A DNA stretch of 64,000 nt from a virus (lineage: Duplodnaviria > Caudoviricetes): positions 1 through 64,000 of IMG/VR virus record IMGVR_UViG_3300021136_000003; one strand, given 5' to 3'. This document shows, in pieces, positions 1 to 64,000 of this stretch. Position numbers and translations under genes: made by a program. The notes under the pieces were generated by a model. The model was not told the origin of the DNA. It ran no database searches and was given only the letters and a program-made list of their open reading frames with translations. How positions within the stretch are numbered: the first letter of the stretch is position 1; every line of letters starts with the position of its first letter.

Positions 1-83
1 CATGTTTCCGGATGTAATTTAAGTGATTCCAACACCCTATCGACATGTTTGGCATTAGGAAGATGTGACCATTCACTCATCAT
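1..83 (-). CDS. Partial hypothetical protein (runs off window start)
   Basis: ATG at 83/80 overlapping the upstream stop; reads MSEWSHLPNAKHVDRVLESL with no stop before position 1. Confidence 0.6.
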   Translation of the reverse strand, partial: MMSEWSHLPNAKHVDRVLESLKLHPET

Positions 84-304
84 TCAACTCCGAAGTGTTT
101 TTTAATCATAAACTTCATAAAATCTAGGTCACTGTCTTTGGCATATGAAAGACATTCTCGGATAATCAACTCGGCGAACTTTTCCAAGTCACGATTAGCA
201 CTCACAGGAAAGTCAATTGGGTTATTGGTATTGGTATAATGTGGAGGTTGTGCTTTCCACTTTAATCCAGCCTCAAAAGCAAGTTCTTTAATTCGTTCAT
301 TCAT
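80..304 (-). CDS. Small phage protein, MNERIKEL...HFGVE family copy
   Basis: Shares MNERIKEL, KFAELIIREC and HFGVE blocks with 301-507, 504-752 and 31908-32177. Confidence 0.8.
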   Translation of the reverse strand: MNERIKELAFEAGLKWKAQPPHYTNTNNPIDFPVSANRDLEKFAELIIRECLSYAKDSDLDFMKFMIKKHFGVE

Positions 305-507
305 TCTTCAACTCCGAAATGTTCACAGATCAGCCGATCACACGGTCCGGCGATCAAAAATGTATCTTCAGTGTTGATTGCCGCACGACAATCTCGGATG
401 ATCAACTTGGCGAACTTTTCCTTGTCAAATTCCTCACGGGAAGTCCAAGTAGAACCTTCAGATTGCGAGGTGCATTGCTTGATCAATTCCTTGATACGCT
501 CATTCAT
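301..507 (-). CDS. Small phage protein, MNERIKEL...HFGVE family copy
   Basis: Same three conserved blocks; 4-nt overlaps with neighbours. Confidence 0.8.
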   Translation of the reverse strand: MNERIKELIKQCTSQSEGSTWTSREEFDKEKFAKLIIRDCRAAINTEDTFLIAGPCDRLICEHFGVEE

Positions 508-752
508 TCTTCAACTCCGAAATGTTCTCTAATATTGTCACGTATGCTATAGGCAATATCCCTACCATCTTTATCCTGATATCCAGCAAGATGCACCCCG
601 AGATCATCAGCGACCCAAGCACATTCCCGAACAATCAACTCGGCGAACTTGTCGCGCAATCGCATCAACTGAACCGGGTTCAGTGTAGTCCATGTCTCGG
701 AAACAGCCGCATCAAGCGCCTGTTCAAATAAGTTTTCAATTCGTTTGTTCAT
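504..752 (-). CDS. Small phage protein, MNERIKEL...HFGVE family copy
   Basis: MNKRIENL, KFAELIVREC, EHFGVEE. Confidence 0.8.
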   Translation of the reverse strand: MNKRIENLFEQALDAAVSETWTTLNPVQLMRLRDKFAELIVRECAWVADDLGVHLAGYQDKDGRDIAYSIRDNIREHFGVEE

Positions 753-776
753 ACGTTGCTATCTGAGTAAGTATGT

Positions 777-805
777 ATTATAGCAGATTTTGGTATTATT
801 GTCAA
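777..805 (-). promoter_or_regulatory. Sigma70-type (early) promoter
   Basis: TTGACA-17 nt-TATAAT on minus strand. Confidence 0.85.
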
Positions 806-1038
806 TAGCACCCAAAACGACGATTTAGCACCTTGCTGTCCTCGTCGCCCCTGCTATCCATTTTGAGCGAGGTGCTCTTTCCATAGCACACATATTTGTT
901 GTCCTGAATGTAGCAGAATCCGGCACCAAGTACCGTTCCGCCGATTGCGCGGGCAACGTCATTGTGATTCAGTGTTTCAGAGAAAACGATGGGTTCAGGG
1001 AACCCTAGATCAGTGACGATATATTTGCATTGGGGCAT
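802..1038 (-). CDS. Hypothetical phage protein
   Basis: 78-aa ORF in co-oriented gene run. Confidence 0.7.
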   Translation of the reverse strand: MPQCKYIVTDLGFPEPIVFSETLNHNDVARAIGGTVLGAGFCYIQDNKYVCYGKSTSLKMDSRGDEDSKVLNRRFGCY

Positions 1039-1039
1039 A

Positions 1040-1249
1040 TTAAGCTGCCAGCCGATCTGCGAGTTGTTTGTGGTTAATGTTCATTTCCTCGTTGGAAATG
1101 TAGAAGTCAGAGCGAGGATCGTAATAGCGGCCTTCTTTGTTGTCATAATACAACACACGACCAGAGAACGAGAACGGGCCCTCAAGACCTTTGCGCGGCC
1201 CGTAGTTGTCGCGCATGTTATCCATGACGCTCAAAACTTTATAACCCAT
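1040..1249 (-). CDS. Hypothetical phage protein
   Basis: GGAG RBS; downstream of sigma70 promoter. Confidence 0.75.
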   Translation of the reverse strand: MGYKVLSVMDNMRDNYGPRKGLEGPFSFSGRVLYYDNKEGRYYDPRSDFYISNEEMNINHKQLADRLAA

Positions 1250-1280
1250 TTATTGCTCCGTGTTGCGAGTTGATAAGTGT

Positions 1281-1309
1281 ATTATATACCCAAACTGATT
1301 TATTGTCAA
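1281..1309 (-). promoter_or_regulatory. Sigma70-type promoter
   Basis: TTGACA-17-TATAAT. Confidence 0.85.
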
Positions 1310-1315
1310 CCGTAT

Positions 1316-2086
1316 TTAGATGGCGCTCGTTGAACTGTTGGTCAGGTAATCTTCGATTTTAATGTTATGTCTAATCAGGCACTCTTTTTTATCAACCGTT
1401 GATATCTCGTCCCATTGTCTCATTTTTGTATTAAAATATTTATGGGGGTCGGGCACATCGTCAATACAATTTGGTCTTGTTATAGCCGCCCATGCCCAAG
1501 AAAGATTACATGCATTAATTCCTTCTGATTCGCATATTTGTTGTAATTCAACATGCGGACCGAATTCTGCAAGTAATATATATCGTTGACTTATTATATC
1601 ATGCACCTCGTTGGTCATCATAAAAAAGTGATCACCTAACCCTATGTGAAATTCGCTACTAAGGTCATATAGCATTTTTCGTTGGTTGTTAAAGTTAGTG
1701 GTATATAATGATCTGGGTTCCGGAGGTATTACCTCAAATCTTGCGTATGGTAAAATATCTGGACGAGTGTCGAACACTGCATCATACTTGATGTTGGCTT
1801 GTTTTTCTCTTTGTTTTTTATATGGAATAAGCAGATAATTGAAAAGGCCGGGCCCTATCCATCCGTTGTAATTAGTTTCGGTAACCGGCAATGTTAACAT
1901 TTTAATAAGATTTCGCCCGTTGAAATCTTGCACCACTGATTGTATAACGCCGGGGTTATAAGTGGCCCAGGTTGCAAAGTAATAATCTACATTATCTGCA
2001 ATTGAATCAAAAAAATCAAATGTTACCTGTTTAGTGAAGTTCCAAGTTCGAAGGTGACCTCTGATAATAACAGCGATGTGTCTCAT
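1316..2086 (-). CDS. Putative glycosyltransferase-like protein
   Basis: IAVIIRGHLRT N-terminus, YD...RPD motif, located in sugar cluster. Confidence 0.45.
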   Translation of the reverse strand: MRHIAVIIRGHLRTWNFTKQVTFDFFDSIADNVDYYFATWATYNPGVIQSVVQDFNGRNLIKMLTLPVTETNYNGWIGPGLFNYLLIPYKKQREKQANIKYDAVFDTRPDILPYARFEVIPPEPRSLYTTNFNNQRKMLYDLSSEFHIGLGDHFFMMTNEVHDIISQRYILLAEFGPHVELQQICESEGINACNLSWAWAAITRPNCIDDVPDPHKYFNTKMRQWDEISTVDKKECLIRHNIKIEDYLTNSSTSAI

Positions 2087-2931
2087 AGTAATTTATTTTC
2101 CAGACAATACTTACCCATATATTCTCCCCAAATCGCATGGCCATGGGCATTGGGATGCCATGAGCCTATTACCGAGAGTGTGTTTCCGCCTGCGGCGGCC
2201 ACCATGAAGTTATGTGATGTTCCTATTTTTGATTGTGTCGCTTCCATAAATCGTATTGGATCAATACTCTGTAATAAGATTTTATCGCCGGGTGTTATCT
2301 CATTAATATAATCAGAGGTATATTTATTGTCATCCCACTGATGCGGATAATATCCGGAATAACTGTGATCATAAAACGCCTGATGCATAACATATTTTAT
2401 ATTAAATTTTTTCAATAACATTTCTGTTTGATAAATTTGAAATAGCCACTTATGAATAAACCCACCGGTGTTCAAAAAATACTTAAAGTATAATTTCATA
2501 AACTTGCTTACTTCACTGTTCTCATAAACCGCGGCGTTTGTAGACCAAGACCCAAATGGTAACCATGCCCCATCTACTCCTCCATACTCTTTGTTATAAA
2601 ACTCCACTCGCTCCGGAGAAGTCCATCCTATACTTACGAACAAGTCAGATGTGTCCCTGCCCGTAGTATATCCCTCCACTAGTAGCCATTCAGTAAGTCT
2701 GCGGATTATTGCTTCATTTGATATGCTGCACTGACTTAAATCTACTATTTCATCTGCTTGCACCATGTCAGCAAATACTTGGATATATTTATGCTTTAAA
2801 CGATAATGTTCGTGGAACGGGACGAAGTGTAGATGATGATTATCGGCGCCCTCTGTCCAAAAGGGCTCTTTTTTAGGATCTATTAATTCGGCTCCCCAGC
2901 ACCAACTATCTCCGCATGCTACTATTTTCAT
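2083..2931 (-). CDS. SGNH/GDSL hydrolase-fold protein
   Basis: GDSW near N-terminus and HPNAHGH near C-terminus. Confidence 0.7.
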   Translation of the reverse strand: MKIVACGDSWCWGAELIDPKKEPFWTEGADNHHLHFVPFHEHYRLKHKYIQVFADMVQADEIVDLSQCSISNEAIIRRLTEWLLVEGYTTGRDTSDLFVSIGWTSPERVEFYNKEYGGVDGAWLPFGSWSTNAAVYENSEVSKFMKLYFKYFLNTGGFIHKWLFQIYQTEMLLKKFNIKYVMHQAFYDHSYSGYYPHQWDDNKYTSDYINEITPGDKILLQSIDPIRFMEATQSKIGTSHNFMVAAAGGNTLSVIGSWHPNAHGHAIWGEYMGKYCLENKLL

Positions 2932-3370
2932 TTCTTTCCTTTATTTTGTTTATAAAGTCACTGCATATTGCATAGCACTTTACACTGCGTATATTTTCTA
3001 GTGTATGATCAGAATATTCAGGCATTACCATAATACTGCGGGGAGTTAATTCCTGCCCGGGATATGTCCAAATATATCCGTTACTAGTAAGAGTAAACCG
3101 ATCATTCTCATGCCAGAAAAAAGTATGGTTTGTAGAAGTTAACCACATAAGAGCTTCGATATTCTTTGCATGGATCCATAATTTATCATTGAGCCAAGAT
3201 TCATCAATACTATACTGAGCGCGATCATGCCCTAATTTAAGGCCGTGGTCTACCCATAGATCAACTTCACATTCATATCCGAGAGTGATAGCCTCTTCGA
3301 TTTGTCTAGGGTTGTTTTCTAATGATGAATCCGGCCCATCGAATAGCCCGCGGTGTGCTATGTATTTCAT
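2906..3370 (-). CDS. Glycerophosphodiester phosphodiesterase-like protein
   Basis: IAHRG, EN, ExDLW, LGHD motifs. Confidence 0.75.
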   Translation of the reverse strand: MKYIAHRGLFDGPDSSLENNPRQIEEAITLGYECEVDLWVDHGLKLGHDRAQYSIDESWLNDKLWIHAKNIEALMWLTSTNHTFFWHENDRFTLTSNGYIWTYPGQELTPRSIMVMPEYSDHTLENIRSVKCYAICSDFINKIKERNENSSMRR

Positions 3371-4071
3371 AGTAATCTAAGAATGTTCCAGGTATCTTGA
3401 AACCCGTTAACCTCATATACCTTGTCCTGACCAAAACTACATGCACTTGCCAGAGGCTGATCGATCTGACCTTCTCCGCATTTGTCCCCGAAAAAGTATA
3501 CTGATTCTGGCCCGGGGTATGGAATTAAACCGCGGCATTGTCCTTTATTCGCACCACGCAAGCATATATCGATGCTAGTATTACCTCCTATATATGCGTC
3601 AAATCGAGGAAACTTATTAAGAAATTCCAGACGAATTTGCTCACGCTCTTGGTGAATATCATCCCATTGTTTATATTCTGCTCGTTGCTCTATCGAGGCA
3701 TTCCTACCCAATGTTGAAAAGTTTATGCTGCCGGGTCGTAGATCGAGGTGAAATCCCGTCTTGGCCGACCATGCACTATTTCGTAGGACGTTATCTAACC
3801 AATCTCGTTCATCCGAGTGTAGAGCTATTTGATTTATCCGCGTCTCTTTACCATACATCCAAATACTATTACCCAGACAATTAAAGCTTACGCAGGCCAT
3901 GTCAACAATTTCTTGACCTATTTGCTGGATTGTTTTTGCTCGTTGGCTGCCGGTAGCAAGGTATATTATTTTGCCCTGGCCCCATTCAATAAACCATTCT
4001 TTAAACTCCGGAGTGATGCTGCATCCTGTATCGCACAAAACTCCATCAACATCGAACATCCAACCTATCAT
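3367..4071 (-). CDS. HAD-IIB phosphomannomutase-like enzyme
   Basis: FDVDGVL, TGS, GGNTSIDI, NKG, FFGDK motifs. Confidence 0.8.
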   Translation of the reverse strand: MIGWMFDVDGVLCDTGCSITPEFKEWFIEWGQGKIIYLATGSQRAKTIQQIGQEIVDMACVSFNCLGNSIWMYGKETRINQIALHSDERDWLDNVLRNSAWSAKTGFHLDLRPGSINFSTLGRNASIEQRAEYKQWDDIHQEREQIRLEFLNKFPRFDAYIGGNTSIDICLRGANKGQCRGLIPYPGPESVYFFGDKCGEGQIDQPLASACSFGQDKVYEVNGFQDTWNILRLL

Positions 4072-4394
4072 GATTCAACCAAGTATTTGTCACCGGAAAT
4101 TCCGGGCACTTTGACGCACAGAATGGTGCAATCTTCGTGGAAAGCAGGTTCAGCAATTTCGCCGGGTGCAATGATGAAGGTGTCACCGGCCACCAATTCT
4201 TCCCCGCATACATTCATGCTACCTGATATCAGCAAATTGTATTCGGTGGCCACGCGGTGATAATGCGCCGGCCATATCTGCCCCTTTGGATGATGTAATA
4301 CAGCAACCTCAAACAATTCAGTTTTCAAAAGCGAAGGTTCAAAGTTTCCCATCATCCATCCGCGGGTCATTTCTGAAATCTTACCTACTTTCAT
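4068..4394 (-). CDS. Cupin-domain protein
   Basis: HYH...EYNLLISG cupin motif; start revised to MKVGKI. Confidence 0.7.
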   Translation of the reverse strand: MKVGKISEMTRGWMMGNFEPSLLKTELFEVAVLHHPKGQIWPAHYHRVATEYNLLISGSMNVCGEELVAGDTFIIAPGEIAEPAFHEDCTILCVKVPGISGDKYLVES

Positions 4395-5064
4395 ATGCCT
4401 CCAGGTCACCCGGTGTGCCGATCGGGTAATATTCTTTGTCAGCGACCATGTATATTCCTATTCGTTTCTTCATATAGTTATAAGTGGGTGCAATGTAGAA
4501 TTCGTTTCTTGTTCGATTGTTTTCCGCAATCATCTGATCAGCAGATAAAATAAAATCTTGACCGTTTCCCCAATAATGGATTCCGGTTAATGCCGTGTTA
4601 CTGATTACTTTCTTTTCAGCGAACTCCTCTGCAAGTCCTTCCCCGTTTACTCTGACATAACTATGTTTCGGATCACTGCTATTTATTGTTACAACAGCAC
4701 CATCATATTTACGCATCTCAGTCAGCGCCTTTTCACTGTCCCAATTCATGATTTGGTCACAGTTAGCAATGATAAGTTCATCGTCATTGATATGTTCTCG
4801 TAGCAATAATGCAGACGATGCCGGGCCGGCAGTGAGGTGATCAATTTTTACTATTATCGGATCGACACATTGTTCAATCGCCCATGTTGTCTGCGCCAGA
4901 TATTCATCGTCCCTAACAACAAAATGATATACTCCGTCGAAGCCTAAACTTTCAACCGCTCGTTGTATCATCAATCGGCCGTCGACTGGTATTAGAGGCT
5001 TTGGCATTGAATGAGTTTTACTGAATCTGCTGCCGGCACCTGCCAATGGTATTATGATGTTCAT
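4381..5064 (-). CDS. Sugar-phosphate nucleotidyltransferase (NTP_transferase family)
   Basis: IIPLAGAGSRF...PKPLI, NCD, EK motifs; start revised to MNIIIP, just after TAAATA. Confidence 0.85.
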   Translation of the reverse strand: MNIIIPLAGAGSRFSKTHSMPKPLIPVDGRLMIQRAVESLGFDGVYHFVVRDDEYLAQTTWAIEQCVDPIIVKIDHLTAGPASSALLLREHINDDELIIANCDQIMNWDSEKALTEMRKYDGAVVTINSSDPKHSYVRVNGEGLAEEFAEKKVISNTALTGIHYWGNGQDFILSADQMIAENNRTRNEFYIAPTYNYMKKRIGIYMVADKEYYPIGTPGDLEAYESR

Positions 5065-5097
5065 CAAGTATTTATCTAGGGTAGGATTTAGCCGCGG

Positions 5098-5120
5098 AAA
5101 AAGGCTCCGAAGAGCCTTTT
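5098..5120. terminator. Intrinsic terminator after rIIB (possibly bidirectional)
   Basis: AAAAGGCTC-CGAA-GAGCCTTTT hairpin. Confidence 0.75.
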
Positions 5121-5133
5121 CGTTCAATTCGAC

Positions 5134-6198
5134 TTACTTAGTCGGGAAGGGCCACGCGCTTTGTGGAGTCAGCTTCACTGCCGGGGCAGCGTTGCCAAAA
5201 CGATAGCGTTCATCAGCACCGTTTTGCGAATCATCTGCGCCCTTATCAAAGCCTTCGTTGTATGCATCGCGCTCTTGCCAAGACAAGCCCGGCGCATTAA
5301 ACTCATCACCGGCGAATCCATCAGTGTAACCACGATAGAAAGCAGACGAACCCAACTTCGGACCTACCGGAGTCACAACATACGCCTGACGCGCTGCTGC
5401 CATAATCGCCTCGTTTGTACGGGTCCGACGATCCTGTTCACTGACCTCAGCGTCAGCACGATCATTGCTCATGCCTTGAACCGCGTCAGTGAATGCCTTG
5501 TCAGGGTCCACGTTCAGTTCGCCGATCACCTCGTAGCGACAAGTGCGACCCTTCGCATCATTGTAGTCGGATGGGATCGAAACCACATCACGCGGGTTGA
5601 TCTTCACGATCACCGTGCGCTCACCGCCGAAATGATTCAGGTAGCTCATAGAACAGAAGTGCAGACCGGTAGAACAAGTTTGATCCTTGTTGTCGTCCAC
5701 TTCGTTGCGTTCCATTTCCAGAACTTGACCGACAGAGTTATCCATCGTGCCACTGTGACAATCTAGATAGTTGTCGCGTACCTTCTTGTAAGCCAAGAAA
5801 TGACCATCGGGCGTGATCGGCAGATTGCTCTTTTCCAGAAAGCCGTATAGCTCCTGGACACTCCGCTTGCTTGGGTTGCTCATGAGATTTTCCATAAACA
5901 GAACCATCGGCTCAATCGGGAAGCCCTCTTGAAGCATTTGGATCATGCGAATTGCCAGTCCGGTGTTCAGTTCCTTGCCCTTCCAGAACAGGGTTTCACC
6001 TTCGATGCTGACGTTGCCCTTGCCGTAGCTGAGGACGACCTTCTTGGGTTCGATTGTATCGCGGACTGCATCCCAATCACCAGCCTTGATAGCGTCCAGA
6101 ACCTTTTGATAGGTGATGTGCGTTCGGCTGATGGTGTGCGACTTGTTGCCAATTACGACAACAACGTTTGCGCCTTGGATTAGATACGGGTGGCTCAT
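5134..6198 (-). CDS. rIIB: rIIB-like protein
   Basis: NPS, ITPDGHFLAYK, CSTGLH, VKINPRDVVSIP.DY..AKGR.C.Y motifs; follows rIIA. Confidence 0.9.
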   Translation of the reverse strand: MSHPYLIQGANVVVVIGNKSHTISRTHITYQKVLDAIKAGDWDAVRDTIEPKKVVLSYGKGNVSIEGETLFWKGKELNTGLAIRMIQMLQEGFPIEPMVLFMENLMSNPSKRSVQELYGFLEKSNLPITPDGHFLAYKKVRDNYLDCHSGTMDNSVGQVLEMERNEVDDNKDQTCSTGLHFCSMSYLNHFGGERTVIVKINPRDVVSIPSDYNDAKGRTCRYEVIGELNVDPDKAFTDAVQGMSNDRADAEVSEQDRRTRTNEAIMAAARQAYVVTPVGPKLGSSAFYRGYTDGFAGDEFNAPGLSWQERDAYNEGFDKGADDSQNGADERYRFGNAAPAVKLTPQSAWPFPTK

Positions 6199-8381
6199 TT
6201 GATTTCCTTTTTCGATGCGTTGATTAAATTGATGTATTCCGCTACACCTGCGTTGTTTTGTCCATACGACAAATTCTTGAAAAGAGGGTACGAATCGTAC
6301 ACCACTTGACATTCTTTCACTGTCGCTGCCTTGAGTGCCTGTGTGCTAATTTTAGCATTCGGGGCAAACTTTTGGCAGAGCCTGTTCAGATTGTATTCTG
6401 AATATGAAACCTCTTTCACATCCTTAAATTTCAGTGCAAACTTCACATATGGACTTTCTTTATCAGTGATTTCTTTTTCTAAAGATACATTATAACGTAC
6501 CATGTCGAACCTGTCAAGCTCCGACATGACCAAACCCATCAAAAACGAGTCATCAATTTTGGCGAGTTTACCCACAATGAACGTTTCGATGTTGATCCAG
6601 TTCTTTTGAGTCTTGATAAACTCAATGTCACCCTTACGAACACCGTACACAACCACATCCGCGATGCCCGGGACGCCTGACTTGGACATGTCTTCATGCA
6701 ATGTCTTTGCGTCTTGGTAACCGACAGTGCTTTCCATAGTGTAGCCGCTCAGAGGCATGTAGTAATACGTTGTCTTTTTGTCAAACGCATCGGCTTTGCC
6801 TGCATCACGCCACACCATGTCCTCGCCACCGTAGCGACGACGATAGCTGCGGGCATTGTCCTTGCGCTCCATACGCATGATGGTCACGTTCTTTGCGCGG
6901 TCAGTCACTGCCCGTTCTTTCTGGAGCATAGTAGATGCCAACATCGAACGATTTGCAGGAGGACTTGCGATAGCCTTCAGAAAAGCCGCGATATTCATCG
7001 CCATTTTCTTGTCAGCCTTTTCCATAACATGCACTTCTTCCGAGTATGCCTGAGAACGGGTGCTGTGCTTCCAGTGATACTTTGCACGAACCAGTGCGCC
7101 GACCTTTGTATCATTCTCAATAAAGAACGTATTCTCACCGACACTGAAACTCCACACAGGGGTAACAGTCTCTTTGCCGGCTGCATCACGACCATATTCA
7201 TTATGCGGCTTGCGATTTGACGCCGCCGAATAACTACGGTGCTTGGTGAACGCCCGCATGTTGATGTTGTACTTTGATGCCATGTCCTTTTCAGAGATGA
7301 CAAAATTCTTCAGGCGCAGCCGACCACCATCCATCACCATCAACGGGAATTTCGTGTCAGTCACATACTTGGTGACAGCAGCAGACCACAGTGATGAATC
7401 CTTTTTAGTGTTCAGGAAGAGTGCGCGATCCCACAGATTTGCGATCTTGTCAGCGTCAACTGCCAGACGAATCGGCAGCGCACCAGTAAGCACTTCCAAC
7501 TTTTTCCTGATCGCCACAACAGTTTCGGGAATGTAGCTCAGACCTTCCCGGCTTGCTTGAAAGTCAAGCTCACCGATATCGAAGTGCATTTCCAGACCGC
7601 AGTTGAGCATATTGCGGTACTCGCCAATATTTGTGTCACTAGAAGGAATGTCAATCGGGTAAGCAATGTTGCCCATGATTGCGATTGAGCGGTTATTGCC
7701 ACCGGTCGAGTGAACACCGGGAACGATGTCCTTGTCAGAGTATTTCAGATCAACAAATTGAAAACCAGACGAACCAGACACCACAGGGCGCAGCTTGAAA
7801 TAAGTGTACACTGTGCGGGCTTCCGACTTGAACTTGTCAAAGTCATACCGATCATTCACAGAGAACTTGACCTCGACACCAGACGGATCAGTAGATTCCT
7901 CTTCCATCATCAGAGCGATGCTCGGCACACCTTGCTCATTGATGAAAGCAGAGTAGATGCCGCGATGACCATTCTTGATTGCGGTCACAGTGAAGTTGTC
8001 AGTGTACGAGAACGGAGACTTGGAGCCGAGACCCAGAGCACCAATGAAAGCATTGGAGTCGGTTTTTGTACTCTCAAAATAAGTTGTGTAGATATTGGTG
8101 ACCTGCTCATGCGTCAGTCCAGTACCATAGTCACGGATGCTGAACCAAGGTTCCAGTGAGTTGGGTAGGTGAATGTCGAATGGAGTCTTGTCGTTGCCGG
8201 CGTCGATGTGACTGTCAACTGCATTTGTCGATAGCTCCCTAATGATGGCACGAATTTTATTCGCGTATAACCCACTTGACAAGATGTTGAAGGCTTTTGC
8301 TGAATTGCGAATACGAAATTCGCCAACAGCACTTACATTAGACAAAATGGCTTCATTTGAAGGAGCAGAATTTATGATCAT
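6195..8381 (-). CDS. rIIA: rIIA-like protein (GHKL ATPase N-domain)
   Basis: IRELSTNAVDSH, IRDYGTG, STK, GALGLGSKS, SREGLSY; paired with rIIB. Confidence 0.9.
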   Translation of the reverse strand: MIINSAPSNEAILSNVSAVGEFRIRNSAKAFNILSSGLYANKIRAIIRELSTNAVDSHIDAGNDKTPFDIHLPNSLEPWFSIRDYGTGLTHEQVTNIYTTYFESTKTDSNAFIGALGLGSKSPFSYTDNFTVTAIKNGHRGIYSAFINEQGVPSIALMMEEESTDPSGVEVKFSVNDRYDFDKFKSEARTVYTYFKLRPVVSGSSGFQFVDLKYSDKDIVPGVHSTGGNNRSIAIMGNIAYPIDIPSSDTNIGEYRNMLNCGLEMHFDIGELDFQASREGLSYIPETVVAIRKKLEVLTGALPIRLAVDADKIANLWDRALFLNTKKDSSLWSAAVTKYVTDTKFPLMVMDGGRLRLKNFVISEKDMASKYNINMRAFTKHRSYSAASNRKPHNEYGRDAAGKETVTPVWSFSVGENTFFIENDTKVGALVRAKYHWKHSTRSQAYSEEVHVMEKADKKMAMNIAAFLKAIASPPANRSMLASTMLQKERAVTDRAKNVTIMRMERKDNARSYRRRYGGEDMVWRDAGKADAFDKKTTYYYMPLSGYTMESTVGYQDAKTLHEDMSKSGVPGIADVVVYGVRKGDIEFIKTQKNWINIETFIVGKLAKIDDSFLMGLVMSELDRFDMVRYNVSLEKEITDKESPYVKFALKFKDVKEVSYSEYNLNRLCQKFAPNAKISTQALKAATVKECQVVYDSYPLFKNLSYGQNNAGVAEYINLINASKKEIK

Positions 8382-8413
8382 TTAAACCTCTTAGTCATTG
8401 TTGAATAAATAGC

Positions 8414-8442
8414 ATTATAACATATTTCTGAATTAAAGTCAA
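8414..8442 (-). promoter_or_regulatory. Sigma70-type promoter for rIIA, overlapping a divergent ATAAATA box at 8405-8411
   Basis: TTGACT-17-TATAAT. Confidence 0.75.
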
Positions 8443-9153
8443 ATGCCGCAACCTTACGTCTATTTAATAACAAATTTCCTTACCGGTGAATTCTACTATG
8501 GATTGAGAGCCAAAAATGTTCAATTGGCAAGAACCCCTGAGGAAGATTTTTGGATTCACTATGAAACGTCATCAAAAAGAGTAAAGCAACTAATTCACCA
8601 ATATGGAAAGGATTCCTTTGACTTTGAAATCGTATTCCGGAATGATTCGTTCGACGCATGTTACCAAAAAGAACAGGAACTTATAGGGGCACATCTCAGT
8701 GATGAAAAATGCCTAAATATGTATTGTAGAGAAACCGGCAAATTCTCTACATATGGCAACAAACAATCTGATGCCACAAAAGAGAAAATCCGAGCCAAGG
8801 CTCTTGGCAGAGTTGTGTCACCTGATACGATAGCCAAAATAAAGCTATCGACAACTGGTGTTAAGAAGTCTTCCGAGTGGGTTTCTAACGCGGCGGCAGG
8901 GCGTACTGGCAAAAAGAATAAAAACCCTGCATGGAATAAAGGTCTCACTGGCCAACCAGGCCACCCGAACGCCCTTAAGGGCACCACTGGATTACGCCCA
9001 CACACTGAACAGTCAAGATCAGCCATTGGCAACGCTCTTCGGGGAATGAAACATGAGATTGTTACTTGTCCACATTGTGGCCAAACTGGTGGAAAACCCG
9101 CAATGCGTCAATGGCATTTTGATCATTGTAAATTCAAGAATTCCCAAAGGTGA
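8443..9153 (+). CDS. GIY-YIG homing endonuclease with NUMOD3-like repeats and C-terminal CPHC zinc ribbon
   Basis: YVY...FYYG; KEKIRAKALGR; CPHC...WHFDHCK; antisense to flanks. Confidence 0.8.
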   Translation: MPQPYVYLITNFLTGEFYYGLRAKNVQLARTPEEDFWIHYETSSKRVKQLIHQYGKDSFDFEIVFRNDSFDACYQKEQELIGAHLSDEKCLNMYCRETGKFSTYGNKQSDATKEKIRAKALGRVVSPDTIAKIKLSTTGVKKSSEWVSNAAAGRTGKKNKNPAWNKGLTGQPGHPNALKGTTGLRPHTEQSRSAIGNALRGMKHEIVTCPHCGQTGGKPAMRQWHFDHCKFKNSQR

Positions 9154-9334
9154 ACTCACGGACCCATTCAAACATCGTGGTCGCCGGAACCCATTTTACA
9201 TGTTGTTGGCGACGTTTCATTTGTTCAAAATCAGTGCAAACACAGACCCACCCGCGCACATCCGAGAAGCCAACTCGGTCGGCATATCGGACGATTTCAA
9301 CGATTTTCCCGTTCATCTTTCCTACTACCATCAT
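9134..9334 (-). CDS. Hypothetical phage protein
   Basis: AAGGAG RBS; promoter at 9363-9391. Confidence 0.7.
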   Translation of the reverse strand: MMVVGKMNGKIVEIVRYADRVGFSDVRGWVCVCTDFEQMKRRQQHVKWVPATTMFEWVREFTFGNS

Positions 9335-9362
9335 TGCTGACTCCTTACCTTATTGAAGTCAT

Positions 9363-9391
9363 ATTATAGCAGATTTCGGGTTTATTGTCAA
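9363..9391 (-). promoter_or_regulatory. Sigma70-type promoter
   Basis: TTGACA-17-TATAAT. Confidence 0.85.
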
Positions 9392-9732
9392 TGAAAAGTT
9401 TGATTGTGCAAAGTTTGGGCAGCAGATTTTTGTTTGCGAGGGTTGGGCAGCCTGCTAGTGCCCAGTTCAGCGTGGGAGTAGAACCCGTATAGTTTAAATA
9501 CCCTAGGATTTGAACCACTTAAAGTATAAACAAGACTGATATCCTGCGTCATCTTAGCATGACAGTATCCGCGAAAATGTCCTTCATTGGAAAAGGGATA
9601 GTCGCTATTACCAAATTTGGCCAGTGGATTTTCTAGTTTGCTTTTTCTGAATTCTTTAAGGATGGCGCCGCATTCGGGATGGTTTCCTAATGTTGTTTTG
9701 AATCCACTTCCCTCTAAGAAAACGGCATTCAT
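9388..9732 (-). CDS. RelE/YafQ-like mRNA interferase (putative)
   Basis: Size and DYPF...G...H.K...D.SLVY...YSH.EL pattern typical of RelE/YafQ fold. Confidence 0.55.
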   Translation of the reverse strand: MNAVFLEGSGFKTTLGNHPECGAILKEFRKSKLENPLAKFGNSDYPFSNEGHFRGYCHAKMTQDISLVYTLSGSNPRVFKLYGFYSHAELGTSRLPNPRKQKSAAQTLHNQTFH

Positions 9733-9920
9733 TGGGAATTAGTGATGGAATCGATGTACGCATTGAATGCGTCAGTATCATCTGGCATTTTCTTCCAGTG
9801 CCCTTGATCAGCGCGGACAATCTCGACTAGGTCCTCAGTGAGGAATCCAGTATCGTTGTCCTTGTCCAGCCTCTCGAAAAGGGCTTTAGAAGATTCGGTG
9901 AGTATTTCTTTGATTTGCAT
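9729..9920 (-). CDS. Small acidic protein, possible antitoxin, with capsid-targeting-like N-terminus
   Basis: 63 aa, acidic, 4-nt overlap with toxin-like gene; starts MQIKEILTE. Confidence 0.5.
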   Translation of the reverse strand: MQIKEILTESSKALFERLDKDNDTGFLTEDLVEIVRADQGHWKKMPDDTDAFNAYIDSITNSQ

Positions 9921-9944
9921 GATGTATTTATCTCAATTAAAAGC

Positions 9945-9973
9945 ATTATACACCCGAATCCATTTATTGTCAA
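9945..9973 (-). promoter_or_regulatory. Sigma70-type promoter
   Basis: TTGACA-17-TATAAT. Confidence 0.85.
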
Positions 9974-9974
9974 C

Positions 9975-10562
9975 CTAGCGTTTGGTCATCACCTTGTCAG
10001 CCAGACCGTATTCCACGGCTTTCGCAGCAGACATAAAGTTGTCTCGCTCCATATCAGCGGCGAGTTCCTCGAAGCTCTTTCCGGCAGAATTGTGATCAAC
10101 ATAGATTTGGGTCAGAACCTTCTTCATCTCCAGAATCTCGTTGACTTGAATCAGCATATCAGTTGCCTTACCTTGTGCGCCACCACTGGGTTGGTGAATC
10201 ATATGACGGGCATTGGGCAGAATGAATCGCTTACCCTTCGCTCCTGCTTGAGCCAGAAGCGAACCCATTGAACATGCCTGACCCATAACGATTGTGGATA
10301 CATCTGGGCCGATAAACTGTATGGCATCGTAGATTGCCATACCGGCAGTGACAGAACCGCCGGGCGAGTTAATGTAAACAGAGATATCCTTTTTGTCATC
10401 TTCGGACTCAAGGAATAGAAGTTGGGCAACGACAAGGTTAGCCATTTGGTCGTGGACTTCACCCTCAAGGAGAATGACCCTATCTTTGAGGAGCCTACTA
10501 TAAATATCCAGGACCCGCTCTCCGCGACTCGACTGTTCTAATACCATTGGAACTAAATTCAT
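9975..10562 (-). CDS. clpP: ATP-dependent Clp protease proteolytic subunit
   Basis: [33 protein letters not shown]; start MNLVPMV. Confidence 0.95.
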
Positions 10563-10622
10563 AATACTCGCTTTCTTAATGTTAGTGTTGTAGATAAATA
10601 AGTATAACATAAGGAGAATACT

Positions 10623-11402
10623 ATGTCAAATGTTTCCGGAGTATATCAGATAACTTTAATTGAAGATGGGCGAATCTATATCGGCAGTGCGGCCAATATT
10701 ACTCATCGATGGAAATGGCATCGAAATAGTCAGGTACAATTAATAGGCAAAATGATTAAGAAATATGGTAAGGAAGCGTTCTCCTTCAAAGTATTGGAGG
10801 AAGTAGAGCCCATTAAAGAACGACTAGAAGAAAGAGAACAATACTATTTGGATATGTTGCAACCGTTTCCCTGGAATAATAACAGAGGGTTCAATCTTGC
10901 GCCCGTTGCATATACTCCTCTGGGCATAAAACGGTCAGAAGAAACTAGACAAAAAATGAGGGACAGTTGGCATAAAAATCGTGGGGAAGCGTATTACAAA
11001 CAATTAAGTGAGCGATCTACCGGCGATACTAATCCTGCCAAGAGGCCCGAGGTTAGGGAGAAGATATCAAAGGCCAGGACCGGTCAGACCTGGAAAGAAG
11101 ATGCTGACAGAGTTATTCGTCATAAAGAAGCTCGGCTAGGAAAATCTTTTTCCGCTGCGGCAAAGTTAAATATGTCAGTGGCACAGCAGAAGAACAATAC
11201 TCGCTCACCAGAAGCCAAAGAAGCATTTTATTTGGCGCAGCGAAAGTTATATGAAATTACTGCACCTGATGGAGAGGTATTTCAAATATATAGTAGAGAA
11301 TTAAAGTTATTCTGCAAGGAAAAGAAGCTAACCTATTCAAATTTAATTAGCTCCAACGGAAAACCGTATAAAGGTGGATGGTTAGCGCGAAAAATCGGTT
11401 AA
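10623..11402 (+). CDS. GIY-YIG homing endonuclease with NUMOD3-like repeats
   Basis: SGVY...[17 protein letters not shown]; AAGGAG RBS; upstream TAAATA. Confidence 0.85.
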
Positions 11403-11403
11403 G

Positions 11404-12960
11404 TCACCGTTTACGCATCGACCTGCCGACGCCCGCAGTCGGTTCAGCCGTGGCCTGCCGCGTGGCTGGTTTAGCTTTGCGAGGTGCGCTACCTGTTGCA
11501 ATTTCTTCAGCGCCAGCTGCGAAATCTTCTTCAGATTCTACATCATCTACCTCAGCAACCCCTGGATCACTGCTGACACTTCCGTCTGTCCGACCAAGTT
11601 TGAAGCACAATCCTCCCGCTTTAGGATCAACTGCACTGCACTTATTCTCACATGAAATATGTCCATCTAACTTAGCCGGCCATTGTGTTGCGAAATATAA
11701 TACTCCTCCCTTATAATCAGTGTATTGTTGGATGAAGTTCATTTCCAGAATCTCCAGAACTGCTTCTTGGAAACCGGGGATGGCTTCATTTTCATTAATT
11801 GCATTCGCCACATCCTTCTTGACAAGATAGACTAGCTTCCCGCCGTCGCTTGCATCCTTGCTGGAGATTTCACTGACCAGACTTTGAAATACTTTAGGCA
11901 ACGCAGATGGAAATCCGCCCTTCTTATTGCTGATGCTGTCATCACACATCTTTGCTATGTCAGGATAGTTGTCTGCCCACGGTAGAAATTTCAGATACTT
12001 CTTCGGCAGCACGGTTGGTTGGTTCTGAAATATCAGGTCCATAGCCTCGAATCCTTGTACGATTGTACCTGGCACGCCGCCCTTCGGTTTTGGCTTCTTA
12101 CAAATATCAATGAACTCAACGATCACTTCGTATTCGGGATCTGTCAACATCCTGTCAGGAACCTTCAAACCTGATATAGCGGGCGCAGCGCCGCCGCCGG
12201 TACCCTTGCTGGAGATATTTAATGTATGGTTGGTTGTTCCGTTAGTGATACTTGCGTAACTGTCTGCAATATTGTTGTTTGATCCTTCGGGGAAATTGAT
12301 AACTAATTCACCAATATCAGCACCTAGCCATTCAGTAAATTTTGCTTTGGCAGGAAACCGAGTCTGATTGTACAACAAGGCCAACACTCCGAGATACTCC
12401 CCGGCGTAGTCAACGATAGCTTTGCGTACTTTTTCTTTCTTCTGATACTCTTCCGGAAGCATAACAATTTCGCCGGCCCTGATGTATTCAGCTAGCTGGA
12501 TAACTACTTTGCCATATTCTGTGCTGTTCAACACAGGGTTGCTGACAATTTCATCATATAGTTCATGTGCTGCAATATTTCGGTTAACAATCTGAATATC
12601 TTTGGGCTTAACTACAAGTGCTTCTTTGCCGGCAGTGTCGGCTCCAGCGCCTGCTGTTATTGCACTGCCGCCGAAGTCAGAAGTCTTTGCAAACTTACTA
12701 AGCGGAATTTCAAGATCATCAGTTGTTCTGGCAGCAAGATTACCCTTGAAGTTGTTTGCAATTTTAAGATCCGTGAAGCGTTTAGCCTCGCGAGGATCGA
12801 TGGTAACTTCTCCGCCATCTAGCAGTGTAAAGGGTTGACGAGCCTTGATCTTTTCGATGAACTTTTCAAAGCGGCCCGGGCGACTATTGATTTCGCCGGC
12901 TGACAGTTTTCCCGGGGCTTCCGTGAGGGTTTGTATTAGATTGAGTAAATTTCGCATCAT
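11404..12960 (-). CDS. Large protein, possible PD-(D/E)xK-like nuclease with capsid-targeting-like N-terminus
   Basis: GEYLG...ADSY...ISSKG spacing; MMRNLLNLIQTLTE start directly after ATAAATAC. Confidence 0.4.
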   Translation of the reverse strand: MMRNLLNLIQTLTEAPGKLSAGEINSRPGRFEKFIEKIKARQPFTLLDGGEVTIDPREAKRFTDLKIANNFKGNLAARTTDDLEIPLSKFAKTSDFGGSAITAGAGADTAGKEALVVKPKDIQIVNRNIAAHELYDEIVSNPVLNSTEYGKVVIQLAEYIRAGEIVMLPEEYQKKEKVRKAIVDYAGEYLGVLALLYNQTRFPAKAKFTEWLGADIGELVINFPEGSNNNIADSYASITNGTTNHTLNISSKGTGGGAAPAISGLKVPDRMLTDPEYEVIVEFIDICKKPKPKGGVPGTIVQGFEAMDLIFQNQPTVLPKKYLKFLPWADNYPDIAKMCDDSISNKKGGFPSALPKVFQSLVSEISSKDASDGGKLVYLVKKDVANAINENEAIPGFQEAVLEILEMNFIQQYTDYKGGVLYFATQWPAKLDGHISCENKCSAVDPKAGGLCFKLGRTDGSVSSDPGVAEVDDVESEEDFAAGAEEIATGSAPRKAKPATRQATAEPTAGVGRSMRKR

Positions 12961-12964
12961 GTAT

Positions 12965-13450
12965 TTATCTGAAACTCTGTGTTCTGAACCATTTATTCCT
13001 TCGATGCCACTTCTTCAACGAGATACCGTGTTCCGCTAGCTTATCTCTGTACTCAAAGAAGGACGGTCCATGTGTCATGATCCGGTCTTTACCTTGTTCC
13101 AGTCGTTTGACTCCGTCTAAATCCCATTGTGCTTGGTGGCACATTTCATGGGCAAGTATTGTGATGAACCACTGTTTACAATAGAACTTGTCCATCAGTT
13201 CAATCCAGCATAGAGTTTTGCGATACTTGATCTTCTCATGCTCACCGTGACACATTCCCCAATACTTACGACGATGTGACTTTACTATTATCTCTGGAAG
13301 AGACAGAGCATTGTCGAAAACTTCTTCATTGATTATTTTGAATATCTTTATTGCTTCGGATTTAGTAGTTCTGTATGCAAGTCTTTTCTGATGTGATAAC
13401 GGGGGCAGCGGTTCCTGCATCAAATTCCAAAGTTTAGATTCGTTCATCAT
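12965..13450 (-). CDS. SprT-like zinc metalloprotease
   Basis: INEEVFDN.L, LAHEMCH, HGPSF. Confidence 0.8.
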   Translation of the reverse strand: MMNESKLWNLMQEPLPPLSHQKRLAYRTTKSEAIKIFKIINEEVFDNALSLPEIIVKSHRRKYWGMCHGEHEKIKYRKTLCWIELMDKFYCKQWFITILAHEMCHQAQWDLDGVKRLEQGKDRIMTHGPSFFEYRDKLAEHGISLKKWHRRNKWFRTQSFR

Positions 13451-13511
13451 CTATTTAGTAAAAAGTTTTTAGATTGTTCCGACGATAAATATAGTATTAG
13501 GAGACATTAAT

Positions 13512-13835
13512 ATGTGGGATTTTTTAAAACGTTTTATAGGTTATCCAACCCAAGCTCAACCAGTTGCACCGTACAAGGTTGAGGCAACCGTCGTTGAGGC
13601 AACCAAGTGTGGTTGCGGCCGCAGCCCTTCGGGTTACTGCACCGGACTGCACAAGTTAAGCGATGCAGAGTGGGAAGCAAAGCAGACTGCCGATAACCCA
13701 ATGACGCGCCTTGCGCCTGAAGTTGAAGCAAGAGTAATCGCGGCCGCAGGTCCTGCTCCTAAGGTCAAGAAGGTCGTTAAGGCTAAGCCAGCAGCAATGA
13801 AAGTTGCGAAACCAAAAGCACCAAAAGCTAAGTAA
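13512..13835 (+). CDS. CDGSH-like Fe-S motif protein with Lys/Ala/Pro-rich tail
   Basis: CGCGRSPSGYCTGLH; AKP-rich C-terminus; AGGAG RBS. Confidence 0.65.
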   Translation: MWDFLKRFIGYPTQAQPVAPYKVEATVVEATKCGCGRSPSGYCTGLHKLSDAEWEAKQTADNPMTRLAPEVEARVIAAAGPAPKVKKVVKAKPAAMKVAKPKAPKAK

Positions 13836-13838
13836 GTT

Positions 13839-14522
13839 ATGGAGGGAATCGGATTCGATGTAATAAGTGATCTTCACCTTACACCGACCGATCCATTTAG
13901 CTGGGAAGGCAAAGCAACCAGTCTGTATTGCATTGTGGCAGGCAACATCGGCAGCGATATACGAACTATATATCAGGTGCTGGATATATTGTCACATTTC
14001 TACCAAGGGGTATTCTATGTTCCCGGTTCTGCCGAGTACAAAGATGCGCCGAACATAGCATTACGCACACAGGAAATCACCGCGATATGTAAGCGTATCC
14101 GCAACGTGGCCCTGCTTCACAACAACGTTGTTATCATCGACGGAGTCGCAATCATGGGAGCGAATGGTTGGTATGGTCAACCTTTACCTGACAGTGAATT
14201 AAATGCAGTCAGACAGTTTGAAGATATTTCGTATCTTGGACAGAGTCTGGAGAAACTTCAATTGCACCAGGATGTGAAGAAGATTGTCATAGTGACTAAT
14301 TCCGTGCCAGACCCCGGGCTATACTTCGGTGAAGAAGATGATGAGATATACAATCAGTTGCCACCGAGTATCTGTCTTAGCAACGACACAGAGAAAAAAG
14401 TATCACACTGGGTGTTCGGCCATTATGGAAAAGTAGTTGACACCATGATAAATGATATCAACTACATTAACAATTCCTACTATAATCGCAACCCTTATTG
14501 GGCAAAGCGTATTTCTGTTTAG
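13839..14522 (+). CDS. Calcineurin-like metallophosphoesterase fold, degenerate
   Basis: SDLH and WVFGH present; GD, GNHE and HH motifs altered to GN, GSAE and NS. Confidence 0.65.
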   Translation: MEGIGFDVISDLHLTPTDPFSWEGKATSLYCIVAGNIGSDIRTIYQVLDILSHFYQGVFYVPGSAEYKDAPNIALRTQEITAICKRIRNVALLHNNVVIIDGVAIMGANGWYGQPLPDSELNAVRQFEDISYLGQSLEKLQLHQDVKKIVIVTNSVPDPGLYFGEEDDEIYNQLPPSICLSNDTEKKVSHWVFGHYGKVVDTMINDINYINNSYYNRNPYWAKRISV

Positions 14523-14525
14523 GGG

Positions 14526-14633
14526 ATAAATAGTAGGGTCAACAATGGAGAAAGGAATGGTAGAATCAATAAAGAAACTACAATTCCAATCGGATGGGTG
14601 CCTGGCAGAATTAAACGTCAGCCTCTACCCTAA
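14526..14633 (+). pseudogene. Homing-endonuclease remnant (promoter box plus C-terminal motif only)
   Basis: ATAAATA then VNNG...IPIGWVPGR, resembling the C-terminus of 53604-54251; no start codon. Confidence 0.55.
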
Positions 14634-14916
14634 CTTGTAGTGGGAAACTTTGTGCCCGCGCTGAAATAGTAACTTCAATACCACGCTGTTCTGCGATTTC
14701 ATACGGCAGAATAGCAACTACAGCACTGCCAGTTTCGTGAATACTCTTGGTAATCCCTGCGGCAGTGTCTTCGTTGTAGTTGAAGTAATCAATTAATGTT
14801 TCAACCACGAAGTTCATGGTCGTGACTTCATCATTAACGTAGATAACTTTGAACAGAGGCGGTTCAGCCAATGCCAGATTAGGTTTGATTTTTGTTTTGA
14901 TTTCTGTTTTAGCCAT
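14611..14916 (-). CDS. clpS: ClpS N-degron adaptor
   Basis: PPLFKVIYVNDEVTTMNFVV...IH..GSAVV...EIAE...FPL. Confidence 0.9.
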   Translation of the reverse strand: MAKTEIKTKIKPNLALAEPPLFKVIYVNDEVTTMNFVVETLIDYFNYNEDTAAGITKSIHETGSAVVAILPYEIAEQRGIEVTISARAQSFPLQVRVEADV

Positions 14917-14930
14917 GATGTTTCCTTAGT

Positions 14931-14963
14931 TAAAAATGTGAGCGACAGTGTTGCCGCTCACAT
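14931..14963 (-). terminator. Intrinsic terminator after hsp20
   Basis: ATGTGAGCG...CGCTCACAT stem followed by T-run on minus strand. Confidence 0.7.
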
Positions 14964-14970
14964 CATTATA

Positions 14971-15426
14971 CTATTTAGTGTAGGTAATAGCAATACTCTT
15001 GGGCTTACTCTCTTCCGGAATCACACGTTCAAGACTGATTGTGAGAATACCGGCTTCGGTTGCAGCACCGCTGACTGAAACATGTTCAGCAAGAGTGAAT
15101 GTACGCTCAAACGAACGGGAACTGATTCCGTGAACTAAGTACACTGTTTCAGAATCTAAATCGCTGATTGTTTTTGCTTTGTTACCCTTAACGGATAGTT
15201 GATTTTTCTCAAGCACTACTTCGATATCGCCTTCTTTGAATCCGGCCACAGCCAATTCAATGCTAAAACTATTCTCGTTGTGTTTGACCACGTTGTATGG
15301 TGGATAAGAAGTGTTAGATTGAAGATCGTGTGATCGCATTAATTCATCGAACATGGAATCGAAACCGATACCGAATTTGTGAATTGAGGGAATGTCGAGG
15401 GACCTGAGGGATAAAGTGCGTGTCAT
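14971..15426 (-). CDS. Small heat shock protein (Hsp20/IbpA-like)
   Basis: IGFD, YPPYN, IELAVAGF, GIS.RSFERTFTLA, GILTI.L. Confidence 0.95.
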   Translation of the reverse strand: MTRTLSLRSLDIPSIHKFGIGFDSMFDELMRSHDLQSNTSYPPYNVVKHNENSFSIELAVAGFKEGDIEVVLEKNQLSVKGNKAKTISDLDSETVYLVHGISSRSFERTFTLAEHVSVSGAATEAGILTISLERVIPEESKPKSIAITYTK

Positions 15427-15539
15427 GTTATTTCTCCTATTAAGCAAGTTATGACTTGAGCAACCCGACTATCGGCATTGCTCATAAGTATTTATTATAA
15501 CAGAACCGTCTAAAATATTCTACTATTTAGGGCAAATAG

Positions 15540-15622
15540 ATAAATAAAAGTGAGAGCCACGGAAGTGAGATTCCCGCCCTCTCTAATACTACACAGGAGT
15601 ATCAGCATGATTATTTATCTAT
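15540..15622 (+). promoter_or_regulatory. Conserved structured leader of GIY-YIG gene (copy 1 of 4)
   Basis: ATAAATA-GT-stem-CRC-GGAA/TTCC-stem-TCTAA-hairpin containing AGGAG-TCAGC-ATG. Confidence 0.8.
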
Positions 15623-16104
15623 ACAAAAAGACCCACTCTATTACTGGGCTAAGTTATTTGGGGAAAACAACTCGGGACCCAATGAAGTACAAAGGATCAG
15701 GTACTTATTGGTTACGACATTTAAAAACCCACGGTAATACCGTAACTACCGAGATACTGAGAGAATGTTCCACTACAGACGAGGTTACTAAATGGGGAAT
15801 TTATTATAGTAATCTGTGGGAAGTAGTATCCTCAAGTAGTTGGGCAAACCTAAAACCAGAGTCCGGTGATGGTGGTAGTGCTGGTGGTGTTAACAAAAAA
15901 ATAGAAACAAAACGTAAAATCTCTAAGTCTATGTTAGGTCGCACTGCCCATAACAAAGGAGAGAAACAGCCACATCGCCCTCACTCACCGCGCAGTGACC
16001 GCGGGGTATGTCGTGGTCCTAAACCAGTAAAACAATGCCCACATTGTGGCCGAATTATTGATGTTGCGAACTATTCTCGTTATCACGGAGATAAGTGTAA
16101 ATAG
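15607..16104 (+). CDS. GIY-YIG homing endonuclease (Seg-like) with CPHC tail
   Basis: IYLY.KTH..TGL.YLG, YKGSG.YW, WANLKPE.G.GG; start revised to 15607. Confidence 0.85.
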   Translation: MIIYLYKKTHSITGLSYLGKTTRDPMKYKGSGTYWLRHLKTHGNTVTTEILRECSTTDEVTKWGIYYSNLWEVVSSSSWANLKPESGDGGSAGGVNKKIETKRKISKSMLGRTAHNKGEKQPHRPHSPRSDRGVCRGPKPVKQCPHCGRIIDVANYSRYHGDKCK

Positions 16105-16112
16105 TAGACTAC

Positions 16113-17312
16113 TTAGGGTAAACCAACCACTTTAGGATTCAACACCTGATCACGATTGATGTTTAGTTCGGTGACATTGTTGTCCCGATATTTCTTTGTG
16201 TGATACATATGGGTCATCAGCACCTTCTCAATCTCAGTGTGAAGACCTCGGGCACCTGTGTTCAGCTTGATTGTGTTGTCAGCAAGTTGTTCAATCGCAT
16301 CTGGAGTGAATGTCAGTGCAATGTTATCAACGCCTAGCAGGTATGTGTATTGCTCAATGTAGTTGTTCTTGACCTTTGTCAGAACTTCAATCAATTCTTC
16401 TTTGTTCAGGTTAGATACACTTGTTGTTGTGGTGAATCGTCCGATGAACTCTGGAATCATTCCGAACTTTGTCAGATCGTCAGGGGTCACCTGGGTAAGA
16501 TCACCTTCTTTATGTTTGTCTTTGATCATAGCACCGAATCCGATGCTGGTGCCGTTCAATCTGCTGTCAACAATCTCCTTGAGTCCGACAAAAGCGCCGC
16601 CGCCGATAAAGAGAATGTTCTTTGTGTTGACTTCAACCATGTCACCGCCGGGATGCTTACGACCCCCCGTAGCTGGTACACGACACACTGTTCCTTCGAC
16701 AAGTTTCAACAGTGCTTGCTGAACGCCTTCACCTGATACATCGCGGGTGATGCTTGAACTTTCACTCTTACGTGCAATCTTATCGATTTCGTCAACGAAG
16801 ACAATGCCGCGTTCAGCTAGGGCTTTGTCACCACCTGCTGCGTTCAACAACATGCTGATCATCGATTCAACATCATCACCGACATAACCTGCTTCGGTCA
16901 ATGACGTAGCATCAGTGACAACGAATGGAACCTTCAGATATTTTGCAACTGTCTTGGCCAGTAGAGTCTTGCCAGAACCAGTAGGGCCGATCAGCAGCAC
17001 ATTACCTTTGGTGATATCAAGATGCTTCGGTGGGTGATTCACTCGCTTGTAGTGATTAGCAATCGCCACGCTTAGAACCATCTTGGCGTTGTCTTGCCCG
17101 ATGATGTGATCGTCAAGAAACGACTTGATCGATTCCGGATCGTATCGGACCTCTTCTTTGTCTGTAGATTCGACTGAGGTGTCGTCCAGGATAAGAGAAT
17201 CGCATAGTTCGACACAATCGCTACAGATAGCGACGGACTCACCTACGATTAATTTTTTAACGGAATCTTTATGATTGCCGCAGAATGAACAATGACTGAT
17301 TTTGTCTGACAT
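16113..17312 (-). CDS. clpX: ATP-dependent Clp protease ATP-binding subunit
   Basis: CSFC zinc finger, [36 protein letters not shown] loop, GARGL. Confidence 0.95.
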
Positions 17313-17370
17313 GATATTACTTATCTCGGTTATTGTGCTGTTTATATTTTAACATAACTTCGATTTAATA

Positions 17371-18891
17371 TCAAGTGTTTTGGTTCGTCAGATATTCTTC
17401 TATTTGTTGCTTTTCATTTGCTGAAAGCAGTTGGACATCGTATTCGCCTTGATCGATTTTTGCGACGAGGTACTTGATGTATTCCTGATCGTAAAGATAA
17501 GTCGTAGTCTGATCCTTGTTCACCATGATCCACTTGTCACCGTTGAACTTGTACACGCGATTAGGCAGCACATCAACACGGACAAATACATCACCTGGAC
17601 GAGCGACTTCGGGGAAGTGTGTGCCGAAGTTAGTGGAACTCTTTCTGTCGCCGTCAACTTGCAGGAATAAGTCTGGTCTAAGGTCTCGCAGCACATCTCT
17701 GTTCATTTGTTTGCCATGATACGATACATACCCGCTAGACAGTTCTTTATACTCAGCTTCCTTAGTGACACCTTCAGTTTCGATAGGATGATCATCTAAT
17801 ACAACAAGCTCGGGTAACGGTTCGATTTCTGCCGGTTTCTCTACTTCAATTAACTCTAATTCCGGTTCAGGTTCAGGAGCCGGCCGGTGATAGACTTGAG
17901 GTGGCACCGTGCTGGTAGCAGTGCGGTCAGGAACCACATTTAAATACGGGTGAAGTTCAGCAAGTGTTTTCTGAAAAGCTTCCTCTTCGGGATCGGGCCT
18001 GTATAGCTCCATTGGAATAACAGATTCCTTGATTTGCTCAACTTGATCATCGGTGAGCGGGCCGTCATCTGGCTCGTATACTGTGCGTTCAATAGGTCCG
18101 GGTTCATCGGACTCAGGTTGTTCCAGGTCCCAATCCTTACTCTGATTAGCAGCAAGGATCAATGCGATAGCCAGAGGATCAAACACCAGAACCAGTAGAA
18201 TGATAACCCAGCGCACAGCTTTTTCCAGAATGTTCTGATCAGGATTGTCACCATAGATCATTGCAGCGATATACTTAATCGGGCCCACTTCCGCTTCAAC
18301 TTTACGCAACTGACTGGCAATCGGTGCCCGTTCTTCGTTCAGCTTACCTATGTTCGTGTTAGCCGCTTCGATTTCTTTTTGAAGCTTGCCGCGTTCTGAT
18401 GCCTGTTGGCGCCTGATTTGGACACTTCGTGCAGCACTCGTTTCTGTGTCACCCTTGATCATCACATTGTTAACTTGGAGATCCATTTGCGCCAGGGCTT
18501 CTCTGGACGACTTGATATTCTCTCGTTGCGTTTTTACCTTTTCGTCAATAAGCGCAACCTTAGCAGAAACATCACCGGTGCCAATGCCTTGATCCAAGTG
18601 ACTCTTACTAAGGAACCCGAAGATACCCATGCTAGTAATAAGTGCCAGAATGATAACGGACGGAACCAGATAGGATTTCATCAACAGACTACATCGTGCC
18701 CAGTATGTGCGAAGCCAGACAGTTGTGGTGATCTTTGAAATCTCCAGAATGATACCCATCACGACGATTGGGATCACTGCACCAGCAAAGATAGCGGTCA
18801 GCCCGATGATACTATAATAGGCAGCAACGGCGGATAGCGCCAAGGCAACTATCAGTGTAAGATTGGGGAGAGAAAGGAATTTAGGGCGCAT
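17371..18891 (-). CDS. Membrane-anchored coiled-coil protein
   Basis: Three N-terminal hydrophobic helices, long coiled coil, further TM segment, acidic Pro-rich region. Confidence 0.7.
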   Translation of the reverse strand: MRPKFLSLPNLTLIVALALSAVAAYYSIIGLTAIFAGAVIPIVVMGIILEISKITTTVWLRTYWARCSLLMKSYLVPSVIILALITSMGIFGFLSKSHLDQGIGTGDVSAKVALIDEKVKTQRENIKSSREALAQMDLQVNNVMIKGDTETSAARSVQIRRQQASERGKLQKEIEAANTNIGKLNEERAPIASQLRKVEAEVGPIKYIAAMIYGDNPDQNILEKAVRWVIILLVLVFDPLAIALILAANQSKDWDLEQPESDEPGPIERTVYEPDDGPLTDDQVEQIKESVIPMELYRPDPEEEAFQKTLAELHPYLNVVPDRTATSTVPPQVYHRPAPEPEPELELIEVEKPAEIEPLPELVVLDDHPIETEGVTKEAEYKELSSGYVSYHGKQMNRDVLRDLRPDLFLQVDGDRKSSTNFGTHFPEVARPGDVFVRVDVLPNRVYKFNGDKWIMVNKDQTTTYLYDQEYIKYLVAKIDQGEYDVQLLSANEKQQIEEYLTNQNT

Positions 18892-18898
18892 CTAGTAT

Positions 18899-19108
18899 TT
18901 AGTCTTTTTCCTTCTTGGGTCTGAATAAATGTCCGAATGTGGACACAAACTCAACCATGGTCATGACTAACTTACGCGGAATACCCGGCCCTTGTTGTAC
19001 ATGATAGGTGACGAGTTGTTCACCCTCGTCCCTATCTTTGATCTGCATGACAGCTATTGAACTGCCATCTTCAAATACATGAATCTTGCCTACGAGGTTA
19101 TCCATATG
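18899..19108 (-). CDS. Hypothetical phage protein
   Basis: ORF; start uncertain. Confidence 0.55.
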   Translation of the reverse strand, partial: HMDNLVGKIHVFEDGSSIAVMQIKDRDEGEQLVTYHVQQGPGIPRKLVMTMVEFVSTFGHLFRPKKEKD

Positions 19109-19179
19109 CACCTGACATGTCGTAAACTTCATTGATTTTCATATTGTTTCTCATTATTCTCATTTGTCAGAATGAGATA

Positions 19180-20499
19180 CTATTTATCGTCACGGAAGCG
19201 AACGAACCGCGGGAAACGCAGCGAGTACGAACCGTCTTCGGCTTGTGTCACAGCATCAGCCATCACCTCAGCAATTTGACCGATGACCTTCGTGCCGTTG
19301 ACCCAATAGTCATCCCGTTGTTCATCGCTCATACCAGAGCCACAGTTCACTCGGATGAACTTGCCATCGTCAGTGCCCTCGCAGACAAGCGCACCAGTGC
19401 GACCCAGATTGCGGCCGGTGCCTTCTTCAATGTCAACCACTTTCAGATCAAAAGTCTTTGTCGGCTTCCACTTCATCCAGAACAGAGTGCGCTTACATTC
19501 GTAAGGCGCATCATAATCCTTGATCATAATGCCTTCGAACTTTGCTTTGATCATGTCCTGAGCATATCGATCCATTTGATTGCGACCTGCAGCGGTGTCA
19601 AGATCAACGTCGAGGTGTGTAAGATATTCAACATTCGCCAGTTGATCAATGACGAAACGCAGCTTCTCCAGAAGAGCCAAACGCCTTGTCAGCTTCGCAT
19701 TCCAATGGCCTTCTTCAAACTCTGCCAGAGGGATAATGTCAAACACATTGAACACGGCATCCAGTGCATCAGCCTTCGTTTTACGACGAGCTTGTTTCAT
19801 CAGTTCTTGGAACGATGCGCTTGTCACTTCGCCGTCGAGAACGAACCCATCTTTCAATTCACTCATTGCCAGAAAGAAGCGGGCCTGTGCTGCGATTTGT
19901 TCTTCAATGTGACCGAAGTTTTCGTAAATCTTGCCGTTGCGACTAAACGCAATTGTCACTCCTTGAGCAGTGCAGACCAGCAACATTCGGACACCGTCAA
20001 GCTTTGGTTCCAGACGTTTCTTGCCCTTCATTTCAGGGCGTCCCTCGCTATTCGTGGCAAGCTGACAGGTGAACTTGGGAATCTGATAGACTGTCTTTTT
20101 ACAGACTTTGTTGATTGTTGTCTCGCTGAATCCAGCGCGAAGATCACGCCGCAGAACAGCGGCGCAGAATGTGTCCCATTCATCAGTGGTGAATCGCTTG
20201 CTCATGGCGATAATTTGATCACGCGCAGCATGACCTGAATACTTACGAGTGGAAAGATCCTCAAGCAGAGTGTTGAACTCTTGCCAAGGATTTTCTGCGG
20301 TGAGAATGTTGCCCGGAGAATGTGGAATCTGACGCACACCGAATGTCACATAAGGATTGTAACAGGCTTTCGCCAGACCCAAAAACATCTGTGCGTTGAT
20401 GCTGCCAAGAACGGCTGCTGCCAGGGCTTGCTTAACAACCTCCTCTTTATGGAGTTTGCTGTTCGATTCGTTTGCTTTATGAATCCAAGATGCGGTCAT
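19180..20499 (-). CDS. lig: ATP-dependent DNA ligase
   Basis: EPKLDGVR, SRNGK, LDGE, FDI, EGIMIK, WMKWK, SLRFPRF.RFRDDK. Confidence 0.95.
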   Translation of the reverse strand: MTASWIHKANESNSKLHKEEVVKQALAAAVLGSINAQMFLGLAKACYNPYVTFGVRQIPHSPGNILTAENPWQEFNTLLEDLSTRKYSGHAARDQIIAMSKRFTTDEWDTFCAAVLRRDLRAGFSETTINKVCKKTVYQIPKFTCQLATNSEGRPEMKGKKRLEPKLDGVRMLLVCTAQGVTIAFSRNGKIYENFGHIEEQIAAQARFFLAMSELKDGFVLDGEVTSASFQELMKQARRKTKADALDAVFNVFDIIPLAEFEEGHWNAKLTRRLALLEKLRFVIDQLANVEYLTHLDVDLDTAAGRNQMDRYAQDMIKAKFEGIMIKDYDAPYECKRTLFWMKWKPTKTFDLKVVDIEEGTGRNLGRTGALVCEGTDDGKFIRVNCGSGMSDEQRDDYWVNGTKVIGQIAEVMADAVTQAEDGSYSLRFPRFVRFRDDK

Positions 20500-20546
20500 T
20501 TATTTCTTTCAGTAATTAGTTATTTTAACACAGGTCTGAATAGTAA

Positions 20547-20891
20547 TCAAGCCTTAAGGGTTTTGATAATGTATTCTTTTTCCTTTTTGTCAGAGAACTG
20601 GGTCCGACGCTTTTCAACATCACGACACCAATTTTCAACAGCTTCATAACTGCCCCAGGATCCGTGTGGAGCCGAGTGTTGAATCCAATTTGCGATTCCC
20701 TGCATCCCCGGACCGTTTGCCTGATCACCGCTTGATGCAGCCCTGAATAGATCACCTGCTAACATCGCAGACATAAAGCCACCCGGGTGGTAACCAAACA
20801 TCAAATAGTTTTCAATGGATTCTTGGGCGTGTTCTGGAACGTGGTCTCGGCTGTATTCATAATCAGTGTCGAAGTCGATAAACTTACTCAT
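20547..20891 (-). CDS. Hypothetical phage protein
   Basis: ORF overlapping upstream gene by 4 nt. Confidence 0.7.
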   Translation of the reverse strand: MSKFIDFDTDYEYSRDHVPEHAQESIENYLMFGYHPGGFMSAMLAGDLFRAASSGDQANGPGMQGIANWIQHSAPHGSWGSYEAVENWCRDVEKRRTQFSDKKEKEYIIKTLKA

Positions 20892-21133
20892 GTCAATAAT
20901 ACTTCCATCATATATTCTTTGCTGCTGATACATGGTCGCTTAGGTTCCGTAAACCCGTATTTCATGGTAGTCTGCGTCGATTGACGATTTGCCGCTTGAG
21001 CGCAAGGAAAGCAAACCCAACGACCTTCGGTCGTGTTGAAGTGAGTTGCCTTGGGCTTTAGTTTGCTGTACGAGCACCGAAGTGTGGTACACACTTCCTC
21101 ATACTTGCCAGCACCCGATGAGTGATGATACAT
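20888..21133 (-). CDS. Small Cys-rich (zinc-finger-like) protein
   Basis: C-x4-C and CxxC. Confidence 0.6.
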   Translation of the reverse strand: MYHHSSGAGKYEEVCTTLRCSYSKLKPKATHFNTTEGRWVCFPCAQAANRQSTQTTMKYGFTEPKRPCISSKEYMMEVLLT

Positions 21134-21762
21134 CAGACCACCTTCACACGGTTGAGTTGCGTTTGATTGTCGCGGTGTGCTTTCACAGTGCCGAGAATGT
21201 CAACAGTGACATTATCAGCAGGCTTGTTTTTCATGGAGAAGAACAGGGCTTGATCGTCCGCGGTAATCGCAGTCACATAATAGACTGACCATTGCTGCGA
21301 GTAGAAGGAGCGAAGCACCTCGACTGTCAGCTTGACCTTGTCACCGATTTGACCGATGAATCCACCTGCGGCGAACTTCACGCGATTGTCAACGGTGTCA
21401 CGTGCCTTGCCGCGCAGAAAGCTTGACGGGAAACTGCACACCACTGCCAATTCATAGTTGGTGCTAAGTTCCTCACGATGGCTCAGGGACATAGCGTTAC
21501 TGTCAAATTCAGACAGAACCTTGCCGGACAGAACCTTGAAAGTCAGTGCTTGAAAGTAGCGACGAACCTCACGACCTTGTTCCAGATCGGCTTCGTCAAG
21601 TGGCGCACTGTCAGGAGACAGGAGTTGCGTCATCAGTTGACGATTGCTGGTCTTTGTCTCCGGAGTACGCACATCGGGCCACTGAACGCCTTTGACGTAT
21701 TCGCCATTGATACGTTGAGCAGCACAAGCAGCACCAAAAACCAGTTCAGCAGGGTAGTTCAT
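21133..21762 (-). CDS. Hypothetical protein with C-terminal OB-fold-like region
   Basis: G.IGDKV...GTVKAH..QTQLNRVK. Confidence 0.6.
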   Translation of the reverse strand: MNYPAELVFGAACAAQRINGEYVKGVQWPDVRTPETKTSNRQLMTQLLSPDSAPLDEADLEQGREVRRYFQALTFKVLSGKVLSEFDSNAMSLSHREELSTNYELAVVCSFPSSFLRGKARDTVDNRVKFAAGGFIGQIGDKVKLTVEVLRSFYSQQWSVYYVTAITADDQALFFSMKNKPADNVTVDILGTVKAHRDNQTQLNRVKVV

Positions 21763-21791
21763 TCTTTATCCGTTTTGCGAGTTTATAGTGT

Positions 21792-21820
21792 ATTATATAC
21801 CCAAACCGATTTAATGTCAA
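21792..21820 (-). promoter_or_regulatory. Sigma70-type promoter
   Basis: TTGACA-17-TATAAT; near-identical to 22036-22064. Confidence 0.85.
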
Positions 21821-22029
21821 CCGACAAATAAACCAACCGCGTAGATGCCCAGAAGTACCCCATTAACAGCGACCAGATTCCACTCCTTAATCCGGAGCGC
21901 CCAGATCAAATAGAGAGCAGCACCCAGATTCAGGAACCAGATATTCATCGGATCAATCCGGAAACTGGTGAACAAAGCACCGGCGATAACAGACACCATT
22001 CCAGTCCATTTGAGTAATTTATTCAGCAT
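21817..22029 (-). CDS. Small membrane protein, apparently leaderless
   Basis: Three hydrophobic segments; ATG 6 nt after TATAAT. Confidence 0.7.
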   Translation of the reverse strand: MLNKLLKWTGMVSVIAGALFTSFRIDPMNIWFLNLGAALYLIWALRIKEWNLVAVNGVLLGIYAVGLFVG

Positions 22030-22035
22030 ACAAGT

Positions 22036-22064
22036 ATTATATACCCAAAGCGATTTAATGTCAA
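22036..22064 (-). promoter_or_regulatory. Sigma70-type promoter
   Basis: TTGACA-17-TATAAT. Confidence 0.85.
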
Positions 22065-22381
22065 CCTTTGGGTTTGGTCGGCGCCTTGACGAGTCCAAGA
22101 ACCTTTCGTTCCTCGACAGTCAGACGTTCCCACGCAGCCATTTTGATCTGGTAGATGCGTTTCTTTTCTTCGAGGAGGTAGATTGCCTTTTGAGCAGTGG
22201 TGATCATCTTGTCCCACCATTTGGAAACAACATCGTCGCGCAACAGCAGAAAGTCGGCTCGTCCTGCTTTGACCAATTCAATCATCACTGTCTTGGCGAT
22301 CTTGTTGTCCACTGCGCCATATCCGTATGTGTTCTCACCCATTGAATGGGTCTCAATGTATTTTAGGATTTCTGGGTTCAT
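22061..22381 (-). CDS. Hypothetical phage protein
   Basis: ORF; loosely similar to 22378-22716 (WW...L..EE C-terminus). Confidence 0.7.
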   Translation of the reverse strand: MNPEILKYIETHSMGENTYGYGAVDNKIAKTVMIELVKAGRADFLLLRDDVVSKWWDKMITTAQKAIYLLEEKKRIYQIKMAAWERLTVEERKVLGLVKAPTKPKG

Positions 22382-22716
22382 TTTTTGTTCCCGTTCTTGT
22401 GAAGACCAAACGCAGCGAGTTCCTCGTCAGTGAGTTTAGACGCGGCATCCTTTTTCGCTTTCGCCAGCGCCAACTTCTTTTCTTTGTCTTTTACGATCTT
22501 TAGAGCCTCTTTTGCGTCAGCCTTTTTGTGTTCCTCCCACCAATCAGCGACTTCCTTATCCTTAAGGAGTTCGGCAATCGGCATACCTGCTTCGTATGCT
22601 TTCATCACTGTACTAGCAATCCGGGCCAGACGATCTGCCTGACGTTTGAGAAGCATAGAAACGTCGGACGTTATTCTACCTGCGTAGTCATCGCTTTCAT
22701 AATCTCTACAGGGCAT
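22378..22716 (-). CDS. Hypothetical phage protein
   Basis: AAGGAG RBS before MPCRDY. Confidence 0.7.
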   Translation of the reverse strand: MPCRDYESDDYAGRITSDVSMLLKRQADRLARIASTVMKAYEAGMPIAELLKDKEVADWWEEHKKADAKEALKIVKDKEKKLALAKAKKDAASKLTDEELAAFGLHKNGNKK

Positions 22717-22727
22717 ATCAGGACTCC

Positions 22728-22994
22728 TTAACGACCGCGTTTCAACATCATCCCATGACGAGACAGACGACCAAGAAAGTCGCCACCGTCTGGGCACTTA
22801 CCATCAACCACAGCGTCAACACCCATCTTGCCGACATTCTCGACAGATTCAGATGCCATAGTGACGAAGCGCATTCCGTTGTTTCGCAGTTTATGCGCCA
22901 TAGACAGAGCCTCGTTCATATCCGAGAGCGGAGGGGAGGCGTGTGCCCCGCCGGGAACGTCTGTCCAATAGACGATGTATTCAGTTTTGTTCAT
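22728..22994 (-). CDS. Hypothetical protein, apparently leaderless
   Basis: ATG 6 nt after TATAAT of promoter 23001-23029. Confidence 0.7.
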   Translation of the reverse strand: MNKTEYIVYWTDVPGGAHASPPLSDMNEALSMAHKLRNNGMRFVTMASESVENVGKMGVDAVVDGKCPDGGDFLGRLSRHGMMLKRGR

Positions 22995-23000
22995 ACAAGT

Positions 23001-23029
23001 ATTATATACCCATATGGATTAAATGTCAA
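23001..23029 (-). promoter_or_regulatory. Sigma70-type promoter
   Basis: TTGACA-17-TATAAT. Confidence 0.85.
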
Positions 23030-23048
23030 CCGAAGAGAGGGACAAGTA

Positions 23049-23453
23049 TTATTGCGGTAAAGGTCGGACCCAGCATACCGTTTCTGTGCTGGCCTTATCC
23101 GGATGCAGTTCATACTTGCCTGAGAGGTTGTCAAGGTCGCCGGACCATACTTTCAAGATGGCATAACCAAGCTTACGAGGTGATTCGGGAGTTTCTGGAA
23201 TTGGCTCATGCTGAACCGCCATCATCAGTTGATATTCACCTTGGTGAGAGGCAGTTTCCTTGATAAGCCTTTCCAGTCTATCTTCGTGATCAGCGTCAGT
23301 CATCAGCCGCAACCGTTCAGGGGAGCCAGGCTCCTGGGCATAGAATTTAGCATTGTCAATCCATTCTTGACGAGTTTTGCCACCCATAGAGAATTCACCT
23401 GTATGCGGAACCAGGCTTAATGCGGTTATTTGTTTAAGTAGTGTTTGTTTCAT
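23049..23453 (-). CDS. Hypothetical phage protein
   Basis: 134-aa ORF. Confidence 0.6.
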   Translation of the reverse strand: MKQTLLKQITALSLVPHTGEFSMGGKTRQEWIDNAKFYAQEPGSPERLRLMTDADHEDRLERLIKETASHQGEYQLMMAVQHEPIPETPESPRKLGYAILKVWSGDLDNLSGKYELHPDKASTETVCWVRPLPQ

Positions 23454-23503
23454 TTTTTAAGTATATCAGCAATATAAGTCGGAGTCAATCTCTTTGGTTA
23501 ATG

Positions 23504-24982
23504 TCAACTAAAAAGAGGATTGGATATCGGTTCTTTAACGGGTTTTGTCTTTTTAACTTTAGGTACTTTGGGCGAGCCAAGACCAGTGAACCCTTGAGCC
23601 TGCCAGGCTAGTTCCTTATCGTCTATTACTTTAATGATCCGGTCCGACTGGTCATTATTATATCGATACTTGGTCCAATCTTGGTAGGTAATTTCATTTT
23701 TTATGAATTTTAAAAAATCAGACCATATTATGTTGTGTTTTAAACTACGAACATCAAGCCCGGTAAATTCGGACAACCGATCTAACATTTCTTCCACGTT
23801 ATCCTTCATATATTCGCAGATATATAGCTGATGTTGTAATATGTGGGCCCAGTCGTTCCGGCCGCAGTCCCTCATTTTACGCAATATAGACAATACTAAC
23901 TGGCCGTTTCCGGCCGCCGGCTCTAAAATTTTCATTGAAGGATCTGTGAAAATTTTAATATCCATTCTATCGATAAGTCTATCTGCTAATTCATCGCAAG
24001 TAAATATCTCAGCAGTTTGCCTGACTCTAGATTTGGACCTATCAGTTATCGTAACTAGAGTTTGTATGGTTTTTTTAGATTTTTTATTTGCCTTAAAATT
24101 TACCACATATGCGATCTCCTCGGCGGTCAATGAGAAATATTTAAAAATTTCGCTGTCAGTCATCCTTGTAAGTGGAATCACCGGTAAATTTTTAAAAACT
24201 AATTCATTACCGAACCCTGACCACTTCGCAGTATCAAAAATATACTTTATCAAAATTGAATTTAGATTGTGTGAAAGTGCCAAGCCTGATTGGTCGTCCG
24301 GTACCGACACATAATAACCCATATCAGTTGTACCATATACACCGTCATCATAGAAGGGTTTTGTATAGCCACTCCTGGTCCACATTACTTTTTTATCTCC
24401 GGCAAATGATTGTCTAATGCTGCTATACCAAATTTGGGGATTTGTATGGAAAATAGGAAATTGGTGCGCCGATGTCATAGTGCGCGAAATAGTAGAGTTA
24501 GCGTCCTTTAAAAGGACATTATGGCAGGTCACATAGTCGAACTTTACATTAAGTTTTGAGATATTAGGATTAAACATTACCTTTTTGTGTATGCTGGCAG
24601 CGATTGCACAAAAATCTGACGGCAGATAATAAATCGATTTATCTAGAAATAGCGAAGATAAACTTCCATCGCGCTCAATGAACGTGGTATTGATTCCGGA
24701 TTTTCCTTTTTTAATTACATAATCTGCAAACGTGCTATTAACGTTAAAAAACTTTTCCGTATCCAGTCCCAAATATTTTGTGTCATTATTTAATAGATAT
24801 GGCAATATTTTAGAGCTAGGGCTTAAAAAGCTATTGGGACTGATCTGACCCATTTCGCCGCCGACCTTTAACACCCGAAATATTTCGTGAGTAAAATCAA
24901 TCCACAATTTGTGAGGAGTTTTCTTTCTGTTTGTAATATCCTCAAAAGGAGGATTGGATATGCTTGCGTCGAACTCTATCAT
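23504..24982 (-). CDS. Amino (N6-adenine) DNA methyltransferase, circularly permuted motif order
   Basis: NPPF (motif IV) at residue 10; AEIFT and ILEPAAGNG (motifs X/I) in the last third; AT-rich. Confidence 0.8.
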   Translation of the reverse strand: MIEFDASISNPPFEDITNRKKTPHKLWIDFTHEIFRVLKVGGEMGQISPNSFLSPSSKILPYLLNNDTKYLGLDTEKFFNVNSTFADYVIKKGKSGINTTFIERDGSLSSLFLDKSIYYLPSDFCAIAASIHKKVMFNPNISKLNVKFDYVTCHNVLLKDANSTISRTMTSAHQFPIFHTNPQIWYSSIRQSFAGDKKVMWTRSGYTKPFYDDGVYGTTDMGYYVSVPDDQSGLALSHNLNSILIKYIFDTAKWSGFGNELVFKNLPVIPLTRMTDSEIFKYFSLTAEEIAYVVNFKANKKSKKTIQTLVTITDRSKSRVRQTAEIFTCDELADRLIDRMDIKIFTDPSMKILEPAAGNGQLVLSILRKMRDCGRNDWAHILQHQLYICEYMKDNVEEMLDRLSEFTGLDVRSLKHNIIWSDFLKFIKNEITYQDWTKYRYNNDQSDRIIKVIDDKELAWQAQGFTGLGSPKVPKVKKTKPVKEPISNPLFS

Positions 24983-26109
24983 TATTTAATTGCCTCTTTC
25001 AGGTATACATATGTGTTGATAGATGTATTTAGTTCTTTACATTTCTTGGGTCGCCGCTGATTATGCTGCACTATCATTTTATCTTTAGATTTATATTCCG
25101 GTGCGCCATCATGCCAGGCTCCGTTTTTATTTAAAGTGAATGGCACCATTACTTTTAAAATAATCCCTTCATCCTCAGCAGTCATACAAATACTTTTACC
25201 AGATGCTGAGAATTTAACCTGCATATTATCATTTTGTAATCGTTCGACCAGTTTTTTAAATTTCAAGTTTGTTATGCTATCAACAACCTGATCAGGGAAT
25301 AAACATAGCAATTCCCCTCCGTCAGAATCCATACCGGTCATTTTTAAAAAACGTTGTTTAATAACACTCGCCGGAAATGAACTCATCGCATCAATAGTGA
25401 GGGCAATCTGGTTATTACCATGGCTCTCGCAATCAGTTTTCCATTGATTTTCCACATCATCGGTGAACCACTCGGCGTAAGGTCCGACGGTGTATTTGAT
25501 TTTTACATCATCATTTATTTGTTTCGCCGATACAAACGCATTGACTAATTTAGTTTCGGAAATATTTTTATCTTTTGCCCACTCAGTGATGAACCTAATG
25601 CACTGGTCAGCTTTTTTAGTGCTGAATACCGTGCTGTTATATTCGCATTTACTGATGCTATGACTATCAAAGAGTAGATTTAATAAAAACGTTGTAAATG
25701 TGCCGGAACACACCTGTATATTTGCAAAGTCCTTGGAATAATTTTTCAACGAAATTTCTTTTTTACTGCCACCTGATAGTAAGAGTTCTATATCGCCCTT
25801 TTTTCGAGCAGCCCTACCCGCGACGGTCATATCGTATAAATCGAACGTTTGACCTGGATACTCCCTTGACCAACCCTCAATGATTGACTTGGCGTGTTTT
25901 TCCAGATTATTGTAATAAGGGCCGCTTTCCTTAAAGGTCTCGAAAGATGCAGGAATATTATTTAAATAGCGCAGAAAATCACTTTTTAAGATATTCGAAC
26001 GTCCTGTAGTTGTTGCTACATTTAGCTTTTCTGCTTCTTCCTGAAACCGATATGTTGCATATAGTTCGGCCGCAATTTGCGCCTTTTTTTGATTTAATTC
26101 TTTAGCCAT
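24982..26109 (-). CDS. Putative restriction endonuclease (PD-(D/E)xK)
   Basis: KGDIEL...EISLKNY; coupled to MTase by TAATG overlap; AT-rich; start revised to MAKELN. Confidence 0.55.
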   Translation of the reverse strand: MAKELNQKKAQIAAELYATYRFQEEAEKLNVATTTGRSNILKSDFLRYLNNIPASFETFKESGPYYNNLEKHAKSIIEGWSREYPGQTFDLYDMTVAGRAARKKGDIELLLSGGSKKEISLKNYSKDFANIQVCSGTFTTFLLNLLFDSHSISKCEYNSTVFSTKKADQCIRFITEWAKDKNISETKLVNAFVSAKQINDDVKIKYTVGPYAEWFTDDVENQWKTDCESHGNNQIALTIDAMSSFPASVIKQRFLKMTGMDSDGGELLCLFPDQVVDSITNLKFKKLVERLQNDNMQVKFSASGKSICMTAEDEGIILKVMVPFTLNKNGAWHDGAPEYKSKDKMIVQHNQRRPKKCKELNTSINTYVYLKEAIK

Positions 26110-26142
26110 TACGCGCTTTTTAATGAGGTTAATAATTTGGTT

Positions 26143-26171
26143 AGTATAACACAATACGGATTTATTGTCAA
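26143..26171 (-). promoter_or_regulatory. Sigma70-type promoter
   Basis: TTGACA-17-TATACT. Confidence 0.75.
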
Positions 26172-26177
26172 ATCCGA

Positions 26178-26348
26178 TTAGGCATCGTAATCGGCGCCGT
26201 CCATCTGGTCGTCCCAGAATTCCTGTGCTTCGGCTTCGTTGTCGAATGTTTCCAGAACGTTCATTCCGCCCAGAGGGTACGGGAACCAAACGAGCCATTC
26301 GTCACGATCCTCGTCGTAAGTACAAAATAGTTCAACTGGTTCGCTCAT
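26178..26348 (-). CDS. Small acidic protein (not in ORF track)
   Basis: 56 aa MSEPVELFCTYDED..., ATGA overlap with upstream gene. Confidence 0.6.
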   Translation of the reverse strand: MSEPVELFCTYDEDRDEWLVWFPYPLGGMNVLETFDNEAEAQEFWDDQMDGADYDA

Positions 26349-26692
26349 ACAGCCACCTTTGCCAGTTTTTCCCGGAGCGACTTGATATGGTCTTTGGCTT
26401 CGTGCAGCGCGTCTCCGATGCAGTCTTCCGCTGTGCCGTCAGTGAGTACCTCTTCGGCGTCCTCGTAGAGACAGCCGCCGAGATAGTGACTGCCCATTTC
26501 GTGACCGTCGAACATCACGCGCACTCGGAGCATGAACCAATCGTACTTGCACGATTCAATATCCGCGTACAGTTGTTTTTGGTCGTCAAAACATTCAGAA
26601 AGTTGGTACCACGGGTCACTGTCCTCGTAGGTCTTGTCAACGATGACCTGAAAGCCATCGCGCTCATATTGGGCAAGTTTTTCGTAATACAT
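26345..26692 (-). CDS. Hypothetical acidic phage protein
   Basis: AAAGGA RBS; promoter at 26719-26747. Confidence 0.75.
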   Translation of the reverse strand: MYYEKLAQYERDGFQVIVDKTYEDSDPWYQLSECFDDQKQLYADIESCKYDWFMLRVRVMFDGHEMGSHYLGGCLYEDAEEVLTDGTAEDCIGDALHEAKDHIKSLREKLAKVAV

Positions 26693-26718
26693 CCGAGTCC
26701 TTTTCGATTCAATACAGT

Positions 26719-26747
26719 ATTATAACACAATGACGATTTAATGTCAA
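26719..26747 (-). promoter_or_regulatory. Sigma70-type promoter
   Basis: TTGACA-17-TATAAT. Confidence 0.85.
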
Positions 26748-26801
26748 CCGTAGGAAATCCGTCAAAAGACGGATTCGAATCCCCGATTAAGGGGCTTTTG
26801 T

Positions 26802-27062
26802 TTACTTCTTGGAAGTCGATTGATTTACAAAAGCGTACATCTTTTCCGCAGTCTCAAGAATCTTTTCCAGACCTGGAAACTCGGGCATTGCTACAGTGGT
26901 AACAAGCTGTCCGTTTTTGTCTTTGGCAGCAGTCAATTCCCATCCTGCAAACTTTGCTTCAAAGTCTTTGGTAACGAGGCTCTTTGCCATGTCGAGGATT
27001 TCAGTGCGGATTTCGTATCCGTTTCGGTTGAATTTTACTTCTGGTAGTTTTGGTGTGTTCAT
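26802..27062 (-). CDS. Hypothetical phage protein
   Basis: CACACAGGA leader; followed by hairpins at about 26756-26798. Confidence 0.75.
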   Translation of the reverse strand: MNTPKLPEVKFNRNGYEIRTEILDMAKSLVTKDFEAKFAGWELTAAKDKNGQLVTTVAMPEFPGLEKILETAEKMYAFVNQSTSKK

Positions 27063-27088
27063 AATTTTCCTGTGTGTGAATTGTACAT

Positions 27089-27667
27089 TTATTTCAAAAT
27101 GTTATCAAGCGTTTTGGACGCTAATGTCCAGGGCAGTTTTGCTCGTTTGCCCATGTAATCAAATGCCCCTAGGTTCTGTGACAGACTTTCATTAAAGTAA
27201 GTGTCGATACCAGGGGAGTCTAACTCAATGTCACCTAGTGTTTCGCCGTCTTCGGTGTGAATGTGTATCCCGTTCTTGATGCACAGACGCTTGATTGCTT
27301 TGTTATGAGCCAAGCAAACCATGCATCCTTTCAGAATCTTTCTGGTGCGACAATACTGAATACATCTTTTCATCAACTTGTTTCCGAGACCACGATGCTG
27401 ATATTCCTTCAGCACAGAGAACGCCAGTTCCATTTCATCACCTTTGGCAACATGGCCAATTGCAATGAAGTTTAACTCGTAATCCTCGATACAGAATAGA
27501 ACATGCTGCTTCGGGTTCTTTTCAAAACCTTCACATAGTCTAAGCAAAGTTTCATCTTTGACGTTGAAGCCGAATCGGAGATACCGGCTGTCTTCGTCAA
27601 GTGCAAGCAAGTGCTTGGTATACTTGGGATACTCGTTGGGCAGAACCCGACGAACTACGAATGTCAT
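27089..27667 (-). CDS. GNAT acetyltransferase
   Basis: SRYLRF, ELAFSV..EYQHRGLG..LM, N.AI..L. Confidence 0.85.
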   Translation of the reverse strand: MTFVVRRVLPNEYPKYTKHLLALDEDSRYLRFGFNVKDETLLRLCEGFEKNPKQHVLFCIEDYELNFIAIGHVAKGDEMELAFSVLKEYQHRGLGNKLMKRCIQYCRTRKILKGCMVCLAHNKAIKRLCIKNGIHIHTEDGETLGDIELDSPGIDTYFNESLSQNLGAFDYMGKRAKLPWTLASKTLDNILK

Positions 27668-27888
27668 AACTGTGTAGGTTTGTACGTGCTAGGATTAACA
27701 AGTACCTCGGAGAATGAAGTGAGAGTGTCGATTGACAACGCCATTGCTGCTTTTGTATATTCAGCTTGGGTGTCAACAAATGTGTTCATAATCGTAGCGA
27801 TTGGTTCATTCTTGACGAATGTTGATACGAATTTCTTTTTGCCTTCTTGAACTTGGTCAATGGCGATGTTTGCGAATGTTTTAATCAT
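27664..27888 (-). CDS. Small amphipathic helical protein, phasin-like
   Basis: Start revised to MIKTFAN after CACACAGGA; amphipathic helix pattern. Confidence 0.45.
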   Translation of the reverse strand: MIKTFANIAIDQVQEGKKKFVSTFVKNEPIATIMNTFVDTQAEYTKAAMALSIDTLTSFSEVLVNPSTYKPTQL

Positions 27889-27976
27889 AAATTTTCCTGT
27901 GTGTGTGATTTGAGGGTTTTGCAGTTCCCTCAACTGTTGTATATTTATCGCGACCGAAATCGGATAATAGTATACT

Positions 27977-28315
27977 TTACTGTCCGCCAGGTGTCGGGCA
28001 ACCGTCAGCCTTTGGATTTGCTTTGCAAGCAGCCAAGAAAGCAGCAAGTTCAGCACTGACTTCGGCGCGAGTTTTCGCAGTTCCGACAACCGGAAGCTTG
28101 TCGGCCGCATCGCTGCACCCCATAAGCTTAGGATCGGCCTTGCAAACAGCCTTGAACGCTGCAAGTTCGGCTAACACTTCGGCACGGGTTTTTGCAGGCC
28201 CATACGCGGTCACCGCTGGTACATCAGCTTCATTTTTTACGCCGGTGTTGTTGGCTTTATCGCCACATGCCGATAAAGCAACGATTGCTGCCACTACTAA
28301 TAGTAATTTTTTCAT
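27977..28315 (-). CDS. Lipoprotein with two KTRAEV.AEL repeats (DUF4148-like)
   Basis: MKKLLLVVAAIVALSAC lipobox; two internal repeats, each with a Cys pair. Confidence 0.75.
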   Translation of the reverse strand: MKKLLLVVAAIVALSACGDKANNTGVKNEADVPAVTAYGPAKTRAEVLAELAAFKAVCKADPKLMGCSDAADKLPVVGTAKTRAEVSAELAAFLAACKANPKADGCPTPGGQ

Positions 28316-28516
28316 ATATTTTCCTTTATTAATGCAGGGTGTCCTGCTAAATGTATTTATCCCCATACTTCCGAATACTTATTTAAAGCGGCTAATCTAG
28401 CCATTTTCAATCGCATCTGTACGTAAGGAGATAATTGATGTTCTAGCTTGGGACGATTATATCCAACGTGAAAATCTGTGTCAACATCGTCAAATACATC
28501 GTCATCTGCCTCGAAA

Positions 28517-28735
28517 TTACTTTGCCGGTGTTGCGACCGGAGCAGCAGGCGCTGCGACCTTGACATCAGCACTTTTGACAGGCTTAACTGCCTTAGCCTT
28601 CTTAGCAGCGGGAGCAGCTTCTGCCTTAGCAGGTGCAGCAACTACAGCAGCGGGTGCTGCAACTGGCTTAACTGTGTCGGCTGCGAAAGCGGAGACCATG
28701 CCGAGAGCGGCGATTAAAGAGAGAACTAGTTTCAT
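28517..28735 (-). CDS. Secreted Ala/Lys/Pro-rich low-complexity protein
   Basis: Signal peptide ending AFA; AAGGA RBS. Confidence 0.7.
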   Translation of the reverse strand: MKLVLSLIAALGMVSAFAADTVKPVAAPAAVVAAPAKAEAAPAAKKAKAVKPVKSADVKVAAPAAPVATPAK

Positions 28736-28825
28736 TTGTGTTTCCTTATAAGTAAAAATGAATGACTTTTTAATGTCATATACTAATAACGCCGTAGCCA
28801 GTGTTTCCGTTGACATGTTTCGGGA

Positions 28826-29218
28826 CTATCGGCGTTTAACTGTGATTGATTCTAAATACTCTTGTAGATTGCCATATATGGTAAGCATCATGGCGATCTT
28901 ACTGTCGTAAATGCGAATGTAGGGTTCGCGCTTTTCTTCTTTAGTTGAGCCCAGATAATACGGGCATTTCATTTTTTTGTTTAACTCAATAAGAAAGTTA
29001 TACCAACTACCCGGCGGAAGCTTATCAGCAGGGCAGTTGAAGAACTCAATCTCTGCTAATCTAAATGCTGTGTCTCCCATTGCAGTAAGACGCAGACCAT
29101 CTTGGCGGCCGGTCATCCACCATTGGAAGATGATATCATCTACTGTAGAATCTTGCTCAGGCAGTTGGGCCAGCACCGCCTCAGTTATCAGTCGTTTAGC
29201 TGATTTTCGTTCAGGCAT
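28826..29218 (-). CDS. Hypothetical phage protein
   Basis: ORF in tightly packed run; start MPERKS. Confidence 0.65.
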   Translation of the reverse strand: MPERKSAKRLITEAVLAQLPEQDSTVDDIIFQWWMTGRQDGLRLTAMGDTAFRLAEIEFFNCPADKLPPGSWYNFLIELNKKMKCPYYLGSTKEEKREPYIRIYDSKIAMMLTIYGNLQEYLESITVKRR

Positions 29219-29504
29219 CGGGATAGACTTGAGTTCCGCCGGACATGAAGACCACGGTGAACTTGTCTGTTTTAAACTGGACATTTAATTTCCTACAGAG
29301 GTTGCGGGCATGTCCTGGATTGGAGAAGCTGGTCTTCTTATATTTAGGTGTGTCCTCGGAGTCCAAGTAGTGTTGTGACTTCAGGTTGAAGGCAGCACCT
29401 TCATAGAACACTGCCCAGATACCCGAAGCTTCAACTATTTGATCACACTTATACGAAACTTTATCTACTATTTCAAGTAGAACTTTTGGTTGTGTCCTGC
29501 TCAA
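29211..29504 (-). CDS. Hypothetical phage protein
   Basis: ORF, overlapping neighbours. Confidence 0.7.
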   Translation of the reverse strand: MSRTQPKVLLEIVDKVSYKCDQIVEASGIWAVFYEGAAFNLKSQHYLDSEDTPKYKKTSFSNPGHARNLCRKLNVQFKTDKFTVVFMSGGTQVYPDA

Positions 29505-29710
29505 AATTTACCACCTATTATTTCAACCTGGATCGTTTGTTCTTGAGCCGGGGTGTTTAATTTACCTGACAACAGTTCATTATTATCTGCCAGCAACTTA
29601 CTCAATTCATCGCGGAGTCCGCGCGCCTCGGCGACCGGCAAAACAACGTCCTTCCCTTGCCGGCCCTCGATGTGTGACACCTTGTCGATGAATCGCTTAA
29701 TATGAATCAT
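29501..29710 (-). CDS. Hypothetical phage protein
   Basis: ORF following TAAATA. Confidence 0.65.
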   Translation of the reverse strand: MIHIKRFIDKVSHIEGRQGKDVVLPVAEARGLRDELSKLLADNNELLSGKLNTPAQEQTIQVEIIGGKF

Positions 29711-29713
29711 CTG

Positions 29714-30157
29714 TTATTTATCGTGTGTTGCCTCAGCCTCTGTTTTATATGGGCCGGCGAAATCGTATCGTAGCACGAAAATATATTTGGGACAAAAGAT
29801 TGACTCAACTGTTGCTCCCTGCTTGATGTTAAACCATCCTGCTGCATAGAAGCATTTACTCTTCGCCGTCTTGGTGAACAGGTGTAGCTTACGCTTGATA
29901 TCAATCACAGAGTTGTGAACTTTGCCTGTAGTAGGGTACGCCACATACGGCAAGTCGATCTTGGCTCTTGTCTTCTTAACAGGCTGAAATTCAATTTGAA
30001 CTTGTCGTTTGATTTTACTGGTGTTCTCAAAGTGTGAGACGGCACCGTTAATCTTCACTTCATATCCGGATCCAGTCGCCATTACATTGCCGACCTTCTC
30101 TTTCCCATTCGTCACTACCCAATACTGATCTTTAATAATAGGTTTAGCTATTAGCAT
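29714..30157 (-). CDS. Hypothetical phage protein
   Basis: Start MLIAKP after AAGGGA. Confidence 0.65.
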   Translation of the reverse strand: MLIAKPIIKDQYWVVTNGKEKVGNVMATGSGYEVKINGAVSHFENTSKIKRQVQIEFQPVKKTRAKIDLPYVAYPTTGKVHNSVIDIKRKLHLFTKTAKSKCFYAAGWFNIKQGATVESIFCPKYIFVLRYDFAGPYKTEAEATHDK

Positions 30158-30220
30158 CGTGTTTCCCTTCATATTCTGCTCCATTAACATAGTATATTTA
30201 GCCCTACTTTTACCAGTGAT

Positions 30221-30412
30221 TTACCAACTGGCGTAATCTGATATATCAACGCGAACCTGTTCGCTATCAGAGTTGACATAATCTGCGTATAGATTGGGGC
30301 CGATGCCTGATTTGCTTTCTTTGTTCAGCATCACTTCTTCTACTTCTTTGTTATCTTTGAAGATTTTTCGAAGTTGCTTCATTTGGTTCCGGTTCAGCAG
30401 TATCATGTCCAC
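30221..30412 (-). CDS. Hypothetical phage protein
   Basis: ORF. Confidence 0.55.
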   Translation of the reverse strand: MDMILLNRNQMKQLRKIFKDNKEVEEVMLNKESKSGIGPNLYADYVNSDSEQVRVDISDYASW

Positions 30413-31227
30413 ATTCCATTTCTGATTTTGACAAGACGGATCATCATGTCAGTATCTTCTTTGTCATACTCAGCTTCGATCTTGCCGACAAGTTTGAAAA
30501 GTCGGCTTGATTCTTTGCGTTCCGCTGCGGTGCGATCAGAGCGAAACAGTCTACGAGGTTTGTCACCGCGTTTAACATCTTGTGCATCGTTCCAGGCGCT
30601 CCACCCGCTAGCTTCGTACGGATCAGGACGAGCAGGACGAGTAATTTTCCACCAAGTGTAGATGTCCAGAATCTCTTGCGCGTGAATAGCTTGCCTAGTA
30701 GGTTTGCCGTAGTTTGGTGAATCTTTGTCAACTCCCATATCTTCGTCGCAGACAAGAGATGCAGTCCATTTAAGACGATCTACGCCTGCTTCGGGACAGC
30801 GCCATTCTTGCCACCAGAAACGACGAGTAGATTTGTACTTGGAATCATCCTCGCCCCAACCAACTTGCATCCATGCTTCTTCAATCTCAACATAGTCAAC
30901 TAGTGATTGGAATACACAATGCAGCAGGCGGTGTTCATATTCGTAATATTGGCCCTTTTTCAGTTTGCTGGTCAGGGCATGTGTCTTGCTGACATAACGG
31001 TTGGTGATGTAGTTTCGCATATCTCCGACTTTGCGTTTCGGCCAGGTCACAAAGTCTTGCACCTTGCCGAGTCCTTCTTCAACAATCCAATAACGGACAG
31101 GATGTGCGCCGGCGGCTTTTTCGTTCCACTCGTCCCATTCTTCTGATGTTCCGGATTTCAGTTTCGTTGTTCCGCGTATCCAATCTCCGAAAGGACTACA
31201 CGACCAATAATTGCGGTGCTGTGCTAT
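30403..31227 (-). CDS. Trp-rich hypothetical protein with probable ATA start
   Basis: Frame stays open 55 codons upstream of the track start, to an ATA 7 nt after GGGAG. Confidence 0.6.
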   Translation of the reverse strand: MAQHRNYWSCSPFGDWIRGTTKLKSGTSEEWDEWNEKAAGAHPVRYWIVEEGLGKVQDFVTWPKRKVGDMRNYITNRYVSKTHALTSKLKKGQYYEYEHRLLHCVFQSLVDYVEIEEAWMQVGWGEDDSKYKSTRRFWWQEWRCPEAGVDRLKWTASLVCDEDMGVDKDSPNYGKPTRQAIHAQEILDIYTWWKITRPARPDPYEASGWSAWNDAQDVKRGDKPRRLFRSDRTAAERKESSRLFKLVGKIEAEYDKEDTDMMIRLVKIRNGMWT

Positions 31228-31400
31228 GATAGTTCTCCCTGTGCTTTTATTCCAAATTCCTCAAAGATATCTTTGGCTATTCTTCCATACCATTGAATGG
31301 CATCTTCCTCGTAGTCAAAGTGAGGACTGAGTTCAACATTTTCGTCATTGTCATCAACCCATACATATACACCATTCAGTTCATCGTTTAGCAATCTCAT
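31224..31400 (-). CDS. Small acidic hypothetical protein
   Basis: Start MRLLNDE. Confidence 0.55.
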   Translation of the reverse strand: MRLLNDELNGVYVWVDDNDENVELSPHFDYEEDAIQWYGRIAKDIFEEFGIKAQGELS

Positions 31401-31698
31401 TCTTTCACCATTTCTAGTTGTCCGTCGAACACATACCCGACGCCTCGCAGCCATTCTTCAAAGCGTGGCAGCAGTTCGACCCAGGTTTGTTCACCGGTGA
31501 TCGTATGCTCAATATGTCGAGCAGGTCCGTATTCGTTATTTTCATCGTCAATGGCGATAAACTTATATGTCATCATTTTCGTTTTCCTTTATTTCTGTCA
31601 CTGTAACAGAACTGGCACTAAAATTTAACTGCTCGTAAATAAACTCTTTGCAGGCAGCAGCCATTTCCTCTTCAGATTCATAACCGTCTAACCACAAC

Positions 31699-31911
31699 TC
31701 AACTATGAATTTTGGCATCATTTTGTATCCTTTGTAATATACAAATCAGTTGCGGAATTGCTTTGCGGTCCATATGAAACGCACTATTAAATGGCATCCC
31801 CAAGACTTGAAACTTTAATGTAGTATCCGATGCCCACACATCAGCATACCACGCCGGCTCAAACTTTCCCTGATGTGTGGTGTCATACTGAGTGATTGCG
31901 AATTTCATCAT
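31699..31911 (-). CDS. Hypothetical phage protein
   Basis: ORF with GGAG RBS. Confidence 0.6.
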   Translation of the reverse strand: MMKFAITQYDTTHQGKFEPAWYADVWASDTTLKFQVLGMPFNSAFHMDRKAIPQLICILQRIQNDAKIHS

Positions 31912-32177
31912 TCAACTCCGAAATGTTCTTTAATTGTTTCTGATGCTTGAGATAGTCCGGCATCATACCCGTTGTCCCATTCATCGCGACCATGATCACC
32001 GGTGGTTACAGAATCAATCTCGTTGATACATTCCTTCACGATGAGTTCGGCAAAGCGTTTGTTATACAGTTGAAACCAAGTATGGTTGAATGTATACCAA
32101 TCTGCTACACCCTCTGAGGAAATAGCATTGATCGGTTCAAATGCTTGCAGGGCAAGTTTGTTAATAAGTTCGCTCAT
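31908..32177 (-). CDS. Dispersed member of MNERIKEL...HFGVE family
   Basis: RFAELIVKEC and IKEHFGVE; 3' DNA matches copies at 80-752. Confidence 0.75.
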   Translation of the reverse strand: MSELINKLALQAFEPINAISSEGVADWYTFNHTWFQLYNKRFAELIVKECINEIDSVTTGDHGRDEWDNGYDAGLSQASETIKEHFGVE

Positions 32178-32491
32178 TTTGTGTTCCACAGTTTAGCAAA
32201 TTTCAACACATTCGGGACCTGATCAGGTTCATACGGCAAGACAACAGCACATGCCTTGTCACCGTTCATTGTATGATTCTCATGCCCAAGATGCACATCA
32301 GGGAGTTGCTTAATTTTTTCAAACTCTTTCTTGTTAACCCGAAGGACACACTTGCGAAACGATTCGGTCAGCCACTTTTTATAACGGTCATTGTCGCAGA
32401 ATACCAAGTGAGCAGCCAATACTGAATGAGCCACTAGTGTGGGTGTCATGTAGTCTGGAAACTCGTCTAGCACAGCAATATACAGTTTCAT
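32174..32491 (-). CDS. Peptidyl-tRNA hydrolase 2-like protein
   Basis: KLYI.V...VAHS, W...FRK.VL.V, AVVLP, terminal KL pattern. Confidence 0.55.
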   Translation of the reverse strand: MKLYIAVLDEFPDYMTPTLVAHSVLAAHLVFCDNDRYKKWLTESFRKCVLRVNKKEFEKIKQLPDVHLGHENHTMNGDKACAVVLPYEPDQVPNVLKFAKLWNTK

Positions 32492-33081
32492 GGTTCTACT
32501 GAGTTGTCCTCATCCTCTTCAAATGTGCCGCGTTCTTTCGCATGTTCCTCGCATAGAGTCCGTAGCCAACCGTTGTTATTAGTCCTACCTGGCTTGCCGC
32601 ATTCCTCGCAAGTCAGCCCAGACATGCTTTCAGCCATACGCACCATGCCATCAATCATTTCATCACCACCATGATAGTAGAATCTCAGTGTGCCAAACTT
32701 TTCCTTAACTTGATCGACCACTACTTGACAGACAGCATCGGGCACTTTGCGAAATTGTGGATTGGCAATTTCTTCTTCTATGCGCTTTAGCGTCCAGGGC
32801 GAAGGTCCATTTTCGCCGTAAGTGTTGTACCAGATCAACCCTGCTTTGTCACCGTTTATTGCCCTGCGCAAACAGCGGTTGTATTGAAGGGCTGAGGCTC
32901 GCTGTTTGCGAGACCAATCGATATGATGCTGGATGTTGGAGCACAGTGCCCTCAGAATATTACCCCATCCTGGACCGCAGGACAGCCCCCAACACATACA
33001 AGTTTGGGTCACTGGCGCGTGGCGATCCCGAAACAGTTTCGGAAACTTTTCGCATAGTTGTTTGTCAAGTTCTACTTTCAT
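32488..33081 (-). CDS. Conserved phage protein with QVKEKFGTLRFY motif and zinc ribbon
   Basis: GPGW, QVKEKFGTLRFY, CEECG...LC..H. Confidence 0.75.
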   Translation of the reverse strand: MKVELDKQLCEKFPKLFRDRHAPVTQTCMCWGLSCGPGWGNILRALCSNIQHHIDWSRKQRASALQYNRCLRRAINGDKAGLIWYNTYGENGPSPWTLKRIEEEIANPQFRKVPDAVCQVVVDQVKEKFGTLRFYYHGGDEMIDGMVRMAESMSGLTCEECGKPGRTNNNGWLRTLCEEHAKERGTFEEDEDNSVEP

Positions 33082-33305
33082 TATTCTTCTCCAAAGTGTT
33101 TGATAATCAAATTAAGTGCCTCTATTGCCCTAGTATTTTCGGCCACATCTTCCGGGTGCAACCAAATTCCATCTGGATTAGAATCTGTTTTCGGATTCTC
33201 TCTCCAAGTTTTAAGTTCTGCTTTGAGATACTTTCGATAATCCTTGAGATTTAGCAATGTAATTTTGTCTGCGGTCTCGCCATCCAATTCAATTTTCTTT
33301 GCCAT
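33081..33305 (-). CDS. Hypothetical phage protein
   Basis: ORF ending IIKHFGEE. Confidence 0.65.
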   Translation of the reverse strand: MAKKIELDGETADKITLLNLKDYRKYLKAELKTWRENPKTDSNPDGIWLHPEDVAENTRAIEALNLIIKHFGEE

Positions 33306-33531
33306 TGTCTACCCCCATACCTAAAGTTTCCGGAGAGTGATCCAGGACCATTCGCCCATCTTCATGCTCATAAAAAGAAGCATCCTTGTCATCAATCTTC
33401 ACAAAAAGATCGGAATGATAAATGTCATAATCTTTGAATGACCCCTTGCCATACACACGAAAGTAAAACTTACCAGTGCCGTGTTCGTAAATCAAGCAAC
33501 CCTCTGTGCCGTTTGCGTTTTCAATCTTCAT
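33289..33531 (-). CDS. Hypothetical phage protein
   Basis: ORF. Confidence 0.65.
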   Translation of the reverse strand: MKIENANGTEGCLIYEHGTGKFYFRVYGKGSFKDYDIYHSDLFVKIDDKDASFYEHEDGRMVLDHSPETLGMGVDNGKEN

Positions 33532-33754
33532 TTAATATCTCCCACATAAATTCATTTTCTTTCACATACGCAACTGGATTAAGCCAACCGCTTGCGATAC
33601 ATTCATTGATGATAAATTTGTATTCTTCTGGGCAACGACGATTAATCTCAAACCCTGCGCGTGGTGTTATCTTGATATTATCGTCACTGATAAACCATTT
33701 AGGATCACCTTTGCGTAGCATTTTGATACTACTTTTCTTCGCCAGGAATGCCAC
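33521..33754 (-). CDS. Hypothetical phage protein
   Basis: ORF. Confidence 0.6.
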   Translation of the reverse strand: MAFLAKKSSIKMLRKGDPKWFISDDNIKITPRAGFEINRRCPEEYKFIINECIASGWLNPVAYVKENEFMWEILNED

Positions 33755-34754
33755 GCAATACCCCCTTGTATTCCTGATTTAACCATCTGACATACGTGTC
33801 GGCATATTCGGCAAGTTTTGTCAATTCGTATTTACTGGTAAATTTCAAAAAGTGCAGACCAACGTTCGGCACATGTGCTGTTCTGACACCTTCGATGATT
33901 GCTGCGTCAACAGCGTCCTTGATGTGCTGAGGCTGTGCTGTCAGGTCAACGAGAGTGACATTGCGCTGATAATCATCTTTGACACGATGTTCCACACCGT
34001 CGTGGTCTGACCAGCGTGCCAGCATCAAACAATTCCACGAAAATCCTTGCTTATCACGATCAGCATACGCCTCAGTCAGTCCCACTTTGTTCTTTGTGCC
34101 TTTCAGTCGCACACCCGGATACGCCGAGAATACATTGTCAGTGCCGTCGCCCCGCATACACTTCTGGAACAGAATGAATTGCGGATCTTCTAGTAGCTTC
34201 GGCTCTTTTGTTTTCTTGTCCACAATCAGATTATATTTGTGGTCGTGATAACCTTCAAGCGTAATGTACTGATCAGTGATTCCATTGTACTGGAACACAT
34301 TCGGCGCAATGCATTGTAGGTAGTCAGTGTCCGAAGAAATTATGTAGTGGGTGTCATCGGGATGCAGATGAATGAATCTGGCAATCAAGTCGTCCGCTTC
34401 GGCGTTCGGCTCACGCAAAACACTAGCGTTGGTCTTGTCTCTAAGGTAGGATACAAGCGACTCAAAAGTTTCCCAAAAGAGCCTCGATTCTTCGCGCTCG
34501 GATTCAGTAAGATCCTGATCATTTACTACTCGGTTCTTTTTGTAAGGTGCATAAAAATCTTTGCGCCAACTGCGCCCCTCCAAGAGGAACACCACGTGGA
34601 TGTCGGGTCCAAAACGTTTCGCGATCTTATTGACTGATGCAAAGACAAGATGCAGCGCGTAGCCGACCTTCTCCCAGCTGTCAGCGTTTTTAGATGCCAT
34701 ATGTCGCATCCGAAAGTAAAGATTAGCAGTGTCGATTAAGGCGTATTTATTCAT
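33729..34754 (-). CDS. rnh: 5'-3' exonuclease / T4-type RNase H
   Basis: LID, WRK..Y..YK.NR, EADD.IA, ISSDTDY.Q, GDGTDNV. Confidence 0.9.
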   Translation of the reverse strand: MNKYALIDTANLYFRMRHMASKNADSWEKVGYALHLVFASVNKIAKRFGPDIHVVFLLEGRSWRKDFYAPYKKNRVVNDQDLTESEREESRLFWETFESLVSYLRDKTNASVLREPNAEADDLIARFIHLHPDDTHYIISSDTDYLQCIAPNVFQYNGITDQYITLEGYHDHKYNLIVDKKTKEPKLLEDPQFILFQKCMRGDGTDNVFSAYPGVRLKGTKNKVGLTEAYADRDKQGFSWNCLMLARWSDHDGVEHRVKDDYQRNVTLVDLTAQPQHIKDAVDAAIIEGVRTAHVPNVGLHFLKFTSKYELTKLAEYADTYVRWLNQEYKGVLRGIPGEEK

Positions 34755-34765
34755 AATATGCTACT

Positions 34766-34794
34766 ATTATAACACTGATCTACGTTGTTGTCAA
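34766..34794 (-). promoter_or_regulatory. Sigma70-type promoter
   Basis: TTGACA-17-TATAAT. Confidence 0.85.
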
Positions 34795-34810
34795 CGGGTG
34801 TTTACCCGTT

Positions 34811-35302
34811 TTAACTTATTTCAGACCGGCCGTCGCCTAGTGGTTTACGATTGATCACCCGCTCGTCACCAGGTGTCAGTGGTTGCAGGTCGCGCTTCTC
34901 CGGATCTGCTTGCTCTTGCTCATACATTTCCATAACTACTCCGCGACAAACTTGCTGAAACCAACGGTCGACCATTTCAGCATCAGTGTCATCGTCTTTG
35001 ATTTTGTATCCAGACTTGATCAGATTGAGAATGAACTTGTCATTGTAGTCCAGTTCAAACGCACCGTTGTTAATATTGTTTGGGTCAATGTCGATTTTCA
35101 AAATAGCAACATATGGTTCTCCTGCTGAGGTTGCTTTCTCTTTATCAGTCAGAACAGTTTCCTTGACCTTCTTCGGGGCAGCGGGTACTCTCTTTGCACG
35201 AACTTTGGGCGCGACAACTTCAGGTACCTCAGGGATATTAGGAGCTACTTTCCAGTCAACTTCTGGTTTGGGTTTGAATAGATTTTTGAGTTTATTGAAC
35301 AT
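34811..35302 (-). CDS. Hypothetical protein, apparently leaderless
   Basis: ATG 6 nt after TATAAT of promoter 35309-35337. Confidence 0.7.
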   Translation of the reverse strand: MFNKLKNLFKPKPEVDWKVAPNIPEVPEVVAPKVRAKRVPAAPKKVKETVLTDKEKATSAGEPYVAILKIDIDPNNINNGAFELDYNDKFILNLIKSGYKIKDDDTDAEMVDRWFQQVCRGVVMEMYEQEQADPEKRDLQPLTPGDERVINRKPLGDGRSEIS

Positions 35303-35323
35303 AGGTTTATTATAGCATACTAT

Positions 35324-36160
35324 TTAGCACTTGTCAACCTTTAATAACTCTTCCATAGTGTAGAGCTTTTTCATATATAGTGACACCTCCTCAAGCACTG
35401 ACGAGGGCAGATCACCTGCTCTCCGCGGGCCATATTCAACATCAAAGTCAACGTCATTGACACGCTGAAACAGTCTGACCATCTCTGCTACAGTGTAACC
35501 TACCCCGTGTCCCAGACATTCAATCTGTCCGCTGGGTTTCTCTACCGCTGTACGAATCGCATTGCATATCTCCATGACATGGACATAGTCGCGCACACAG
35601 GTGCCGTCGTTACTACAGTCATAGTCGTTCCCGAAGATAGTGAACTCTCCTCGTTCCGGAGCCTTCATCAGATTGTACATCAGCCCATCGGGGTTAGTAG
35701 GCGCGATGCCATCTGAGCCTATCACATTATAGAATCGAAACATCGTGAATGGCATGCCACGCGATTCGCAGAACTCTCTGGTGCAATCTTCTGCTGCACG
35801 TTTACTGACACCATAGGGACTCGCACAACCATCTGCTGCTCCGGTGCTGGCCAGAATGAAGTTCTTTGTGCGGATATTTCGCAGCACATTCATGGTGCCA
35901 TTCAAGTTGGTGTCGTAATATTCATTAGGACGGAGAACACTTTCACCTACATTGACAAGAGCAGCCAGATGAATGACGGTGTCAAATTCTTCACCGTAGT
36001 AGGTAGGTGTCAATCGTCTGATATCCCAGCAGGTGTGATCATGGAGTTGAACCTGAGGTATCACAAGATCAATGCCATGTAGTTCATACTCATCCTTCAG
36101 CAACTTAGAAAGATGAGAGCCGATATATCCTGAGTTACCTGTTATCAATATTTTTTTCAT
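35324..36160 (-). CDS. NAD-dependent sugar epimerase/dehydratase (GalE-like)
   Basis: ILITGNSGYIGSH, HLAA...VGES, YGVSK, RFYNV, DGTCVRDYVHV. Confidence 0.9.
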   Translation of the reverse strand: MKKILITGNSGYIGSHLSKLLKDEYELHGIDLVIPQVQLHDHTCWDIRRLTPTYYGEEFDTVIHLAALVNVGESVLRPNEYYDTNLNGTMNVLRNIRTKNFILASTGAADGCASPYGVSKRAAEDCTREFCESRGMPFTMFRFYNVIGSDGIAPTNPDGLMYNLMKAPERGEFTIFGNDYDCSNDGTCVRDYVHVMEICNAIRTAVEKPSGQIECLGHGVGYTVAEMVRLFQRVNDVDFDVEYGPRRAGDLPSSVLEEVSLYMKKLYTMEELLKVDKC

Positions 36161-37491
36161 AGTCCCTCGAATAATCCTGTTCCTGTGTTATTTTCTTCTG
36201 GCTCAAAGTCCGGATCTTTAGTCAGATAAGTATCCGTGTCCGTATAGATAATGCGGAACTTGTGCGCGTTAGTCAACACTGATTTAACATCATCAATACA
36301 AACGATTGAACGACCTAGCGCCTCGATGAAGTCACTATACTTCACCGTTTTCTCCAGACAAATCTTTGCGGTGTTGCTGTTAGATTGTTTACAGGTGAAT
36401 TCACTGAAACATTCATTCCATTTGCGAAACACCTTATTTTCTCGGGCCTGATGATATACCAGCGAACCGCCTTCATACCAAACCCACGCTTGAGTGGCAT
36501 GTTCATACCTATCCAGAATATCTTTAGCCATGTTCTTCTTGGTAGTGGTAAAGAAATACCCGTGATTGAAGTTTTGCGTCCAGCGTTGATTTTCTAAAGC
36601 ATAAGTCGGCATCTGAATCATCTGTTCCAGAAACGCAATTCCATAGCTTTCTACAGTGCTAGGATTGAACGCTACACGACAACTGGTGATGAAGTCAACT
36701 TTTTCTTGTCCGATGATACTGACAGCTATCTTGTAATCAGCACCCATCTTCTTCAGGCGTTCTTCAAACTTCTTTGCTCCGTTCGCATTAGTCATAACTC
36801 GCGCCGGCAACTTAGTCTGTTCAATCAAATCCAGATATAACTCGGGGTTCTTACCTTCTTCCCATCGTCCGATGAACAGCACACCCTCGCGAGGCGCGTG
36901 ATGTTCTTCTAGCAATCCCTTTTCCGGCAGCGGAATTGGCAGCACATACGCCTTGTCAATCTCCAGCGAGTTAAACTTACTCTGTGTGCCGATATAGATG
37001 TTGCTCATTTCCAGTTGCAGGCGCATCATTTCATTGACCCCGGGAAGAAACGGATTCTTTGTGTCTTTGAATATCTGACTTTCCAGATGAGTGTAGGCGA
37101 TGATCTGAATACAATCATCAAGTCCCATGGTTGATGCTACCTGAATGGTTTCGTATGTATTACATACTAGAGAGTCGTATATGTTCAGGCTAATCGCCTT
37201 GATAACTGAGTTGCGAAAGTTTGCCATCCGCTCGTAGCAAAAACTATCGCCGTACATGAAAATATTGCTATGTTCAGTATACGGCAACGATTCATCAGGA
37301 TATATAATAGTAGCATTTAATGATTTTACAAACTCGCTATCCTGTGGTTTCTTATCAGTTATGATATCGACCTTGATACCGTTAGCCGTCATCATTTCAA
37401 TAAAACTCTTGGCGAACTGTCCGATGCCACCGTGTGGCACCAGAGTCTGATAGCTTACCAGAAACCCAATCCGCTTAATGTATGTCCTCAT
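36157..37491 (-). CDS. GT-B (GT4-like) glycosyltransferase
   Basis: GGIG, LFIGRWEEGKN, PSTVESYGIAFLE. Confidence 0.85.
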   Translation of the reverse strand: MRTYIKRIGFLVSYQTLVPHGGIGQFAKSFIEMMTANGIKVDIITDKKPQDSEFVKSLNATIIYPDESLPYTEHSNIFMYGDSFCYERMANFRNSVIKAISLNIYDSLVCNTYETIQVASTMGLDDCIQIIAYTHLESQIFKDTKNPFLPGVNEMMRLQLEMSNIYIGTQSKFNSLEIDKAYVLPIPLPEKGLLEEHHAPREGVLFIGRWEEGKNPELYLDLIEQTKLPARVMTNANGAKKFEERLKKMGADYKIAVSIIGQEKVDFITSCRVAFNPSTVESYGIAFLEQMIQMPTYALENQRWTQNFNHGYFFTTTKKNMAKDILDRYEHATQAWVWYEGGSLVYHQARENKVFRKWNECFSEFTCKQSNSNTAKICLEKTVKYSDFIEALGRSIVCIDDVKSVLTNAHKFRIIYTDTDTYLTKDPDFEPEENNTGTGLFEGL

Positions 37492-38396
37492 GCCATGCTC
37501 ACATATAAATGTTGTTGTAAGTTTAACTTAAATCCATGATTTAAGCAATAGTTTCCGGTATACTCATGGTTCGCTTGATTTTCAGCAAGATTGAGTAGAC
37601 CCGGTTCCCAGAATGAAACTTTTTCGTCAACGGTTGATCGTTCGGCCATGGTGATCTGACCCTTCTCGGCCCGTAATAGTTTGATCTTTTGTGGGAAGTC
37701 GTTATACACATTCATCGGCGAACAGTAGATTTCCTTGTTAGGATTATTCGCCTTCCATGTGTGTGCCCATTCAGGTACTGAACTATAAGGACTTTCCTTA
37801 TTGTTCGACATGACAAATTTCAGACAGTCTGCTCGTTCTAGAATGAACTTAGACGGTGCCAGATACTTGATAGCTTTCCCGTTCTTTTCTGAACACTTTG
37901 GAGAGCAAACAACTGTGACACCTGAGGATAGCGTTCGATCTATCGTTCCATTAGTCTCAACTTGCACTGCTTTGAAATGCGGAATCTGATTGTCCAGAAA
38001 CTTAGACAGATTAGATTGTAGCAGTGGCTCACCGCCTGTTACCACAAGAACAATGTTCGGGTATGGTCCTAGCCGGCCGGCCTCAACTGTACTAGGTAGA
38101 TTAGGAAGGGCCCAGCGCGGTACCATATCAAACGGGTTCTCCATGTTCCAGTGATTGCAAACAGTATGATACATACTTGATTCAATCTCGGTGTATGTCA
38201 TCCAATTACCATCATCAAAGAAGGTATCACAGAATGAACAGGCCAGATTGCACTTACCCAGTCTGATAAACATCGCTGGCATACCTGCATATGGTCCCTC
38301 ACCTTGTAGAGTGAAAAACATCGAGGTCACATACAGCGAATCTGCTGGCGCATCTTTAAAATACTTCTGACCGATTATTTCATTTGTTCCAAACAT
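37488..38396 (-). CDS. queE: 7-carboxy-7-deazaguanine synthase (radical SAM)
   Basis: FTLQGEG...G.PA.FIRL..CNLACSFCDT, TGGEPLLQ, VETNG, SPK, LQQH. Confidence 0.9.
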   Translation of the reverse strand: MFGTNEIIGQKYFKDAPADSLYVTSMFFTLQGEGPYAGMPAMFIRLGKCNLACSFCDTFFDDGNWMTYTEIESSMYHTVCNHWNMENPFDMVPRWALPNLPSTVEAGRLGPYPNIVLVVTGGEPLLQSNLSKFLDNQIPHFKAVQVETNGTIDRTLSSGVTVVCSPKCSEKNGKAIKYLAPSKFILERADCLKFVMSNNKESPYSSVPEWAHTWKANNPNKEIYCSPMNVYNDFPQKIKLLRAEKGQITMAERSTVDEKVSFWEPGLLNLAENQANHEYTGNYCLNHGFKLNLQQHLYVSMA

Positions 38397-38866
38397 TAAA
38401 ATTCCTTATCTTCACGGTGACCTTGACGCATTGCCATATTGCTAGGTGTCTCTCGTACTTCTACTTTGCAACACCAAACTCGTTCTGCTTCTGCTACGCC
38501 ACAGTTCGGCAAAAATTCATTGTTCACATACCAATATAAAAAGTCAGCAAGACCTTCGCATCCTGTCTTTTCAACTTCAGTGATCTTTGCCAGACCAAGT
38601 GTGCCAAGATTCTTGATGACCTCATAATGTGGGTCATCTTGCGCCAACAGCATACAGTGATCAAACTTATCCTCGAGGAAATCTTTCAGAGGTCGCAACC
38701 CGCCATAATCAAAACACCAGTTGCGGGCATCAAGTGTGTCACATTCAAATTCAAACTTGAAAGTAAGAGCATAACCGTGAATGAGGTTACAGTGAGAATC
38801 TGAGCGCCATTGACGGTACGCAATCGGGGCAAGATGTGAATATTCTTTTGTGCTTATATATTTCAT
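38396..38866 (-). CDS. queD: 6-carboxytetrahydropterin synthase
   Basis: CNLIHGY, FDH, CE.LA, VRETP.N. Confidence 0.9.
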   Translation of the reverse strand: MKYISTKEYSHLAPIAYRQWRSDSHCNLIHGYALTFKFEFECDTLDARNWCFDYGGLRPLKDFLEDKFDHCMLLAQDDPHYEVIKNLGTLGLAKITEVEKTGCEGLADFLYWYVNNEFLPNCGVAEAERVWCCKVEVRETPSNMAMRQGHREDKEF

Positions 38867-38867
38867 A

Positions 38868-39269
38868 TTAGTCTTTGTATAGATGTGGTTTTTGACTGAT
38901 ACGCAGATTGATACGTTCCTGTACTAGGGCGTTATCGTCTGCTGAGGATTGCCAGTCGTTCCTGAACTCTGGATCAAAATTCCAAAATGCGGTACTACGA
39001 AGCACATCAGGTGAGTACCCTCTGCTTTTCATTTCCCTTACAAGGTTATGGAACCTGACGCGCAGAAACTCCTGCTTGTCATAGAAGAATCGCACATGTC
39101 CTGTTCCAAGAGTGAACTTTTCGGGAATGCTTGCTAGAATCGCGTCTTTAGTTTTAGTTCGCAGTGCCCGTTTCAGTGCAGCCGGAACCATAGTAATCTC
39201 TCGTAGTTCAGCAACCAGATGCCTACGATGTAGCGTAGCTGGATCGATATTGGCGTTAATGCGTGTCAT
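38868..39269 (-). CDS. denV: Pyrimidine dimer DNA glycosylase (endonuclease V)
   Basis: MTRIN, HLVAE.REI, IP..FTLGTGHV.FFYDK, EM..RG. Confidence 0.92.
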   Translation of the reverse strand: MTRINANIDPATLHRRHLVAELREITMVPAALKRALRTKTKDAILASIPEKFTLGTGHVRFFYDKQEFLRVRFHNLVREMKSRGYSPDVLRSTAFWNFDPEFRNDWQSSADDNALVQERINLRISQKPHLYKD

Positions 39270-39274
39270 GCGCT

Positions 39275-39303
39275 ATTATAACATGAGTTGATGTTAAAGT
39301 CAA
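39275..39303 (-). promoter_or_regulatory. Sigma70-type promoter, 5 nt from denV ATG
   Basis: TTGACT-17-TATAAT. Confidence 0.8.
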
Positions 39304-39309
39304 CAGTTG

Positions 39310-39576
39310 TTATACCATTTCTTCAATGATACCCAAAATCTCTGCTACCGCAAAAAATATACCTGCTAGGAATAGGGTACCGAATGACAGATTATATGCT
39401 GCTATTATGCGTGGCCCGCTTTTGGCAAAGCTGATGTATTTGTGAAGTTTTGGGTCAGGATGTGCGGTTTTCAGCTGGACGTAGCCAACTCCGTCTTCCC
39501 ATTTCTTGCCTTCTACCGCATCTACTTTGTCCTTCAATGCTTTCATTATCTCTATTTGTTCTTCATATTCTTTCAT
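39310..39576 (-). CDS. Small membrane-associated hypothetical protein
   Basis: Hydrophobic C-terminus; AAGGA RBS. Confidence 0.65.
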   Translation of the reverse strand: MKEYEEQIEIMKALKDKVDAVEGKKWEDGVGYVQLKTAHPDPKLHKYISFAKSGPRIIAAYNLSFGTLFLAGIFFAVAEILGIIEEMV

Positions 39577-40043
39577 TTGGTTTCCTTTGATAGTTCTGAT
39601 TGGTATACACGTTGGCGTAGATTACTGCTGCTGAAACTGTGGTCACGCCCATTAAAGACGATTTCGATGTTGCGGCGCATACAGATATCTCTTCCGGTAA
39701 ATGGAACGTCTTTATACTCTACACCCAAAATACGAACATCAACTGGCAGAATAAGAAGCAGGTCTTCGAGGTCCTTCTCAGTCTCATAGATAACAACTTC
39801 ATCCACATTACGATTCGTGCCCAGCTGTATCTGACGCTCAACAATGCTCTGCACCGGCTTGTTTTTAATACCCGGACGATCAATAGTCGGATCAGTTTGT
39901 AGTCCAGCGATTAGATAGTCACAGTGATTCTTTGCTTCAGCAAGCATTGCCACGTGACCTGCATGAAAAAGATCCCATGTACTGAAAGTTATTCCTATTA
40001 TTTTACCTTGCTTTTTTAATTTTTTCATTTCATTTAAAACCAT
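39573..40043 (-). CDS. Cytidylyltransferase (TagD-like)
   Basis: STWDLFHAGH, CDYLI.GLQTD, ER, R.H..SSS.LR. Confidence 0.85.
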   Translation of the reverse strand: MVLNEMKKLKKQGKIIGITFSTWDLFHAGHVAMLAEAKNHCDYLIAGLQTDPTIDRPGIKNKPVQSIVERQIQLGTNRNVDEVVIYETEKDLEDLLLILPVDVRILGVEYKDVPFTGRDICMRRNIEIVFNGRDHSFSSSNLRQRVYQSELSKETK

Positions 40044-40750
40044 TTTTTTACCTCTTTGCTTAAACACTCTGATTTACCTGACATACATAACTTCGGTATA
40101 TATTTAAAATCCGTATTCATTTTTAAAATATTTTGTTCTCGTAGGAAACATTCATATAGAGATCCGTTGACTATCCAGCATACTTTACCACCATTATTTT
40201 TTATAAAATTATAATACCTGGACCGGAGATTTATCGTAATCCCCACTTTATAAAACTTAGTACCATCTATATCGTTTAGCTCCAGAAAATAAAGTACGGC
40301 CGGCTTACTTTTAAGTTCTGGTTGTTTGTCAAACACCTTATCACAATATTTTCCTGGGCCCGAACTGGCAGTACATATCTTACACCCTGCCCCATTTTTA
40401 TGAAGTTCTGGTTTTTGCCAAAACTCGCCATGCTTAGGACAAAACATCCTCATCTTTATACTGTTACGAATATAAGTTGCATCATCATAAAAATAGTATC
40501 CATTATGAGTTTGCAAAAACTGTTCCTTTATATTATCCCACTTACACGCAGCGTTGTCACCTTTGCATTTGGGACATCCGTGTCCTCCTAAATGATCTGA
40601 TGGCTTCTGTGAAAAATCACCATGTTCAGGGCAAGTTATATTTACCTTTTGTAACATTGCAATGTAAATAACATTTTCATATTCGTATTTTCCGGAATGA
40701 ATTTTAAAGGCTCGTTTAATAAATTCCTCTTTCGTTGTTCTTTTTGTCAC
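40034..40750 (-). CDS. Homing endonuclease-like protein (CPxHG zinc repeats plus GIY-YIG-like C-terminus)
   Basis: Two CPxHG.F.Q.P..H..G.GC repeats; LYF...FYKVGIT; AT-rich. Confidence 0.75.
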   Translation of the reverse strand: MTKRTTKEEFIKRAFKIHSGKYEYENVIYIAMLQKVNITCPEHGDFSQKPSDHLGGHGCPKCKGDNAACKWDNIKEQFLQTHNGYYFYDDATYIRNSIKMRMFCPKHGEFWQKPELHKNGAGCKICTASSGPGKYCDKVFDKQPELKSKPAVLYFLELNDIDGTKFYKVGITINLRSRYYNFIKNNGGKVCWIVNGSLYECFLREQNILKMNTDFKYIPKLCMSGKSECLSKEVKKWF

Positions 40751-40806
40751 GGTGTTACTCCTTTTCAGTATTTATCACCGCCTGCGTGTTTTATGTCAAA
40801 AGTTCT

Positions 40807-41116
40807 TTACTCTTGTTGAATATCATCTATTATTTCCTCAATGATAGGTCGGTCTTCGATTCCCGAGGTGACGCTATATTTCTTCCCACATATCTGATAC
40901 TCGTCCGTCCAACTGTGTTGATTGTTACTTGAACTATCAGGTGTTGTCAACTCAAAAACAGTAGTAAGATGCTCATACTCGACACCCAGATATCTGGCGT
41001 CGCTCAGGCCCCATTATTGTACGAAGCCATGCACGACTTTGTTCTGGTGTCATCGCTGCATGTTTTTCTCTGATAGATTTCCAGTCAGCCTCATTGAGGT
41101 GTCGTGTGTTCATCAT
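40807..41116 (-). pseudogene. Frameshifted hypothetical gene (or sequencing error)
   Basis: Removing one G at 40985-40987 joins MMNTRHL... to an open frame EYEHLTTVF...DDIQQE. Confidence 0.55.
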
Positions 41117-41257
41117 CTGTCCCCTTTTTGGTGCAGGTGCATCGGCGACCCTGGTCACAATCATGTGTACACGCAGACTCTCCGGCATACTTGTTTGCGT
41201 ACCATAGCAATCCCATTACGATAATATAAGACACACCAATGATACAAATTATTTCTG

Positions 41258-41938
41258 TCATATACTACCTTGTCTGGCTATTTGATAGAACTCTGCCCGG
41301 GCAGCGGGATCAGTTTTGAATCCGCCACCAAGCTTGCTGGTCACTGTTGAACTACCGGTATCTTCAACACCGCGGGAAGCAACACATAGATGCTCTGCTT
41401 CAATCATAACCGCAATGTCATCTGTTTCCAAAATGAATTGCAGGGCATGATAAATCTGTTCAGTTAGTCGTTCCTGAATCTGAGGGCGCTTACTGAAATA
41501 TTCAACTACACGATTAATTTTACTCAGTCCAAGTACCTTTTCTTTAGGTACATACGCGACTGTCGCTTTTCCTACGATAGGAAGTATGTGGTGTTCGCAA
41601 GTAGAATACACAGCAACTCCGCGTTCGACGACCATTTCATCGTATTTCATTTTGTTCTGGACAGTGGTACATTTAGGGAATGCTTCAAAATCAAGCCCCC
41701 ATAGCACTTCGTTTACCGCCATTTTAGCCCAGCGCTTTGGAGTTTCGGCGAGGGAATCATCAGTGAGATCCATTCCGAGAACCATCATGATTTCAGTGAA
41801 GTATTTTTCAATAACATCAATCTTGTCTTTTCGATCAAACGGTGTTGGCAATGTGGGAGTTTCAACTCCACATTTGACCAGATGTTCGTGAACTTGTTGA
41901 CCCAATTCTGGATCCGTCTTCTGTTTATTGTATGACAT
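41258..41938 (-). CDS. folE: GTP cyclohydrolase I
   Basis: L.ETP.R, STCEHH, GLSKINR.V, RPQIQERLT, H.C...RGV; start MSYNKQ. Confidence 0.95.
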   Translation of the reverse strand: MSYNKQKTDPELGQQVHEHLVKCGVETPTLPTPFDRKDKIDVIEKYFTEIMMVLGMDLTDDSLAETPKRWAKMAVNEVLWGLDFEAFPKCTTVQNKMKYDEMVVERGVAVYSTCEHHILPIVGKATVAYVPKEKVLGLSKINRVVEYFSKRPQIQERLTEQIYHALQFILETDDIAVMIEAEHLCVASRGVEDTGSSTVTSKLGGGFKTDPAARAEFYQIARQGSI

Positions 41939-42027
41939 ATGTACCTTCCTTTGTGATGGTATGTTTTTGATTTTTGAGACCATTGTGTCTCATACTTATT
42001 TATCTGTTGTATCGGCGTTTGTAATTT

Positions 42028-42264
42028 TTAGCAGTGTATTACTTCGCAGCAATAGTTGTTTAAGGCACACGCAGCCTTCGCCAGCCCTTCTACCTCTCCG
42101 ACTAATAACTCTGTCAGACAGGATATGTCCTTGTCAAAGTCTTTATCAACCGAAGAGATAACACCGATAACTGGTCGACCCGCTGAATGAAATGCTCTGG
42201 CCAGAACAAGACCAGAGTCACTTGTTACATTAACGAGAATGATTGGTTCAATACTTTGATTCAC
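42028..42264 (-). CDS. Hypothetical protein
   Basis: ORF overlapping upstream gene. Confidence 0.45.
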   Translation of the reverse strand: MNQSIEPIILVNVTSDSGLVLARAFHSAGRPVIGVISSVDKDFDKDISCLTELLVGEVEGLAKAACALNNYCCEVIHC

Positions 42265-43420
42265 GGGTATACTTCCGATAATCTTTAGTCATTCGCAGGC
42301 CTGAGTTGTCGCCTTCAAAAATATCACAGATACGATCAATGGTTTTGTCATTGTAATCGCTGATCTTGCCCATGTTCTCATGCGGGTATGACAGCAGACC
42401 ATACAGCTTGTTCATCGCATCAGGGATGCTCCAGGGAACATATAGTCGTTCAAAGTCATTGGCGAATGTTTCTGGGAACGAACGATACGCAGGATACAGA
42501 ACGTTGCAGCCAAGAGTATCACCTTCACTTACGGTGTTGCTGACCCAATCTTGAAGCGCACAGTTGAATACTACGCGGGTATTGTTCAGCAGATCATAGT
42601 ATTGATTCTTTTCCAAGTCTTCGTATACAGTCAGCATACCACGCGCCTGCATGTCGCGGGTTCGTGCCATGTAAGATTCATTGTTAGACTTCAACTTGCC
42701 ACCGCTGAACACACAGAACTCAACTTTTGAGTTGGGCAACTCCTGATGCCATGCTTCGATCATGTCCATGTAGAAGTCAGGTTGCTTCTCCTGATCCCAT
42801 CGTGCTGAGAAAGCTACGCGAGGTAGACGTTCATCAAACGGGATAACTTCTTTCACTCGACTAAGCACTTCTGCCTTGCCGAATGCCAGACCACTGATAT
42901 TGTAGATAGGCGCTTCCCATCCCGCAATCTTCATATGGGCGACCATTTCTTCGTTGGTCGCAAGTACGCCATCTACAAACGAGTCCAACATCTTTTCATA
43001 ATGACCCATCCACTTAGACATACCCCATACATGAACAAAATCATCAGGATCAATGGACTGAGCAAGACAGCGAACATAAATCCGAGGGCGCTTTGATTGG
43101 TCGACCTGTTGAAGTATATAGGGTAAAGACTCCATGCCCGGTTGAAACATATCCTCAAAGTAGACCACATCATCGCTTGTCACCTCTCCTGCTTTCATCA
43201 GTTTGACCAGATTCATCAACTGACTCATGCCGAAATAACTACGACCATGCGCGTCCAGAACTTGTCCCGTTACAATAGCTTGATCGTTACTGAGAGTCTC
43301 CCCCGGCACCAGAATATAATCAATGTTACGACTCTTGAATACTGCTTCATTCCAGTCTTGGAGTTGAAAGGTGTATCTACTCTTATATTTTTCGAGTCCC
43401 ATATATATCAATTTTCGCAT
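42248..43420 (-). CDS. GT-B glycosyltransferase
   Basis: FSARWDQEKQP and conserved GT-B C-domain layout. Confidence 0.75.
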   Translation of the reverse strand: MRKLIYMGLEKYKSRYTFQLQDWNEAVFKSRNIDYILVPGETLSNDQAIVTGQVLDAHGRSYFGMSQLMNLVKLMKAGEVTSDDVVYFEDMFQPGMESLPYILQQVDQSKRPRIYVRCLAQSIDPDDFVHVWGMSKWMGHYEKMLDSFVDGVLATNEEMVAHMKIAGWEAPIYNISGLAFGKAEVLSRVKEVIPFDERLPRVAFSARWDQEKQPDFYMDMIEAWHQELPNSKVEFCVFSGGKLKSNNESYMARTRDMQARGMLTVYEDLEKNQYYDLLNNTRVVFNCALQDWVSNTVSEGDTLGCNVLYPAYRSFPETFANDFERLYVPWSIPDAMNKLYGLLSYPHENMGKISDYNDKTIDRICDIFEGDNSGLRMTKDYRKYTRESKY

Positions 43421-44190
43421 AGTTGTTCCTTAAATTCTTTAAACTTATTATACAGCATTTCTACTGTCATGTCACTCTTATTGGACTTCCTTCTATTGTC
43501 AATTCCATTAATAAGTCGCAGATTTATCACCGATCCTATAATCTCTGCGGGTATCTTATTCGCCCAGCCGTCAGTTATGGATACAATATGGTCCAAATGA
43601 ATGTCCTTGTTTCGTTGTTGACCGGCGAAATATTTATTAAAGCTTTGGTTTGTTTCTCGCCACACTGCTTTTCGGTATAACTCATGCTCACCTATCTCAC
43701 TGGGATCACGACATTGTCCATTCGCTATTTTAGTTAGCCAGGCCTTCTCGTATCCACATGTCCCGCATCCTGTTCCTGATAGTAAAGTGTTAGGTTTAAT
43801 CATAAATGGTCCATGATCCGGGCATACTACTTCTATTTTCGTATGAGCGTTTTTATATGGAGTTTTAAATTCATATTCAGGAAACAACTGGTGCATTTGT
43901 TCTAAAAATTCGTCGGGAGTCTTTTTGAGACTTCCGCCGCATTTGGGACATCCTCCACCCTTCATGTCATTTGGCCATTTAAAGAAATATCCATGCTCAC
44001 GGCAGCCAACTTCAATTTTAGTAGAACAGTTGACATATTGAACCCGATCCAACAAATACCTATCACCATGATAAGATTGTATTTCTGTGATTATCTGTTC
44101 AGTTGTTTTTCTAAATGGCGAAGGACCTTTTTTAACACCTCGGATTTTACTAATTCGTTTTTCAACATGATCCGGTGATTGTTTACTCAT
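43408..44190 (-). CDS. HNH homing endonuclease with CxxHG zinc repeats
   Basis: CREHG, CPDHG, HLDHIVSI...NLRLI...NRRKSNK; AGGAG RBS. Confidence 0.85.
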   Translation of the reverse strand: MSKQSPDHVEKRISKIRGVKKGPSPFRKTTEQIITEIQSYHGDRYLLDRVQYVNCSTKIEVGCREHGYFFKWPNDMKGGGCPKCGGSLKKTPDEFLEQMHQLFPEYEFKTPYKNAHTKIEVVCPDHGPFMIKPNTLLSGTGCGTCGYEKAWLTKIANGQCRDPSEIGEHELYRKAVWRETNQSFNKYFAGQQRNKDIHLDHIVSITDGWANKIPAEIIGSVINLRLINGIDNRRKSNKSDMTVEMLYNKFKEFKEQLCEN

Positions 44191-44244
44191 ATATGCTCCT
44201 ATATAGTATTTATCACCGGTATTGTTTTTTATATAGTTCTAATA

Positions 44245-44283
44245 CTAAGTAGGCCCCAGCCCCATGTAGAATAGTTTTCTCAT
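44245..44283 (-). pseudogene. Orphaned original 5' end of the glycosyltransferase gene
   Basis: Encodes MRKLFYMGLGPT*, matching MRKLIYMGLEKY at 43420. Confidence 0.8.
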
Positions 44284-45041
44284 TTTCTTTCTATGTCCTC
44301 TTCTATACATTCGGTGCCGTATTGAACTTCAAGGATATGAACATTAGTGTCAGTGTTATTCTGACCCTGATGCCATACTTCTTTGCCGATGTTGTAAGTT
44401 TCGTTTTCACGAATATTAATACGCTGGAACATATCTAAATATGTTGTACCAATGTCACATTCACCTTTAAGGATGTACCAATGTTCTTCACGCTTAAAGT
44501 GACGTTGCATCGACAACATCTTACCAGGTTCAATGACTAACTCTTTTACTTTGTATCCCGGTGCTTCATGTAGCACACGATAGTAACCCCATTGGCGGAA
44601 TGTTTTAGGGCTTTTCCATTCTTCAAGAATCCAGGACGAACTATTTATTTTGTTCTCACCGCCGATGCCAAACTTGAAGATGATATCCTTAATTCGCATT
44701 TCGGGAATGTTCACCGCTGTCCGGTCTCCGCCGTTTGCGAATATGATCGGAAAGCCGGGATAAAATGCTTTGACTTTTTCAAGCAAGTCACACGCCGACC
44801 CATCACTATCATCGAATGCCATTACTTCATCAACAGCTTTCATGTTGTTGACAATAGCAGAACGCTCGGACCAAGGCAAAAATGCTCTGCCCTTCTTACG
44901 CACCAGCCATTCATCGCTGTTGACTCCGACGATAAGATAGTTGCCGTAAGTCTTTGCAGAGTTAAGCAACAGAATATGTCCAGAGTGAACAGGATCGAAC
45001 CCCCCAGACACAACTACTATGCAGTCTTTATGGACGAGCAT
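44280..45041 (-). CDS. Cytidylyltransferase fused to mannose-6-phosphate isomerase-type cupin
   Basis: SGGFDPVHSGH, NGGDR; R.WG.Y, LSMQRH..R.EHW, LEVQYG...EEDIER. Confidence 0.88.
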   Translation of the reverse strand: MLVHKDCIVVVSGGFDPVHSGHILLLNSAKTYGNYLIVGVNSDEWLVRKKGRAFLPWSERSAIVNNMKAVDEVMAFDDSDGSACDLLEKVKAFYPGFPIIFANGGDRTAVNIPEMRIKDIIFKFGIGGENKINSSSWILEEWKSPKTFRQWGYYRVLHEAPGYKVKELVIEPGKMLSMQRHFKREEHWYILKGECDIGTTYLDMFQRINIRENETYNIGKEVWHQGQNNTDTNVHILEVQYGTECIEEDIERK

Positions 45042-45234
45042 TTTCTACCCAGCAGTCGCGCGGGAACTTGCCAGTCACCGCCTTCTGAAACTGACGATAC
45101 GCATAATCGCGCATATCATATAGGGTTGCCTCATCATACCGATACCCGAAGTCCTTACAGAACTCCAGATAGTTTTCCAAGTCCTCAAAGATTTGAGCGA
45201 CACGCGGGTTAGATTGATAAGCGATCTTTGCCAT
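45028..45234 (-). CDS. Hypothetical phage protein
   Basis: AAGGA RBS. Confidence 0.7.
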   Translation of the reverse strand: MAKIAYQSNPRVAQIFEDLENYLEFCKDFGYRYDEATLYDMRDYAYRQFQKAVTGKFPRDCWVENARP

Positions 45235-45245
45235 TTTGTTTTCCT

Positions 45246-45683
45246 TTAAATAGCGAGTTGTTGAATAGGCCGAAACCTGTTATAAAAAATCGTGCTGCCG
45301 TTCTCGCCGTCTTCGGAGACTTCGATTTGAACATCACGGTCTGGGTAACGAATAGCGATTTGTTTATATAGATCATCGCTAATCATTTCACAGCTTTTGT
45401 AATCCAGTTCAAGTGCTTTTTCGCTGTAGAGCGATTCGCACCAACGTTTAAATTGGATGAATTCTATGTCCCTGTTGGAGTGTTCAACCTGAATGTCCAC
45501 ACGAAAATGAAAAATATGTCGATGTGGGGAGCCAAGAAAACTTACATCAGCAAGGTCGGGGTGAACCGCTGCTAACGGGTAGAAATGAATCCCCTCTTTC
45601 TGAAATGTCACAAAGATAGTGCGCGTTGCGGTGTCACTTACCTTGTTTATTTTGTCTACAAGTGCTTGAGTTCGCTGATCCAT
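45246..45683 (-). CDS. dpdL: QueD-paralog T-fold protein, DpdL-like (putative CDG decarboxylase)
   Basis: LGSPHRHIF (LxxxHRHxF) in place of the QueD CxxxHGH motif; SCE, VSEDGENG. Confidence 0.65.
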   Translation of the reverse strand: MDQRTQALVDKINKVSDTATRTIFVTFQKEGIHFYPLAAVHPDLADVSFLGSPHRHIFHFRVDIQVEHSNRDIEFIQFKRWCESLYSEKALELDYKSCEMISDDLYKQIAIRYPDRDVQIEVSEDGENGSTIFYNRFRPIQQLAI

Positions 45684-45883
45684 TAGTAATTCCTTGTTAG
45701 TGCAGCCCATGTGAGCCATTGATGGAAAGCATTATAAACATTCTCTGCTTCCCTCGCATCTTGTTCTACTCGGACGCCGCGAACATAAAACCCAGTTTTT
45801 GTCACGCGAAGCATCTCACCGGATGCTCCTGTAGTCATTGTTATCAGGTCCTCTTGATTGTCAATTTCCACTACATCGCCCAT
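45683..45883 (-). CDS. Hypothetical protein
   Basis: AGGAG RBS. Confidence 0.65.
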   Translation of the reverse strand: MGDVVEIDNQEDLITMTTGASGEMLRVTKTGFYVRGVRVEQDAREAENVYNAFHQWLTWAALTRNY

Positions 45884-45884
45884 G

Positions 45885-47429
45885 TTATTCTCCTAAAGCC
45901 TCTGTGATGGCATCATCAGCATCTTCAATAACTTCGTCAATTTCTGGTTCAGCTTCTTCGGTGAACAGAGCGTTGAATTGTGTCAGTGAGTTTACTGTCT
46001 TTTTACCGCTGAATCCTTGACCAGCTTTGAACTGCATCCAATACCTGGAATACTTCTCAACTAGATCAAGAGATTTTTGACGATCTTTCTGGGCAAAGAC
46101 TTCATCGATGATCTTCCCAATTTCAACGTGTTCGAAGGTGTTGTTCATCAACATACTTGGGATGACACCTGAATCATATTGACGATTTGCTTCTTGAACT
46201 GCGACCATATGCTGATAAACATTGTGACCCTGAATCAGCGTATAGCTGAGAGTGTCCCAAGATGTTTTTGTTTCTTTACCGTGTTGTCCTAGAAAGCCTT
46301 TGCCACGATAGCAAAGATCCTTAAGTAACATTTTATCAGTTATTGGACTGTCTGTAAAGGCTTTATGGATACCTTCAGCCAAAACAGCATCACGAAACTT
46401 CCGTGTATCTGTTGAGTAAGCCTTCTTCTCCGCGGTCTTTTCCATGGAGTAGGTCCATTTCTTGTCGTGCTTGAAAGAGTTATTGTTGTAAGCCAGACCC
46501 TTAGCAGCACCGAAGAACGGGCTGGCACAGTCGAAGCTGATAGTCAGATCAGGGTTGTGATACTTTCGGACAGCACGTTGAACATCACTGAATAACACAG
46601 CGTATTCTACTATGGATGTGCCCAGGCAGTGAATCCAGTCATGCTTACCTTGTTCTAACAATCCATCGTGGATAAAGTTAATCAGCCGGATAAGGAACAG
46701 ATGAATGTCAATCTTAGTCTGACCTCCCATAGCCCAACCGTTGAAGTGATTATCGGGATAGACCTTTGGGTCACAATACTTCTTCATCTCCTGATACCAT
46801 GACTCGCTTTGAGTGTGGTTCAGTCCCTGCATCACATTCAGAAACTTACACTTACCCGTTCTGTTTGCGATAAAGTATTCATTGTTGATGTGCGTGGCAG
46901 TGATAGCGTCTTGAATAGTCTTGATGCCATGTAGCGAGTTACCGTTCTTATCCTTCATCCCGTATGTGCGAAGCGATTGAGACGGAATATCAAGACACAT
47001 GCCGTAATCCGCAATATCTTCCATCCAGGCTAATACTTCCCGTCGTTTCTGCATGGCCTTAGGACAGTTAGGATCCTTCCAATCAGCCGGCCATTGCCCC
47101 TTAAGGATTTGAAACCCGCCGGAGTCAGCAAGAATAAAAGAACCCGGCTCTCGCTTAACGACAATACTCTCGGAAGGATTTGTTTTGTATGAAGTTAAAT
47201 CAGCATGGCCTGCACTATACAATGCCCATTTATATGGGAATAATGCCTGTTTACTATTGAGAAAGTTTAGAACTTCCGTATCCGGTATACCAATGGGAAG
47301 TCTTGCTTTCTCGAAATAGTTATTGCCCTCACGCTGTTTGCCTAATCCAGATATAAAAAATGAAGATAAGGCCGGCAAAAATAAGGCCCATTCTGGATTT
47401 TGTGTTGCGGTTAAGTTTACTTGAGTCAT
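45885..47429 (-). CDS. dpdA: TGT-fold guanine transglycosylase, DpdA-like
   Basis: ADSGGFQ, LDIP, VMQG, GWAMGG, IHCLG, SFDCASP; context with folE/queD/queE. Confidence 0.75.
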   Translation of the reverse strand: MTQVNLTATQNPEWALFLPALSSFFISGLGKQREGNNYFEKARLPIGIPDTEVLNFLNSKQALFPYKWALYSAGHADLTSYKTNPSESIVVKREPGSFILADSGGFQILKGQWPADWKDPNCPKAMQKRREVLAWMEDIADYGMCLDIPSQSLRTYGMKDKNGNSLHGIKTIQDAITATHINNEYFIANRTGKCKFLNVMQGLNHTQSESWYQEMKKYCDPKVYPDNHFNGWAMGGQTKIDIHLFLIRLINFIHDGLLEQGKHDWIHCLGTSIVEYAVLFSDVQRAVRKYHNPDLTISFDCASPFFGAAKGLAYNNNSFKHDKKWTYSMEKTAEKKAYSTDTRKFRDAVLAEGIHKAFTDSPITDKMLLKDLCYRGKGFLGQHGKETKTSWDTLSYTLIQGHNVYQHMVAVQEANRQYDSGVIPSMLMNNTFEHVEIGKIIDEVFAQKDRQKSLDLVEKYSRYWMQFKAGQGFSGKKTVNSLTQFNALFTEEAEPEIDEVIEDADDAITEALGE

Positions 47430-47435
47430 ATGAAT

Positions 47436-47464
47436 ATTATATAGGATTAATAGAAGATAGTCAA
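47436..47464 (-). promoter_or_regulatory. Sigma70-type promoter, 6 nt from dpdA-like ATG
   Basis: TTGACT-17-TATAAT. Confidence 0.8.
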
Positions 47465-47565
47465 CATTATTAGCAAAGCCAACTATTATTTGCCCGCACT
47501 GCGGAAAAACAGGGAAAGGTAGCGGAATGATTGCCTATCATTTTGATAAGTGTAGATTCCGCTAA
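47461..47565 (+). pseudogene. Homing-endonuclease C-terminal remnant
   Basis: ICPHCGKTGKGSGMIAYHFDKCRFR*, matching the tails of 8443, 15607 and 48839; in-frame stop upstream. Confidence 0.75.
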
Positions 47566-47573
47566 TCTCTCGA

Positions 47574-47939
47574 TCATACTTTTACTTCTGGTTTGACCAG
47601 TGCCACCACCATGTCTATTTTGTGTTTAATATCGTTTTGCTGATCAAGCAAGTATTTGACTGCGGGATATTCTTTAGACAATCCAAGAATATACGCCTCA
47701 TTTTCCATCTTCGTAATGGCCCATGTAATCGCTGCCTCAGCATCAGGACTTAATCCGATCATCGGGACGGCGCTGCTCTGTCCGCTCCAGCCAGCGCCGT
47801 CAAATACTTCGGTATTCTGATTGCTGGGATTAAACCGCACCATTCCTGTCATCGGATTATTGTTCATAGGGAAATACGGGTAACTAGGGTGCCCGCCGTT
47901 AACGATGATAGACCCGGTGCCGCATACAGCCTTGATCAT
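47574..47939 (-). CDS. Hypothetical phage protein
   Basis: ORF. Confidence 0.7.
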   Translation of the reverse strand: MIKAVCGTGSIIVNGGHPSYPYFPMNNNPMTGMVRFNPSNQNTEVFDGAGWSGQSSAVPMIGLSPDAEAAITWAITKMENEAYILGLSKEYPAVKYLLDQQNDIKHKIDMVVALVKPEVKV

Positions 47940-48667
47940 TTTGCTTGTGCTGGTAGTAGATAAGTGTAAACTGCGACACCGCTGTCAACCGTGATTTTCA
48001 TTGCTCCAGCATCAGCGATATAGACCTTCTTGTCACCGACTAGGTCCATGATGCCAAGAAACTGCTTGACCGGCCACATCCAGGTGCGACTTAGTGATCC
48101 CTTAACAGTAGGCTGAAACACGAAGTTACCAGAGTGAGTGCTTGCGTCACCGAAGTAAATCTTCAGATCGCCATTCTCGACTTTGGTGACAAAGTTTGCT
48201 TCTTCTGAGTTAGCTGATGCTTGCTTTTTCAGACGCATGATACCAGCGATAGTTGGTTCAAACTCGACGTTCCAGGTTGCACCAGCAAAAGTGACTGCCT
48301 TGACCTTTTCGTCAACGATAGACTTCAACATCAGTCGATAATCGTTGATGAAGTCGCCGGTCTTCGTTTCAAAGTGAATACTACTTGGCACATCTGCTCC
48401 GTCTTTCTGTACACGGGTGACGTTAACGGTTGATGTATCATCGTAGTCATCAAAGCCCAAAATAGTTTTCAGCTTGCCCAGATTAGGCATGCCAAATACG
48501 CCGATAAAATCAGCGACTGGCTTGGCGAATGTTCCGCTGACGATAACAGACTTATCTTCTGCTACGGCGTTGATAGTTGTTTCCTTATCAGTTCCGGTAA
48601 CCTTGATAAGTTCTACGCAGCCCAGACCGTGCGTGTGTTCGATTAAATCTTTGAGGACATCCTTCAT
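47936..48667 (-). CDS. Putative DNA polymerase sliding clamp-like protein
   Basis: 243 aa, beta-rich two-domain pattern ending YLLPA; next to polymerase; inference only. Confidence 0.45.
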   Translation of the reverse strand: MKDVLKDLIEHTHGLGCVELIKVTGTDKETTINAVAEDKSVIVSGTFAKPVADFIGVFGMPNLGKLKTILGFDDYDDTSTVNVTRVQKDGADVPSSIHFETKTGDFINDYRLMLKSIVDEKVKAVTFAGATWNVEFEPTIAGIMRLKKQASANSEEANFVTKVENGDLKIYFGDASTHSGNFVFQPTVKGSLSRTWMWPVKQFLGIMDLVGDKKVYIADAGAMKITVDSGVAVYTYLLPAQAK

Positions 48668-48710
48668 ATTTTTTCCTTTATGTTAAACTATTTACATAGC
48701 GTTAACGTGT

Positions 48711-48739
48711 ATTATATAGGAATATTTTACACAAGTCAA
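48711..48739 (-). promoter_or_regulatory. Sigma70-type promoter
   Basis: TTGACT-17-TATAAT. Confidence 0.75.
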
Positions 48740-48769
48740 TGACTTAAATGCCCAAGTGATGATAAAGGG

Positions 48770-48850
48770 ATAAATAAAAGTGAGAGCCACGGAACAACGA
48801 ATTCCTGCCCTCTCTAACGCTACAAAGGAGCAATCAGCATGACTATTTAT
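48770..48850 (+). promoter_or_regulatory. Conserved structured leader of GIY-YIG gene (copy 2 of 4)
   Basis: Same architecture as 15540-15622. Confidence 0.8.
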
Positions 48851-49564
48851 TATCTCTATGTTAAGACCCATAAAATAACAGGTCTTAAATATCTCGGCTA
48901 CACAGGAAAAGCAGACCCATATAAATACCTCGGTTCCGGTGAGTATTGGAAAACACATCTCAAAAAACATGGAAAAGAAATCACGACGGAAATATTACAT
49001 GAATGCCAATCTAAAACAGAAATCAAAGATCGCGGGTTGTATTACAGCGAATTATGGAATGTAGTGGATGCCTGTGATGTCCTGGGCAAAAAGACTTGGG
49101 CCAACCTAAAACCTGAAGCCGGGGAAGGTGGTGATTGTGGTCCTAAAGGACGAGCGGAAATTTCACGCAAAGGTAAAGGACGGACACATTCTGATCTAAC
49201 TAAGCGTAAAATGAGCTATTCACATACTGGTACCATAATGTCTGGCATTACCAAGGAAAAGATAGGACTTAAAAACGCCGGCAAGAAACACACGGATGCC
49301 TTCTGTGATTTACATCGAGGGCCCAATAACAAGTTTTTTGGTACAGGCCCGTTTAACGGAAAAACTCACTCCATCGAGACTAAGGAGAAGATTAGTGCCA
49401 AAAATACAGGGAGAAAGCACACCGAGGAGGCCCGTCTAAACATAAGCAAAAAGATGGCCGGAATAAAAATGGCTGAAGTGACTTGTCCCCATTGCTCCAA
49501 AGTAGGAGCAGGAGGGGCAATGAAACAATGGCACTTTGATAAGTGTAAGTTTAACCGAAGGTGA
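48839..49564 (+). CDS. GIY-YIG homing endonuclease (Seg-like), NUMOD3-like repeats, CPHC tail
   Basis: IYYLYVKTH..TGLKYLG, YLGSG.YW, WANLKPE.G.GG, HS.ETK.KIS. Confidence 0.88.
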   Translation: MTIYYLYVKTHKITGLKYLGYTGKADPYKYLGSGEYWKTHLKKHGKEITTEILHECQSKTEIKDRGLYYSELWNVVDACDVLGKKTWANLKPEAGEGGDCGPKGRAEISRKGKGRTHSDLTKRKMSYSHTGTIMSGITKEKIGLKNAGKKHTDAFCDLHRGPNNKFFGTGPFNGKTHSIETKEKISAKNTGRKHTEEARLNISKKMAGIKMAEVTCPHCSKVGAGGAMKQWHFDKCKFNRR

Positions 49565-50798
49565 ATAGAGAATCAACTGTAGAGTTGGTGTCTGTATTGG
49601 AACGTAAGTCCCAGTTCATAACACCGAGTAAGTTGTCGATCTTTTCATCAACTAACGTCTTTTCCATTAATAGATTGTCGAACGGAAGTTCTTTGAACCA
49701 TTCTGGCAATCTCATTTCATCAACTGGGTATGCAATGCTGGTGTAACCCAATGGGTTGTTTTTCAGCTTACATACCACAATCTTCATGCCATCCATGATC
49801 TTCATTGAGTAGTTGTCGTTATGGACTCGACGCAGCCAGTTCCAGTTGATAGCAGCCCGAACGTGACCAGGCATGTTTGCCCTGCCTGTTCGACTTTTCT
49901 CTTCCGCTTCACCATACATCGTCAGCTTGTTAACTGACTTAGGCGAACCCTTTGTCCATCCGTCTTGGTTGCCCAATTCAGTTTTGAACGTCTTGATAAC
50001 CTCAATGATATCCTGACGATCTTTACCATCAAGGACCATCTCCAACACTCGCATCAGGAACTCTTGAACATACTTAGGTGTGTCAGCGCGTTTCAGATCA
50101 AGACCCATAGCCTTGATTTGACCAATGCCGAATCTGACACCGTTCTTCTTAGCCTTGTCCATGTCATACTGATCCAGACGCTTGCCTTCTTTGTCGTAGA
50201 TGTTCAGAGCATACCGCTTCTTAGTGATAAACAACGACCGATCAGCAACCAGTTCTCGACCTGCTTTGATGATTTCGCCGTTCTTGCGTGGAGCATGAAA
50301 CGACTTCTCCATAAAGCCAGCGAACCCGTCATTGATCTGATCAGCGATATTGTCGTACAACTGAATAGCAACGTCTTTGCTCCAAGTCATTGTGCTAGCA
50401 GCAACTTCATCCTTCATCAGAGGCCATGCAGAGAAATAACAAGAGTCAGTGTCACCGTATACGATTGCTTGCCCGGTGTAGTCATACTCTCCGGTGACGA
50501 TTTCATTGATGTGTGCGCTCATGTGCTTCACAATCTGCCTGCCTGATAGAGTAACCGATTGACCGATACGCTTATCGTAGAAACGACAGTGTTCATTCAA
50601 CAGGGCACCGTAAGCTGAGTTCAACAAAATCTTTCTGACCAGTTGTCGCTTGTCCCAATAATCTGTAAATTCCTTTATTTTCTCCTGTGAAGCGACTATC
50701 TTCCCATTTTTAATCACAAGGTTATGCAACTTCATATATTGTCGCAATTCCGATACATTTCTGGTTTTTACCAAGTGTTTAATATGTTCTACATCCAT
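49551..50798 (-). CDS. Family B DNA polymerase, C-terminal fragment
   Basis: KILLNSAYG (motif B), YGDTDS (motif C), KKRY, thumb region. Confidence 0.92.
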   Translation of the reverse strand: MDVEHIKHLVKTRNVSELRQYMKLHNLVIKNGKIVASQEKIKEFTDYWDKRQLVRKILLNSAYGALLNEHCRFYDKRIGQSVTLSGRQIVKHMSAHINEIVTGEYDYTGQAIVYGDTDSCYFSAWPLMKDEVAASTMTWSKDVAIQLYDNIADQINDGFAGFMEKSFHAPRKNGEIIKAGRELVADRSLFITKKRYALNIYDKEGKRLDQYDMDKAKKNGVRFGIGQIKAMGLDLKRADTPKYVQEFLMRVLEMVLDGKDRQDIIEVIKTFKTELGNQDGWTKGSPKSVNKLTMYGEAEEKSRTGRANMPGHVRAAINWNWLRRVHNDNYSMKIMDGMKIVVCKLKNNPLGYTSIAYPVDEMRLPEWFKELPFDNLLMEKTLVDEKIDNLLGVMNWDLRSNTDTNSTVDSLFTFG

Positions 50799-50822
50799 TT
50801 TTGCATAATCTTTCTGTCAATG

Positions 50823-50838
50823 ATAAATAGTATTTATA
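50823..50838. promoter_or_regulatory. Inverted pair of late-type promoter boxes
   Basis: ATAAATA-G-TATTTATA: one box on each strand, between the pol C-fragment and endonuclease starts. Confidence 0.6.
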
Positions 50839-50847
50839 GGAGATAAT

Positions 50848-51546
50848 ATGGGGTTAAATAAAAAATACAATGAAAGCACTTACTCTGCTGCCGTAAAAAA
50901 ACTCGGTTACACCGCGTTGGAACCTTATAATGGTATCACCTTTAAAATAAATCATATGTGTCATACCTGTAACAATATTTGGAATACGCAACCCAGGCAA
51001 GTCTTGAATGGAATAGGTTGTCGTCATTGTTTCCAGTTGAGAGTTCGCAAACCGATTGACTTGGTAAAGACGAGTTTATTGCCCGGTCAATGGGAAATAG
51101 TTGACGATAACGAATACAAAAACTCATATTTACCGCTGCATTTTAAACACCATTGTGGTCATATAGTAAAGTCTTCCCTCGAGGTAATATTACGCACTGA
51201 CGAACACCGCAAACGTTGTCCGGTTTGCACCCCACATAAAATAAGAGAAGGAACGTGGTCAAAACCAGTCGAACATGATGGCCGTAAATATTCATCAACC
51301 TTGGAGGCAACGTGCTGTGAATATCTTATTGGTAAGTTTGGATTATCGGATATCATATTACAAAAAGAATATTCGGTTGATGATAGAAGAACAGCGGATG
51401 CATATATTAAAAGTTTGGATACTTATGTAGAAGTTAGCAGTATAGGAAAAGAATGGTATTTAGAAAGGATTTACAGAAAACGGGATCTTGTAAAAAACTT
51501 CATCTTCGTGTCATCCCTTTCTCAACTACGGACTATGATTAAGTAA
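50848..51546 (+). CDS. Putative homing endonuclease (zinc ribbons plus PD-(D/E)xK-like C-domain)
   Basis: CHTC, CRHC, CPVC; S.LE, ADAYI...YVEV; lies between the polymerase halves. Confidence 0.7.
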   Translation: MGLNKKYNESTYSAAVKKLGYTALEPYNGITFKINHMCHTCNNIWNTQPRQVLNGIGCRHCFQLRVRKPIDLVKTSLLPGQWEIVDDNEYKNSYLPLHFKHHCGHIVKSSLEVILRTDEHRKRCPVCTPHKIREGTWSKPVEHDGRKYSSTLEATCCEYLIGKFGLSDIILQKEYSVDDRRTADAYIKSLDTYVEVSSIGKEWYLERIYRKRDLVKNFIFVSSLSQLRTMIK

Positions 51547-53217
51547 AGCTACCATTTCATCGTCTACATCTATCCCCGCGGCAAGTTCAGAACAGAGTTT
51601 CATTTTCCGTTGTTGAGCCTTACGATCACTGTACCACTTACCAAGTAGTCCCGGGATGATACCTTGATTAGCATACGAGAAGATCGTGCCGTTCGCACTG
51701 ATCATCCATGGATTGTGACTGTCAAAGATCATCTTCCAGATTTCAGCAGCACTTTTCTCCTCAGTGCGTCCATCTTCGTAGTCAATCGTCAGCAGAGTGC
51801 CGCGTTCTTGGTTCATGATCGAGGTGTATTCTAACGACCCGAACAAACCTTCCCAGAGGACACTTCCCGTCACATCATCGTCGCCATCTTTGTGGCGTTT
51901 CTTCTCACGTGCCAGTCTCATGCCCTTTTCGTGCATGAACTGATCTGTCAGTGTTTGTCTGACCTGAGCAATGATGGTTTCTGGCGCCATGTTAAGCGCC
52001 CGGATCGTTGAGGGATAGAGCGAGTTAATGTCAACTGCTCCGACCCATTCGTGAATTCCCTTTTTGGGAGTAGCAACATAGGCACCTGCCGCTTGTTGTT
52101 GGATATCATCATTTTCAACCCTTCGTTTTTTATCAGGAACTACCAGACCATGATCATGAGCTTCGTTCATGATCGCCATTTCAACCATTGCCACTGTACC
52201 CATGACAACCGGAATCAACACGGTGTTTTCGTGTGCCAGTTGATTTGCCAGTTCAAGAAAGTGAACTTTAGCATGGATCTTATATACCAACTTCGTATCT
52301 TGTCTGTTGTATTCAATGAACTTTTTGAAGTCTTTGTTATACAACTGATCCAGAGTACCCTCGTATGAAGTCTTGTTTTCGTGAACTTCTAACTCGCCAA
52401 TAGCATCTAGTTTGTAGCTGTGGCGACTCTCGTAGTTGTACTTTTTGTAGAGTTGAAGATAGTCAAGATGAATACGACCGATCAAGTCGTAAGTTGTTTC
52501 TTCTTTGCCGAAGCGTTCGTATGTGCGAGCCTTAGGTAGCTGACCTAGTAAACAGAACTTTCGTGTGTCGTTCTTGCTCATAACTCGGGTGACACGATTA
52601 ACCATGTAGGGTATGTCGTATCCTTCAGAGTTCCAACCAGTTAACACATCGGCATCGTCAATCAACTGAAAGAACACATCGAACATGTCCTTCTCACTGG
52701 TGAACAGCATGGTGTCCTCGAACGAATCGCAGATTTCTTGTGCTGTCTCCGGCGTCATGTGCTTAGGAGCAATGACAAGAGTGACAAGACGATCAAGCCA
52801 GTCAAGATACATTGAGATAGCAGTGATCTTGTTCATCGCTTCTGATGCAGGGGAGAAGCCTTTGTCAGGATCGAAGTCAGTTTCAATGTCGAAGAAGCAA
52901 GTGTGAAGTTTGGGAGCATCAATGTTGCGATAGTTCTCACTAAGGCATCTGCCCACAACGCCAATATCACTCTCAAACATTTTCTTGCCGGAGTTTATTC
53001 GTCGTTCTTTTTCAAACTCTGTTCGCTTTCGGCAGGAGAATCGACTGACCGGGAGTGCGGTGCCCGCACTCAGCCCGCGATACTTGCCTTTGGGATCCGC
53101 GTAGTAAAATGTATAGTTTGCCTGATACTCTTTATACTGACGCTTACCGTCCTTGTCCCGTTCTACAACAACGATCTGCTCAGAGTCTTTATTGTGGATT
53201 GCGTCAACAAATGACAT
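51526..53217 (-). CDS. Family B DNA polymerase, N-terminal fragment (3'-5' exonuclease plus motif A)
   Basis: FFDIET, GWNSEGYDIPY, YKLD, YNRQD, VDINSLYPS. Confidence 0.92.
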   Translation of the reverse strand: MSFVDAIHNKDSEQIVVVERDKDGKRQYKEYQANYTFYYADPKGKYRGLSAGTALPVSRFSCRKRTEFEKERRINSGKKMFESDIGVVGRCLSENYRNIDAPKLHTCFFDIETDFDPDKGFSPASEAMNKITAISMYLDWLDRLVTLVIAPKHMTPETAQEICDSFEDTMLFTSEKDMFDVFFQLIDDADVLTGWNSEGYDIPYMVNRVTRVMSKNDTRKFCLLGQLPKARTYERFGKEETTYDLIGRIHLDYLQLYKKYNYESRHSYKLDAIGELEVHENKTSYEGTLDQLYNKDFKKFIEYNRQDTKLVYKIHAKVHFLELANQLAHENTVLIPVVMGTVAMVEMAIMNEAHDHGLVVPDKKRRVENDDIQQQAAGAYVATPKKGIHEWVGAVDINSLYPSTIRALNMAPETIIAQVRQTLTDQFMHEKGMRLAREKKRHKDGDDDVTGSVLWEGLFGSLEYTSIMNQERGTLLTIDYEDGRTEEKSAAEIWKMIFDSHNPWMISANGTIFSYANQGIIPGLLGKWYSDRKAQQRKMKLCSELAAGIDVDDEMVALLNHSP

Positions 53218-53474
53218 TAGAGAGTTTTCCCGACTGCTTCCAGTACGGTATTTAGCGCGTCATGGTCAACATTAGTCTGACCAAGTGAGGCTTTATGAGC
53301 GATTTTCATTGCCCGTTTTAATATACTGGGTTTGATTTCTAACTCCTCACCTACTGCTTTGATAGTATCAGTTAATCCCCCGCTGAGAGTTTCGATTTCG
53401 GTCATGACCGGAAGACACTCGTTAAAGAGCGCGTTTAACTTTAATTTTTGGTCGCCACTAAAAATTGTATCCAT
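53217..53474 (-). CDS. Small dsDNA-binding-like protein (T4 DsbA/GapR-like, tentative)
   Basis: Helical, D.IK...EELEIKP..L.RAMKIAHK; AAAGGA RBS. Confidence 0.5.
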   Translation of the reverse strand: MDTIFSGDQKLKLNALFNECLPVMTEIETLSGGLTDTIKAVGEELEIKPSILKRAMKIAHKASLGQTNVDHDALNTVLEAVGKTL

Positions 53475-53533
53475 GATAAATTCCTTTAAAGATTCATTAT
53501 ATAACGAATAAATCATAAAAGCAAGTAGTTTGG

Positions 53534-53615
53534 TATAAATAGATAGTGCGGTTCGCTGGTGATCAGACCCTAACCGCTCTAACGCTTTTGAGGAGCAATC
53601 AGCATGACTATTTAT
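53534..53615 (+). promoter_or_regulatory. Conserved structured leader of GIY-YIG gene (copy 3 of 4)
   Basis: TATAAATA; GCGGTT/AACCGC stem; TCTAA; AGGAGCAATCAGCATG. Confidence 0.8.
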
Positions 53616-54251
53616 TCATACAAAAATCCACCCGATGGATTTTATACATACGCATATTTGCGTGATGATAACACCCCGTATTACATTGGTAAGGGACAGG
53701 ACAAGCGAGCATGGAAACACGCAAAAACGGAAGTATTCAGAACACCCAAAGATCATTCCAGAATAATTATTTTAGAGGCCAACTTATCAGAGGTCGGCGC
53801 GCTTGCTTTAGAAAGATTTTATATTCGTTGGTACGGTCGCAAAAATGAAAACACCGGTATACTTCGCAATAAAACAGCGGGCGGTGAGGGAATTTCTGGT
53901 TTTAAACATTCCCAAGACACTAAGGATAAGATCAGAGAAAAACGCCTCGGCTCCATTCCATCATCAGAGGCGCGTCTTAAACAAAGTCGGGCATTGAAGG
54001 GTGTAAAGAGGGGACCACATTCCTTGGAACGCAGAGCGGCTATTAGCAAAAGTAGAAAGGGATATACATATTCTACAGATCGTAATGCTAAGGTAGCTGC
54101 CGCCCATACAGGAAAGAAGCGAGTTGAGCATGGAATAAATATGACCGGGGCTAATAATCCGTCATTTGGTAAACACTGGTTTAATAACGGGGAAGTTTCT
54201 ATTTTAACCTTTGATTGCCCCGAGGGGTTTGCACCTGGAATGCTGAGATAA
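53604..54251 (+). CDS. GIY-YIG homing endonuclease with NUMOD3-like repeats
   Basis: FYTYAYLR...PYYIGKG...R, LE...I..YGR, LRNKT.GGEG. Confidence 0.88.
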   Translation: MTIYSYKNPPDGFYTYAYLRDDNTPYYIGKGQDKRAWKHAKTEVFRTPKDHSRIIILEANLSEVGALALERFYIRWYGRKNENTGILRNKTAGGEGISGFKHSQDTKDKIREKRLGSIPSSEARLKQSRALKGVKRGPHSLERRAAISKSRKGYTYSTDRNAKVAAAHTGKKRVEHGINMTGANNPSFGKHWFNNGEVSILTFDCPEGFAPGMLR

Positions 54252-54327
54252 CTTTATTTTAGCTTAGGTTTACCGAATACAGTTTCGCGGATAGTCTGTC
54301 CGGTCTGTAGTTTGCGCTCGTATAATC

Positions 54328-55179
54328 TCATTTTCCTGTCCAGACGGCGTATAGTCCGGAGTTATATTCACCACTATATACAGTGCTTAACTTAGTTTTT
54401 ACAGCGGCTTCTAATTCTTTCCCGGTGTCATTGGGCTGCACATCAAATGCAAAGTATAAGGAACCATACCCGCCCTTACCAATATACTGTCCGCCTAATT
54501 GTCCCATGATGATGTCAATCGTCTGATCAGCCTTTTTATTACGTTTTTCATCATACTGTTTATCGCCTCTCCGGGCGTAGGGATCTATTTTTATGGTAGT
54601 TAAATTATCATCATGGACAGACACATACCCTTTCATATCCACGCCCGGGATTCCTGATATGCTAACCCAGTTCTTGCGGCCGCCAGGTGTTTGACTTGTC
54701 CCGGCTAGTAATGGTAACTTCAATATAGTCAGCACAATGCCGTATAATGCTTTGGCCAGACCTATGCCACGATAGTCCTCGTCAACTGTGATTGTTCCAA
54801 CTTTAACAGCATTCTTCAGGGGAAAAGATTTTGCCTTATCCACAGTAAGTTCACCGATTAATTGACCCGGTGCTTTTAGTTTTTGTTGTTCTCGTTCCCA
54901 GTCGCGTACTCTACCATGGAATCGACGGCGTTGAATAACTGGCTTTGATTCTGCACCTCTTCGTTTAGCCTGAATAAAGTCTTCTCCGTTCGGATCCCAA
55001 ATTCTAATAGCGGTGCTTCCCCAGTTACCACTCCCTATACTGTACAAAAGACCGCTGCCACCTGGTAAGGCAGATACTTTCTTGCCGGAGTCTGTGCCAC
55101 CTAAATAGCCCTTACCACCTTCGTAATCGTCAGGTCGTAGTCGTTCAATCCCCTCATTGATAAATTCATTTGCTCTCAT
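54328..55179 (-). CDS. GNAT-domain protein with capsid-targeting-like N-terminus
   Basis: MRANEFINE; VDEDYRGIGLAKALY, QTPGGRKNW. Confidence 0.75.
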   Translation of the reverse strand: MRANEFINEGIERLRPDDYEGGKGYLGGTDSGKKVSALPGGSGLLYSIGSGNWGSTAIRIWDPNGEDFIQAKRRGAESKPVIQRRRFHGRVRDWEREQQKLKAPGQLIGELTVDKAKSFPLKNAVKVGTITVDEDYRGIGLAKALYGIVLTILKLPLLAGTSQTPGGRKNWVSISGIPGVDMKGYVSVHDDNLTTIKIDPYARRGDKQYDEKRNKKADQTIDIIMGQLGGQYIGKGGYGSLYFAFDVQPNDTGKELEAAVKTKLSTVYSGEYNSGLYAVWTGK

Positions 55180-55751
55180 TGGAATATCTCCGGATGTTCC
55201 TTGCCGTATATCTTGATATACTTTCCGGCCATGGCATCAGCCAGTACTTCGATGGGGCTGCCGGGATAACTGTCGCCGTCTTTGACCATGCCCATCTGAT
55301 ATTGTCTGGTATGGGTGAGTTCGTGGAAAACAGTACGGAGAATGTCAATAAGGTTTCTGTTCCCGACATAAATCCAGATCGTGTTGGCAGCAGGAGTGTT
55401 CAATCCAGTGTGGTGACCTTCTCTGGCTGCGTCTGAGTCTTTGCTTAGAGTGATCTTGGGATATGGTTGTTGAATATGCAGCACTTCTATAGCCCACTTG
55501 ATGAAGTCTCTGGTTTGTTCGTCTGAATTATCATCACCTTCTTCGTGTAGTTTGTCTTTGATCAGATCATGTGGCGACTTAAGGTGCTTTCGTTTGAACA
55601 TATCATGTAGTGCATCGTCTGTAAGATTATGTCTACGGGCAATTTTGTGCATAAGATTGTCAAGGGCACTGTGACCGTGAGTAAGGTGGCTTGGTAGTTG
55701 ACGCTCTAGGTCATTTAAAGCTGATTCTGTGATAAATTGATTGGCGCGCAT
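55176..55751 (-). CDS. HExxH metallopeptidase-like protein with capsid-targeting-like N-terminus
   Basis: MRANQFITE; RTVFHELTH..Q...E..AD..AG. Confidence 0.7.
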   Translation of the reverse strand: MRANQFITESALNDLERQLPSHLTHGHSALDNLMHKIARRHNLTDDALHDMFKRKHLKSPHDLIKDKLHEEGDDNSDEQTRDFIKWAIEVLHIQQPYPKITLSKDSDAAREGHHTGLNTPAANTIWIYVGNRNLIDILRTVFHELTHTRQYQMGMVKDGDSYPGSPIEVLADAMAGKYIKIYGKEHPEIFQ

Positions 55752-55777
55752 AGTGTATTTATGCTAGGGAGAATAAA

Positions 55778-55873
55778 GTGTCGCTCTTTAAATAAACCCG
55801 GGCACGACTCCATTGTTATTAGGGTGAGCGACGACCCCACACACGCAACTAAGTTGCGGTCCTAAGGTGTGTT
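55778..55873. ncRNA. Candidate pseudoknotted structured RNA
   Basis: GGGT/ACCC hairpin whose loop (55826-55832) is complementary to 55780-55786; CGCAAC/GTTGCG hairpin inside an ACAC/GTGT stem. Confidence 0.5.
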
Positions 55874-57438
55874 CAGGTAAAATACGGATCAACGATAACA
55901 ATGGTGCCGTCTCGCCGCATCATTGCATTCTCGGTATGAAGGTCCCAACCGAGTCCAGATTTGAGTCCAGCATGATACAACCTGGACATTGTCAAATATA
56001 ATATTCCGAATTGTTTGCTGACTACCGGGTCAGCGAATCTCTCAGCAATCAACTGAGGCATCTCCTGCCAACTAGGAGGCCAAGTACCCGGCTTCTTCAA
56101 CATGCTGACTACATTGCTCCAGGGCGCTCTGATCTTTGCTAGATCACTCAGCAACCACACTATGCGTTGCTCAAAGCTTTTGTCTGGAATCGGCAACAGT
56201 CGTTCCATTGCGATTTGTCTATACGGCGTCCCGTTAATTTCAAACACAGTAGTTCCTTGCCCACCAATATCAATAAATCGCGGCAGATTAGGTAACTCCG
56301 GATGCTTTTTACAGAATTCATAAAAGGTCATAAAGCCTTTTTCAGCATTGGTGACATCACTTGGCAAAGTGCGTCTGGGCATCAGAATCTTGATGACATG
56401 ATTATCATCCTTCGCCCACACTGTGGCGTCAGCACCGTGACCTAACTTCTTGTATCCGAGCCCTTCTAACTTGGAGAAGATTTGTCTGCTGTTGGGAGTA
56501 TCACGCTCGTATTCATCTAATTTATCCGGCATAAGTTTAACCACTCGAGGCTTGAACAACTGTATGTCACCTTTATTTGTCCGCAAGGTTGGCTGGTTAT
56601 GTTTGTCCTTACCGAAGCCTTTAATCTCAGCAGGACTGTTCTTAAATTTTCCCTTCAAAATTTTGTCACCGGTGTGTAGTGTTGGCGGACTATAGGAATC
56701 CTCAGCGACGAGATGTTTATCATCACCTGACTTTTGCCATGCGTCCCACATTCCTCTACCCGCTGTAGTTCGTTGAAAACTAGGTCTTATATCATTGCCC
56801 AACATCTTCGCATACGCATACATAGTGGATGCTACACCTTTATTTCTATATTTTGGATCAACTTCAGTGCCGCCACTTTCCATGTATCCATCGTTCGTAT
56901 CATCTTCCCAGTCAAATATTTGAAACAATATTTGACCTATTTCTTTATTACCATCATATGCTTTAATGTTCAACAATGGTTCATCCATAAATATCTCAAC
57001 TGACGCTTTGTAAGTATAATCACCAATCTCTTGAGTATGATTGAATTTTTTATTAAGAATATCAGGATTTATTGTTTCGTCTAACTTCTTTGACGCATAC
57101 GCCACGGGAACTGTCTTCATTCCGGCGAGCCAGAACGCAACCATACGATGGCGACCTTCCATGACGAATAGATCAGGATCGCCCTGCTCCACATACATTG
57201 GCATCGGAGTGGCACCTTGTTTCAACAGACGAAGAATCTTGTTTGTTCGCCGTTCGTCTTTGGGAAACTCATTGAAGGTTCCGTGCATCTCTTTGATCTG
57301 ACCCAGGAACTTGTCAATAGGTTCATGCTTGATATGAACTTCAATCTGATCAGGTTCGGCGTGTAGCCATTGAGCCACGCTGACCAGATCCTCTCTTGTA
57401 GGATCTATTGTTTCGTATAGAAATATATGGGCTCTCAT
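55873..57438 (-). CDS. Multidomain polyprotein: ParB/Srx-like, GNAT, small domain, kinase-like
   Basis: EGRHR; VDPKYRNKGVASTMY; LGHGA.ATV, VIKI, DLHTEN.M, IVDP; LDE/VAE linkers. Confidence 0.75.
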   Translation of the reverse strand: MRAHIFLYETIDPTREDLVSVAQWLHAEPDQIEVHIKHEPIDKFLGQIKEMHGTFNEFPKDERRTNKILRLLKQGATPMPMYVEQGDPDLFVMEGRHRMVAFWLAGMKTVPVAYASKKLDETINPDILNKKFNHTQEIGDYTYKASVEIFMDEPLLNIKAYDGNKEIGQILFQIFDWEDDTNDGYMESGGTEVDPKYRNKGVASTMYAYAKMLGNDIRPSFQRTTAGRGMWDAWQKSGDDKHLVAEDSYSPPTLHTGDKILKGKFKNSPAEIKGFGKDKHNQPTLRTNKGDIQLFKPRVVKLMPDKLDEYERDTPNSRQIFSKLEGLGYKKLGHGADATVWAKDDNHVIKILMPRRTLPSDVTNAEKGFMTFYEFCKKHPELPNLPRFIDIGGQGTTVFEINGTPYRQIAMERLLPIPDKSFEQRIVWLLSDLAKIRAPWSNVVSMLKKPGTWPPSWQEMPQLIAERFADPVVSKQFGILYLTMSRLYHAGLKSGLGWDLHTENAMMRRDGTIVIVDPYFT

Positions 57439-57821
57439 TGTAGTTCTGATAGATCAATGTATTTAATCGAAGTGCCTTTATATGCTGCTGCCAACGCACG
57501 ATGATTGCCGTCGATGATCCTATGCTCAGATATCACAATAACTTTGTCAGCTAATGTTGGATCATTCATGTAGCGTTCAAGAATTTCTTTCTGATCCGGG
57601 GCCATCATGTCAACAATTTCATCAAGGTGCTCGACCCGGTATTGACCAAGCAACATGATTTCTATTTTGTATCGGGGCATCGTATGAATCATCAACGGCG
57701 TGTCAAGATCCATTGTTCCTATCTCATCCCATAGAGATTCATCGCGCCCCGGAAGATCACTGTCGTATAAATCATTCAGCGTTGTTTGCTGACTCTCGGA
57801 TAGAAACTCTGTGGCTCTCAT
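57435..57821 (-). CDS. ParB/Srx-like protein with capsid-targeting-like N-terminus
   Basis: MRATEFLSE; IIDGNHRALAA. Confidence 0.7.
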   Translation of the reverse strand: MRATEFLSESQQTTLNDLYDSDLPGRDESLWDEIGTMDLDTPLMIHTMPRYKIEIMLLGQYRVEHLDEIVDMMAPDQKEILERYMNDPTLADKVIVISEHRIIDGNHRALAAAYKGTSIKYIDLSELQ

Positions 57822-57822
57822 A

Positions 57823-59646
57823 TTAGTCTGCCGGTTGAACGATGAGTTCCCGTCGTTGCTCCGGTGTTAGTCCCATTTGATTTACTATCTCAATCGCTCG
57901 GTCATATGCGCCGGCGTTTACGGCGCCCGGTGGCGCCATAAATGGTTCGCCAATGTGTTCACCGGTATTACGATTAACAAGCGCCCACGGGACCATACCA
58001 GGCGTAGTGCCGGGTTGAGTTGTTTCAGGTTCCCAATCTTGATTAGGAGTCAGATAACCGGAGCGTGTTCTGATGCTAGCAGCCGGCGCTGCTACTTCGG
58101 GGCCCTGTTTCTTAATATTTCTTTGTAGCTGTACCTGCTTGATGAAGCTTTTTAGGGCGGCTGCTGGCATATCACCGGCGACATACTTGGCGAAGATACC
58201 AATCGGATCGCCTTCACCCTTTGGGGCCAGGATCTTGTACAGCTTCTTCAGATATTCTTTGCGATACTTCTGTGGATCACTTGCGGCGTCAAGCGCAACT
58301 ACAGTTCTCAACAACGTATTTTCAATCTTGTCGAAGTTATCATCTAACCAATCGCCGCCGGGCGATCTGAACTCAATGTAGTCACCTTTGTTGTTGATGC
58401 TGATGTATTTGTCTGTGTTGCCACTGTGAATTGCTTTTGACGCAAACTTGTCAAGACCTGAACGCATCTTTTCCAGAACTGCTTTGGCATCTGCATCACG
58501 TGTCATTGCGTATTGCTTTACTTTGGCCAGTGCTGACTTACAGAATGTGTTTGCTTCACGCCCGAATTGTTCAAGTATGTAATCATCTCCGAGCAACAGA
58601 GCAAGTTTAACATAGTCTCTGTCGGCACCTTGAGGCACGCTGACATTGATGTGAAGACCGGTTGATTCGTTTGTGTAGCAACCGGTCTCATCTGCCCATG
58701 CTTTAACTTTCTTCAGATCAGCGATGATATCAGGGATAGACATCGGCGGACTGATGAATTCCAGACCACCATCTTCAGGTTCATTCGGTGAGTCAAGACT
58801 TCCGTCCGGTTCAAGTGAGTATGCAGTTGGAGAACGACCGGCACGATGATATCCACCGGTTATGACTTTCTTACCCATTGCTTTGCTGAACATCTCACCG
58901 ACTGAATCCATGTCAAGCTCACCGGCTTCAGGCGCGGTGCGATACGGCCATGTAATAGTGTAGTTATTTTCCACATCACTCATGCGACGGAGGTTGTTAT
59001 CACGTAGGAAGTCACGTTGATCAGGACATTCCCAATCATTTTCCCATTCTTCACGGGCCTTGTCATATAACCTGCCTTGAGAGTCCCATTCTTCTTCTAC
59101 TTTTTCATCAAATGCTTCTTCAGCAACGGTAACGGCTCGGACCCAGTTATGATACGCCGGCGTATCAGGTAACTCTTTACTTGTCTGTATGCCTTTTGCA
59201 GAGTCTCCACCGTCTTTGGCTTCGTCTTTTTCTTCTGCGGTGAATCCAAGATCATTCATTGCTTGATCGATTGCTTCGTCGGCGTCCCAATCATTTTCTT
59301 CCATGTATGTTTTCAGCAGTTCTTTACCTTCTTGGTGCCACTGTTCAGATTGTTGCTCCATGCCCCATTCAGAGTAAGCATCTTCAAGTTCGTCACGCAG
59401 CATTGCTAAATCTCTACGATCATTGTAGCCATCGCCGCCGTTAAAGAAGCGGATGATATAGTCTATATCATTGGCCTGCTCATCCATACTATAGTCAGGC
59501 ACAGATTCGTAGTCATTGTCTGGCCCACCTGCGTTCGGGACATACATCTCAAACTCCATGCCTGCCATGGCGTTGATCTTCTCGGCGTCCCTTCTCAGGG
59601 AGTTCGGATTCATTGCTATTTCGTTTAAAAACTCTAATGCTCTCAT
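57823..59646 (-). CDS. Putative amidoligase (COOH-NH2 ligase) family protein
   Basis: MRALEFLNE; GMEFE, DGSL, LEFISP, TGLHINVS, KY..IN, IEFR. Confidence 0.75.
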   Translation of the reverse strand: MRALEFLNEIAMNPNSLRRDAEKINAMAGMEFEMYVPNAGGPDNDYESVPDYSMDEQANDIDYIIRFFNGGDGYNDRRDLAMLRDELEDAYSEWGMEQQSEQWHQEGKELLKTYMEENDWDADEAIDQAMNDLGFTAEEKDEAKDGGDSAKGIQTSKELPDTPAYHNWVRAVTVAEEAFDEKVEEEWDSQGRLYDKAREEWENDWECPDQRDFLRDNNLRRMSDVENNYTITWPYRTAPEAGELDMDSVGEMFSKAMGKKVITGGYHRAGRSPTAYSLEPDGSLDSPNEPEDGGLEFISPPMSIPDIIADLKKVKAWADETGCYTNESTGLHINVSVPQGADRDYVKLALLLGDDYILEQFGREANTFCKSALAKVKQYAMTRDADAKAVLEKMRSGLDKFASKAIHSGNTDKYISINNKGDYIEFRSPGGDWLDDNFDKIENTLLRTVVALDAASDPQKYRKEYLKKLYKILAPKGEGDPIGIFAKYVAGDMPAAALKSFIKQVQLQRNIKKQGPEVAAPAASIRTRSGYLTPNQDWEPETTQPGTTPGMVPWALVNRNTGEHIGEPFMAPPGAVNAGAYDRAIEIVNQMGLTPEQRRELIVQPAD

Positions 59647-59650
59647 ACGA

Positions 59651-61753
59651 TTATTTAGTCAGTGGTTTATTTGTCCCAGCTAACCTGCTAATCGCACGTT
59701 TCATACCAGAATTACGATCTTTCTTACCTGTGAGTGTATCAGTCATTGCTTTGCCAAGATAACTCTTTACTGCGGGATCACTGATTTCATCCATCTCTTG
59801 ATTGAACTTGCCTTCGAAGTCCTCCTGTTCATCTGGGCCAGGTGCTTCTGGTGTTGAAGGGACAAGACTATCATAGTCTTTCATTGTCAGAGTTCTGCCA
59901 CGTTGGCAACCTGCTACTAGCTTTTCAGCAAGATCATGTAGAGCCATATCGTCAGCCGCATCTTCCTTGGCAAACTCAAGCAGTCTGATCAGCAATGGAA
60001 CGTCAAGCTTCACCACATCAGCGGGGTTCATCGCCTGCTCTGGTTTAGATAGCAGTCCTGATTTAGGGCGACGACGGTCAGCAGATAGAACTACATCATC
60101 TTCTGTGATTTCACCTTCAGCAACGTTAGATGCTCCGGTTGCCGCCGGGTGCAGGTTATTAATGATACGTTTAAGGCCGGCTATTTCTTTCATCAGTTTG
60201 GCAATCTCTGCGTCGTGGCGCTTATCGTTCTTTTCAGTAATGTCTAGTCCTCGCTGCATCCACTTGTTCATGGCTTCATCAGGGCTTAGAGTAGCACCGT
60301 AGTGTCGCTGCGCCCACTCAGATTTGCGTCTTAATTCCGGGTCATTAGATTGTGCCACAGAAGGATTAGCACTAACATCTACGTGCTTGTTCTTATCAGG
60401 GCCCACCATGTTTATCGGGCCAGACTTCTTACCTGCTTGAGGTTGTGCTGCAACAGCCTGTCCTGCTGGTAGTGTATTTGCTTCCGCCACACCTTGCCTA
60501 GATTTAACGTGTCTATATCCAGTTTTATAATCTTCTGCATCCTGTTCGCTGTTGTGGATATTGTTATATGACTTTTTTCTGTGGGCATCTAATCTGCCTT
60601 GCTCATATGGGGTCGGGGTGCTACCAGAATGTTTTGTTTTGCGTGGTGCTGAATGGTCGTTAAATTTTGGAGATGTAGGATCCTTGTTCAACAAATCAGA
60701 TATGGAGCCTTCCGCCACACCTTGCTCTTTGTCGGCTGCGCCAGTATCTTTAGTAGTATGTCTCGTAGAGAAATACTTTTCAGTTTTTCCTAACTGTTTT
60801 GGTTTAGCATTTTGTTTTTGCCATTCTTTTTTATCGTCTGCTTCCGCCACACCTTGCTGACCTTTAATGCCAACATAGGCTTTAATAGTAGAGATCCCTA
60901 ATGCTTTTGCTACATTGGCTCTGTGATAGCCATCTAATATATTACCATCACTACCAACTACTATAGGGGGAGCCTTGCTAAAGTCCATCTTTTTGTATTG
61001 CTCTACTTTTGTTCTATCTAATCCTGACAATTCAGTTCTGATGGAATTTAGTGGGATATTTTTTAGCACAAACTTGCTGTTCGTATTAGTAAGATGATTT
61101 AGATAATCGGGGTGTAGATTCTCATCGTGGTGCTGTCTTAGATACGCAATCATATCTTCTGTAGACATATCATTAGAGAAGCCTTCCGCCACCTTCTTAT
61201 TCTTGTTATCAAGCATACCACGCTTGTTGGCGGTTGCCCAGGCGATATTTTCTGCTTCTTTCGAGGACTTGCCAAGTTTCTTCTCGCTTGATTTGACATG
61301 ACCGACCATGCGATCTACCTTGGCGCCTTCTTCGACTGACTCATACTGGTATGTACCAAACGCATTAGCATAATTGCGGCCATCTTCTGTGTCGGTATGC
61401 TCCTTATCACCGGTACCGTTGCAAGTTGGGCATATAACTTTAGTGGCACCTTTCTTATTGTCTGGGTATAGTTTGCCACCGAGTTTATACTGCACCTTGC
61501 GACCATGACAAGCAGTGCAGTTTGTATTCTGGTGTTTGATAGTTTGACCGGGCATGTGATCTACATCATGCGGGAAACCCTCGCCTTCGTGTAGGCTGTT
61601 AGCATACTTCGCTGAAGTTTTGATACCTTTGAGTAGATTGCTACCTTTAAGTTTCTTCTCCGGAGTGCGCTTTTGAACGGTTTCAAATGGTTGAGCGAAT
61701 GTTGCTACAGCGCCTGCAGTTGTTGAACATTCTTCGAGGTGTTTGATTTGCAT
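59651..61753 (-). CDS. Modular polyprotein with repeated (G)VAE linkers; includes CxxC zinc finger and ParB/Srx-like module
   Basis: KKVAE, QQGVAE, EQGVAE, RQGVAE, SNVAE; CTAC/CPTC; ILDGYHR. Confidence 0.75.
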   Translation of the reverse strand: MQIKHLEECSTTAGAVATFAQPFETVQKRTPEKKLKGSNLLKGIKTSAKYANSLHEGEGFPHDVDHMPGQTIKHQNTNCTACHGRKVQYKLGGKLYPDNKKGATKVICPTCNGTGDKEHTDTEDGRNYANAFGTYQYESVEEGAKVDRMVGHVKSSEKKLGKSSKEAENIAWATANKRGMLDNKNKKVAEGFSNDMSTEDMIAYLRQHHDENLHPDYLNHLTNTNSKFVLKNIPLNSIRTELSGLDRTKVEQYKKMDFSKAPPIVVGSDGNILDGYHRANVAKALGISTIKAYVGIKGQQGVAEADDKKEWQKQNAKPKQLGKTEKYFSTRHTTKDTGAADKEQGVAEGSISDLLNKDPTSPKFNDHSAPRKTKHSGSTPTPYEQGRLDAHRKKSYNNIHNSEQDAEDYKTGYRHVKSRQGVAEANTLPAGQAVAAQPQAGKKSGPINMVGPDKNKHVDVSANPSVAQSNDPELRRKSEWAQRHYGATLSPDEAMNKWMQRGLDITEKNDKRHDAEIAKLMKEIAGLKRIINNLHPAATGASNVAEGEITEDDVVLSADRRRPKSGLLSKPEQAMNPADVVKLDVPLLIRLLEFAKEDAADDMALHDLAEKLVAGCQRGRTLTMKDYDSLVPSTPEAPGPDEQEDFEGKFNQEMDEISDPAVKSYLGKAMTDTLTGKKDRNSGMKRAISRLAGTNKPLTK
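60481..61193 (-). repeat. 17-bp direct repeat GCAAGGTGTGGCGGAAG (3 exact copies plus 1 partial)
   Basis: Plus-strand CTTCCGCCACACCTTGC at 60481, 60709, 60841; partial at 61183. Confidence 0.9.
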
Positions 61754-61830
61754 AGTATATTTCCACTTATATACTATTTATCAAAATTGGTTTAAAGAGA
61801 GTTTATTTTCGAAGCAAGGGCGGATTATGG

Positions 61831-62502
61831 TTATGCTATCGTCCAGCCTTTGTGTATTCGTCTTTTATTACGGACAACTGAATTTAAATTTGGCTGACAT
61901 AGATCATATTTCCTAATTAGGTCGTATTGAGTTAACGTTTCTATAATCCCTGTAGTGTGGATGAAGGTGTAAATTGTATGATCGTATTTGTAACTATTTT
62001 TGCCACTCAACTTTTCTTTAACTTCGGGTCTATTTTGTACTTCTTTTTGAAGTACGCTATTCCGAGTGCGATAATCTATGGATTGGTGGGCATCTATTTG
62101 CTTTTTAATATATTCTTTATTTTTCCATAACATTTTGTGGGAATCTGAATTTTTAAGTTTTGTAGCCGGCCTATTTTGAATTTCAGTGGCTAGCGCCGAA
62201 GTCATACCTTCGCCCCCGCCGTTTTCTTTAATCCGGTTAGCCCATATTTTATTGCCGAAATCATCCTGGCCGGTTACTACCCTCCATAGGCTACTATAAT
62301 ACATTCCCCAATAGTACAGTTCCTGTCTGCTCTGACAGGCAATAATAATTTCAGTTGAATGTTCTTTTCCGTGACGCATGAGATGGATCAACCAATCTTT
62401 ACCGGATCCGAGATATTTGTGTGGGTCTTTGCGTTTTGTCTGACAAAGATATTTTAAACCGGTAATATTATGGGTCTTAACCATAAGATAATAAATAGTC
62501 AT
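61831..62502 (-). CDS. GIY-YIG homing endonuclease (Seg-like) with C-terminal HTH
   Basis: IYYLMVKTH..TGLKYL, YLGSG..W, WAN...E.GGG, HKGW. Confidence 0.85.
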   Translation of the reverse strand: MTIYYLMVKTHNITGLKYLCQTKRKDPHKYLGSGKDWLIHLMRHGKEHSTEIIIACQSRQELYYWGMYYSSLWRVVTGQDDFGNKIWANRIKENGGGEGMTSALATEIQNRPATKLKNSDSHKMLWKNKEYIKKQIDAHQSIDYRTRNSVLQKEVQNRPEVKEKLSGKNSYKYDHTIYTFIHTTGIIETLTQYDLIRKYDLCQPNLNSVVRNKRRIHKGWTIA

Positions 62503-62568
62503 GCTGATTGCTCCTTGGGCATTAGAGTAGTTGGGAATTCCACTTCCGCGAACTACACTACTATTTAT
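62491..62568 (-). promoter_or_regulatory. Conserved structured leader of GIY-YIG gene (copy 4 of 4)
   Basis: GTAGTT/AACTAC stem, CGC bulge, GGAA/TTCC stem, TCTAA, AGGAGCAATCAGCATG. Confidence 0.8.
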
Positions 62569-63824
62569 CTTTTTGTTTTGCCATCGGCCCGGGCAAACTG
62601 AGGAATTCCTGATCTTTTTATTCCACCTAACCCTAATTTTTTAGCATTTACTTGGATCGTATCCGGCTTGATATCTACAGTTAACGCTGTTTTGTATCTT
62701 GGATCATTCTTTTGAGCGTTGCTTGGGATGTAACCTGATGCTGATTCAAACATCGCGTCTACATCTTTTGATGCGACACTTATATTACTGACTGGGACCG
62801 GAGAAGTAATCACAACTTCATATTCTGCACCAGGAGTATATTTACCTTGTAGTCCTGTCGAATCTATAGCCAGTAGTGCCAGAGTTTCATTCTCATCGAA
62901 CTGATCACCTAACCAATTCATCAGCGCATCTTCGACTGATACCTTATCGGGGAAACAGAATATACCAGATTGTTCGTTGTATATTTGTGCTGATCTACTT
63001 CCTACTTTCGGTATCAACCCTTTACTCATTATGCCAGGCAGATTCTTCGCCGGAGTCACATGATACAATACTTTAGGAAGAGTAGACGTTGATTCTTCCA
63101 ATTGAGAATACTGTCCCTCGATACTCAATCTTCTGGAATGAAGTTTATCTCGCAGAGCATACAGCTTAGTGATCTGGCCAGTTGTTCGTATTGCTTTGTA
63201 TGCAAGATTCTCTGGTCCGAACTCGCCGCCTTGGTCAAGCCCTGCTTGTCTGTAGCGATGTATTGTTTTGATCAGATGATTTATCTTATTCAGGTCAGAT
63301 GTTTTCAACGCTCTGTCTATCAACTTCGACAGTTTTTCATACTTCGCAGCCGTTGCTGTTTGATCGAAGTTTGCTCTACGCTTACTTGGGATTCTGATCC
63401 ACTCATCACGCAGAATACTATACTCACCGACGCTTGTAACCTGATGATTTGAATCCTGAATGTACAACTCAACTGGAATGTGTCTGATTGTTATGTCGTG
63501 TGTGTCGTTATAGATTGTCTTTTTCGCATCAAACAACTCCAGATACATTGCGTCATTATTTAACTTCGACATATCCACAAGTAGATGTAAATCTAGATCA
63601 GAGTGTTTCGTATAACTGTATGCTGCGTTTGAACCGGAGATTGTGATATCAACCACGTTAATATCAGACAGACCCATTTCTTCAATGAAATCTTCAGCGA
63701 TGATTTTCAGTTGCTTTTCAACTTCAGGATGTAGGTGACGACCTCTGAAAAGTTTAGGGTTCAGTTCCGTGTGAAAAGTCACTGCGTCTGCCAGTTTAAA
63801 TGAGTCGAGTTCTTTGAGATCCAT
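62565..63824 (-). CDS. Polyprotein: Pol-beta-type nucleotidyltransferase plus Tpt1/ADP-ribosyltransferase-like domain
   Basis: GSNA.Y.Y...SDLDLH, VELY; LYHVT...NL..I...GL.P; start revised to MDLKEL. Confidence 0.7.
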   Translation of the reverse strand: MDLKELDSFKLADAVTFHTELNPKLFRGRHLHPEVEKQLKIIAEDFIEEMGLSDINVVDITISGSNAAYSYTKHSDLDLHLLVDMSKLNNDAMYLELFDAKKTIYNDTHDITIRHIPVELYIQDSNHQVTSVGEYSILRDEWIRIPSKRRANFDQTATAAKYEKLSKLIDRALKTSDLNKINHLIKTIHRYRQAGLDQGGEFGPENLAYKAIRTTGQITKLYALRDKLHSRRLSIEGQYSQLEESTSTLPKVLYHVTPAKNLPGIMSKGLIPKVGSRSAQIYNEQSGIFCFPDKVSVEDALMNWLGDQFDENETLALLAIDSTGLQGKYTPGAEYEVVITSPVPVSNISVASKDVDAMFESASGYIPSNAQKNDPRYKTALTVDIKPDTIQVNAKKLGLGGIKRSGIPQFARADGKTKR

Positions 63825-63831
63825 CAAGTAT

Positions 63832-64000
63832 TTATCGGATAGATTTACAATGGTCAAAGTGGTGCCTCTTCATAACTACGCACCCGCCGGATTTGCCACA
63901 ATGTGGACAAGTTATCACCTCTTGCTTTCGCCCTCTTAGTTGCGCTGATCGGTTTTCAATAACTTCAGGTCGTTGTTTTCTGCCAGTTACCGTAGCAGTT
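63832..64000 (-). CDS. Partial homing endonuclease (C-terminal end)
   Basis: ITCPHCGKSGG..VMKRHHFDHCK; runs off window end. Confidence 0.75.
   Translation of the reverse strand, partial: TATVTGRKQRPEVIENRSAQLRGRKQEVITCPHCGKSGGCVVMKRHHFDHCKSIR

Follow-up and report, generated by a model that had tools for sequence, protein, structure and literature searches.

Cassette copies and the genes behind them

The window analysed in this study, a stretch of 64,000 nt from a 121-kb virus record (IMG/VR IMGVR_UViG_3300021136_000003; Caudoviricetes), contains four homing endonuclease genes that are each preceded by a copy of one short cassette (c1 to c4; Table 1). A first-pass annotation of the sequence had listed these four copies with their stems; all were found with the layout it described, and a covariance model built from 85 cassette copies scores eight in the record at E 6.8e-15 to 2.2e-10, the four of the window being half of them. 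The copies beyond the window lie at record positions 73992 (+), 78041 (-), 110777 (+) and 117247 (+). The outer stem pairs as GAGAGC/GCCCTC (with one A.C), GCGGTT/AACCGC or GTAGTT/AACTAC and the inner stem as GGAA/TTCC or GGT/ACC, and an additional small hairpin sits at the Shine-Dalgarno site in c1 to c4. Five of the eight record copies are antiparallel to their neighbouring genes and three are co-directional; the c1 nuclease gene is antiparallel to its neighbours on both sides, while c4 runs in the same direction as its neighbours, its box overlapping the stop codon of the upstream gene.

Table 1. Cassettes, their parts, the nuclease genes and the predicted antisense RNAs (window positions; energies in kcal/mol)
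Feature	Position	Strand	Remarks
Cassette c1	15540..15618	+	covariance model 77.1 bits, E 1.6e-12
c1 putative sense promoter box ATAAATA	15540-15546	+	
c1 predicted sense start (G)	15552	+	
c1 P1/P2 hairpin	15552-15581	+	
c1 Shine-Dalgarno hairpin (P4/P3)	15583-15605	+	
c1 start codon	15607-15609	+	
c1 inverted box TATTTAT	15612-15618		ATAAATA on minus strand
c1 predicted cis-antisense RNA	15540..15606	-	predicted; -17.3 antisense vs -11.7 sense; wobble asymmetry
c1 homing endonuclease gene	15607..16104	+	165 aa; GIY-YIG-like type 'IYLYKKTH..TGLSYLG'; phrog_314 'homing endonuclease' E 2.4e-9; Pfam search without match
Cassette c2	48770..48850	+	covariance model E 3.1e-12
c2 box	48770-48776	+	
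c2 P1	from 48782	+	
c2 start codon	48839	+	
c2 inverted box	48844-48850		
c2 predicted antisense RNA	48770..48838	-	predicted; -16.8 antisense vs -10.5 sense
c2 homing endonuclease gene	48839..49564	+	241 aa; GIY-YIG-like; NUMOD3 E 3.2e-10; phrog_314 E 2e-22
Cassette c3	53535..53615	+	covariance model E 2.2e-10
c3 box	53535-53541	+	
c3 P1	from 53548	+	
c3 start codon	53604	+	
c3 inverted box	53609-53615		
c3 predicted antisense RNA	53535..53603	-	predicted; -14.7 antisense vs -14.0 sense
c3 homing endonuclease gene	53604..54251	+	215 aa; second GIY-YIG-like type 'YTYAYLR..PYYIGKG'; NUMOD3; phrog_15526, phrog_314
Cassette c4	62491..62568	-	covariance model E 2.2e-12
c4 box	62568-62562	-	
c4 P1	from 62556	-	
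c4 start codon	62502-62500	-	
c4 inverted box	62491-62497		plus-strand ATAAATA
c4 predicted antisense RNA	62503..62568	+	predicted; -14.9 antisense vs -12.1 sense
c4 homing endonuclease gene	61831..62502	-	223 aa; c1/c2 type judged by N-terminus (translation); neither Pfam nor PHROG match at thresholds used

The first-pass annotation spoke of two GIY-YIG subtypes behind the cassette. That several types carry it was confirmed, but the range was understated: the cassette is found before unrelated nuclease families, comprising at least three GIY-YIG-like types and two HNH types, which have their first four codons in common. This agrees with the earlier view that the cassette is not the by-product of a single gene duplication.

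An empty site for c1 is provided by the closest relative, in which the ClpX-like and hsp20 genes lie 105 nt apart. The comparison places the edge of the insertion 3 nt upstream of the ATAAATA box, and at a second, more distant occupied site the junction is likewise at the box. An imperfect 24-bp direct repeat flanks the c1 insertion. Towards its 3' side the cassette has a sharp border at TATTTAT across unrelated ORFs, and branch points of the assembly graph were observed at 53577, 53603 and 53615. No deletion joints were found in contigs of four runs compared with positions 47000-64000, the only loose ends lying at repeat borders inside cassettes; one opposite-strand contig joint between c2 and c4 in these data was rejected as a repeat artefact. 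Past the c4 gene, the five relatives found are either identical or too diverged for an empty-site comparison, and the c2-c3 region, searched against the 44.6-kb record of the closest relative, matched only that record's own cassette copy. The proposal that the cassette travels with nuclease genes is supported by the c1 boundary, and the cassette is best explained as the 5' part of the free-standing homing endonuclease insertions found in T4-like jumbo phages.

In IMG/VR, at least 120-125 loci were returned by each of three pattern scans. Among 87 model-aligned members, 94.9% of cells are paired, compared with 73.3% in shuffles and at most 53% in slid controls, and the covariation score of 0.598 (0.190 in shuffles) was reached by 0 of 500 shuffles, so the claim of a covarying structured element holds. 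The model found nothing besides the eight record copies at E<=1 among 39 candidates scored. Rfam gave 0 matches in the window at the gathering threshold and, at E<=1 over six cassette loci, none on a cassette, with one weak Chloroflexus-1 match elsewhere in one locus (L127); as the first-pass annotation had supposed, this is not a named family. In GenBank phages, megablast of c1 with its flanks gave no match, nor did blastn of the 87-nt c4 cassette against 50,697 records at E<=0.01, a collection from which close relations of the present genome may be missing. The 24 sequencing runs listed with this DNA are all DNA runs labelled freshwater, with no RNA runs among those listed. A literature search did not return a description of the motif, and the available text of the LIMEstone paper (PMC3296691) is silent on such a leader. 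Judged by these searches, the cassette is abundant in uncultured giant freshwater phages and absent from Rfam and GenBank phage records. A ribozyme, a riboswitch and a group I intron fragment were dropped as candidates, since Rfam support is lacking and the nuclease genes are free-standing and often opposite in strand to their neighbours.

The two ATAAATA boxes

ATAAATA occurs 39 times in the window against 12.55 expected, a number reached in 0 of 100 shuffles. Across the record, 25 of 66 occurrences sit 8-90 nt ahead of an ORF start on the same strand (2-11 of 23-48 in permuted controls), and the ORFs behind them include tail-tube and head-closure genes. The sequences NATAAATA and TATAAATA are given as late promoters of T4-like phages in the available text of PMC2984593. 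Among 108 sequences chosen solely by their P1/P2 core, the first A of the upstream box is conserved in 81% and the positions of TAAATA in 89-97%. Between the box and the first helix downstream of it there are 3-5 nt in 107 of 115 members and in 8/8 of the record's own copies. A conserved -35 element is absent upstream of the box, positions -16 to -13 vary, and none of the sigma-70-like sites listed by a scan coincides with a cassette box. Late promoters of the T4 type have a TATAAATA-like box some 6 nt ahead of the start, stand before late structural genes and depend on gp55. A gp55-like late sigma factor was not recognised among the 93 ORFs scanned, the record representing ~35% of a genome. 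From its sequence context, ATAAATA is a putative T4-late-type promoter box lying outside the structured RNA, of which the first-pass annotation had made it a part.

The conserved start of the nuclease genes, ATG-NNT-ATT-TAT, contains the same box inverted. TATTTA follows CAGC at exactly 5 nt in 92 of the 108 core-selected sequences and is off by no more than 1 nt in 11 others; it is missing from five, and is extended to the full TATTTAT in 74. Codon 2 encodes eight different amino acids among 109 elements and ends in T in 105 of them (genome-wide NNT share 31.5%); codon 3 is ATT in 100 and never ATC or ATA, the ATT share among the Ile codons of the genome being 38%; codon 4 is TAT in 94 and TAC in 11. 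The distance from CAGC to the inverted box is retained even in another reading frame, as in CAGCAATGATATTTAT, which reads MIFI. The synonymous sites of the inverted box are frozen. Part of this conservation could be due to the Ile-Tyr of GIY-YIG proteins.

Being exact complements and both conserved, the two boxes would also fit a temporal control of the I-TevI type, in which AUAAAUA of a read-through sense transcript pairs with the downstream UAUUUAU to close an inhibitory fold that late transcripts escape. Such logic is established for I-TevI, segB and Aeh1 mobE, according to the available text of PMC2988022. For the cassette it is highly improbable: a helix of 7 bp, all A-U, is a weak closure for a multi-helix junction and cannot be extended in c1 to c4, the five antiparallel copies would have no sense read-through, and the antisense wobble pattern described below is left unexplained.

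The strand that carries the structure

Covariation alone leaves the strand of a structure unspecified, and it was the wobble pattern that reversed the obvious reading. Counted over 19 pairs, 86 sequences yield 1424 Watson-Crick cells, 188 of A.C type, six of G.T type and 16 others. Nearly all non-Watson-Crick cells are thus A.C or C.A on the coding strand, and the helices are fully canonical only on the complementary strand: canonical pairing is 87.5% when read as sense and 98.7% as antisense. A separate count gave 87.6% for the sense alignment and 95.8% for the antisense alignment (98.3% in stem-loop 2). P1 and the R:Y pair together show 32 A.C and five C.A cells against one G.T in 85 sequences. 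An independent sample anchored on the downstream half alone, of which 115 of 117 sequences were parsed, has 36 outer-stem haplotypes with 671 Watson-Crick, 19 A.C and 0 G.T cells, the A.C cells being spread over 12 haplotypes and four stem positions. Both wobble types occur at the top P2 pair (five of G.T type and four of A.C type).

An extra helix, CUGA/UUAG, exists only on the antisense strand, with an invariant G.U as well as A-U/G.U variation; its adjoining pair is U.G in 35, U-A in 22 and C-G in seven sequences, and a compensatory change within the helix is found in c8, one of the record's own copies. Folding of the eight own copies gave -14.7 to -20.9 kcal/mol as antisense against -10.5 to -16.6 kcal/mol as sense, the antisense being better in 8/8 and identical in its two-stem-loop architecture every time. 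Over the full region of 86 members the means are -16.8 (antisense) and -12.0 (sense), and for the hairpin alone the difference has a Wilcoxon p of 5e-6. The sense hairpin is slightly stabler for the fully Watson-Crick consensus variant, and sense is ahead in 30 of 86 members; single-sequence z-scores for the antisense are modest (-0.5 to -2.4). Past the hairpin, U prevails on the antisense strand at 8 of 10 positions (65-97% each), whereas the sense strand reads CTCTAAYGCT. A simple terminator scan of 47000-64000 did not flag the cassette hairpins, whose stems are broken by bulges. Mutational bias was rejected as a source of the A.C excess, copies being present in both orientations; deamination of C to T on the sense strand during sense transcription would be expected to yield G.T rather than A.C.

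These patterns suggest that the structured RNA belongs to the strand opposite the nuclease gene. The first-pass annotation had read the helices as a structured RNA leader. In this model they form in the nuclease mRNA, where a 5' stem-loop would stabilise the late transcript or bind a protein and the small hairpin would modulate access to the Shine-Dalgarno site. RBS hairpins are a known control of T4-type homing endonuclease genes (PMC2988022, available text), Watson-Crick covariation fits helices on either strand, P3 covaries with the bases directly after GGAG, and at 5-nt spacing the predicted late start would coincide with the first P1 base, giving a flush 5' stem-loop. A sense leader is nevertheless quite unlikely given the excess of A.C over G.T cells and the weaker sense folds of every own copy. 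In the sense-strand Shine-Dalgarno stem only the 3-bp P3 pairs, the P4/Y:A extension requiring an invariant A.C and, in 41 of 86 sequences, a C.A mismatch. Moreover, 35 of 115 members have the box 3 nt from P1, where a T4-type start would clip the sense P1 and spare the antisense hairpin.

The asymmetry alone is no proof of RNA, because DNA hairpins, too, tolerate G.T better than any other mismatch. A hairpin of the non-coding strand as single-stranded DNA, or the inverted pair of boxes, might form a protein-binding or recombination site for mobility or cassette shuffling; the sharing of the cassette by unrelated ORFs with a sharp 3' border, the assembly branch points and the direct repeat around c1 would all suit this reading. 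We consider it very unlikely, as the occurrence of copies in both orientations exposes no constant replication strand, a cruciform needs pairing on both strands and is opposed by the A.C cells, and the promoter box, Shine-Dalgarno site and U-tract offer a complete transcriptional reading without any DNA structure.

Antisense control and its known counterparts

Homing endonuclease genes need to be expressed enough to spread and not enough to harm their phage. The cassette may be a portable expression-control unit of ~80 bp in which two inverted ATAAATA boxes, facing each other with ~66 bp between them, act as convergent late promoters, yielding the nuclease mRNA and an antisense RNA that restrains the nuclease; we give this proposal an even chance. 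If both boxes fire, the left one would start the nuclease mRNA at the first G of the outer stem, and the right one, within codons 2-4, would start a convergent antisense RNA of ~65 nt at the G of GCUGAU (in c1, the complement of the final C in CAGC). These start sites are predicted from T4 late-promoter geometry, which comes from another phage. In the predicted antisense RNA, stem-loop 1 (stem CUGAUGCU/AGCGUUAG) would expose the anti-Shine-Dalgarno CUCCUU in its loop, and stem-loop 2 would be P1/P2, the covarying hairpin in which two bulged G are conserved, followed by ACUUUUAUUUAU. The succession of stem-loop 2 and ACUUUUAUUUAU, the complement of the sense promoter, resembles an intrinsic terminator, which may also bring antisense transcription, or read-through, to an end right at the insertion boundary. 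Pairing of the antisense RNA with the entire 5' UTR would then lower translation or stability of the nuclease mRNA. Of the features that mark cis-antisense regulators, an outward promoter in the 5' coding region is present at the level of the motif, and conserved antisense-strand structure with a putative terminator was found as two stem-loops in 8/8 copies with a U-dominant tail.

The antisense RNAs predicted for different copies have CUGAU..CUCC..UUAGAG in common and could thus repress each other's mRNAs in trans. It is possible, though we hold it only tentatively, that unrelated homing endonuclease families share one antisense-RNA governor that cross-represses them in trans in a copy-number-dependent manner (multicopy inhibition), the cassette being an exchangeable module. 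If true, multicopy inhibition would extend across all cassette-bearing nucleases of a genome, possibly also to those of co-infecting phages, and the cassette would let new nuclease genes plug into the governor's control.

A simpler reading, in which the cassette is only an antisense-oriented terminator or insulator at the insertion border, with no dedicated antisense promoter or regulatory small RNA, is unlikely. It would block transcription entering the nuclease gene from oppositely oriented neighbours, as a late-promoter counterpart of the PeSL elements, which are a precedent for mobile promoter-terminator units (PMC2839356, PMC4122927; available text). The strand asymmetry and U-rich tail are equally compatible with it, five of the eight copies are antiparallel to their neighbours, and hairpin and tail lie at the outermost end of the insertion, directly ahead of the neighbour's own promoter. 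It leaves unexplained, however, the frozen synonymous sites that spell the inverted box at a fixed distance, the anti-Shine-Dalgarno stem-loop, which is also canonical only as antisense, and the two conserved bulged bases. At the three co-directional copies there should be no gene transcript arriving from the opposite side, and a terminator placed past the whole antisense nuclease gene gives that gene no protection.

The antisense regulator, if confirmed, would represent a new class of phage small RNA, and the ~80 bp of the cassette would be a compact module of defined architecture that unites promoter, terminator and antisense RNA. Nucleases and toxins of mobile elements are known to be under cis-antisense control in IS10 (RNA-OUT/RNA-IN) and in type I toxin-antitoxin pairs such as hok/sok. 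Like these, the cassette has an outward promoter motif inside the 5' coding region, a predicted structured antisense RNA of ~60-70 nt over the RBS, and possibly a copy-number-dependent repression of a potentially harmful enzyme. Its sequence is unrelated to theirs, its putative promoters are phage late-type boxes, the U-tract of its putative terminator doubles as the sense promoter, and one cassette serves unrelated nuclease families.

The known T4-type solution combines an mRNA hairpin with a late promoter, and the cassette suggests a different, modular one. T4-type homing endonuclease genes (I-TevI, I-TevII, I-TevIII, segB and Aeh1 mobE) have RBS-sequestering hairpins with an embedded late promoter, and in the I-TevI/mobE type the promoter inside the hairpin gives late transcripts without the 5' arm, which can be translated (Edgell, Gibb and Belfort 2010, PMC2988022). 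As far as the available text describes them, these resemble the cassette in concerning nuclease genes of T4-like phages (free-standing or intron-borne there), in a TATAAATA-type late-promoter box just upstream, in RNA structure at the translation start and, for the cassette as proposed, in tightly limited nuclease expression. The cassette differs in that its box lies upstream of all helices, its main hairpin excludes the Shine-Dalgarno site, and its pairing is coherent only on the opposite strand. In metagenomes, conserved 5' UTR hairpins were also reported for endonuclease genes that stand free within 'fractured genes' (Dassa et al. 2009, PMC2677866). These too stand before GIY-YIG and other endonuclease families in environmental phage-like DNA, often with TATAAATA, as part of the invading unit, whereas their motifs (e.g. 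..TTACACTTCCTATAATG) and folds, in the text available, are of the promoter-in-hairpin type. Neither CTCTAA nor CAGCATG occurs in the supplement of that study (Supplementary Figure S4), and the cassette therefore belongs to a different sequence family.

T4-like phages also have composite promoter-terminator cassettes, the PeSL elements (Arbiol et al. 2010, PMC2839356; Comeau et al. 2014, PMC4122927). Both they and the present element are short, repeated, conserved cassettes that bring a promoter, stem-loop, Shine-Dalgarno site and start codon to variable ORFs and make modular exchange possible. In the available descriptions, PeSL promoters are sigma-70-like and early (-35, -10), unlike the late-type box without a -35, and the PeSL stem-loop terminates co-directional upstream transcription, whereas that of the cassette lies downstream of the box with its U-tract on the other strand. 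Finally, CfrI of cyanophage S-PM2 is an antisense RNA of ~225 nt spanning an endonuclease gene and psbA (Millard et al. 2010, via PMC2984593). From the text available, it is not a repeated 5' cassette and has no known structure or sequence in common with the one described here. It is nonetheless an antisense RNA of a T4-like phage that overlaps, and is co-expressed with, a homing endonuclease gene, as the RNA predicted for the cassette would be.

The cassette, its copies and its neighbourhood

All four cassettes named in the first-pass annotation were present at their sites, with their parts in the order described. Simple patterns revealed four further copies elsewhere in the 121,109-bp record, and R1, a covariance model built from an 85-sequence MAFFT alignment (A2), recovered exactly these eight (E 6.8e-15 to 2.2e-10); among 39 scored candidates, none besides these copies reached E<=1. 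The record is a genome fragment (completeness estimate 35%) of a T4-like jumbo phage. It encodes rIIA and rIIB, a family-B DNA polymerase whose gene is interrupted by an HNH gene, DNA ligase, a clamp loader, tail sheath and tail tube proteins, ClpX-like and ClpP-like proteins and a 7-deazaguanine pathway. Five of the eight copies lie antiparallel to their neighbours and three are co-directional; in these three the ATAAATA box abuts the stop codon of the upstream gene.

Pattern scans of IMG/VR found at least 121 loci (anchors: box, AGTG and CTCTAA), at least 120 (anchor: the commonest core of the outer stem P1 and inner stem P2) and at least 125 (anchors: CTCTAA and CAGCATGNNTATTTAT). The initial observation is both confirmed and extended. 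Five long records reached in this way carry 4, 2, 1, 1 and 5 copies, and two of them are rated complete (348.7 and 524.6 kb). The sequencing runs listed as containing the window are all DNA runs with a freshwater label, and no RNA run is among them. The 87-nt cassette had no match in 50,697 GenBank phage records, no Rfam model was found for it in the window or the cassette-bearing loci scanned, and no description was found in the literature searched for the motif.

Several distinct ORF types were found 3' of the cassette: a GIY-YIG-like type (YLYVKTH..TGLKYLG), a YVYAYLR..PYYIGKG type, a third type with YIYKW..WYIGS, HNH_3 proteins (record copy c7, E 2.9e-10; the IMG/VR locus L063, E 9.4e-14, where the domain starts only at residue 10), PF01844 HNH proteins (MIFIDNKY..HHIIPKSLGG, e.g. 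locus L103, E 6.7e-5) and a few others of unknown type. Pfam found no GIY-YIG domain in the first type; the putative label rests on phrog_314, common to this type and two Pfam-positive paralogues in the window, and on the GIY-YIG-like motif. The two paralogues have a box and short leader only, without the structured cassette.

The closest relative, whose Hsp20 is 88% identical, has no nuclease gene at the c1 site: 105 nt separate its ClpX-like gene from hsp20, and homology to the window resumes 3 nt 5' of the ATAAATA box. An imperfect direct repeat surrounds the insertion; the final codons and stop codon of the ClpX-like gene come from its right copy, its left copy being the original, now displaced. 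In a more distant relative this site is occupied, in the same orientation, by a nuclease gene with the cassette, and the junction is again at the box.

Several other features of the neighbourhood were noted (see table). In one relative (locus L460), the homologue of a window gene spans 1795 nt vs 1254 nt and includes a complete cassette followed by ATGACTATTTAT; a cassette-bearing nuclease gene there appears to lie within its host gene, not behind it. The nuclease genes of c2 and c3 flank the split polymerase locus, and the HNH gene that splits it, oriented opposite to the polymerase ORFs, has a short leader and the palindromic pair of boxes. One of two near-perfect sigma-70-type promoters, both preceding minus-strand genes, directly adjoins c2, and early-type and late-type signals therefore stand side by side there. 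The hsp20 5' UTR hairpin lies just 3' of an overlapping TATAAT/ATAAATA box, and many relatives keep its pairing by compensatory changes (e.g. GTAGAT..GTCTAC, GTGGAT..GTTCAC); this hairpin may be a regulatory RNA in its own right, such as a thermosensor. QueE-like, QueD-like and GTP cyclohydrolase genes, among which two HNH genes are interspersed, suggest 7-deazaguanine DNA modification. Outside the window, a single 3565-codon ORF has almost no family match, the sole one being phrog_22593 (function unknown) at its C-terminal end.

Coordinates of the cassettes and neighbouring features (window or record positions unless a locus is named)
Feature	Position	Strand	Remark
Cassette c1	15540	+	
Cassette c2	48770	+	
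Cassette c3	53535	+	
Cassette c4	62568	-	
Further cassettes	73992, 110777, 117247	+	
Further cassette	78041	-	
GIY-YIG genes	8443-9153, 10623-11402	+	SegE_GIY-YIG, GIY-YIG
hsp20 5' UTR hairpin	15458-15483	-	GAGCAA..TTGCTC
hsp20 box	15489-15500	-	
Direct repeat around c1	15513-15536, 16099-16122		24 bp, 19/24 identical
QueE-like gene	37488-38393		
QueD-like gene	38396-38863		
GTP cyclohydrolase gene	41258-41980		
HNH genes	40034-40654, 43408-44187		no cassette
Sigma-70-type promoters	48739-48711, 47464-47436	-	TTGACT, 17 nt, TATAAT; 11/12 matches
Polymerase ORFs	49551-50795, 51526-53214	-	
Palindromic boxes	50823-50837		ATAAATA-G-TATTTAT
Splitting HNH gene	50848-51543	+	short leader
Gene homologous to L460 host gene	62565-63821		
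Cassette in L460	L460:2530-2620	+	
3565-codon ORF	L376:342-11036 (record ~84342-95036)	-	

Covariation and the folding strand

The covarying structure proposed in the first-pass annotation was borne out. In A3, a model-fitted alignment of 87 matches out of 100 sources, 94.9% of cells were paired over 14 pairs (P1, R:Y, P2 and P3) compared with 73.3% in shuffles, the covariation score was 0.598 against 0.190 with none of 500 shuffles as high, and slid controls were 25-53% paired; the picture in A2 was the same. As pairing exceeds both kinds of control, and as 36 distinct outer-stem haplotypes occur among the listed matches anchored only on the downstream half, the helices are real.

As to which strand folds, the kind of non-Watson-Crick cell is the decisive observation. 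P1 and R:Y in A2 contain 32 A.C and 5 C.A cells with only one G.T. Among the matches listed for an independent third sample, whose parser scored both mismatch kinds equally, P1 had 671 Watson-Crick cells, 19 A.C (from 12 haplotypes at four stem positions) and no G.T. RNAalifold, run on the reverse complement of 66 references (of the 85, four near-duplicates and 15 that carry long insertions were omitted), gave a further helix, CUGA/UUAG, around the small Shine-Dalgarno hairpin. On the antisense strand this helix has an invariant G.U together with A-U/G.U variation, the adjoining pair is U.G in 35, U-A in 22 and C-G in 7, and copy c8 has a compensatory change within it. Over 19 pairs in 86 sequences there were 1424 Watson-Crick, 188 A.C-type, 6 G.T-type and 16 other cells, making 87.5% canonical on the coding strand and 98.7% on its complement; a counting tool gave 87.6% sense and 95.8% antisense, with 98.3% for antisense stem-loop 2. 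The antisense strand folded better in all eight record copies, with the same two stem-loops each time, and mean folding energies over 86 members were -16.8 (antisense) and -12.0 kcal/mol (sense). On the contrary side, the fully Watson-Crick consensus variant (30/86) is slightly more stable as sense, both wobble kinds occur at the top pair of P2, and single-sequence z-scores of the record copies are modest. The earlier interpretation, a cis-regulatory RNA or protein-binding element travelling with the nucleases, is partly supported; the structure is coherent on the antisense rather than the coding strand.

Convergent boxes and a proposed antisense RNA

ATAAATA occurs 39 times in the window against 12.55 expected (0 of 100 shuffles reach 39), and 25 of the 66 occurrences in the record sit 8-90 nt 5' of a same-strand ORF start, compared with 2-11 of 23-48 for permuted 7-mers. 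Tail-tube and head-closure genes are among those preceded, as are other plus-strand genes whose leaders are short and unstructured. By placement and enrichment, the box matches the late promoters NATAAATA and TATAAATA of T4-like phages (PMC2984593). No late sigma factor was recognised in the scanned ORFs of the partial record.

A second, inverted box lies inside the coding region, where ATG-NNT-ATT-TAT reads ATAAATA on the opposite strand. Among the listed matches, 108 sequences selected solely by the P1/P2 core have TATTTA at a distance of exactly 5 nt 3' of CAGC in 92 cases, displaced by at most 1 nt in 11 and absent in five, and conservation along the upstream box follows a matching profile. 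In 109 listed elements, codon 2 varies over eight amino acids yet has T as its third base in 105; ATT fills codon 3 in 100, with no ATC or ATA in any, and codon 4 reads TAT 94 times and TAC 11 times; background usage in the genome is 31.5% for NNT, 38% of Ile codons for ATT and 62% of Tyr codons for TAT. A one-base shift of the start codon (CAGCAATGATATTTAT, MIFI) changes the frame, and the inverted box stays in position. The constraint on codons 2-4 is at the nucleotide rather than the protein level. What was not expected is that the selected structure lies on the antisense strand, flanked by late-type boxes that face each other.

In T4 late-promoter geometry the box lies at -13 to -6. Sense transcription would then start at the first G of P1, and antisense transcription at the G of GCUGAU, giving a predicted RNA of about 65 nt with CUCCUU in the loop of stem-loop 1 and two conserved bulged G in stem-loop 2. 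Among the matches listed, U dominates 8 of the 10 positions of its tail ACUUUUAUUUAU, and the U-tract of the predicted antisense terminator and the sense promoter would thus be the same DNA; a simple scan for terminators over 47000-64000 flagged none of the cassette hairpins there. Since such an RNA would be complementary to the entire 5' UTR, its simplest function may be to repress translation of the nuclease or lower the stability of its mRNA; a second benefit may be that the upstream neighbour is insulated. Box and P1 are separated by only 3 nt in 35 of 115 listed members; at this spacing the mRNA would lose part of P1, whereas the antisense RNA would keep all of it.

Comparison with known systems

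The nearest functional analogy to the predicted antisense RNA would be IS10 RNA-OUT/RNA-IN and the type I antitoxins. In I-TevI, segB and mobE, the hairpin that masks the ribosome binding site contains a late promoter (PMC2988022); this promoter-in-hairpin arrangement, their defining feature there, is absent from the cassette. Conserved 5' UTR hairpins with TATAAATA precede metagenomic endonuclease genes (Dassa et al., 2009; PMC2677866); those motifs and folds are of the classical I-TevI type and have no sequence in common with the cassette. PeSL cassettes are the nearest precedent for a portable unit of promoter and stem-loop; their promoters are early ones and their terminators co-directional (PMC2839356, PMC4122927). 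In cyanophage S-PM2, the antisense RNA CfrI overlaps a homing endonuclease gene (described in PMC2984593). The element belongs to a kind already known, RNA cassettes that regulate homing endonuclease genes of phages.

Follow-up and report, generated by a model that had tools for sequence, protein, structure and literature searches.

Why should a phage gene separate unrelated protein modules with a linker that is repeated not only as a peptide but as an exact string of nucleotides? The question is raised by a 700-aa open reading frame (ORF; P0001) in a 64,000-nt stretch of DNA, the window, taken from a record that is a 121-kb fragment (121,109 bp, 35% complete) of the roughly 350-kb genome of a T4-like jumbo phage. 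The 17-mer GCAAGGTGTGGCGGAAG occurs in the window in three exact copies, all on the minus strand (60481–60497, 60709–60725, and 60841–60857), where 0.11 are expected by chance; three copies were reached in 0 of 100 shuffles. No additional match is found in the window when up to three mismatches are allowed, and no other copy in the 121,109-bp record with up to one mismatch. All three copies share the frame of P0001 and read CAA GGT GTG GCG GAA, encoding QGVAE, while a shorter version, GTGGCGGAAG, at 61183–61192 encodes K-K-V-A-E-G (aa 186–191). The preliminary description, which reported three copies with identical codons and a partial one, is confirmed on this point. A fifth VAE (aa 544–546, window 60116–60124), within N-V-A-E-G, is encoded by GTT GCT GAA. 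The features of the ORF, with a slash marking the predicted cleavage position, are as follows.

59651–61753, minus strand: the 700-aa ORF (P0001), a putative polyprotein of six modules with five V-A-E sites, from the ORF translation and homologues.
61730–61753, minus strand: N-terminal leader (MQIKHLEE, with L-E-E at its end), a candidate capsid-targeting propeptide, from by-eye likeness to the T4 CTS as given in PMC8442874 and to downstream MRAxEF[LI]xE leaders.
61193–61336, minus strand: conserved 48-aa module (aa 140–187, GAKVDRM...LDNKNKK), the most widespread part of the family, from nucleotide alignments.
61183–61192, minus strand: partial linker GTGGCGGAAG (K-K-V-A-E/G, aa 186–191), where homology to L087 and L088 stops (gene nt 574 and 580).
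60842–61183, minus strand: cassette 1, 114 aa (aa 191–304), modeled ParB/sulfiredoxin fold with invariant DGYHR, from alignment, AF2, and Foldseek.
60841–60857, minus strand: linker copy 3 (Q-Q-G-V-A-E/A), a 17-mer match; contigs of 4/4 runs diverge at 60856–60858.
60726–60840, minus strand: body of cassette 2, which with its 3′ linker codons makes the 44-aa module (aa 305–348), from homologue module families.
60709–60725, minus strand: linker copy 2 (E-Q-G-V-A-E/G), a 17-mer match; contigs of 4/4 runs diverge at 60706–60709.
60498–60708, minus strand: body of cassette 3, which with its 3′ linker codons makes the 76-aa module (aa 349–424), from homologue module families; no Pfam family.
60481–60497, minus strand: linker copy 1 (R-Q-G-V-A-E/A), a 17-mer match.
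60116–60480, minus strand: 122-aa module (aa 425–546), ending in N-V-A-E with the ordinary codons GTT GCT GAA; family F7, 6 members.
59654–60115, minus strand: conserved C-terminal domain (aa 547–700), always the last module; family F1, 21 members, with the protein end as sole right neighbor.

The modules between linkers measure 114, 44, and 76 aa, followed by 122 and 154 aa, and the first three sizes agree with those reported at the outset. As had also been claimed, the modules are mutually unrelated: cross-matches among the six all have E ≥ 0.029 and span 5–53 residues, the shortest being the linker peptide itself. The three cassettes are indeed more AT-rich, with GC contents of 0.37, 0.37, and 0.41 compared with 0.46–0.50 in the flanking parts of the gene and 0.65 in the 17-mer. 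P0001 matches no Pfam family at E ≤ 0.01 and has 418 homologues at E ≤ 0.001 among 8000 candidates. Sequence-only searches likewise gave no family for the 114-aa cassette. In the AF2 model of this cassette (pLDDT 81.6, with the QGVAE tail under 50), every top Foldseek match is to ParB-N or to sulfiredoxin (best E 5.8e-4; TM 0.40–0.50 by query length among the top dozen matches). Four homologues carry a precomputed PF02195 match, and D84 G85 Y86 H87 R88, a Gly-x-His-Arg-type active-site loop, is invariant in 10 aligned cassette sequences. Judged by its modeled fold, the cassette is a ParB/sulfiredoxin (Srx)-fold domain.

The modules recur as a mosaic. Among 120 homologues (78,404 aa), which contain 200 QGVAE sites and 256 module families, most of them without a Pfam match, all three window modules are found in proteins from other metagenomes with varied neighbors, positions, and orders. 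The 114-aa module is present in 41 of the homologues, with 33 different neighbors on each side, the 44-aa module in 15 (12 left and 9 right neighbors, positions 0–4), and the 76-aa module in 10 (8 left, 7 right). P0013 and P0016 carry their modules in different orders, as do L020 and L025 when compared at the DNA level. The same runs also contain a second copy of the 44-aa cassette in different contexts; it differs at four third-codon positions. Cargo domains identified in the homologues include ParB-type, GNAT, NTase, NUDIX, deaminase, and chitinase plus LysM. The 17-mer itself is present in 14 of 80 related IMG/VR loci, always in frame. A scan with the 17-mer only recovered at least 120 IMG/VR stretches, and 99 of 100 matches (80 of those loci examined) encode QGVAE in the longest ORF. 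Five genomes contain only one to five QGVAE sites each, 13 of these 17 sites having the exact 15-mer.

Alignments between loci show where the gains and losses begin and end. The 48-aa module is about 72–86% identical at the nucleotide level to most related loci, and the alignments stop at gene nt 560–561, just 5′ of the linker; in about 20 of 47 distinct loci (manual count) it is followed not by a linker but by a stop codon. With linkers at gene nt 562–571, 904–913, and 1630–1639, the window gene is homologous to L087 over nt 1–574 and then 1630–1968, to L089 over nt 566–912, and to L094 over nt 562–913. Homology to L087, L088, L005, and L103 restarts at nt 1626–1634, which is the fifth VAE site. 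The 22–27 nt surrounding linker copy 2 match linkers of L005, L020, L025, L026, L062, and L064 at 96–100% identity. L087 and L110 have leaders that are 73% identical and share one cassette, 100% identical over 292 nt, with linkers on both sides and a different position in each gene, and contigs with the 44-aa cassette diverge exactly at both linkers in 4/4 runs. When loci are compared with one another, HSPs with 92% identity or more have 126 internal ends, and 52 of these fall no more than 15 nt from a VAE boundary, versus 3.9% for random points. Module order is therefore not fixed across orthologues, and its breakpoints map to the linker. Two observations count against the explanation that we favor below: the other 74 of the 126 ends lie away from any VAE boundary, and one difference from P0003/P0004 resembles a deletion at a distance from every linker. 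Random recombination would likewise leave breakpoints at linkers if the only survivors were recombinants joined in frame and between domains, so the breakpoint map is no proof that the string promotes exchange. The original proposal that the repeat is a recombination point stands as to where exchange occurs, but not as to whether the string is its cause or a mere marker of surviving recombinants.

What sets the linker apart is its spelling. Across 92 QGVAE sites with unique context from 46 loci, Val is encoded by GTG in 74 (background 11.8%, and 12.3% after Gly), Ala by GCG in 83 (background 7.9%, and 4.3% before Glu), and the first two residues by CAAGGT in 88, compared with about 35% expected. 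In these loci few if any Val codons are rarer than GTG, and the same holds for GCG among Ala codons. Synonymous codon choice in the family's other linkers is thus not random. Since 88 of the sites fall into 87 junction clusters, the junctions are independent. In the same loci, the control peptides LDNKNKK and AWATANKRG are spelled by 45 nucleotide strings in 86 sites and 58 in 87, whereas QGVAE has only 11 in 91, the commonest accounting for 60. The conserved motif is 16–17 nt long. Of the two causes first offered, DNA-level constraint or recent copying, constraint is upheld by this fixed string amid freely varying controls. Variant strings show no tendency to cluster by gene (259 same-string pairs versus 249.8 ± 12.7 shuffled; 475 of 2000 shuffles reach the observed value), which gives no hint of gene conversion acting locally and counts against the recombination reading favored below. 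Elsewhere in the 121-kb record, other ORFs contain 11 VAE tripeptides, whose codons are mixed and in no case GTG GCG. We have seen no report in the literature of nucleotide-level fixation of a cleavage-site codon string.

The peptide itself points to a prohead protease. Proteases of the gp21 type cleave after Glu (as described in PMC9026906 and PMC5694885), and genes for Peptidase_S77 (gp21, PF03420) and a Gp23-type capsid protein (PF07068) are present in all three complete relatives; the window's own record (121 kb, 35% complete) yielded no PF03420 match. By motif and accessibility only, P0001 is a candidate gp21-family substrate, with five V-A-E sites and a QGVAE tail of pLDDT under 50. The relatives' scaffold-like and capsid ORFs contain 17 [LIV]AE sites, with GCG in 0 of 17 and GTG in 0 of 4 Val codons, from which it follows that cleavage motifs as such do not need rare codons. 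Of 126 occurrences of the ParB cargo, 53 come after an internal VAE, and most of the others after different hydrophobic-x-E forms. In 16 of the 126 the cargo directly follows an N-terminal MRAxEF..E leader, with the same start residues (GFSNDMST...), and it also exists as a free-standing single gene behind a T4-like capsid-targeting-type leader. Five ORFs directly downstream of P0001 (54328–59646) begin MRA.[EQI]F[LI].E; the start of P0001, MQIKHLEE, has a weaker likeness to a CTS-type propeptide, one of pattern only. The suggestion that the repeat encodes a protease site is thus well supported by inference from the gp21-type protease, the [LV]AE sites of scaffold and capsid, and the ParB cargo start.

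Taken together, we consider it somewhat better than an even bet that P0001 is a polyprotein of capsid-internal, probably injected cargo cassettes of a freshwater T4-like jumbo phage, with the linker serving as both cleavage site and in-frame recombination joint. P0001 would then correspond, as a multi-cassette version, to the internal proteins that T4 encodes in single genes. The N-terminal leader and conserved modules would carry the polyprotein into the prohead, where a gp21-type protease would cut after the Glu of each V-A-E and free the ParB/Srx-fold domain, the 44-aa and 76-aa modules, and the rest. The string CAA GGT GTG GCG GAA G would be kept constant family-wide as shared microhomology at which the phage's own general recombination machinery joins cassettes. 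A crossover within it would always be in frame and between domains, so that cassettes could be gained, lost, reordered, and exchanged between genes or co-infecting phages without wasted recombinants, and one universal string would be favored because the commonest version has the most partners. What the data show directly is the mosaic of cassettes, its breakpoints at the linkers, and a constraint on the nucleotides; that the constraint serves recombination, and that the modules are packaged and cut, is our inference. A RecA/UvsX-family gene is present in 3/3 complete relatives, and for T4-type recombination, patches of homology shorter than 50 bp are said to suffice, with crossovers in short conserved motifs documented (PMC2839356, PMC3157838). 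Against this explanation, 17 nt is short for homologous recombination, and the one to five QGVAE sites per genome limit intragenomic exchange. GC-driven annealing would also shift CAA, GGT, and GAA, which are unshifted.

An unlikely alternative, though one with several observations in its favor, is that the string is read during translation. An SD-like AGGUG (from CAA GGU G) followed by the slow rare codons GUG GCG would act as a programmed pause that lets the upstream module fold before the next emerges; shuffling would be real but not caused by DNA identity. Consistent with a pause, the motif lies on the coding strand in the QGVAE frame in those 99 of 100 matches, GTG and GCG are so rare, there are no within-gene dialects, as expected of one universal reader such as the ribosome, and the cleavage sites of scaffold and capsid, which do not separate independent domains, lack rare codons. 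Gln, Gly, and Glu, however, take their commonest codons far above background, as the CAAGGT count shows, which argues for one specific string and not for rare codons generally, and the SD-like part leaves out the Val third base and the Ala codon. In the usual models, folding pauses lie some tens of codons past a domain, a placement that does not fit the linker. Finally, no conserved RNA structure is found at the three copies (z-scores 0.08, −0.68, and −2.52; three different folds), and there is no Rfam match.

Less probable still is a dedicated site-specific system, in which the 16–17-nt core is the recognition site of a family-conserved nuclease, recombinase, or annealase that cuts or pairs linkers and so captures or excises cassettes, a true integron-like device inside an ORF. 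A near-driftless universal string amid saturated synonymous sites fits a sequence-reading protein, and homing-endonuclease-type genes are dense nearby (NUMOD3 ORFs at 48839–49561 and 53604–54248; a weak SegE GIY-YIG match at 61834–62502). A TnsA-like endonuclease ORF occurs in 40 of 281 loci; it may be no more than a T4 gp4-type head completion nuclease. On the other hand, no integrase or recombinase family is prominent among the 25 commonest neighbor ORF clusters, only ferritin-like and TnsA-like domains are named in the 10 clusters scanned, and the endonuclease-like neighbors are not conserved beside the G001 and G002 arrays. The string is non-palindromic without an attC-like fold, and a genome offers only its one to five sites. 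Neither a circle nor a deletion joint turned up in the contigs, a kind of data that does not reveal circles or rare deletion joints. The resemblance to integrons lies in the array: unrelated cassettes, a conserved junction after each one, and a pool of cassettes that different genomes share. In integrons, each cassette is an ORF of its own with a structured attC site, and the IntI tyrosine recombinase is required. No IntI-type recombinase appears among the Pfam matches of 14 window ORFs or of 10 representatives of the commonest neighbor clusters, and attC-type inverted repeats were not found at the three copies, which fold differently (z-scores as above). The comparison with an integron-like array in one ORF thus holds for the cassette array but not in the strict integron sense. 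A protein-level integron, with the string as the site of a family-conserved enzyme that moves coding cassettes in frame, is similarly doubtful; if true, the junction would be read three times, as DNA recombination site, polyprotein linker, and prohead protease site, and jumbo phages would draw injected anti-host modules from a lake-wide cassette pool.

A neutral history, with linkers as protease sites only and codons shared by recent descent as cassettes were copied with their linkers, is very improbable. Some cassette transfers are very recent, such as the one that is 100% identical over 292 nt, and the two copies of the 44-aa cassette are separated by just four synonymous differences. Yet invariant peptides are saturated (45 strings in 86 sites and 58 in 87) while QGVAE holds one string in 60 of 91 sites, a contrast that already suggests that the string persists between long-diverged lineages without exchange, the 88 sites lie in 87 unrelated flank contexts, and the favored codons are the rarest, opposite to drift toward background. 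That the mosaics are assembler chimeras at repeated cassettes is scarcely credible: 130–340-nt cassettes at 93–100% identity exceed many k-mers, so that some long architectures could be mis-joined and some mosaics in short-read assemblies could be chimeric, but the linker (17–24 nt) is shorter than the usual k and cannot create joins, the exact P0001 protein is present on five contigs, contigs of four runs pass from cassette through linker into differing flanks, the same cassette–linker junction types occur in independent JGI, ENA, and Logan assemblies, and the codon bias is independent of assembly.

Known systems each resemble the favored polyprotein reading in part. The parallel with the T4 internal proteins (IPI–III, the T-even ip genes), which the gp21 prohead protease cuts, includes a T4-type head module in the window's relatives. 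The T4 proteins receive a single cut after the CTS MKTYQEFIAE (PMC8442874), which is similar in pattern to the short leaders M..(E)F(I/L).E seen here, with cleavage at Glu in both, predicted in our case. They are described as small, diverse cargo sharing only the targeting and cleavage signal (PMC3012670, PMC12373910), as here. IPI*, at 76 residues, is within the size range of our cassettes. In T4, however, each cargo has its own gene and one cleavage site, whereas P0001 holds several cargos in one ORF with internal V-A-E linkers and a fixed DNA string. Repoila et al. (1994) are said to have discussed a conserved leader and shuffling at T-even ip loci, which could matter for how new the present arrangement is. 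Polyvalent proteins (Iyer et al. 2017, PMC5512222) are described as carrying unrelated effector domains in one polypeptide, with predicted delivery with DNA and processing. P0001 is similar, with six unrelated modules and effector-type domains in homologues, where at least two such domains define the class. An in-built zincin-like peptidase (MPTase), common but not universal, is proposed for polyvalent proteins; none was detected in P0001, and no Pfam family of this kind was found in P0001 (E ≤ 0.01) or in 9 of 10 close homologues, the tenth having sub-threshold matches, none to a peptidase. In the relevant passages of that article, neither linkers nor shuffling are mentioned.

Several systems also exchange modules at short motifs. 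PeSLs (Arbiol et al. 2010, PMC2839356) are conserved motifs flanking variable T4-type cassettes, proposed with minicircle evidence as sites of homologous exchange and likened by their authors to integrons. They are intergenic, about 100 bp long, combine promoter and terminator (promoter plus stem-loop), and lie on either side of complete ORFs, whereas our motif is 16–17 nt, coding, in frame inside an ORF (99/100 matches), and doubles as a putative protease site, which places it outside the PeSL class. The glycine-rich motifs of the T-even adhesin gp38 (PMC3157838) mediate domain swapping; those motifs form the core of a single domain whose loops are swapped, while here whole independent domains move and the motif is a linker, unstructured by its pLDDT under 50, and a predicted cleavage site. 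In CdiA, the VENN pre-toxin motif (PMC7662968) is likewise a short peptide bordering exchangeable modules, thought to act in proteolytic release, with its coding region thought to serve recombination with orphan modules. CdiA is bacterial and has one variable C-terminal tip plus an immunity gene, with no multi-cassette array and no prohead protease. Borrelia vlsE (PMC9159922) has in-frame direct repeats of the same length, 17 bp, bordering the variable cassette region of the expressed gene, but it changes by unidirectional segmental gene conversion from silent homologous cassettes, whereas unrelated domains are exchanged here.

Injection of small, rapidly evolving proteins that disarm host defenses is a known phage strategy, as with the three internal proteins of T4, each of which is reported to block one restriction enzyme (PMC12373910), and turnover of this repertoire has so far been explained by whole-gene exchange. 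A large uncultivated jumbo-phage family appears to have compressed that turnover into single genes. A linker spelling fixed with otherwise avoided codons, where other synonymous sites are saturated, is a clean case of synonymous-site selection, for which in-frame recombination joints provide an explicit, testable hypothesis. The family also yields a list of candidates for injected effectors, in the form of hundreds of small cassettes that a simple rule delimits and that mostly lack a name, and it suggests a possible design principle for loading phage capsids with exchangeable multi-protein cargo.

The 17-mer GCAAGGTGTGGCGGAAG occurs exactly three times in the window, where 0.11 copies are expected by chance and none of 100 shuffles gave three. 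No extra match appears in the window when up to three mismatches are allowed, and no other copy in the whole 121,109-bp record with up to one. All three copies lie in frame within a single ORF, reading CAA GGT GTG GCG GAA (QGVAE), together with two further V-A-E sites:

59651-61753, minus strand, 700-aa ORF (P0001) containing all three copies of the 17-mer
61183-61192, minus strand, 10-nt partial linker GTGGCGGAAG, reading K-K-V-A-E-G
60841-60857, minus strand, 17-mer
60709-60725, minus strand, 17-mer
60481-60497, minus strand, 17-mer
60116-60124, minus strand, fifth V-A-E of P0001, codons GTT GCT GAA

These sites divide P0001 into mutually unrelated modules of 190, 114, 44, 76, 122 and 154 aa. 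The three middle cassettes (60482-61183) have a GC content of 0.37-0.41, against 0.46-0.50 in the rest of the gene with its conserved ends, which fits a different origin or history for them. The match search, the translation and these GC values bear out the preliminary description of an exact in-frame repeat with a partial copy, separating dissimilar modules of 44, 76 and 114 aa that are richer in AT than the remainder of the gene. Neither Pfam nor PHROGs gives P0001 a named function. Its C-terminal domain retrieves only unnamed viral clusters from the ESM Atlas (scores 0.80-0.82, TM at most 0.34), which is uninformative, and among 10 close homologues nine have no Pfam family and P0008 only sub-threshold matches. 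Residues 79-115 (window 61409-61519) carry two CxxCxGxG-like motifs, CTACHGRK and CPTCNGTG, that recall DnaJ-type zinc fingers; in homologues their counterpart is swapped for other small Cys-rich or unrelated inserts.

The sequence comes from a T4-like jumbo phage that lives in fresh water and has not been cultivated. The viral record has a completeness of 35%, implying a genome of about 350 kb, and since the gene is unmatched among INPHARED phages by blastn (distant mode) and by tblastn at E<=1e-5, no cultured relative is at hand. Homologues of the gene led to three complete relatives of 349-354 kb (G001-G003), each with a RecA/UvsX-family gene and with genes for a gp21-type prohead protease (Peptidase_S77, E 1e-26 to 1e-28) and a major capsid protein of the Gp23 type (E about 1e-99), which flank a coiled-coil scaffold-like ORF. 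In G002 the S77-family protease lies at C1:5812-6267. The gene, whole or in part, is listed for 24 sequencing runs of 17 studies, all labelled as freshwater, lake or freshwater-sediment metagenomes.

The spelling of the linker is constrained at the DNA level. Across 92 QGVAE sites of unique context in 46 loci, with the same ORFs as background, Val is GTG at 74 (background 11.8%, or 12.3% for Val after Gly), Ala is GCG at 83 (7.9%, or 4.3% for Ala before Glu), and Gln-Gly is CAA GGT at 88, where about 35% is expected. Comparison of both flanks sorted 88 sites into 87 clusters; the sites are therefore independent junctions. In invariant peptides of the conserved module from the same loci, synonymous sites are saturated: LDNKNKK is written with 45 nucleotide strings in 86 sites (top string 11) and AWATANKRG with 58 in 87 (top 8), as against 11 strings in 91 sites (top 60) for QGVAE. 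The VAE tripeptides in other ORFs of the 121-kb record never use GTG GCG (0/11). A codon-blind search of five genomes found 17 QGVAE sites, 13 of them with the exact 15-mer, and a reversed control pattern gave no sites in the same five. When IMG/VR was scanned with only the nucleotide string as query, at least 120 stretches matched. The 80 loci examined among them contain 100 matches, of which 99 encode QGVAE within the longest ORF and the last is in the same frame within a 97-aa ORF, so that in these loci the string is never out of frame, on the opposite strand of a gene or intergenic.

The cassettes are shuffled, and the breakpoints fall at the linkers. The 120 best homologues (78,404 aa) hold 200 occurrences of QGVAE, with at least one VAE in 101 of them. 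Cutting them at V[AST]E yields 491 modules in 256 families, as defined by a stricter clustering; a looser one chained unrelated modules via short tails. The 114-aa (ParB) cassette is present in 41 homologues with 33 different left and 33 different right neighbours, the 44-aa cassette in 15 (12 left, 9 right) at positions 0-4, and the 76-aa cassette in 10 (8 left, 7 right). The N-terminal part always comes first and the C-terminal domain always last (21/21), and module order is permuted, the 44-aa cassette preceding the 'SLNESDKF' cassette in homologue P0013 and following it in P0016.

In its own numbering the window gene has linkers at nt 562-571, 904-913 and 1630-1639. Nucleotide homology to locus L087 spans nt 1-574 and starts again at 1630, that to L088 spans 22-580 and starts again at 1634, and L089, L094 and L095 are homologous only from 562/566 to 891/913. 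For internal ends of inter-locus HSPs in 82 distinct linker-bearing ORFs, those within 15 nt of a VAE boundary number 313 of 1481 at >=70% identity, 168 of 512 at >=85% and 52 of 126 at >=92%, against 3.9-5.0% for random points; the other ends fall away from such boundaries, some of them probably at linkers without VAE. Without identity classes the signal is weaker (17% versus 3% within 12 nt), since low-identity HSPs dilute it via decaying similarity. L087 and L110, which come from different assemblies, have leaders 73% identical and one cassette 100% identical over 292 nt; this block runs from one codon before a Q-G-V-A-E to one base past the next and is not at the same position in L087 as in L110. 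Five blocks are common to L020 and L025, in differing order.

Logan contigs of four freshwater runs served as read evidence. In these runs the 44-aa cassette is also present on further contigs, where it differs at four sites, each a third codon position. The similarity of these contigs to the window ends exactly at the linkers on either side of the cassette, at 60706-60709 and 60856-60858, and beyond them at least three different continuations are seen. Such contigs cannot reveal circles or rare deletion reads, and uncovered stretches in some runs carry no meaning. Two contig joints, 60725>61174 and 60727>60837, were rejected as deletions because their sides are only 20-21 nt, a linker matching another linker. 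Module multiplication does not always use the linker: in P0008 a module of about 65 aa (NEGREPMVGETCF...SLWEG) is duplicated in tandem, and QGVAE is absent from the junction of the copies. Two earlier proposals thus hold: constraint on the linker codons, in that the 17-mer recurs in related phages with non-random synonymous codons, and linker-bounded gain and loss of modules, in that order varies and ortholog breakpoints map to linkers in protein and DNA alignments.

We infer that the QGVAE linker is also a cleavage site of the prohead protease, and the borders of the ParB cassette are the strongest argument for this. A sequence search of the PDB with the cassette profile was unproductive (a single match, E 0.96, rejected), so a fold search was needed. 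The model has a predicted ParB/sulfiredoxin fold (pLDDT 81.6) with a disordered QGVAE tail (pLDDT under 50); every top Foldseek match is either ParB-N or Srx (best E 5.8e-4), and DGYHR is invariant. The domain occurs 126 times in 240 proteins, with an internal VAE as upstream border in 53. Most other occurrences have a different hydrophobic-x-E in front (VTE 8, ISE 5, VDE 5, MAE 4, others); 16 stand directly behind a leader of the form MRAxEF..E at the protein's N terminus, the proteins being about 113-306 aa long (mostly 113-180 aa), nine have no upstream Glu, and five start at or near Met. The cargo start is identical in both settings, ...LLE|GFSNDMST in homologue P0149 and ...VAE|GFSNDMST in the window, and the internal linker and the leader cleavage site thus appear to be interchangeable upstream borders of one cargo.

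Such leaders are found beside P0001 itself, where five adjoining downstream ORFs all start with MRA.[EQI]F[LI].E:

54328-59646, minus strand, ORFs of 283, 191, 521, 128 and 607 aa, starting MRANEFINE, MRANQFITE, MRAHIFLYE, MRATEFLSE and MRALEFLNE, respectively

Two of the five have weak GNAT matches. The same leader type is present in the syntenic region of G002 and in a linker-bearing region of G001. These leaders resemble the T4 capsid-targeting sequence (CTS) MKTYQEFIAE, to which the P0001 start, MQIKHLEE, bears a weaker likeness. Judged by sequence, the stretch looks like a large internal-protein locus with T4-CTS-like leaders. The T4 prohead cleavage motif is Leu/Ile-x-Glu. The scaffold-like and capsid ORFs of the three complete relatives contain 17 [LIV]-A-E sites, and their capsid protein has a conserved LLAE|SSAG (MLAE|NASAG in the third genome) about 40 residues in, the position at which T4 gp23 loses its propeptide. 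These putative sites use GCG at 0 of 17 and GTG at 0 of 4 Val codons, such ordinary codons indicating that cleavage as such needs no special spelling. T4 internal proteins receive one gp21 cut behind the CTS and are then held in the head and injected (PMC8442874, PMC9026906), and those of T-even phages form a highly diverse anti-restriction set with only the leader in common (PMC3012670, PMC12373910). Proteases of the gp21 type cut after Glu, with a short motif preceding (PMC9026906, PMC5694885). Residues 9-22 of P0001 (window 61690-61730), after the leader, read CSTTAGAVATFAQPF and by eye resemble a stretch of the L167 capsid ORF, SSAGTTTAGNIATLNRV, just past its putative LLAE| cleavage site; P0001 may mimic the N-arm of the capsid protein in order to be incorporated.

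A cassette can be bordered by a linker or by a gene boundary. The conserved module (...LDNKNKK) is followed by a V-A-E linker in the window and by V-K-E, V-S-E or M-x-E in other loci; about 20 of 47 distinct loci have a stop codon there, with a new gene (MSNILKG...) directly next. In G002 two genes, of 503 and 1004 aa, correspond to P0001, and the ParB cargo is found both as a linker-bordered cassette and as a separate gene. Homing-endonuclease-type ORFs are dense around the locus, two ORFs of which have GIY-YIG-like N-termini by eye, and a family-B DNA polymerase gene looks interrupted by a mobile endonuclease-type gene:

48839-49561, plus strand, ORF with NUMOD3 motifs (E 3.2e-10)
49554-50798, minus strand, rest of the polymerase
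50848-51543, plus strand, ORF between the polymerase halves, weak treble-clef zinc-finger match (E 0.012)
51529-53217, minus strand, exonuclease and first polymerase part
53604-54248, plus strand, ORF with NUMOD3 motifs (E 1.6e-4)
61834-62502, minus strand, ORF directly upstream of the polyprotein, weak SegE GIY-YIG match (E 0.011, under cut-off)
62565-63857, minus strand, 430-aa ORF with nucleotidyltransferase-like N-terminus (phrog_36119, E 1e-41)
63832 onward, minus strand, further homing-endonuclease-type ORF

The 430-aa ORF also has a weak Tpt1/KptA match (E 0.0076, under cut-off); its counterparts in relatives are 736-760 aa long, with a GVAE linker in 2 of 45. Among the commonest neighbours of linker genes in 281 loci are a ferritin/Dps-like ORF (PF00210, E 4e-21; L171:3143-3613), in 90, and a small TnsA-like endonuclease ORF (PF08722, E 3e-22; L075:1065-1499), in 40, which we presume may be a T4 gp4-type head completion nuclease.

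For the fixed spelling, we favor the explanation that the string is a joint for in-frame recombination. The general recombination machinery of the phage would join cassettes at this common joint, and positive frequency dependence would make one string universal, since the commonest joint has most partners. T4-type recombination is described as promiscuous, with small (<50 bp) patches of homology sufficing (PMC2839356, PMC3157838). In the T4 superfamily, conserved motifs are documented as exchange points between genes, in the case of PeSLs with minicircles (PMC2839356), and inside genes, in the case of adhesin motifs (PMC3157838). Within-gene linker 'dialects', a sign of local gene conversion, were not found in a data set biased towards the canonical string by its inclusion of loci chosen by the 17-mer; their absence fits a frequency-dependent universal string. 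Counting against a recombination joint, selective survival of between-domain recombinants alone would give an identical breakpoint map, the string is short at 17 nt, each genome has just 1-5 QGVAE sites, and some rearrangements lack linkers.

The main rival, which we consider unlikely, is a translational pause signal made of an SD-like AGGUG and two rare codons. It would account for the strict frame and strand of the string but not for the common codons CAA, GGT and GAA, whose fixation likewise exceeds background by far. Between 59000 and 62500 Rfam gave no match at E<=1, the three 17-mer copies have no common RNA fold around them, and no phage tRNA for GUG or GCG was found in the window or the 121-kb record. 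Recognition of the string by a dedicated enzyme is improbable: the TnsA-like neighbor could speak for it, but no integrase-like neighbor and no attC-like fold were found, the nearby homing-endonuclease-type ORFs are not conserved beside arrays, and no recombinase was found in the commonest neighbor clusters (10 representatives Pfam-scanned). Neutral recent descent of the linker codons is very hard to reconcile with the saturated control peptides, the independent junctions and the codon counts against background. Chimeric mosaics from assembly are contradicted by the homologue contigs and the contigs of the four runs.

Several elements of this system are known: CTS-targeted internal proteins with gp21-type processing, polyvalent proteins (PMC5512222), exchange at conserved motifs in T4-type phages (PMC2839356, PMC3157838), the VENN border motifs of polymorphic toxins (PMC7662968), and 17-bp direct repeats around the vlsE cassette region (PMC9159922). 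The matches listed for QGVAE, GVAEG and GVAEA were only alpha-synuclein papers, and the search for prohead-protease polyproteins of internal proteins with domain shuffling returned none on this subject. The main text of PMC5512222 (Iyer et al. 2017) makes no mention of linkers or shuffling, nor does that of PMC7824862 mention a prohead protease or capsid targeting. What we did not find described in the passages searched is the combination: a one-ORF array of unrelated cargo domains joined by a putative prohead-protease site, with a codon string that includes some avoided codons, stays constant throughout a large phage family and falls where exchange occurs.
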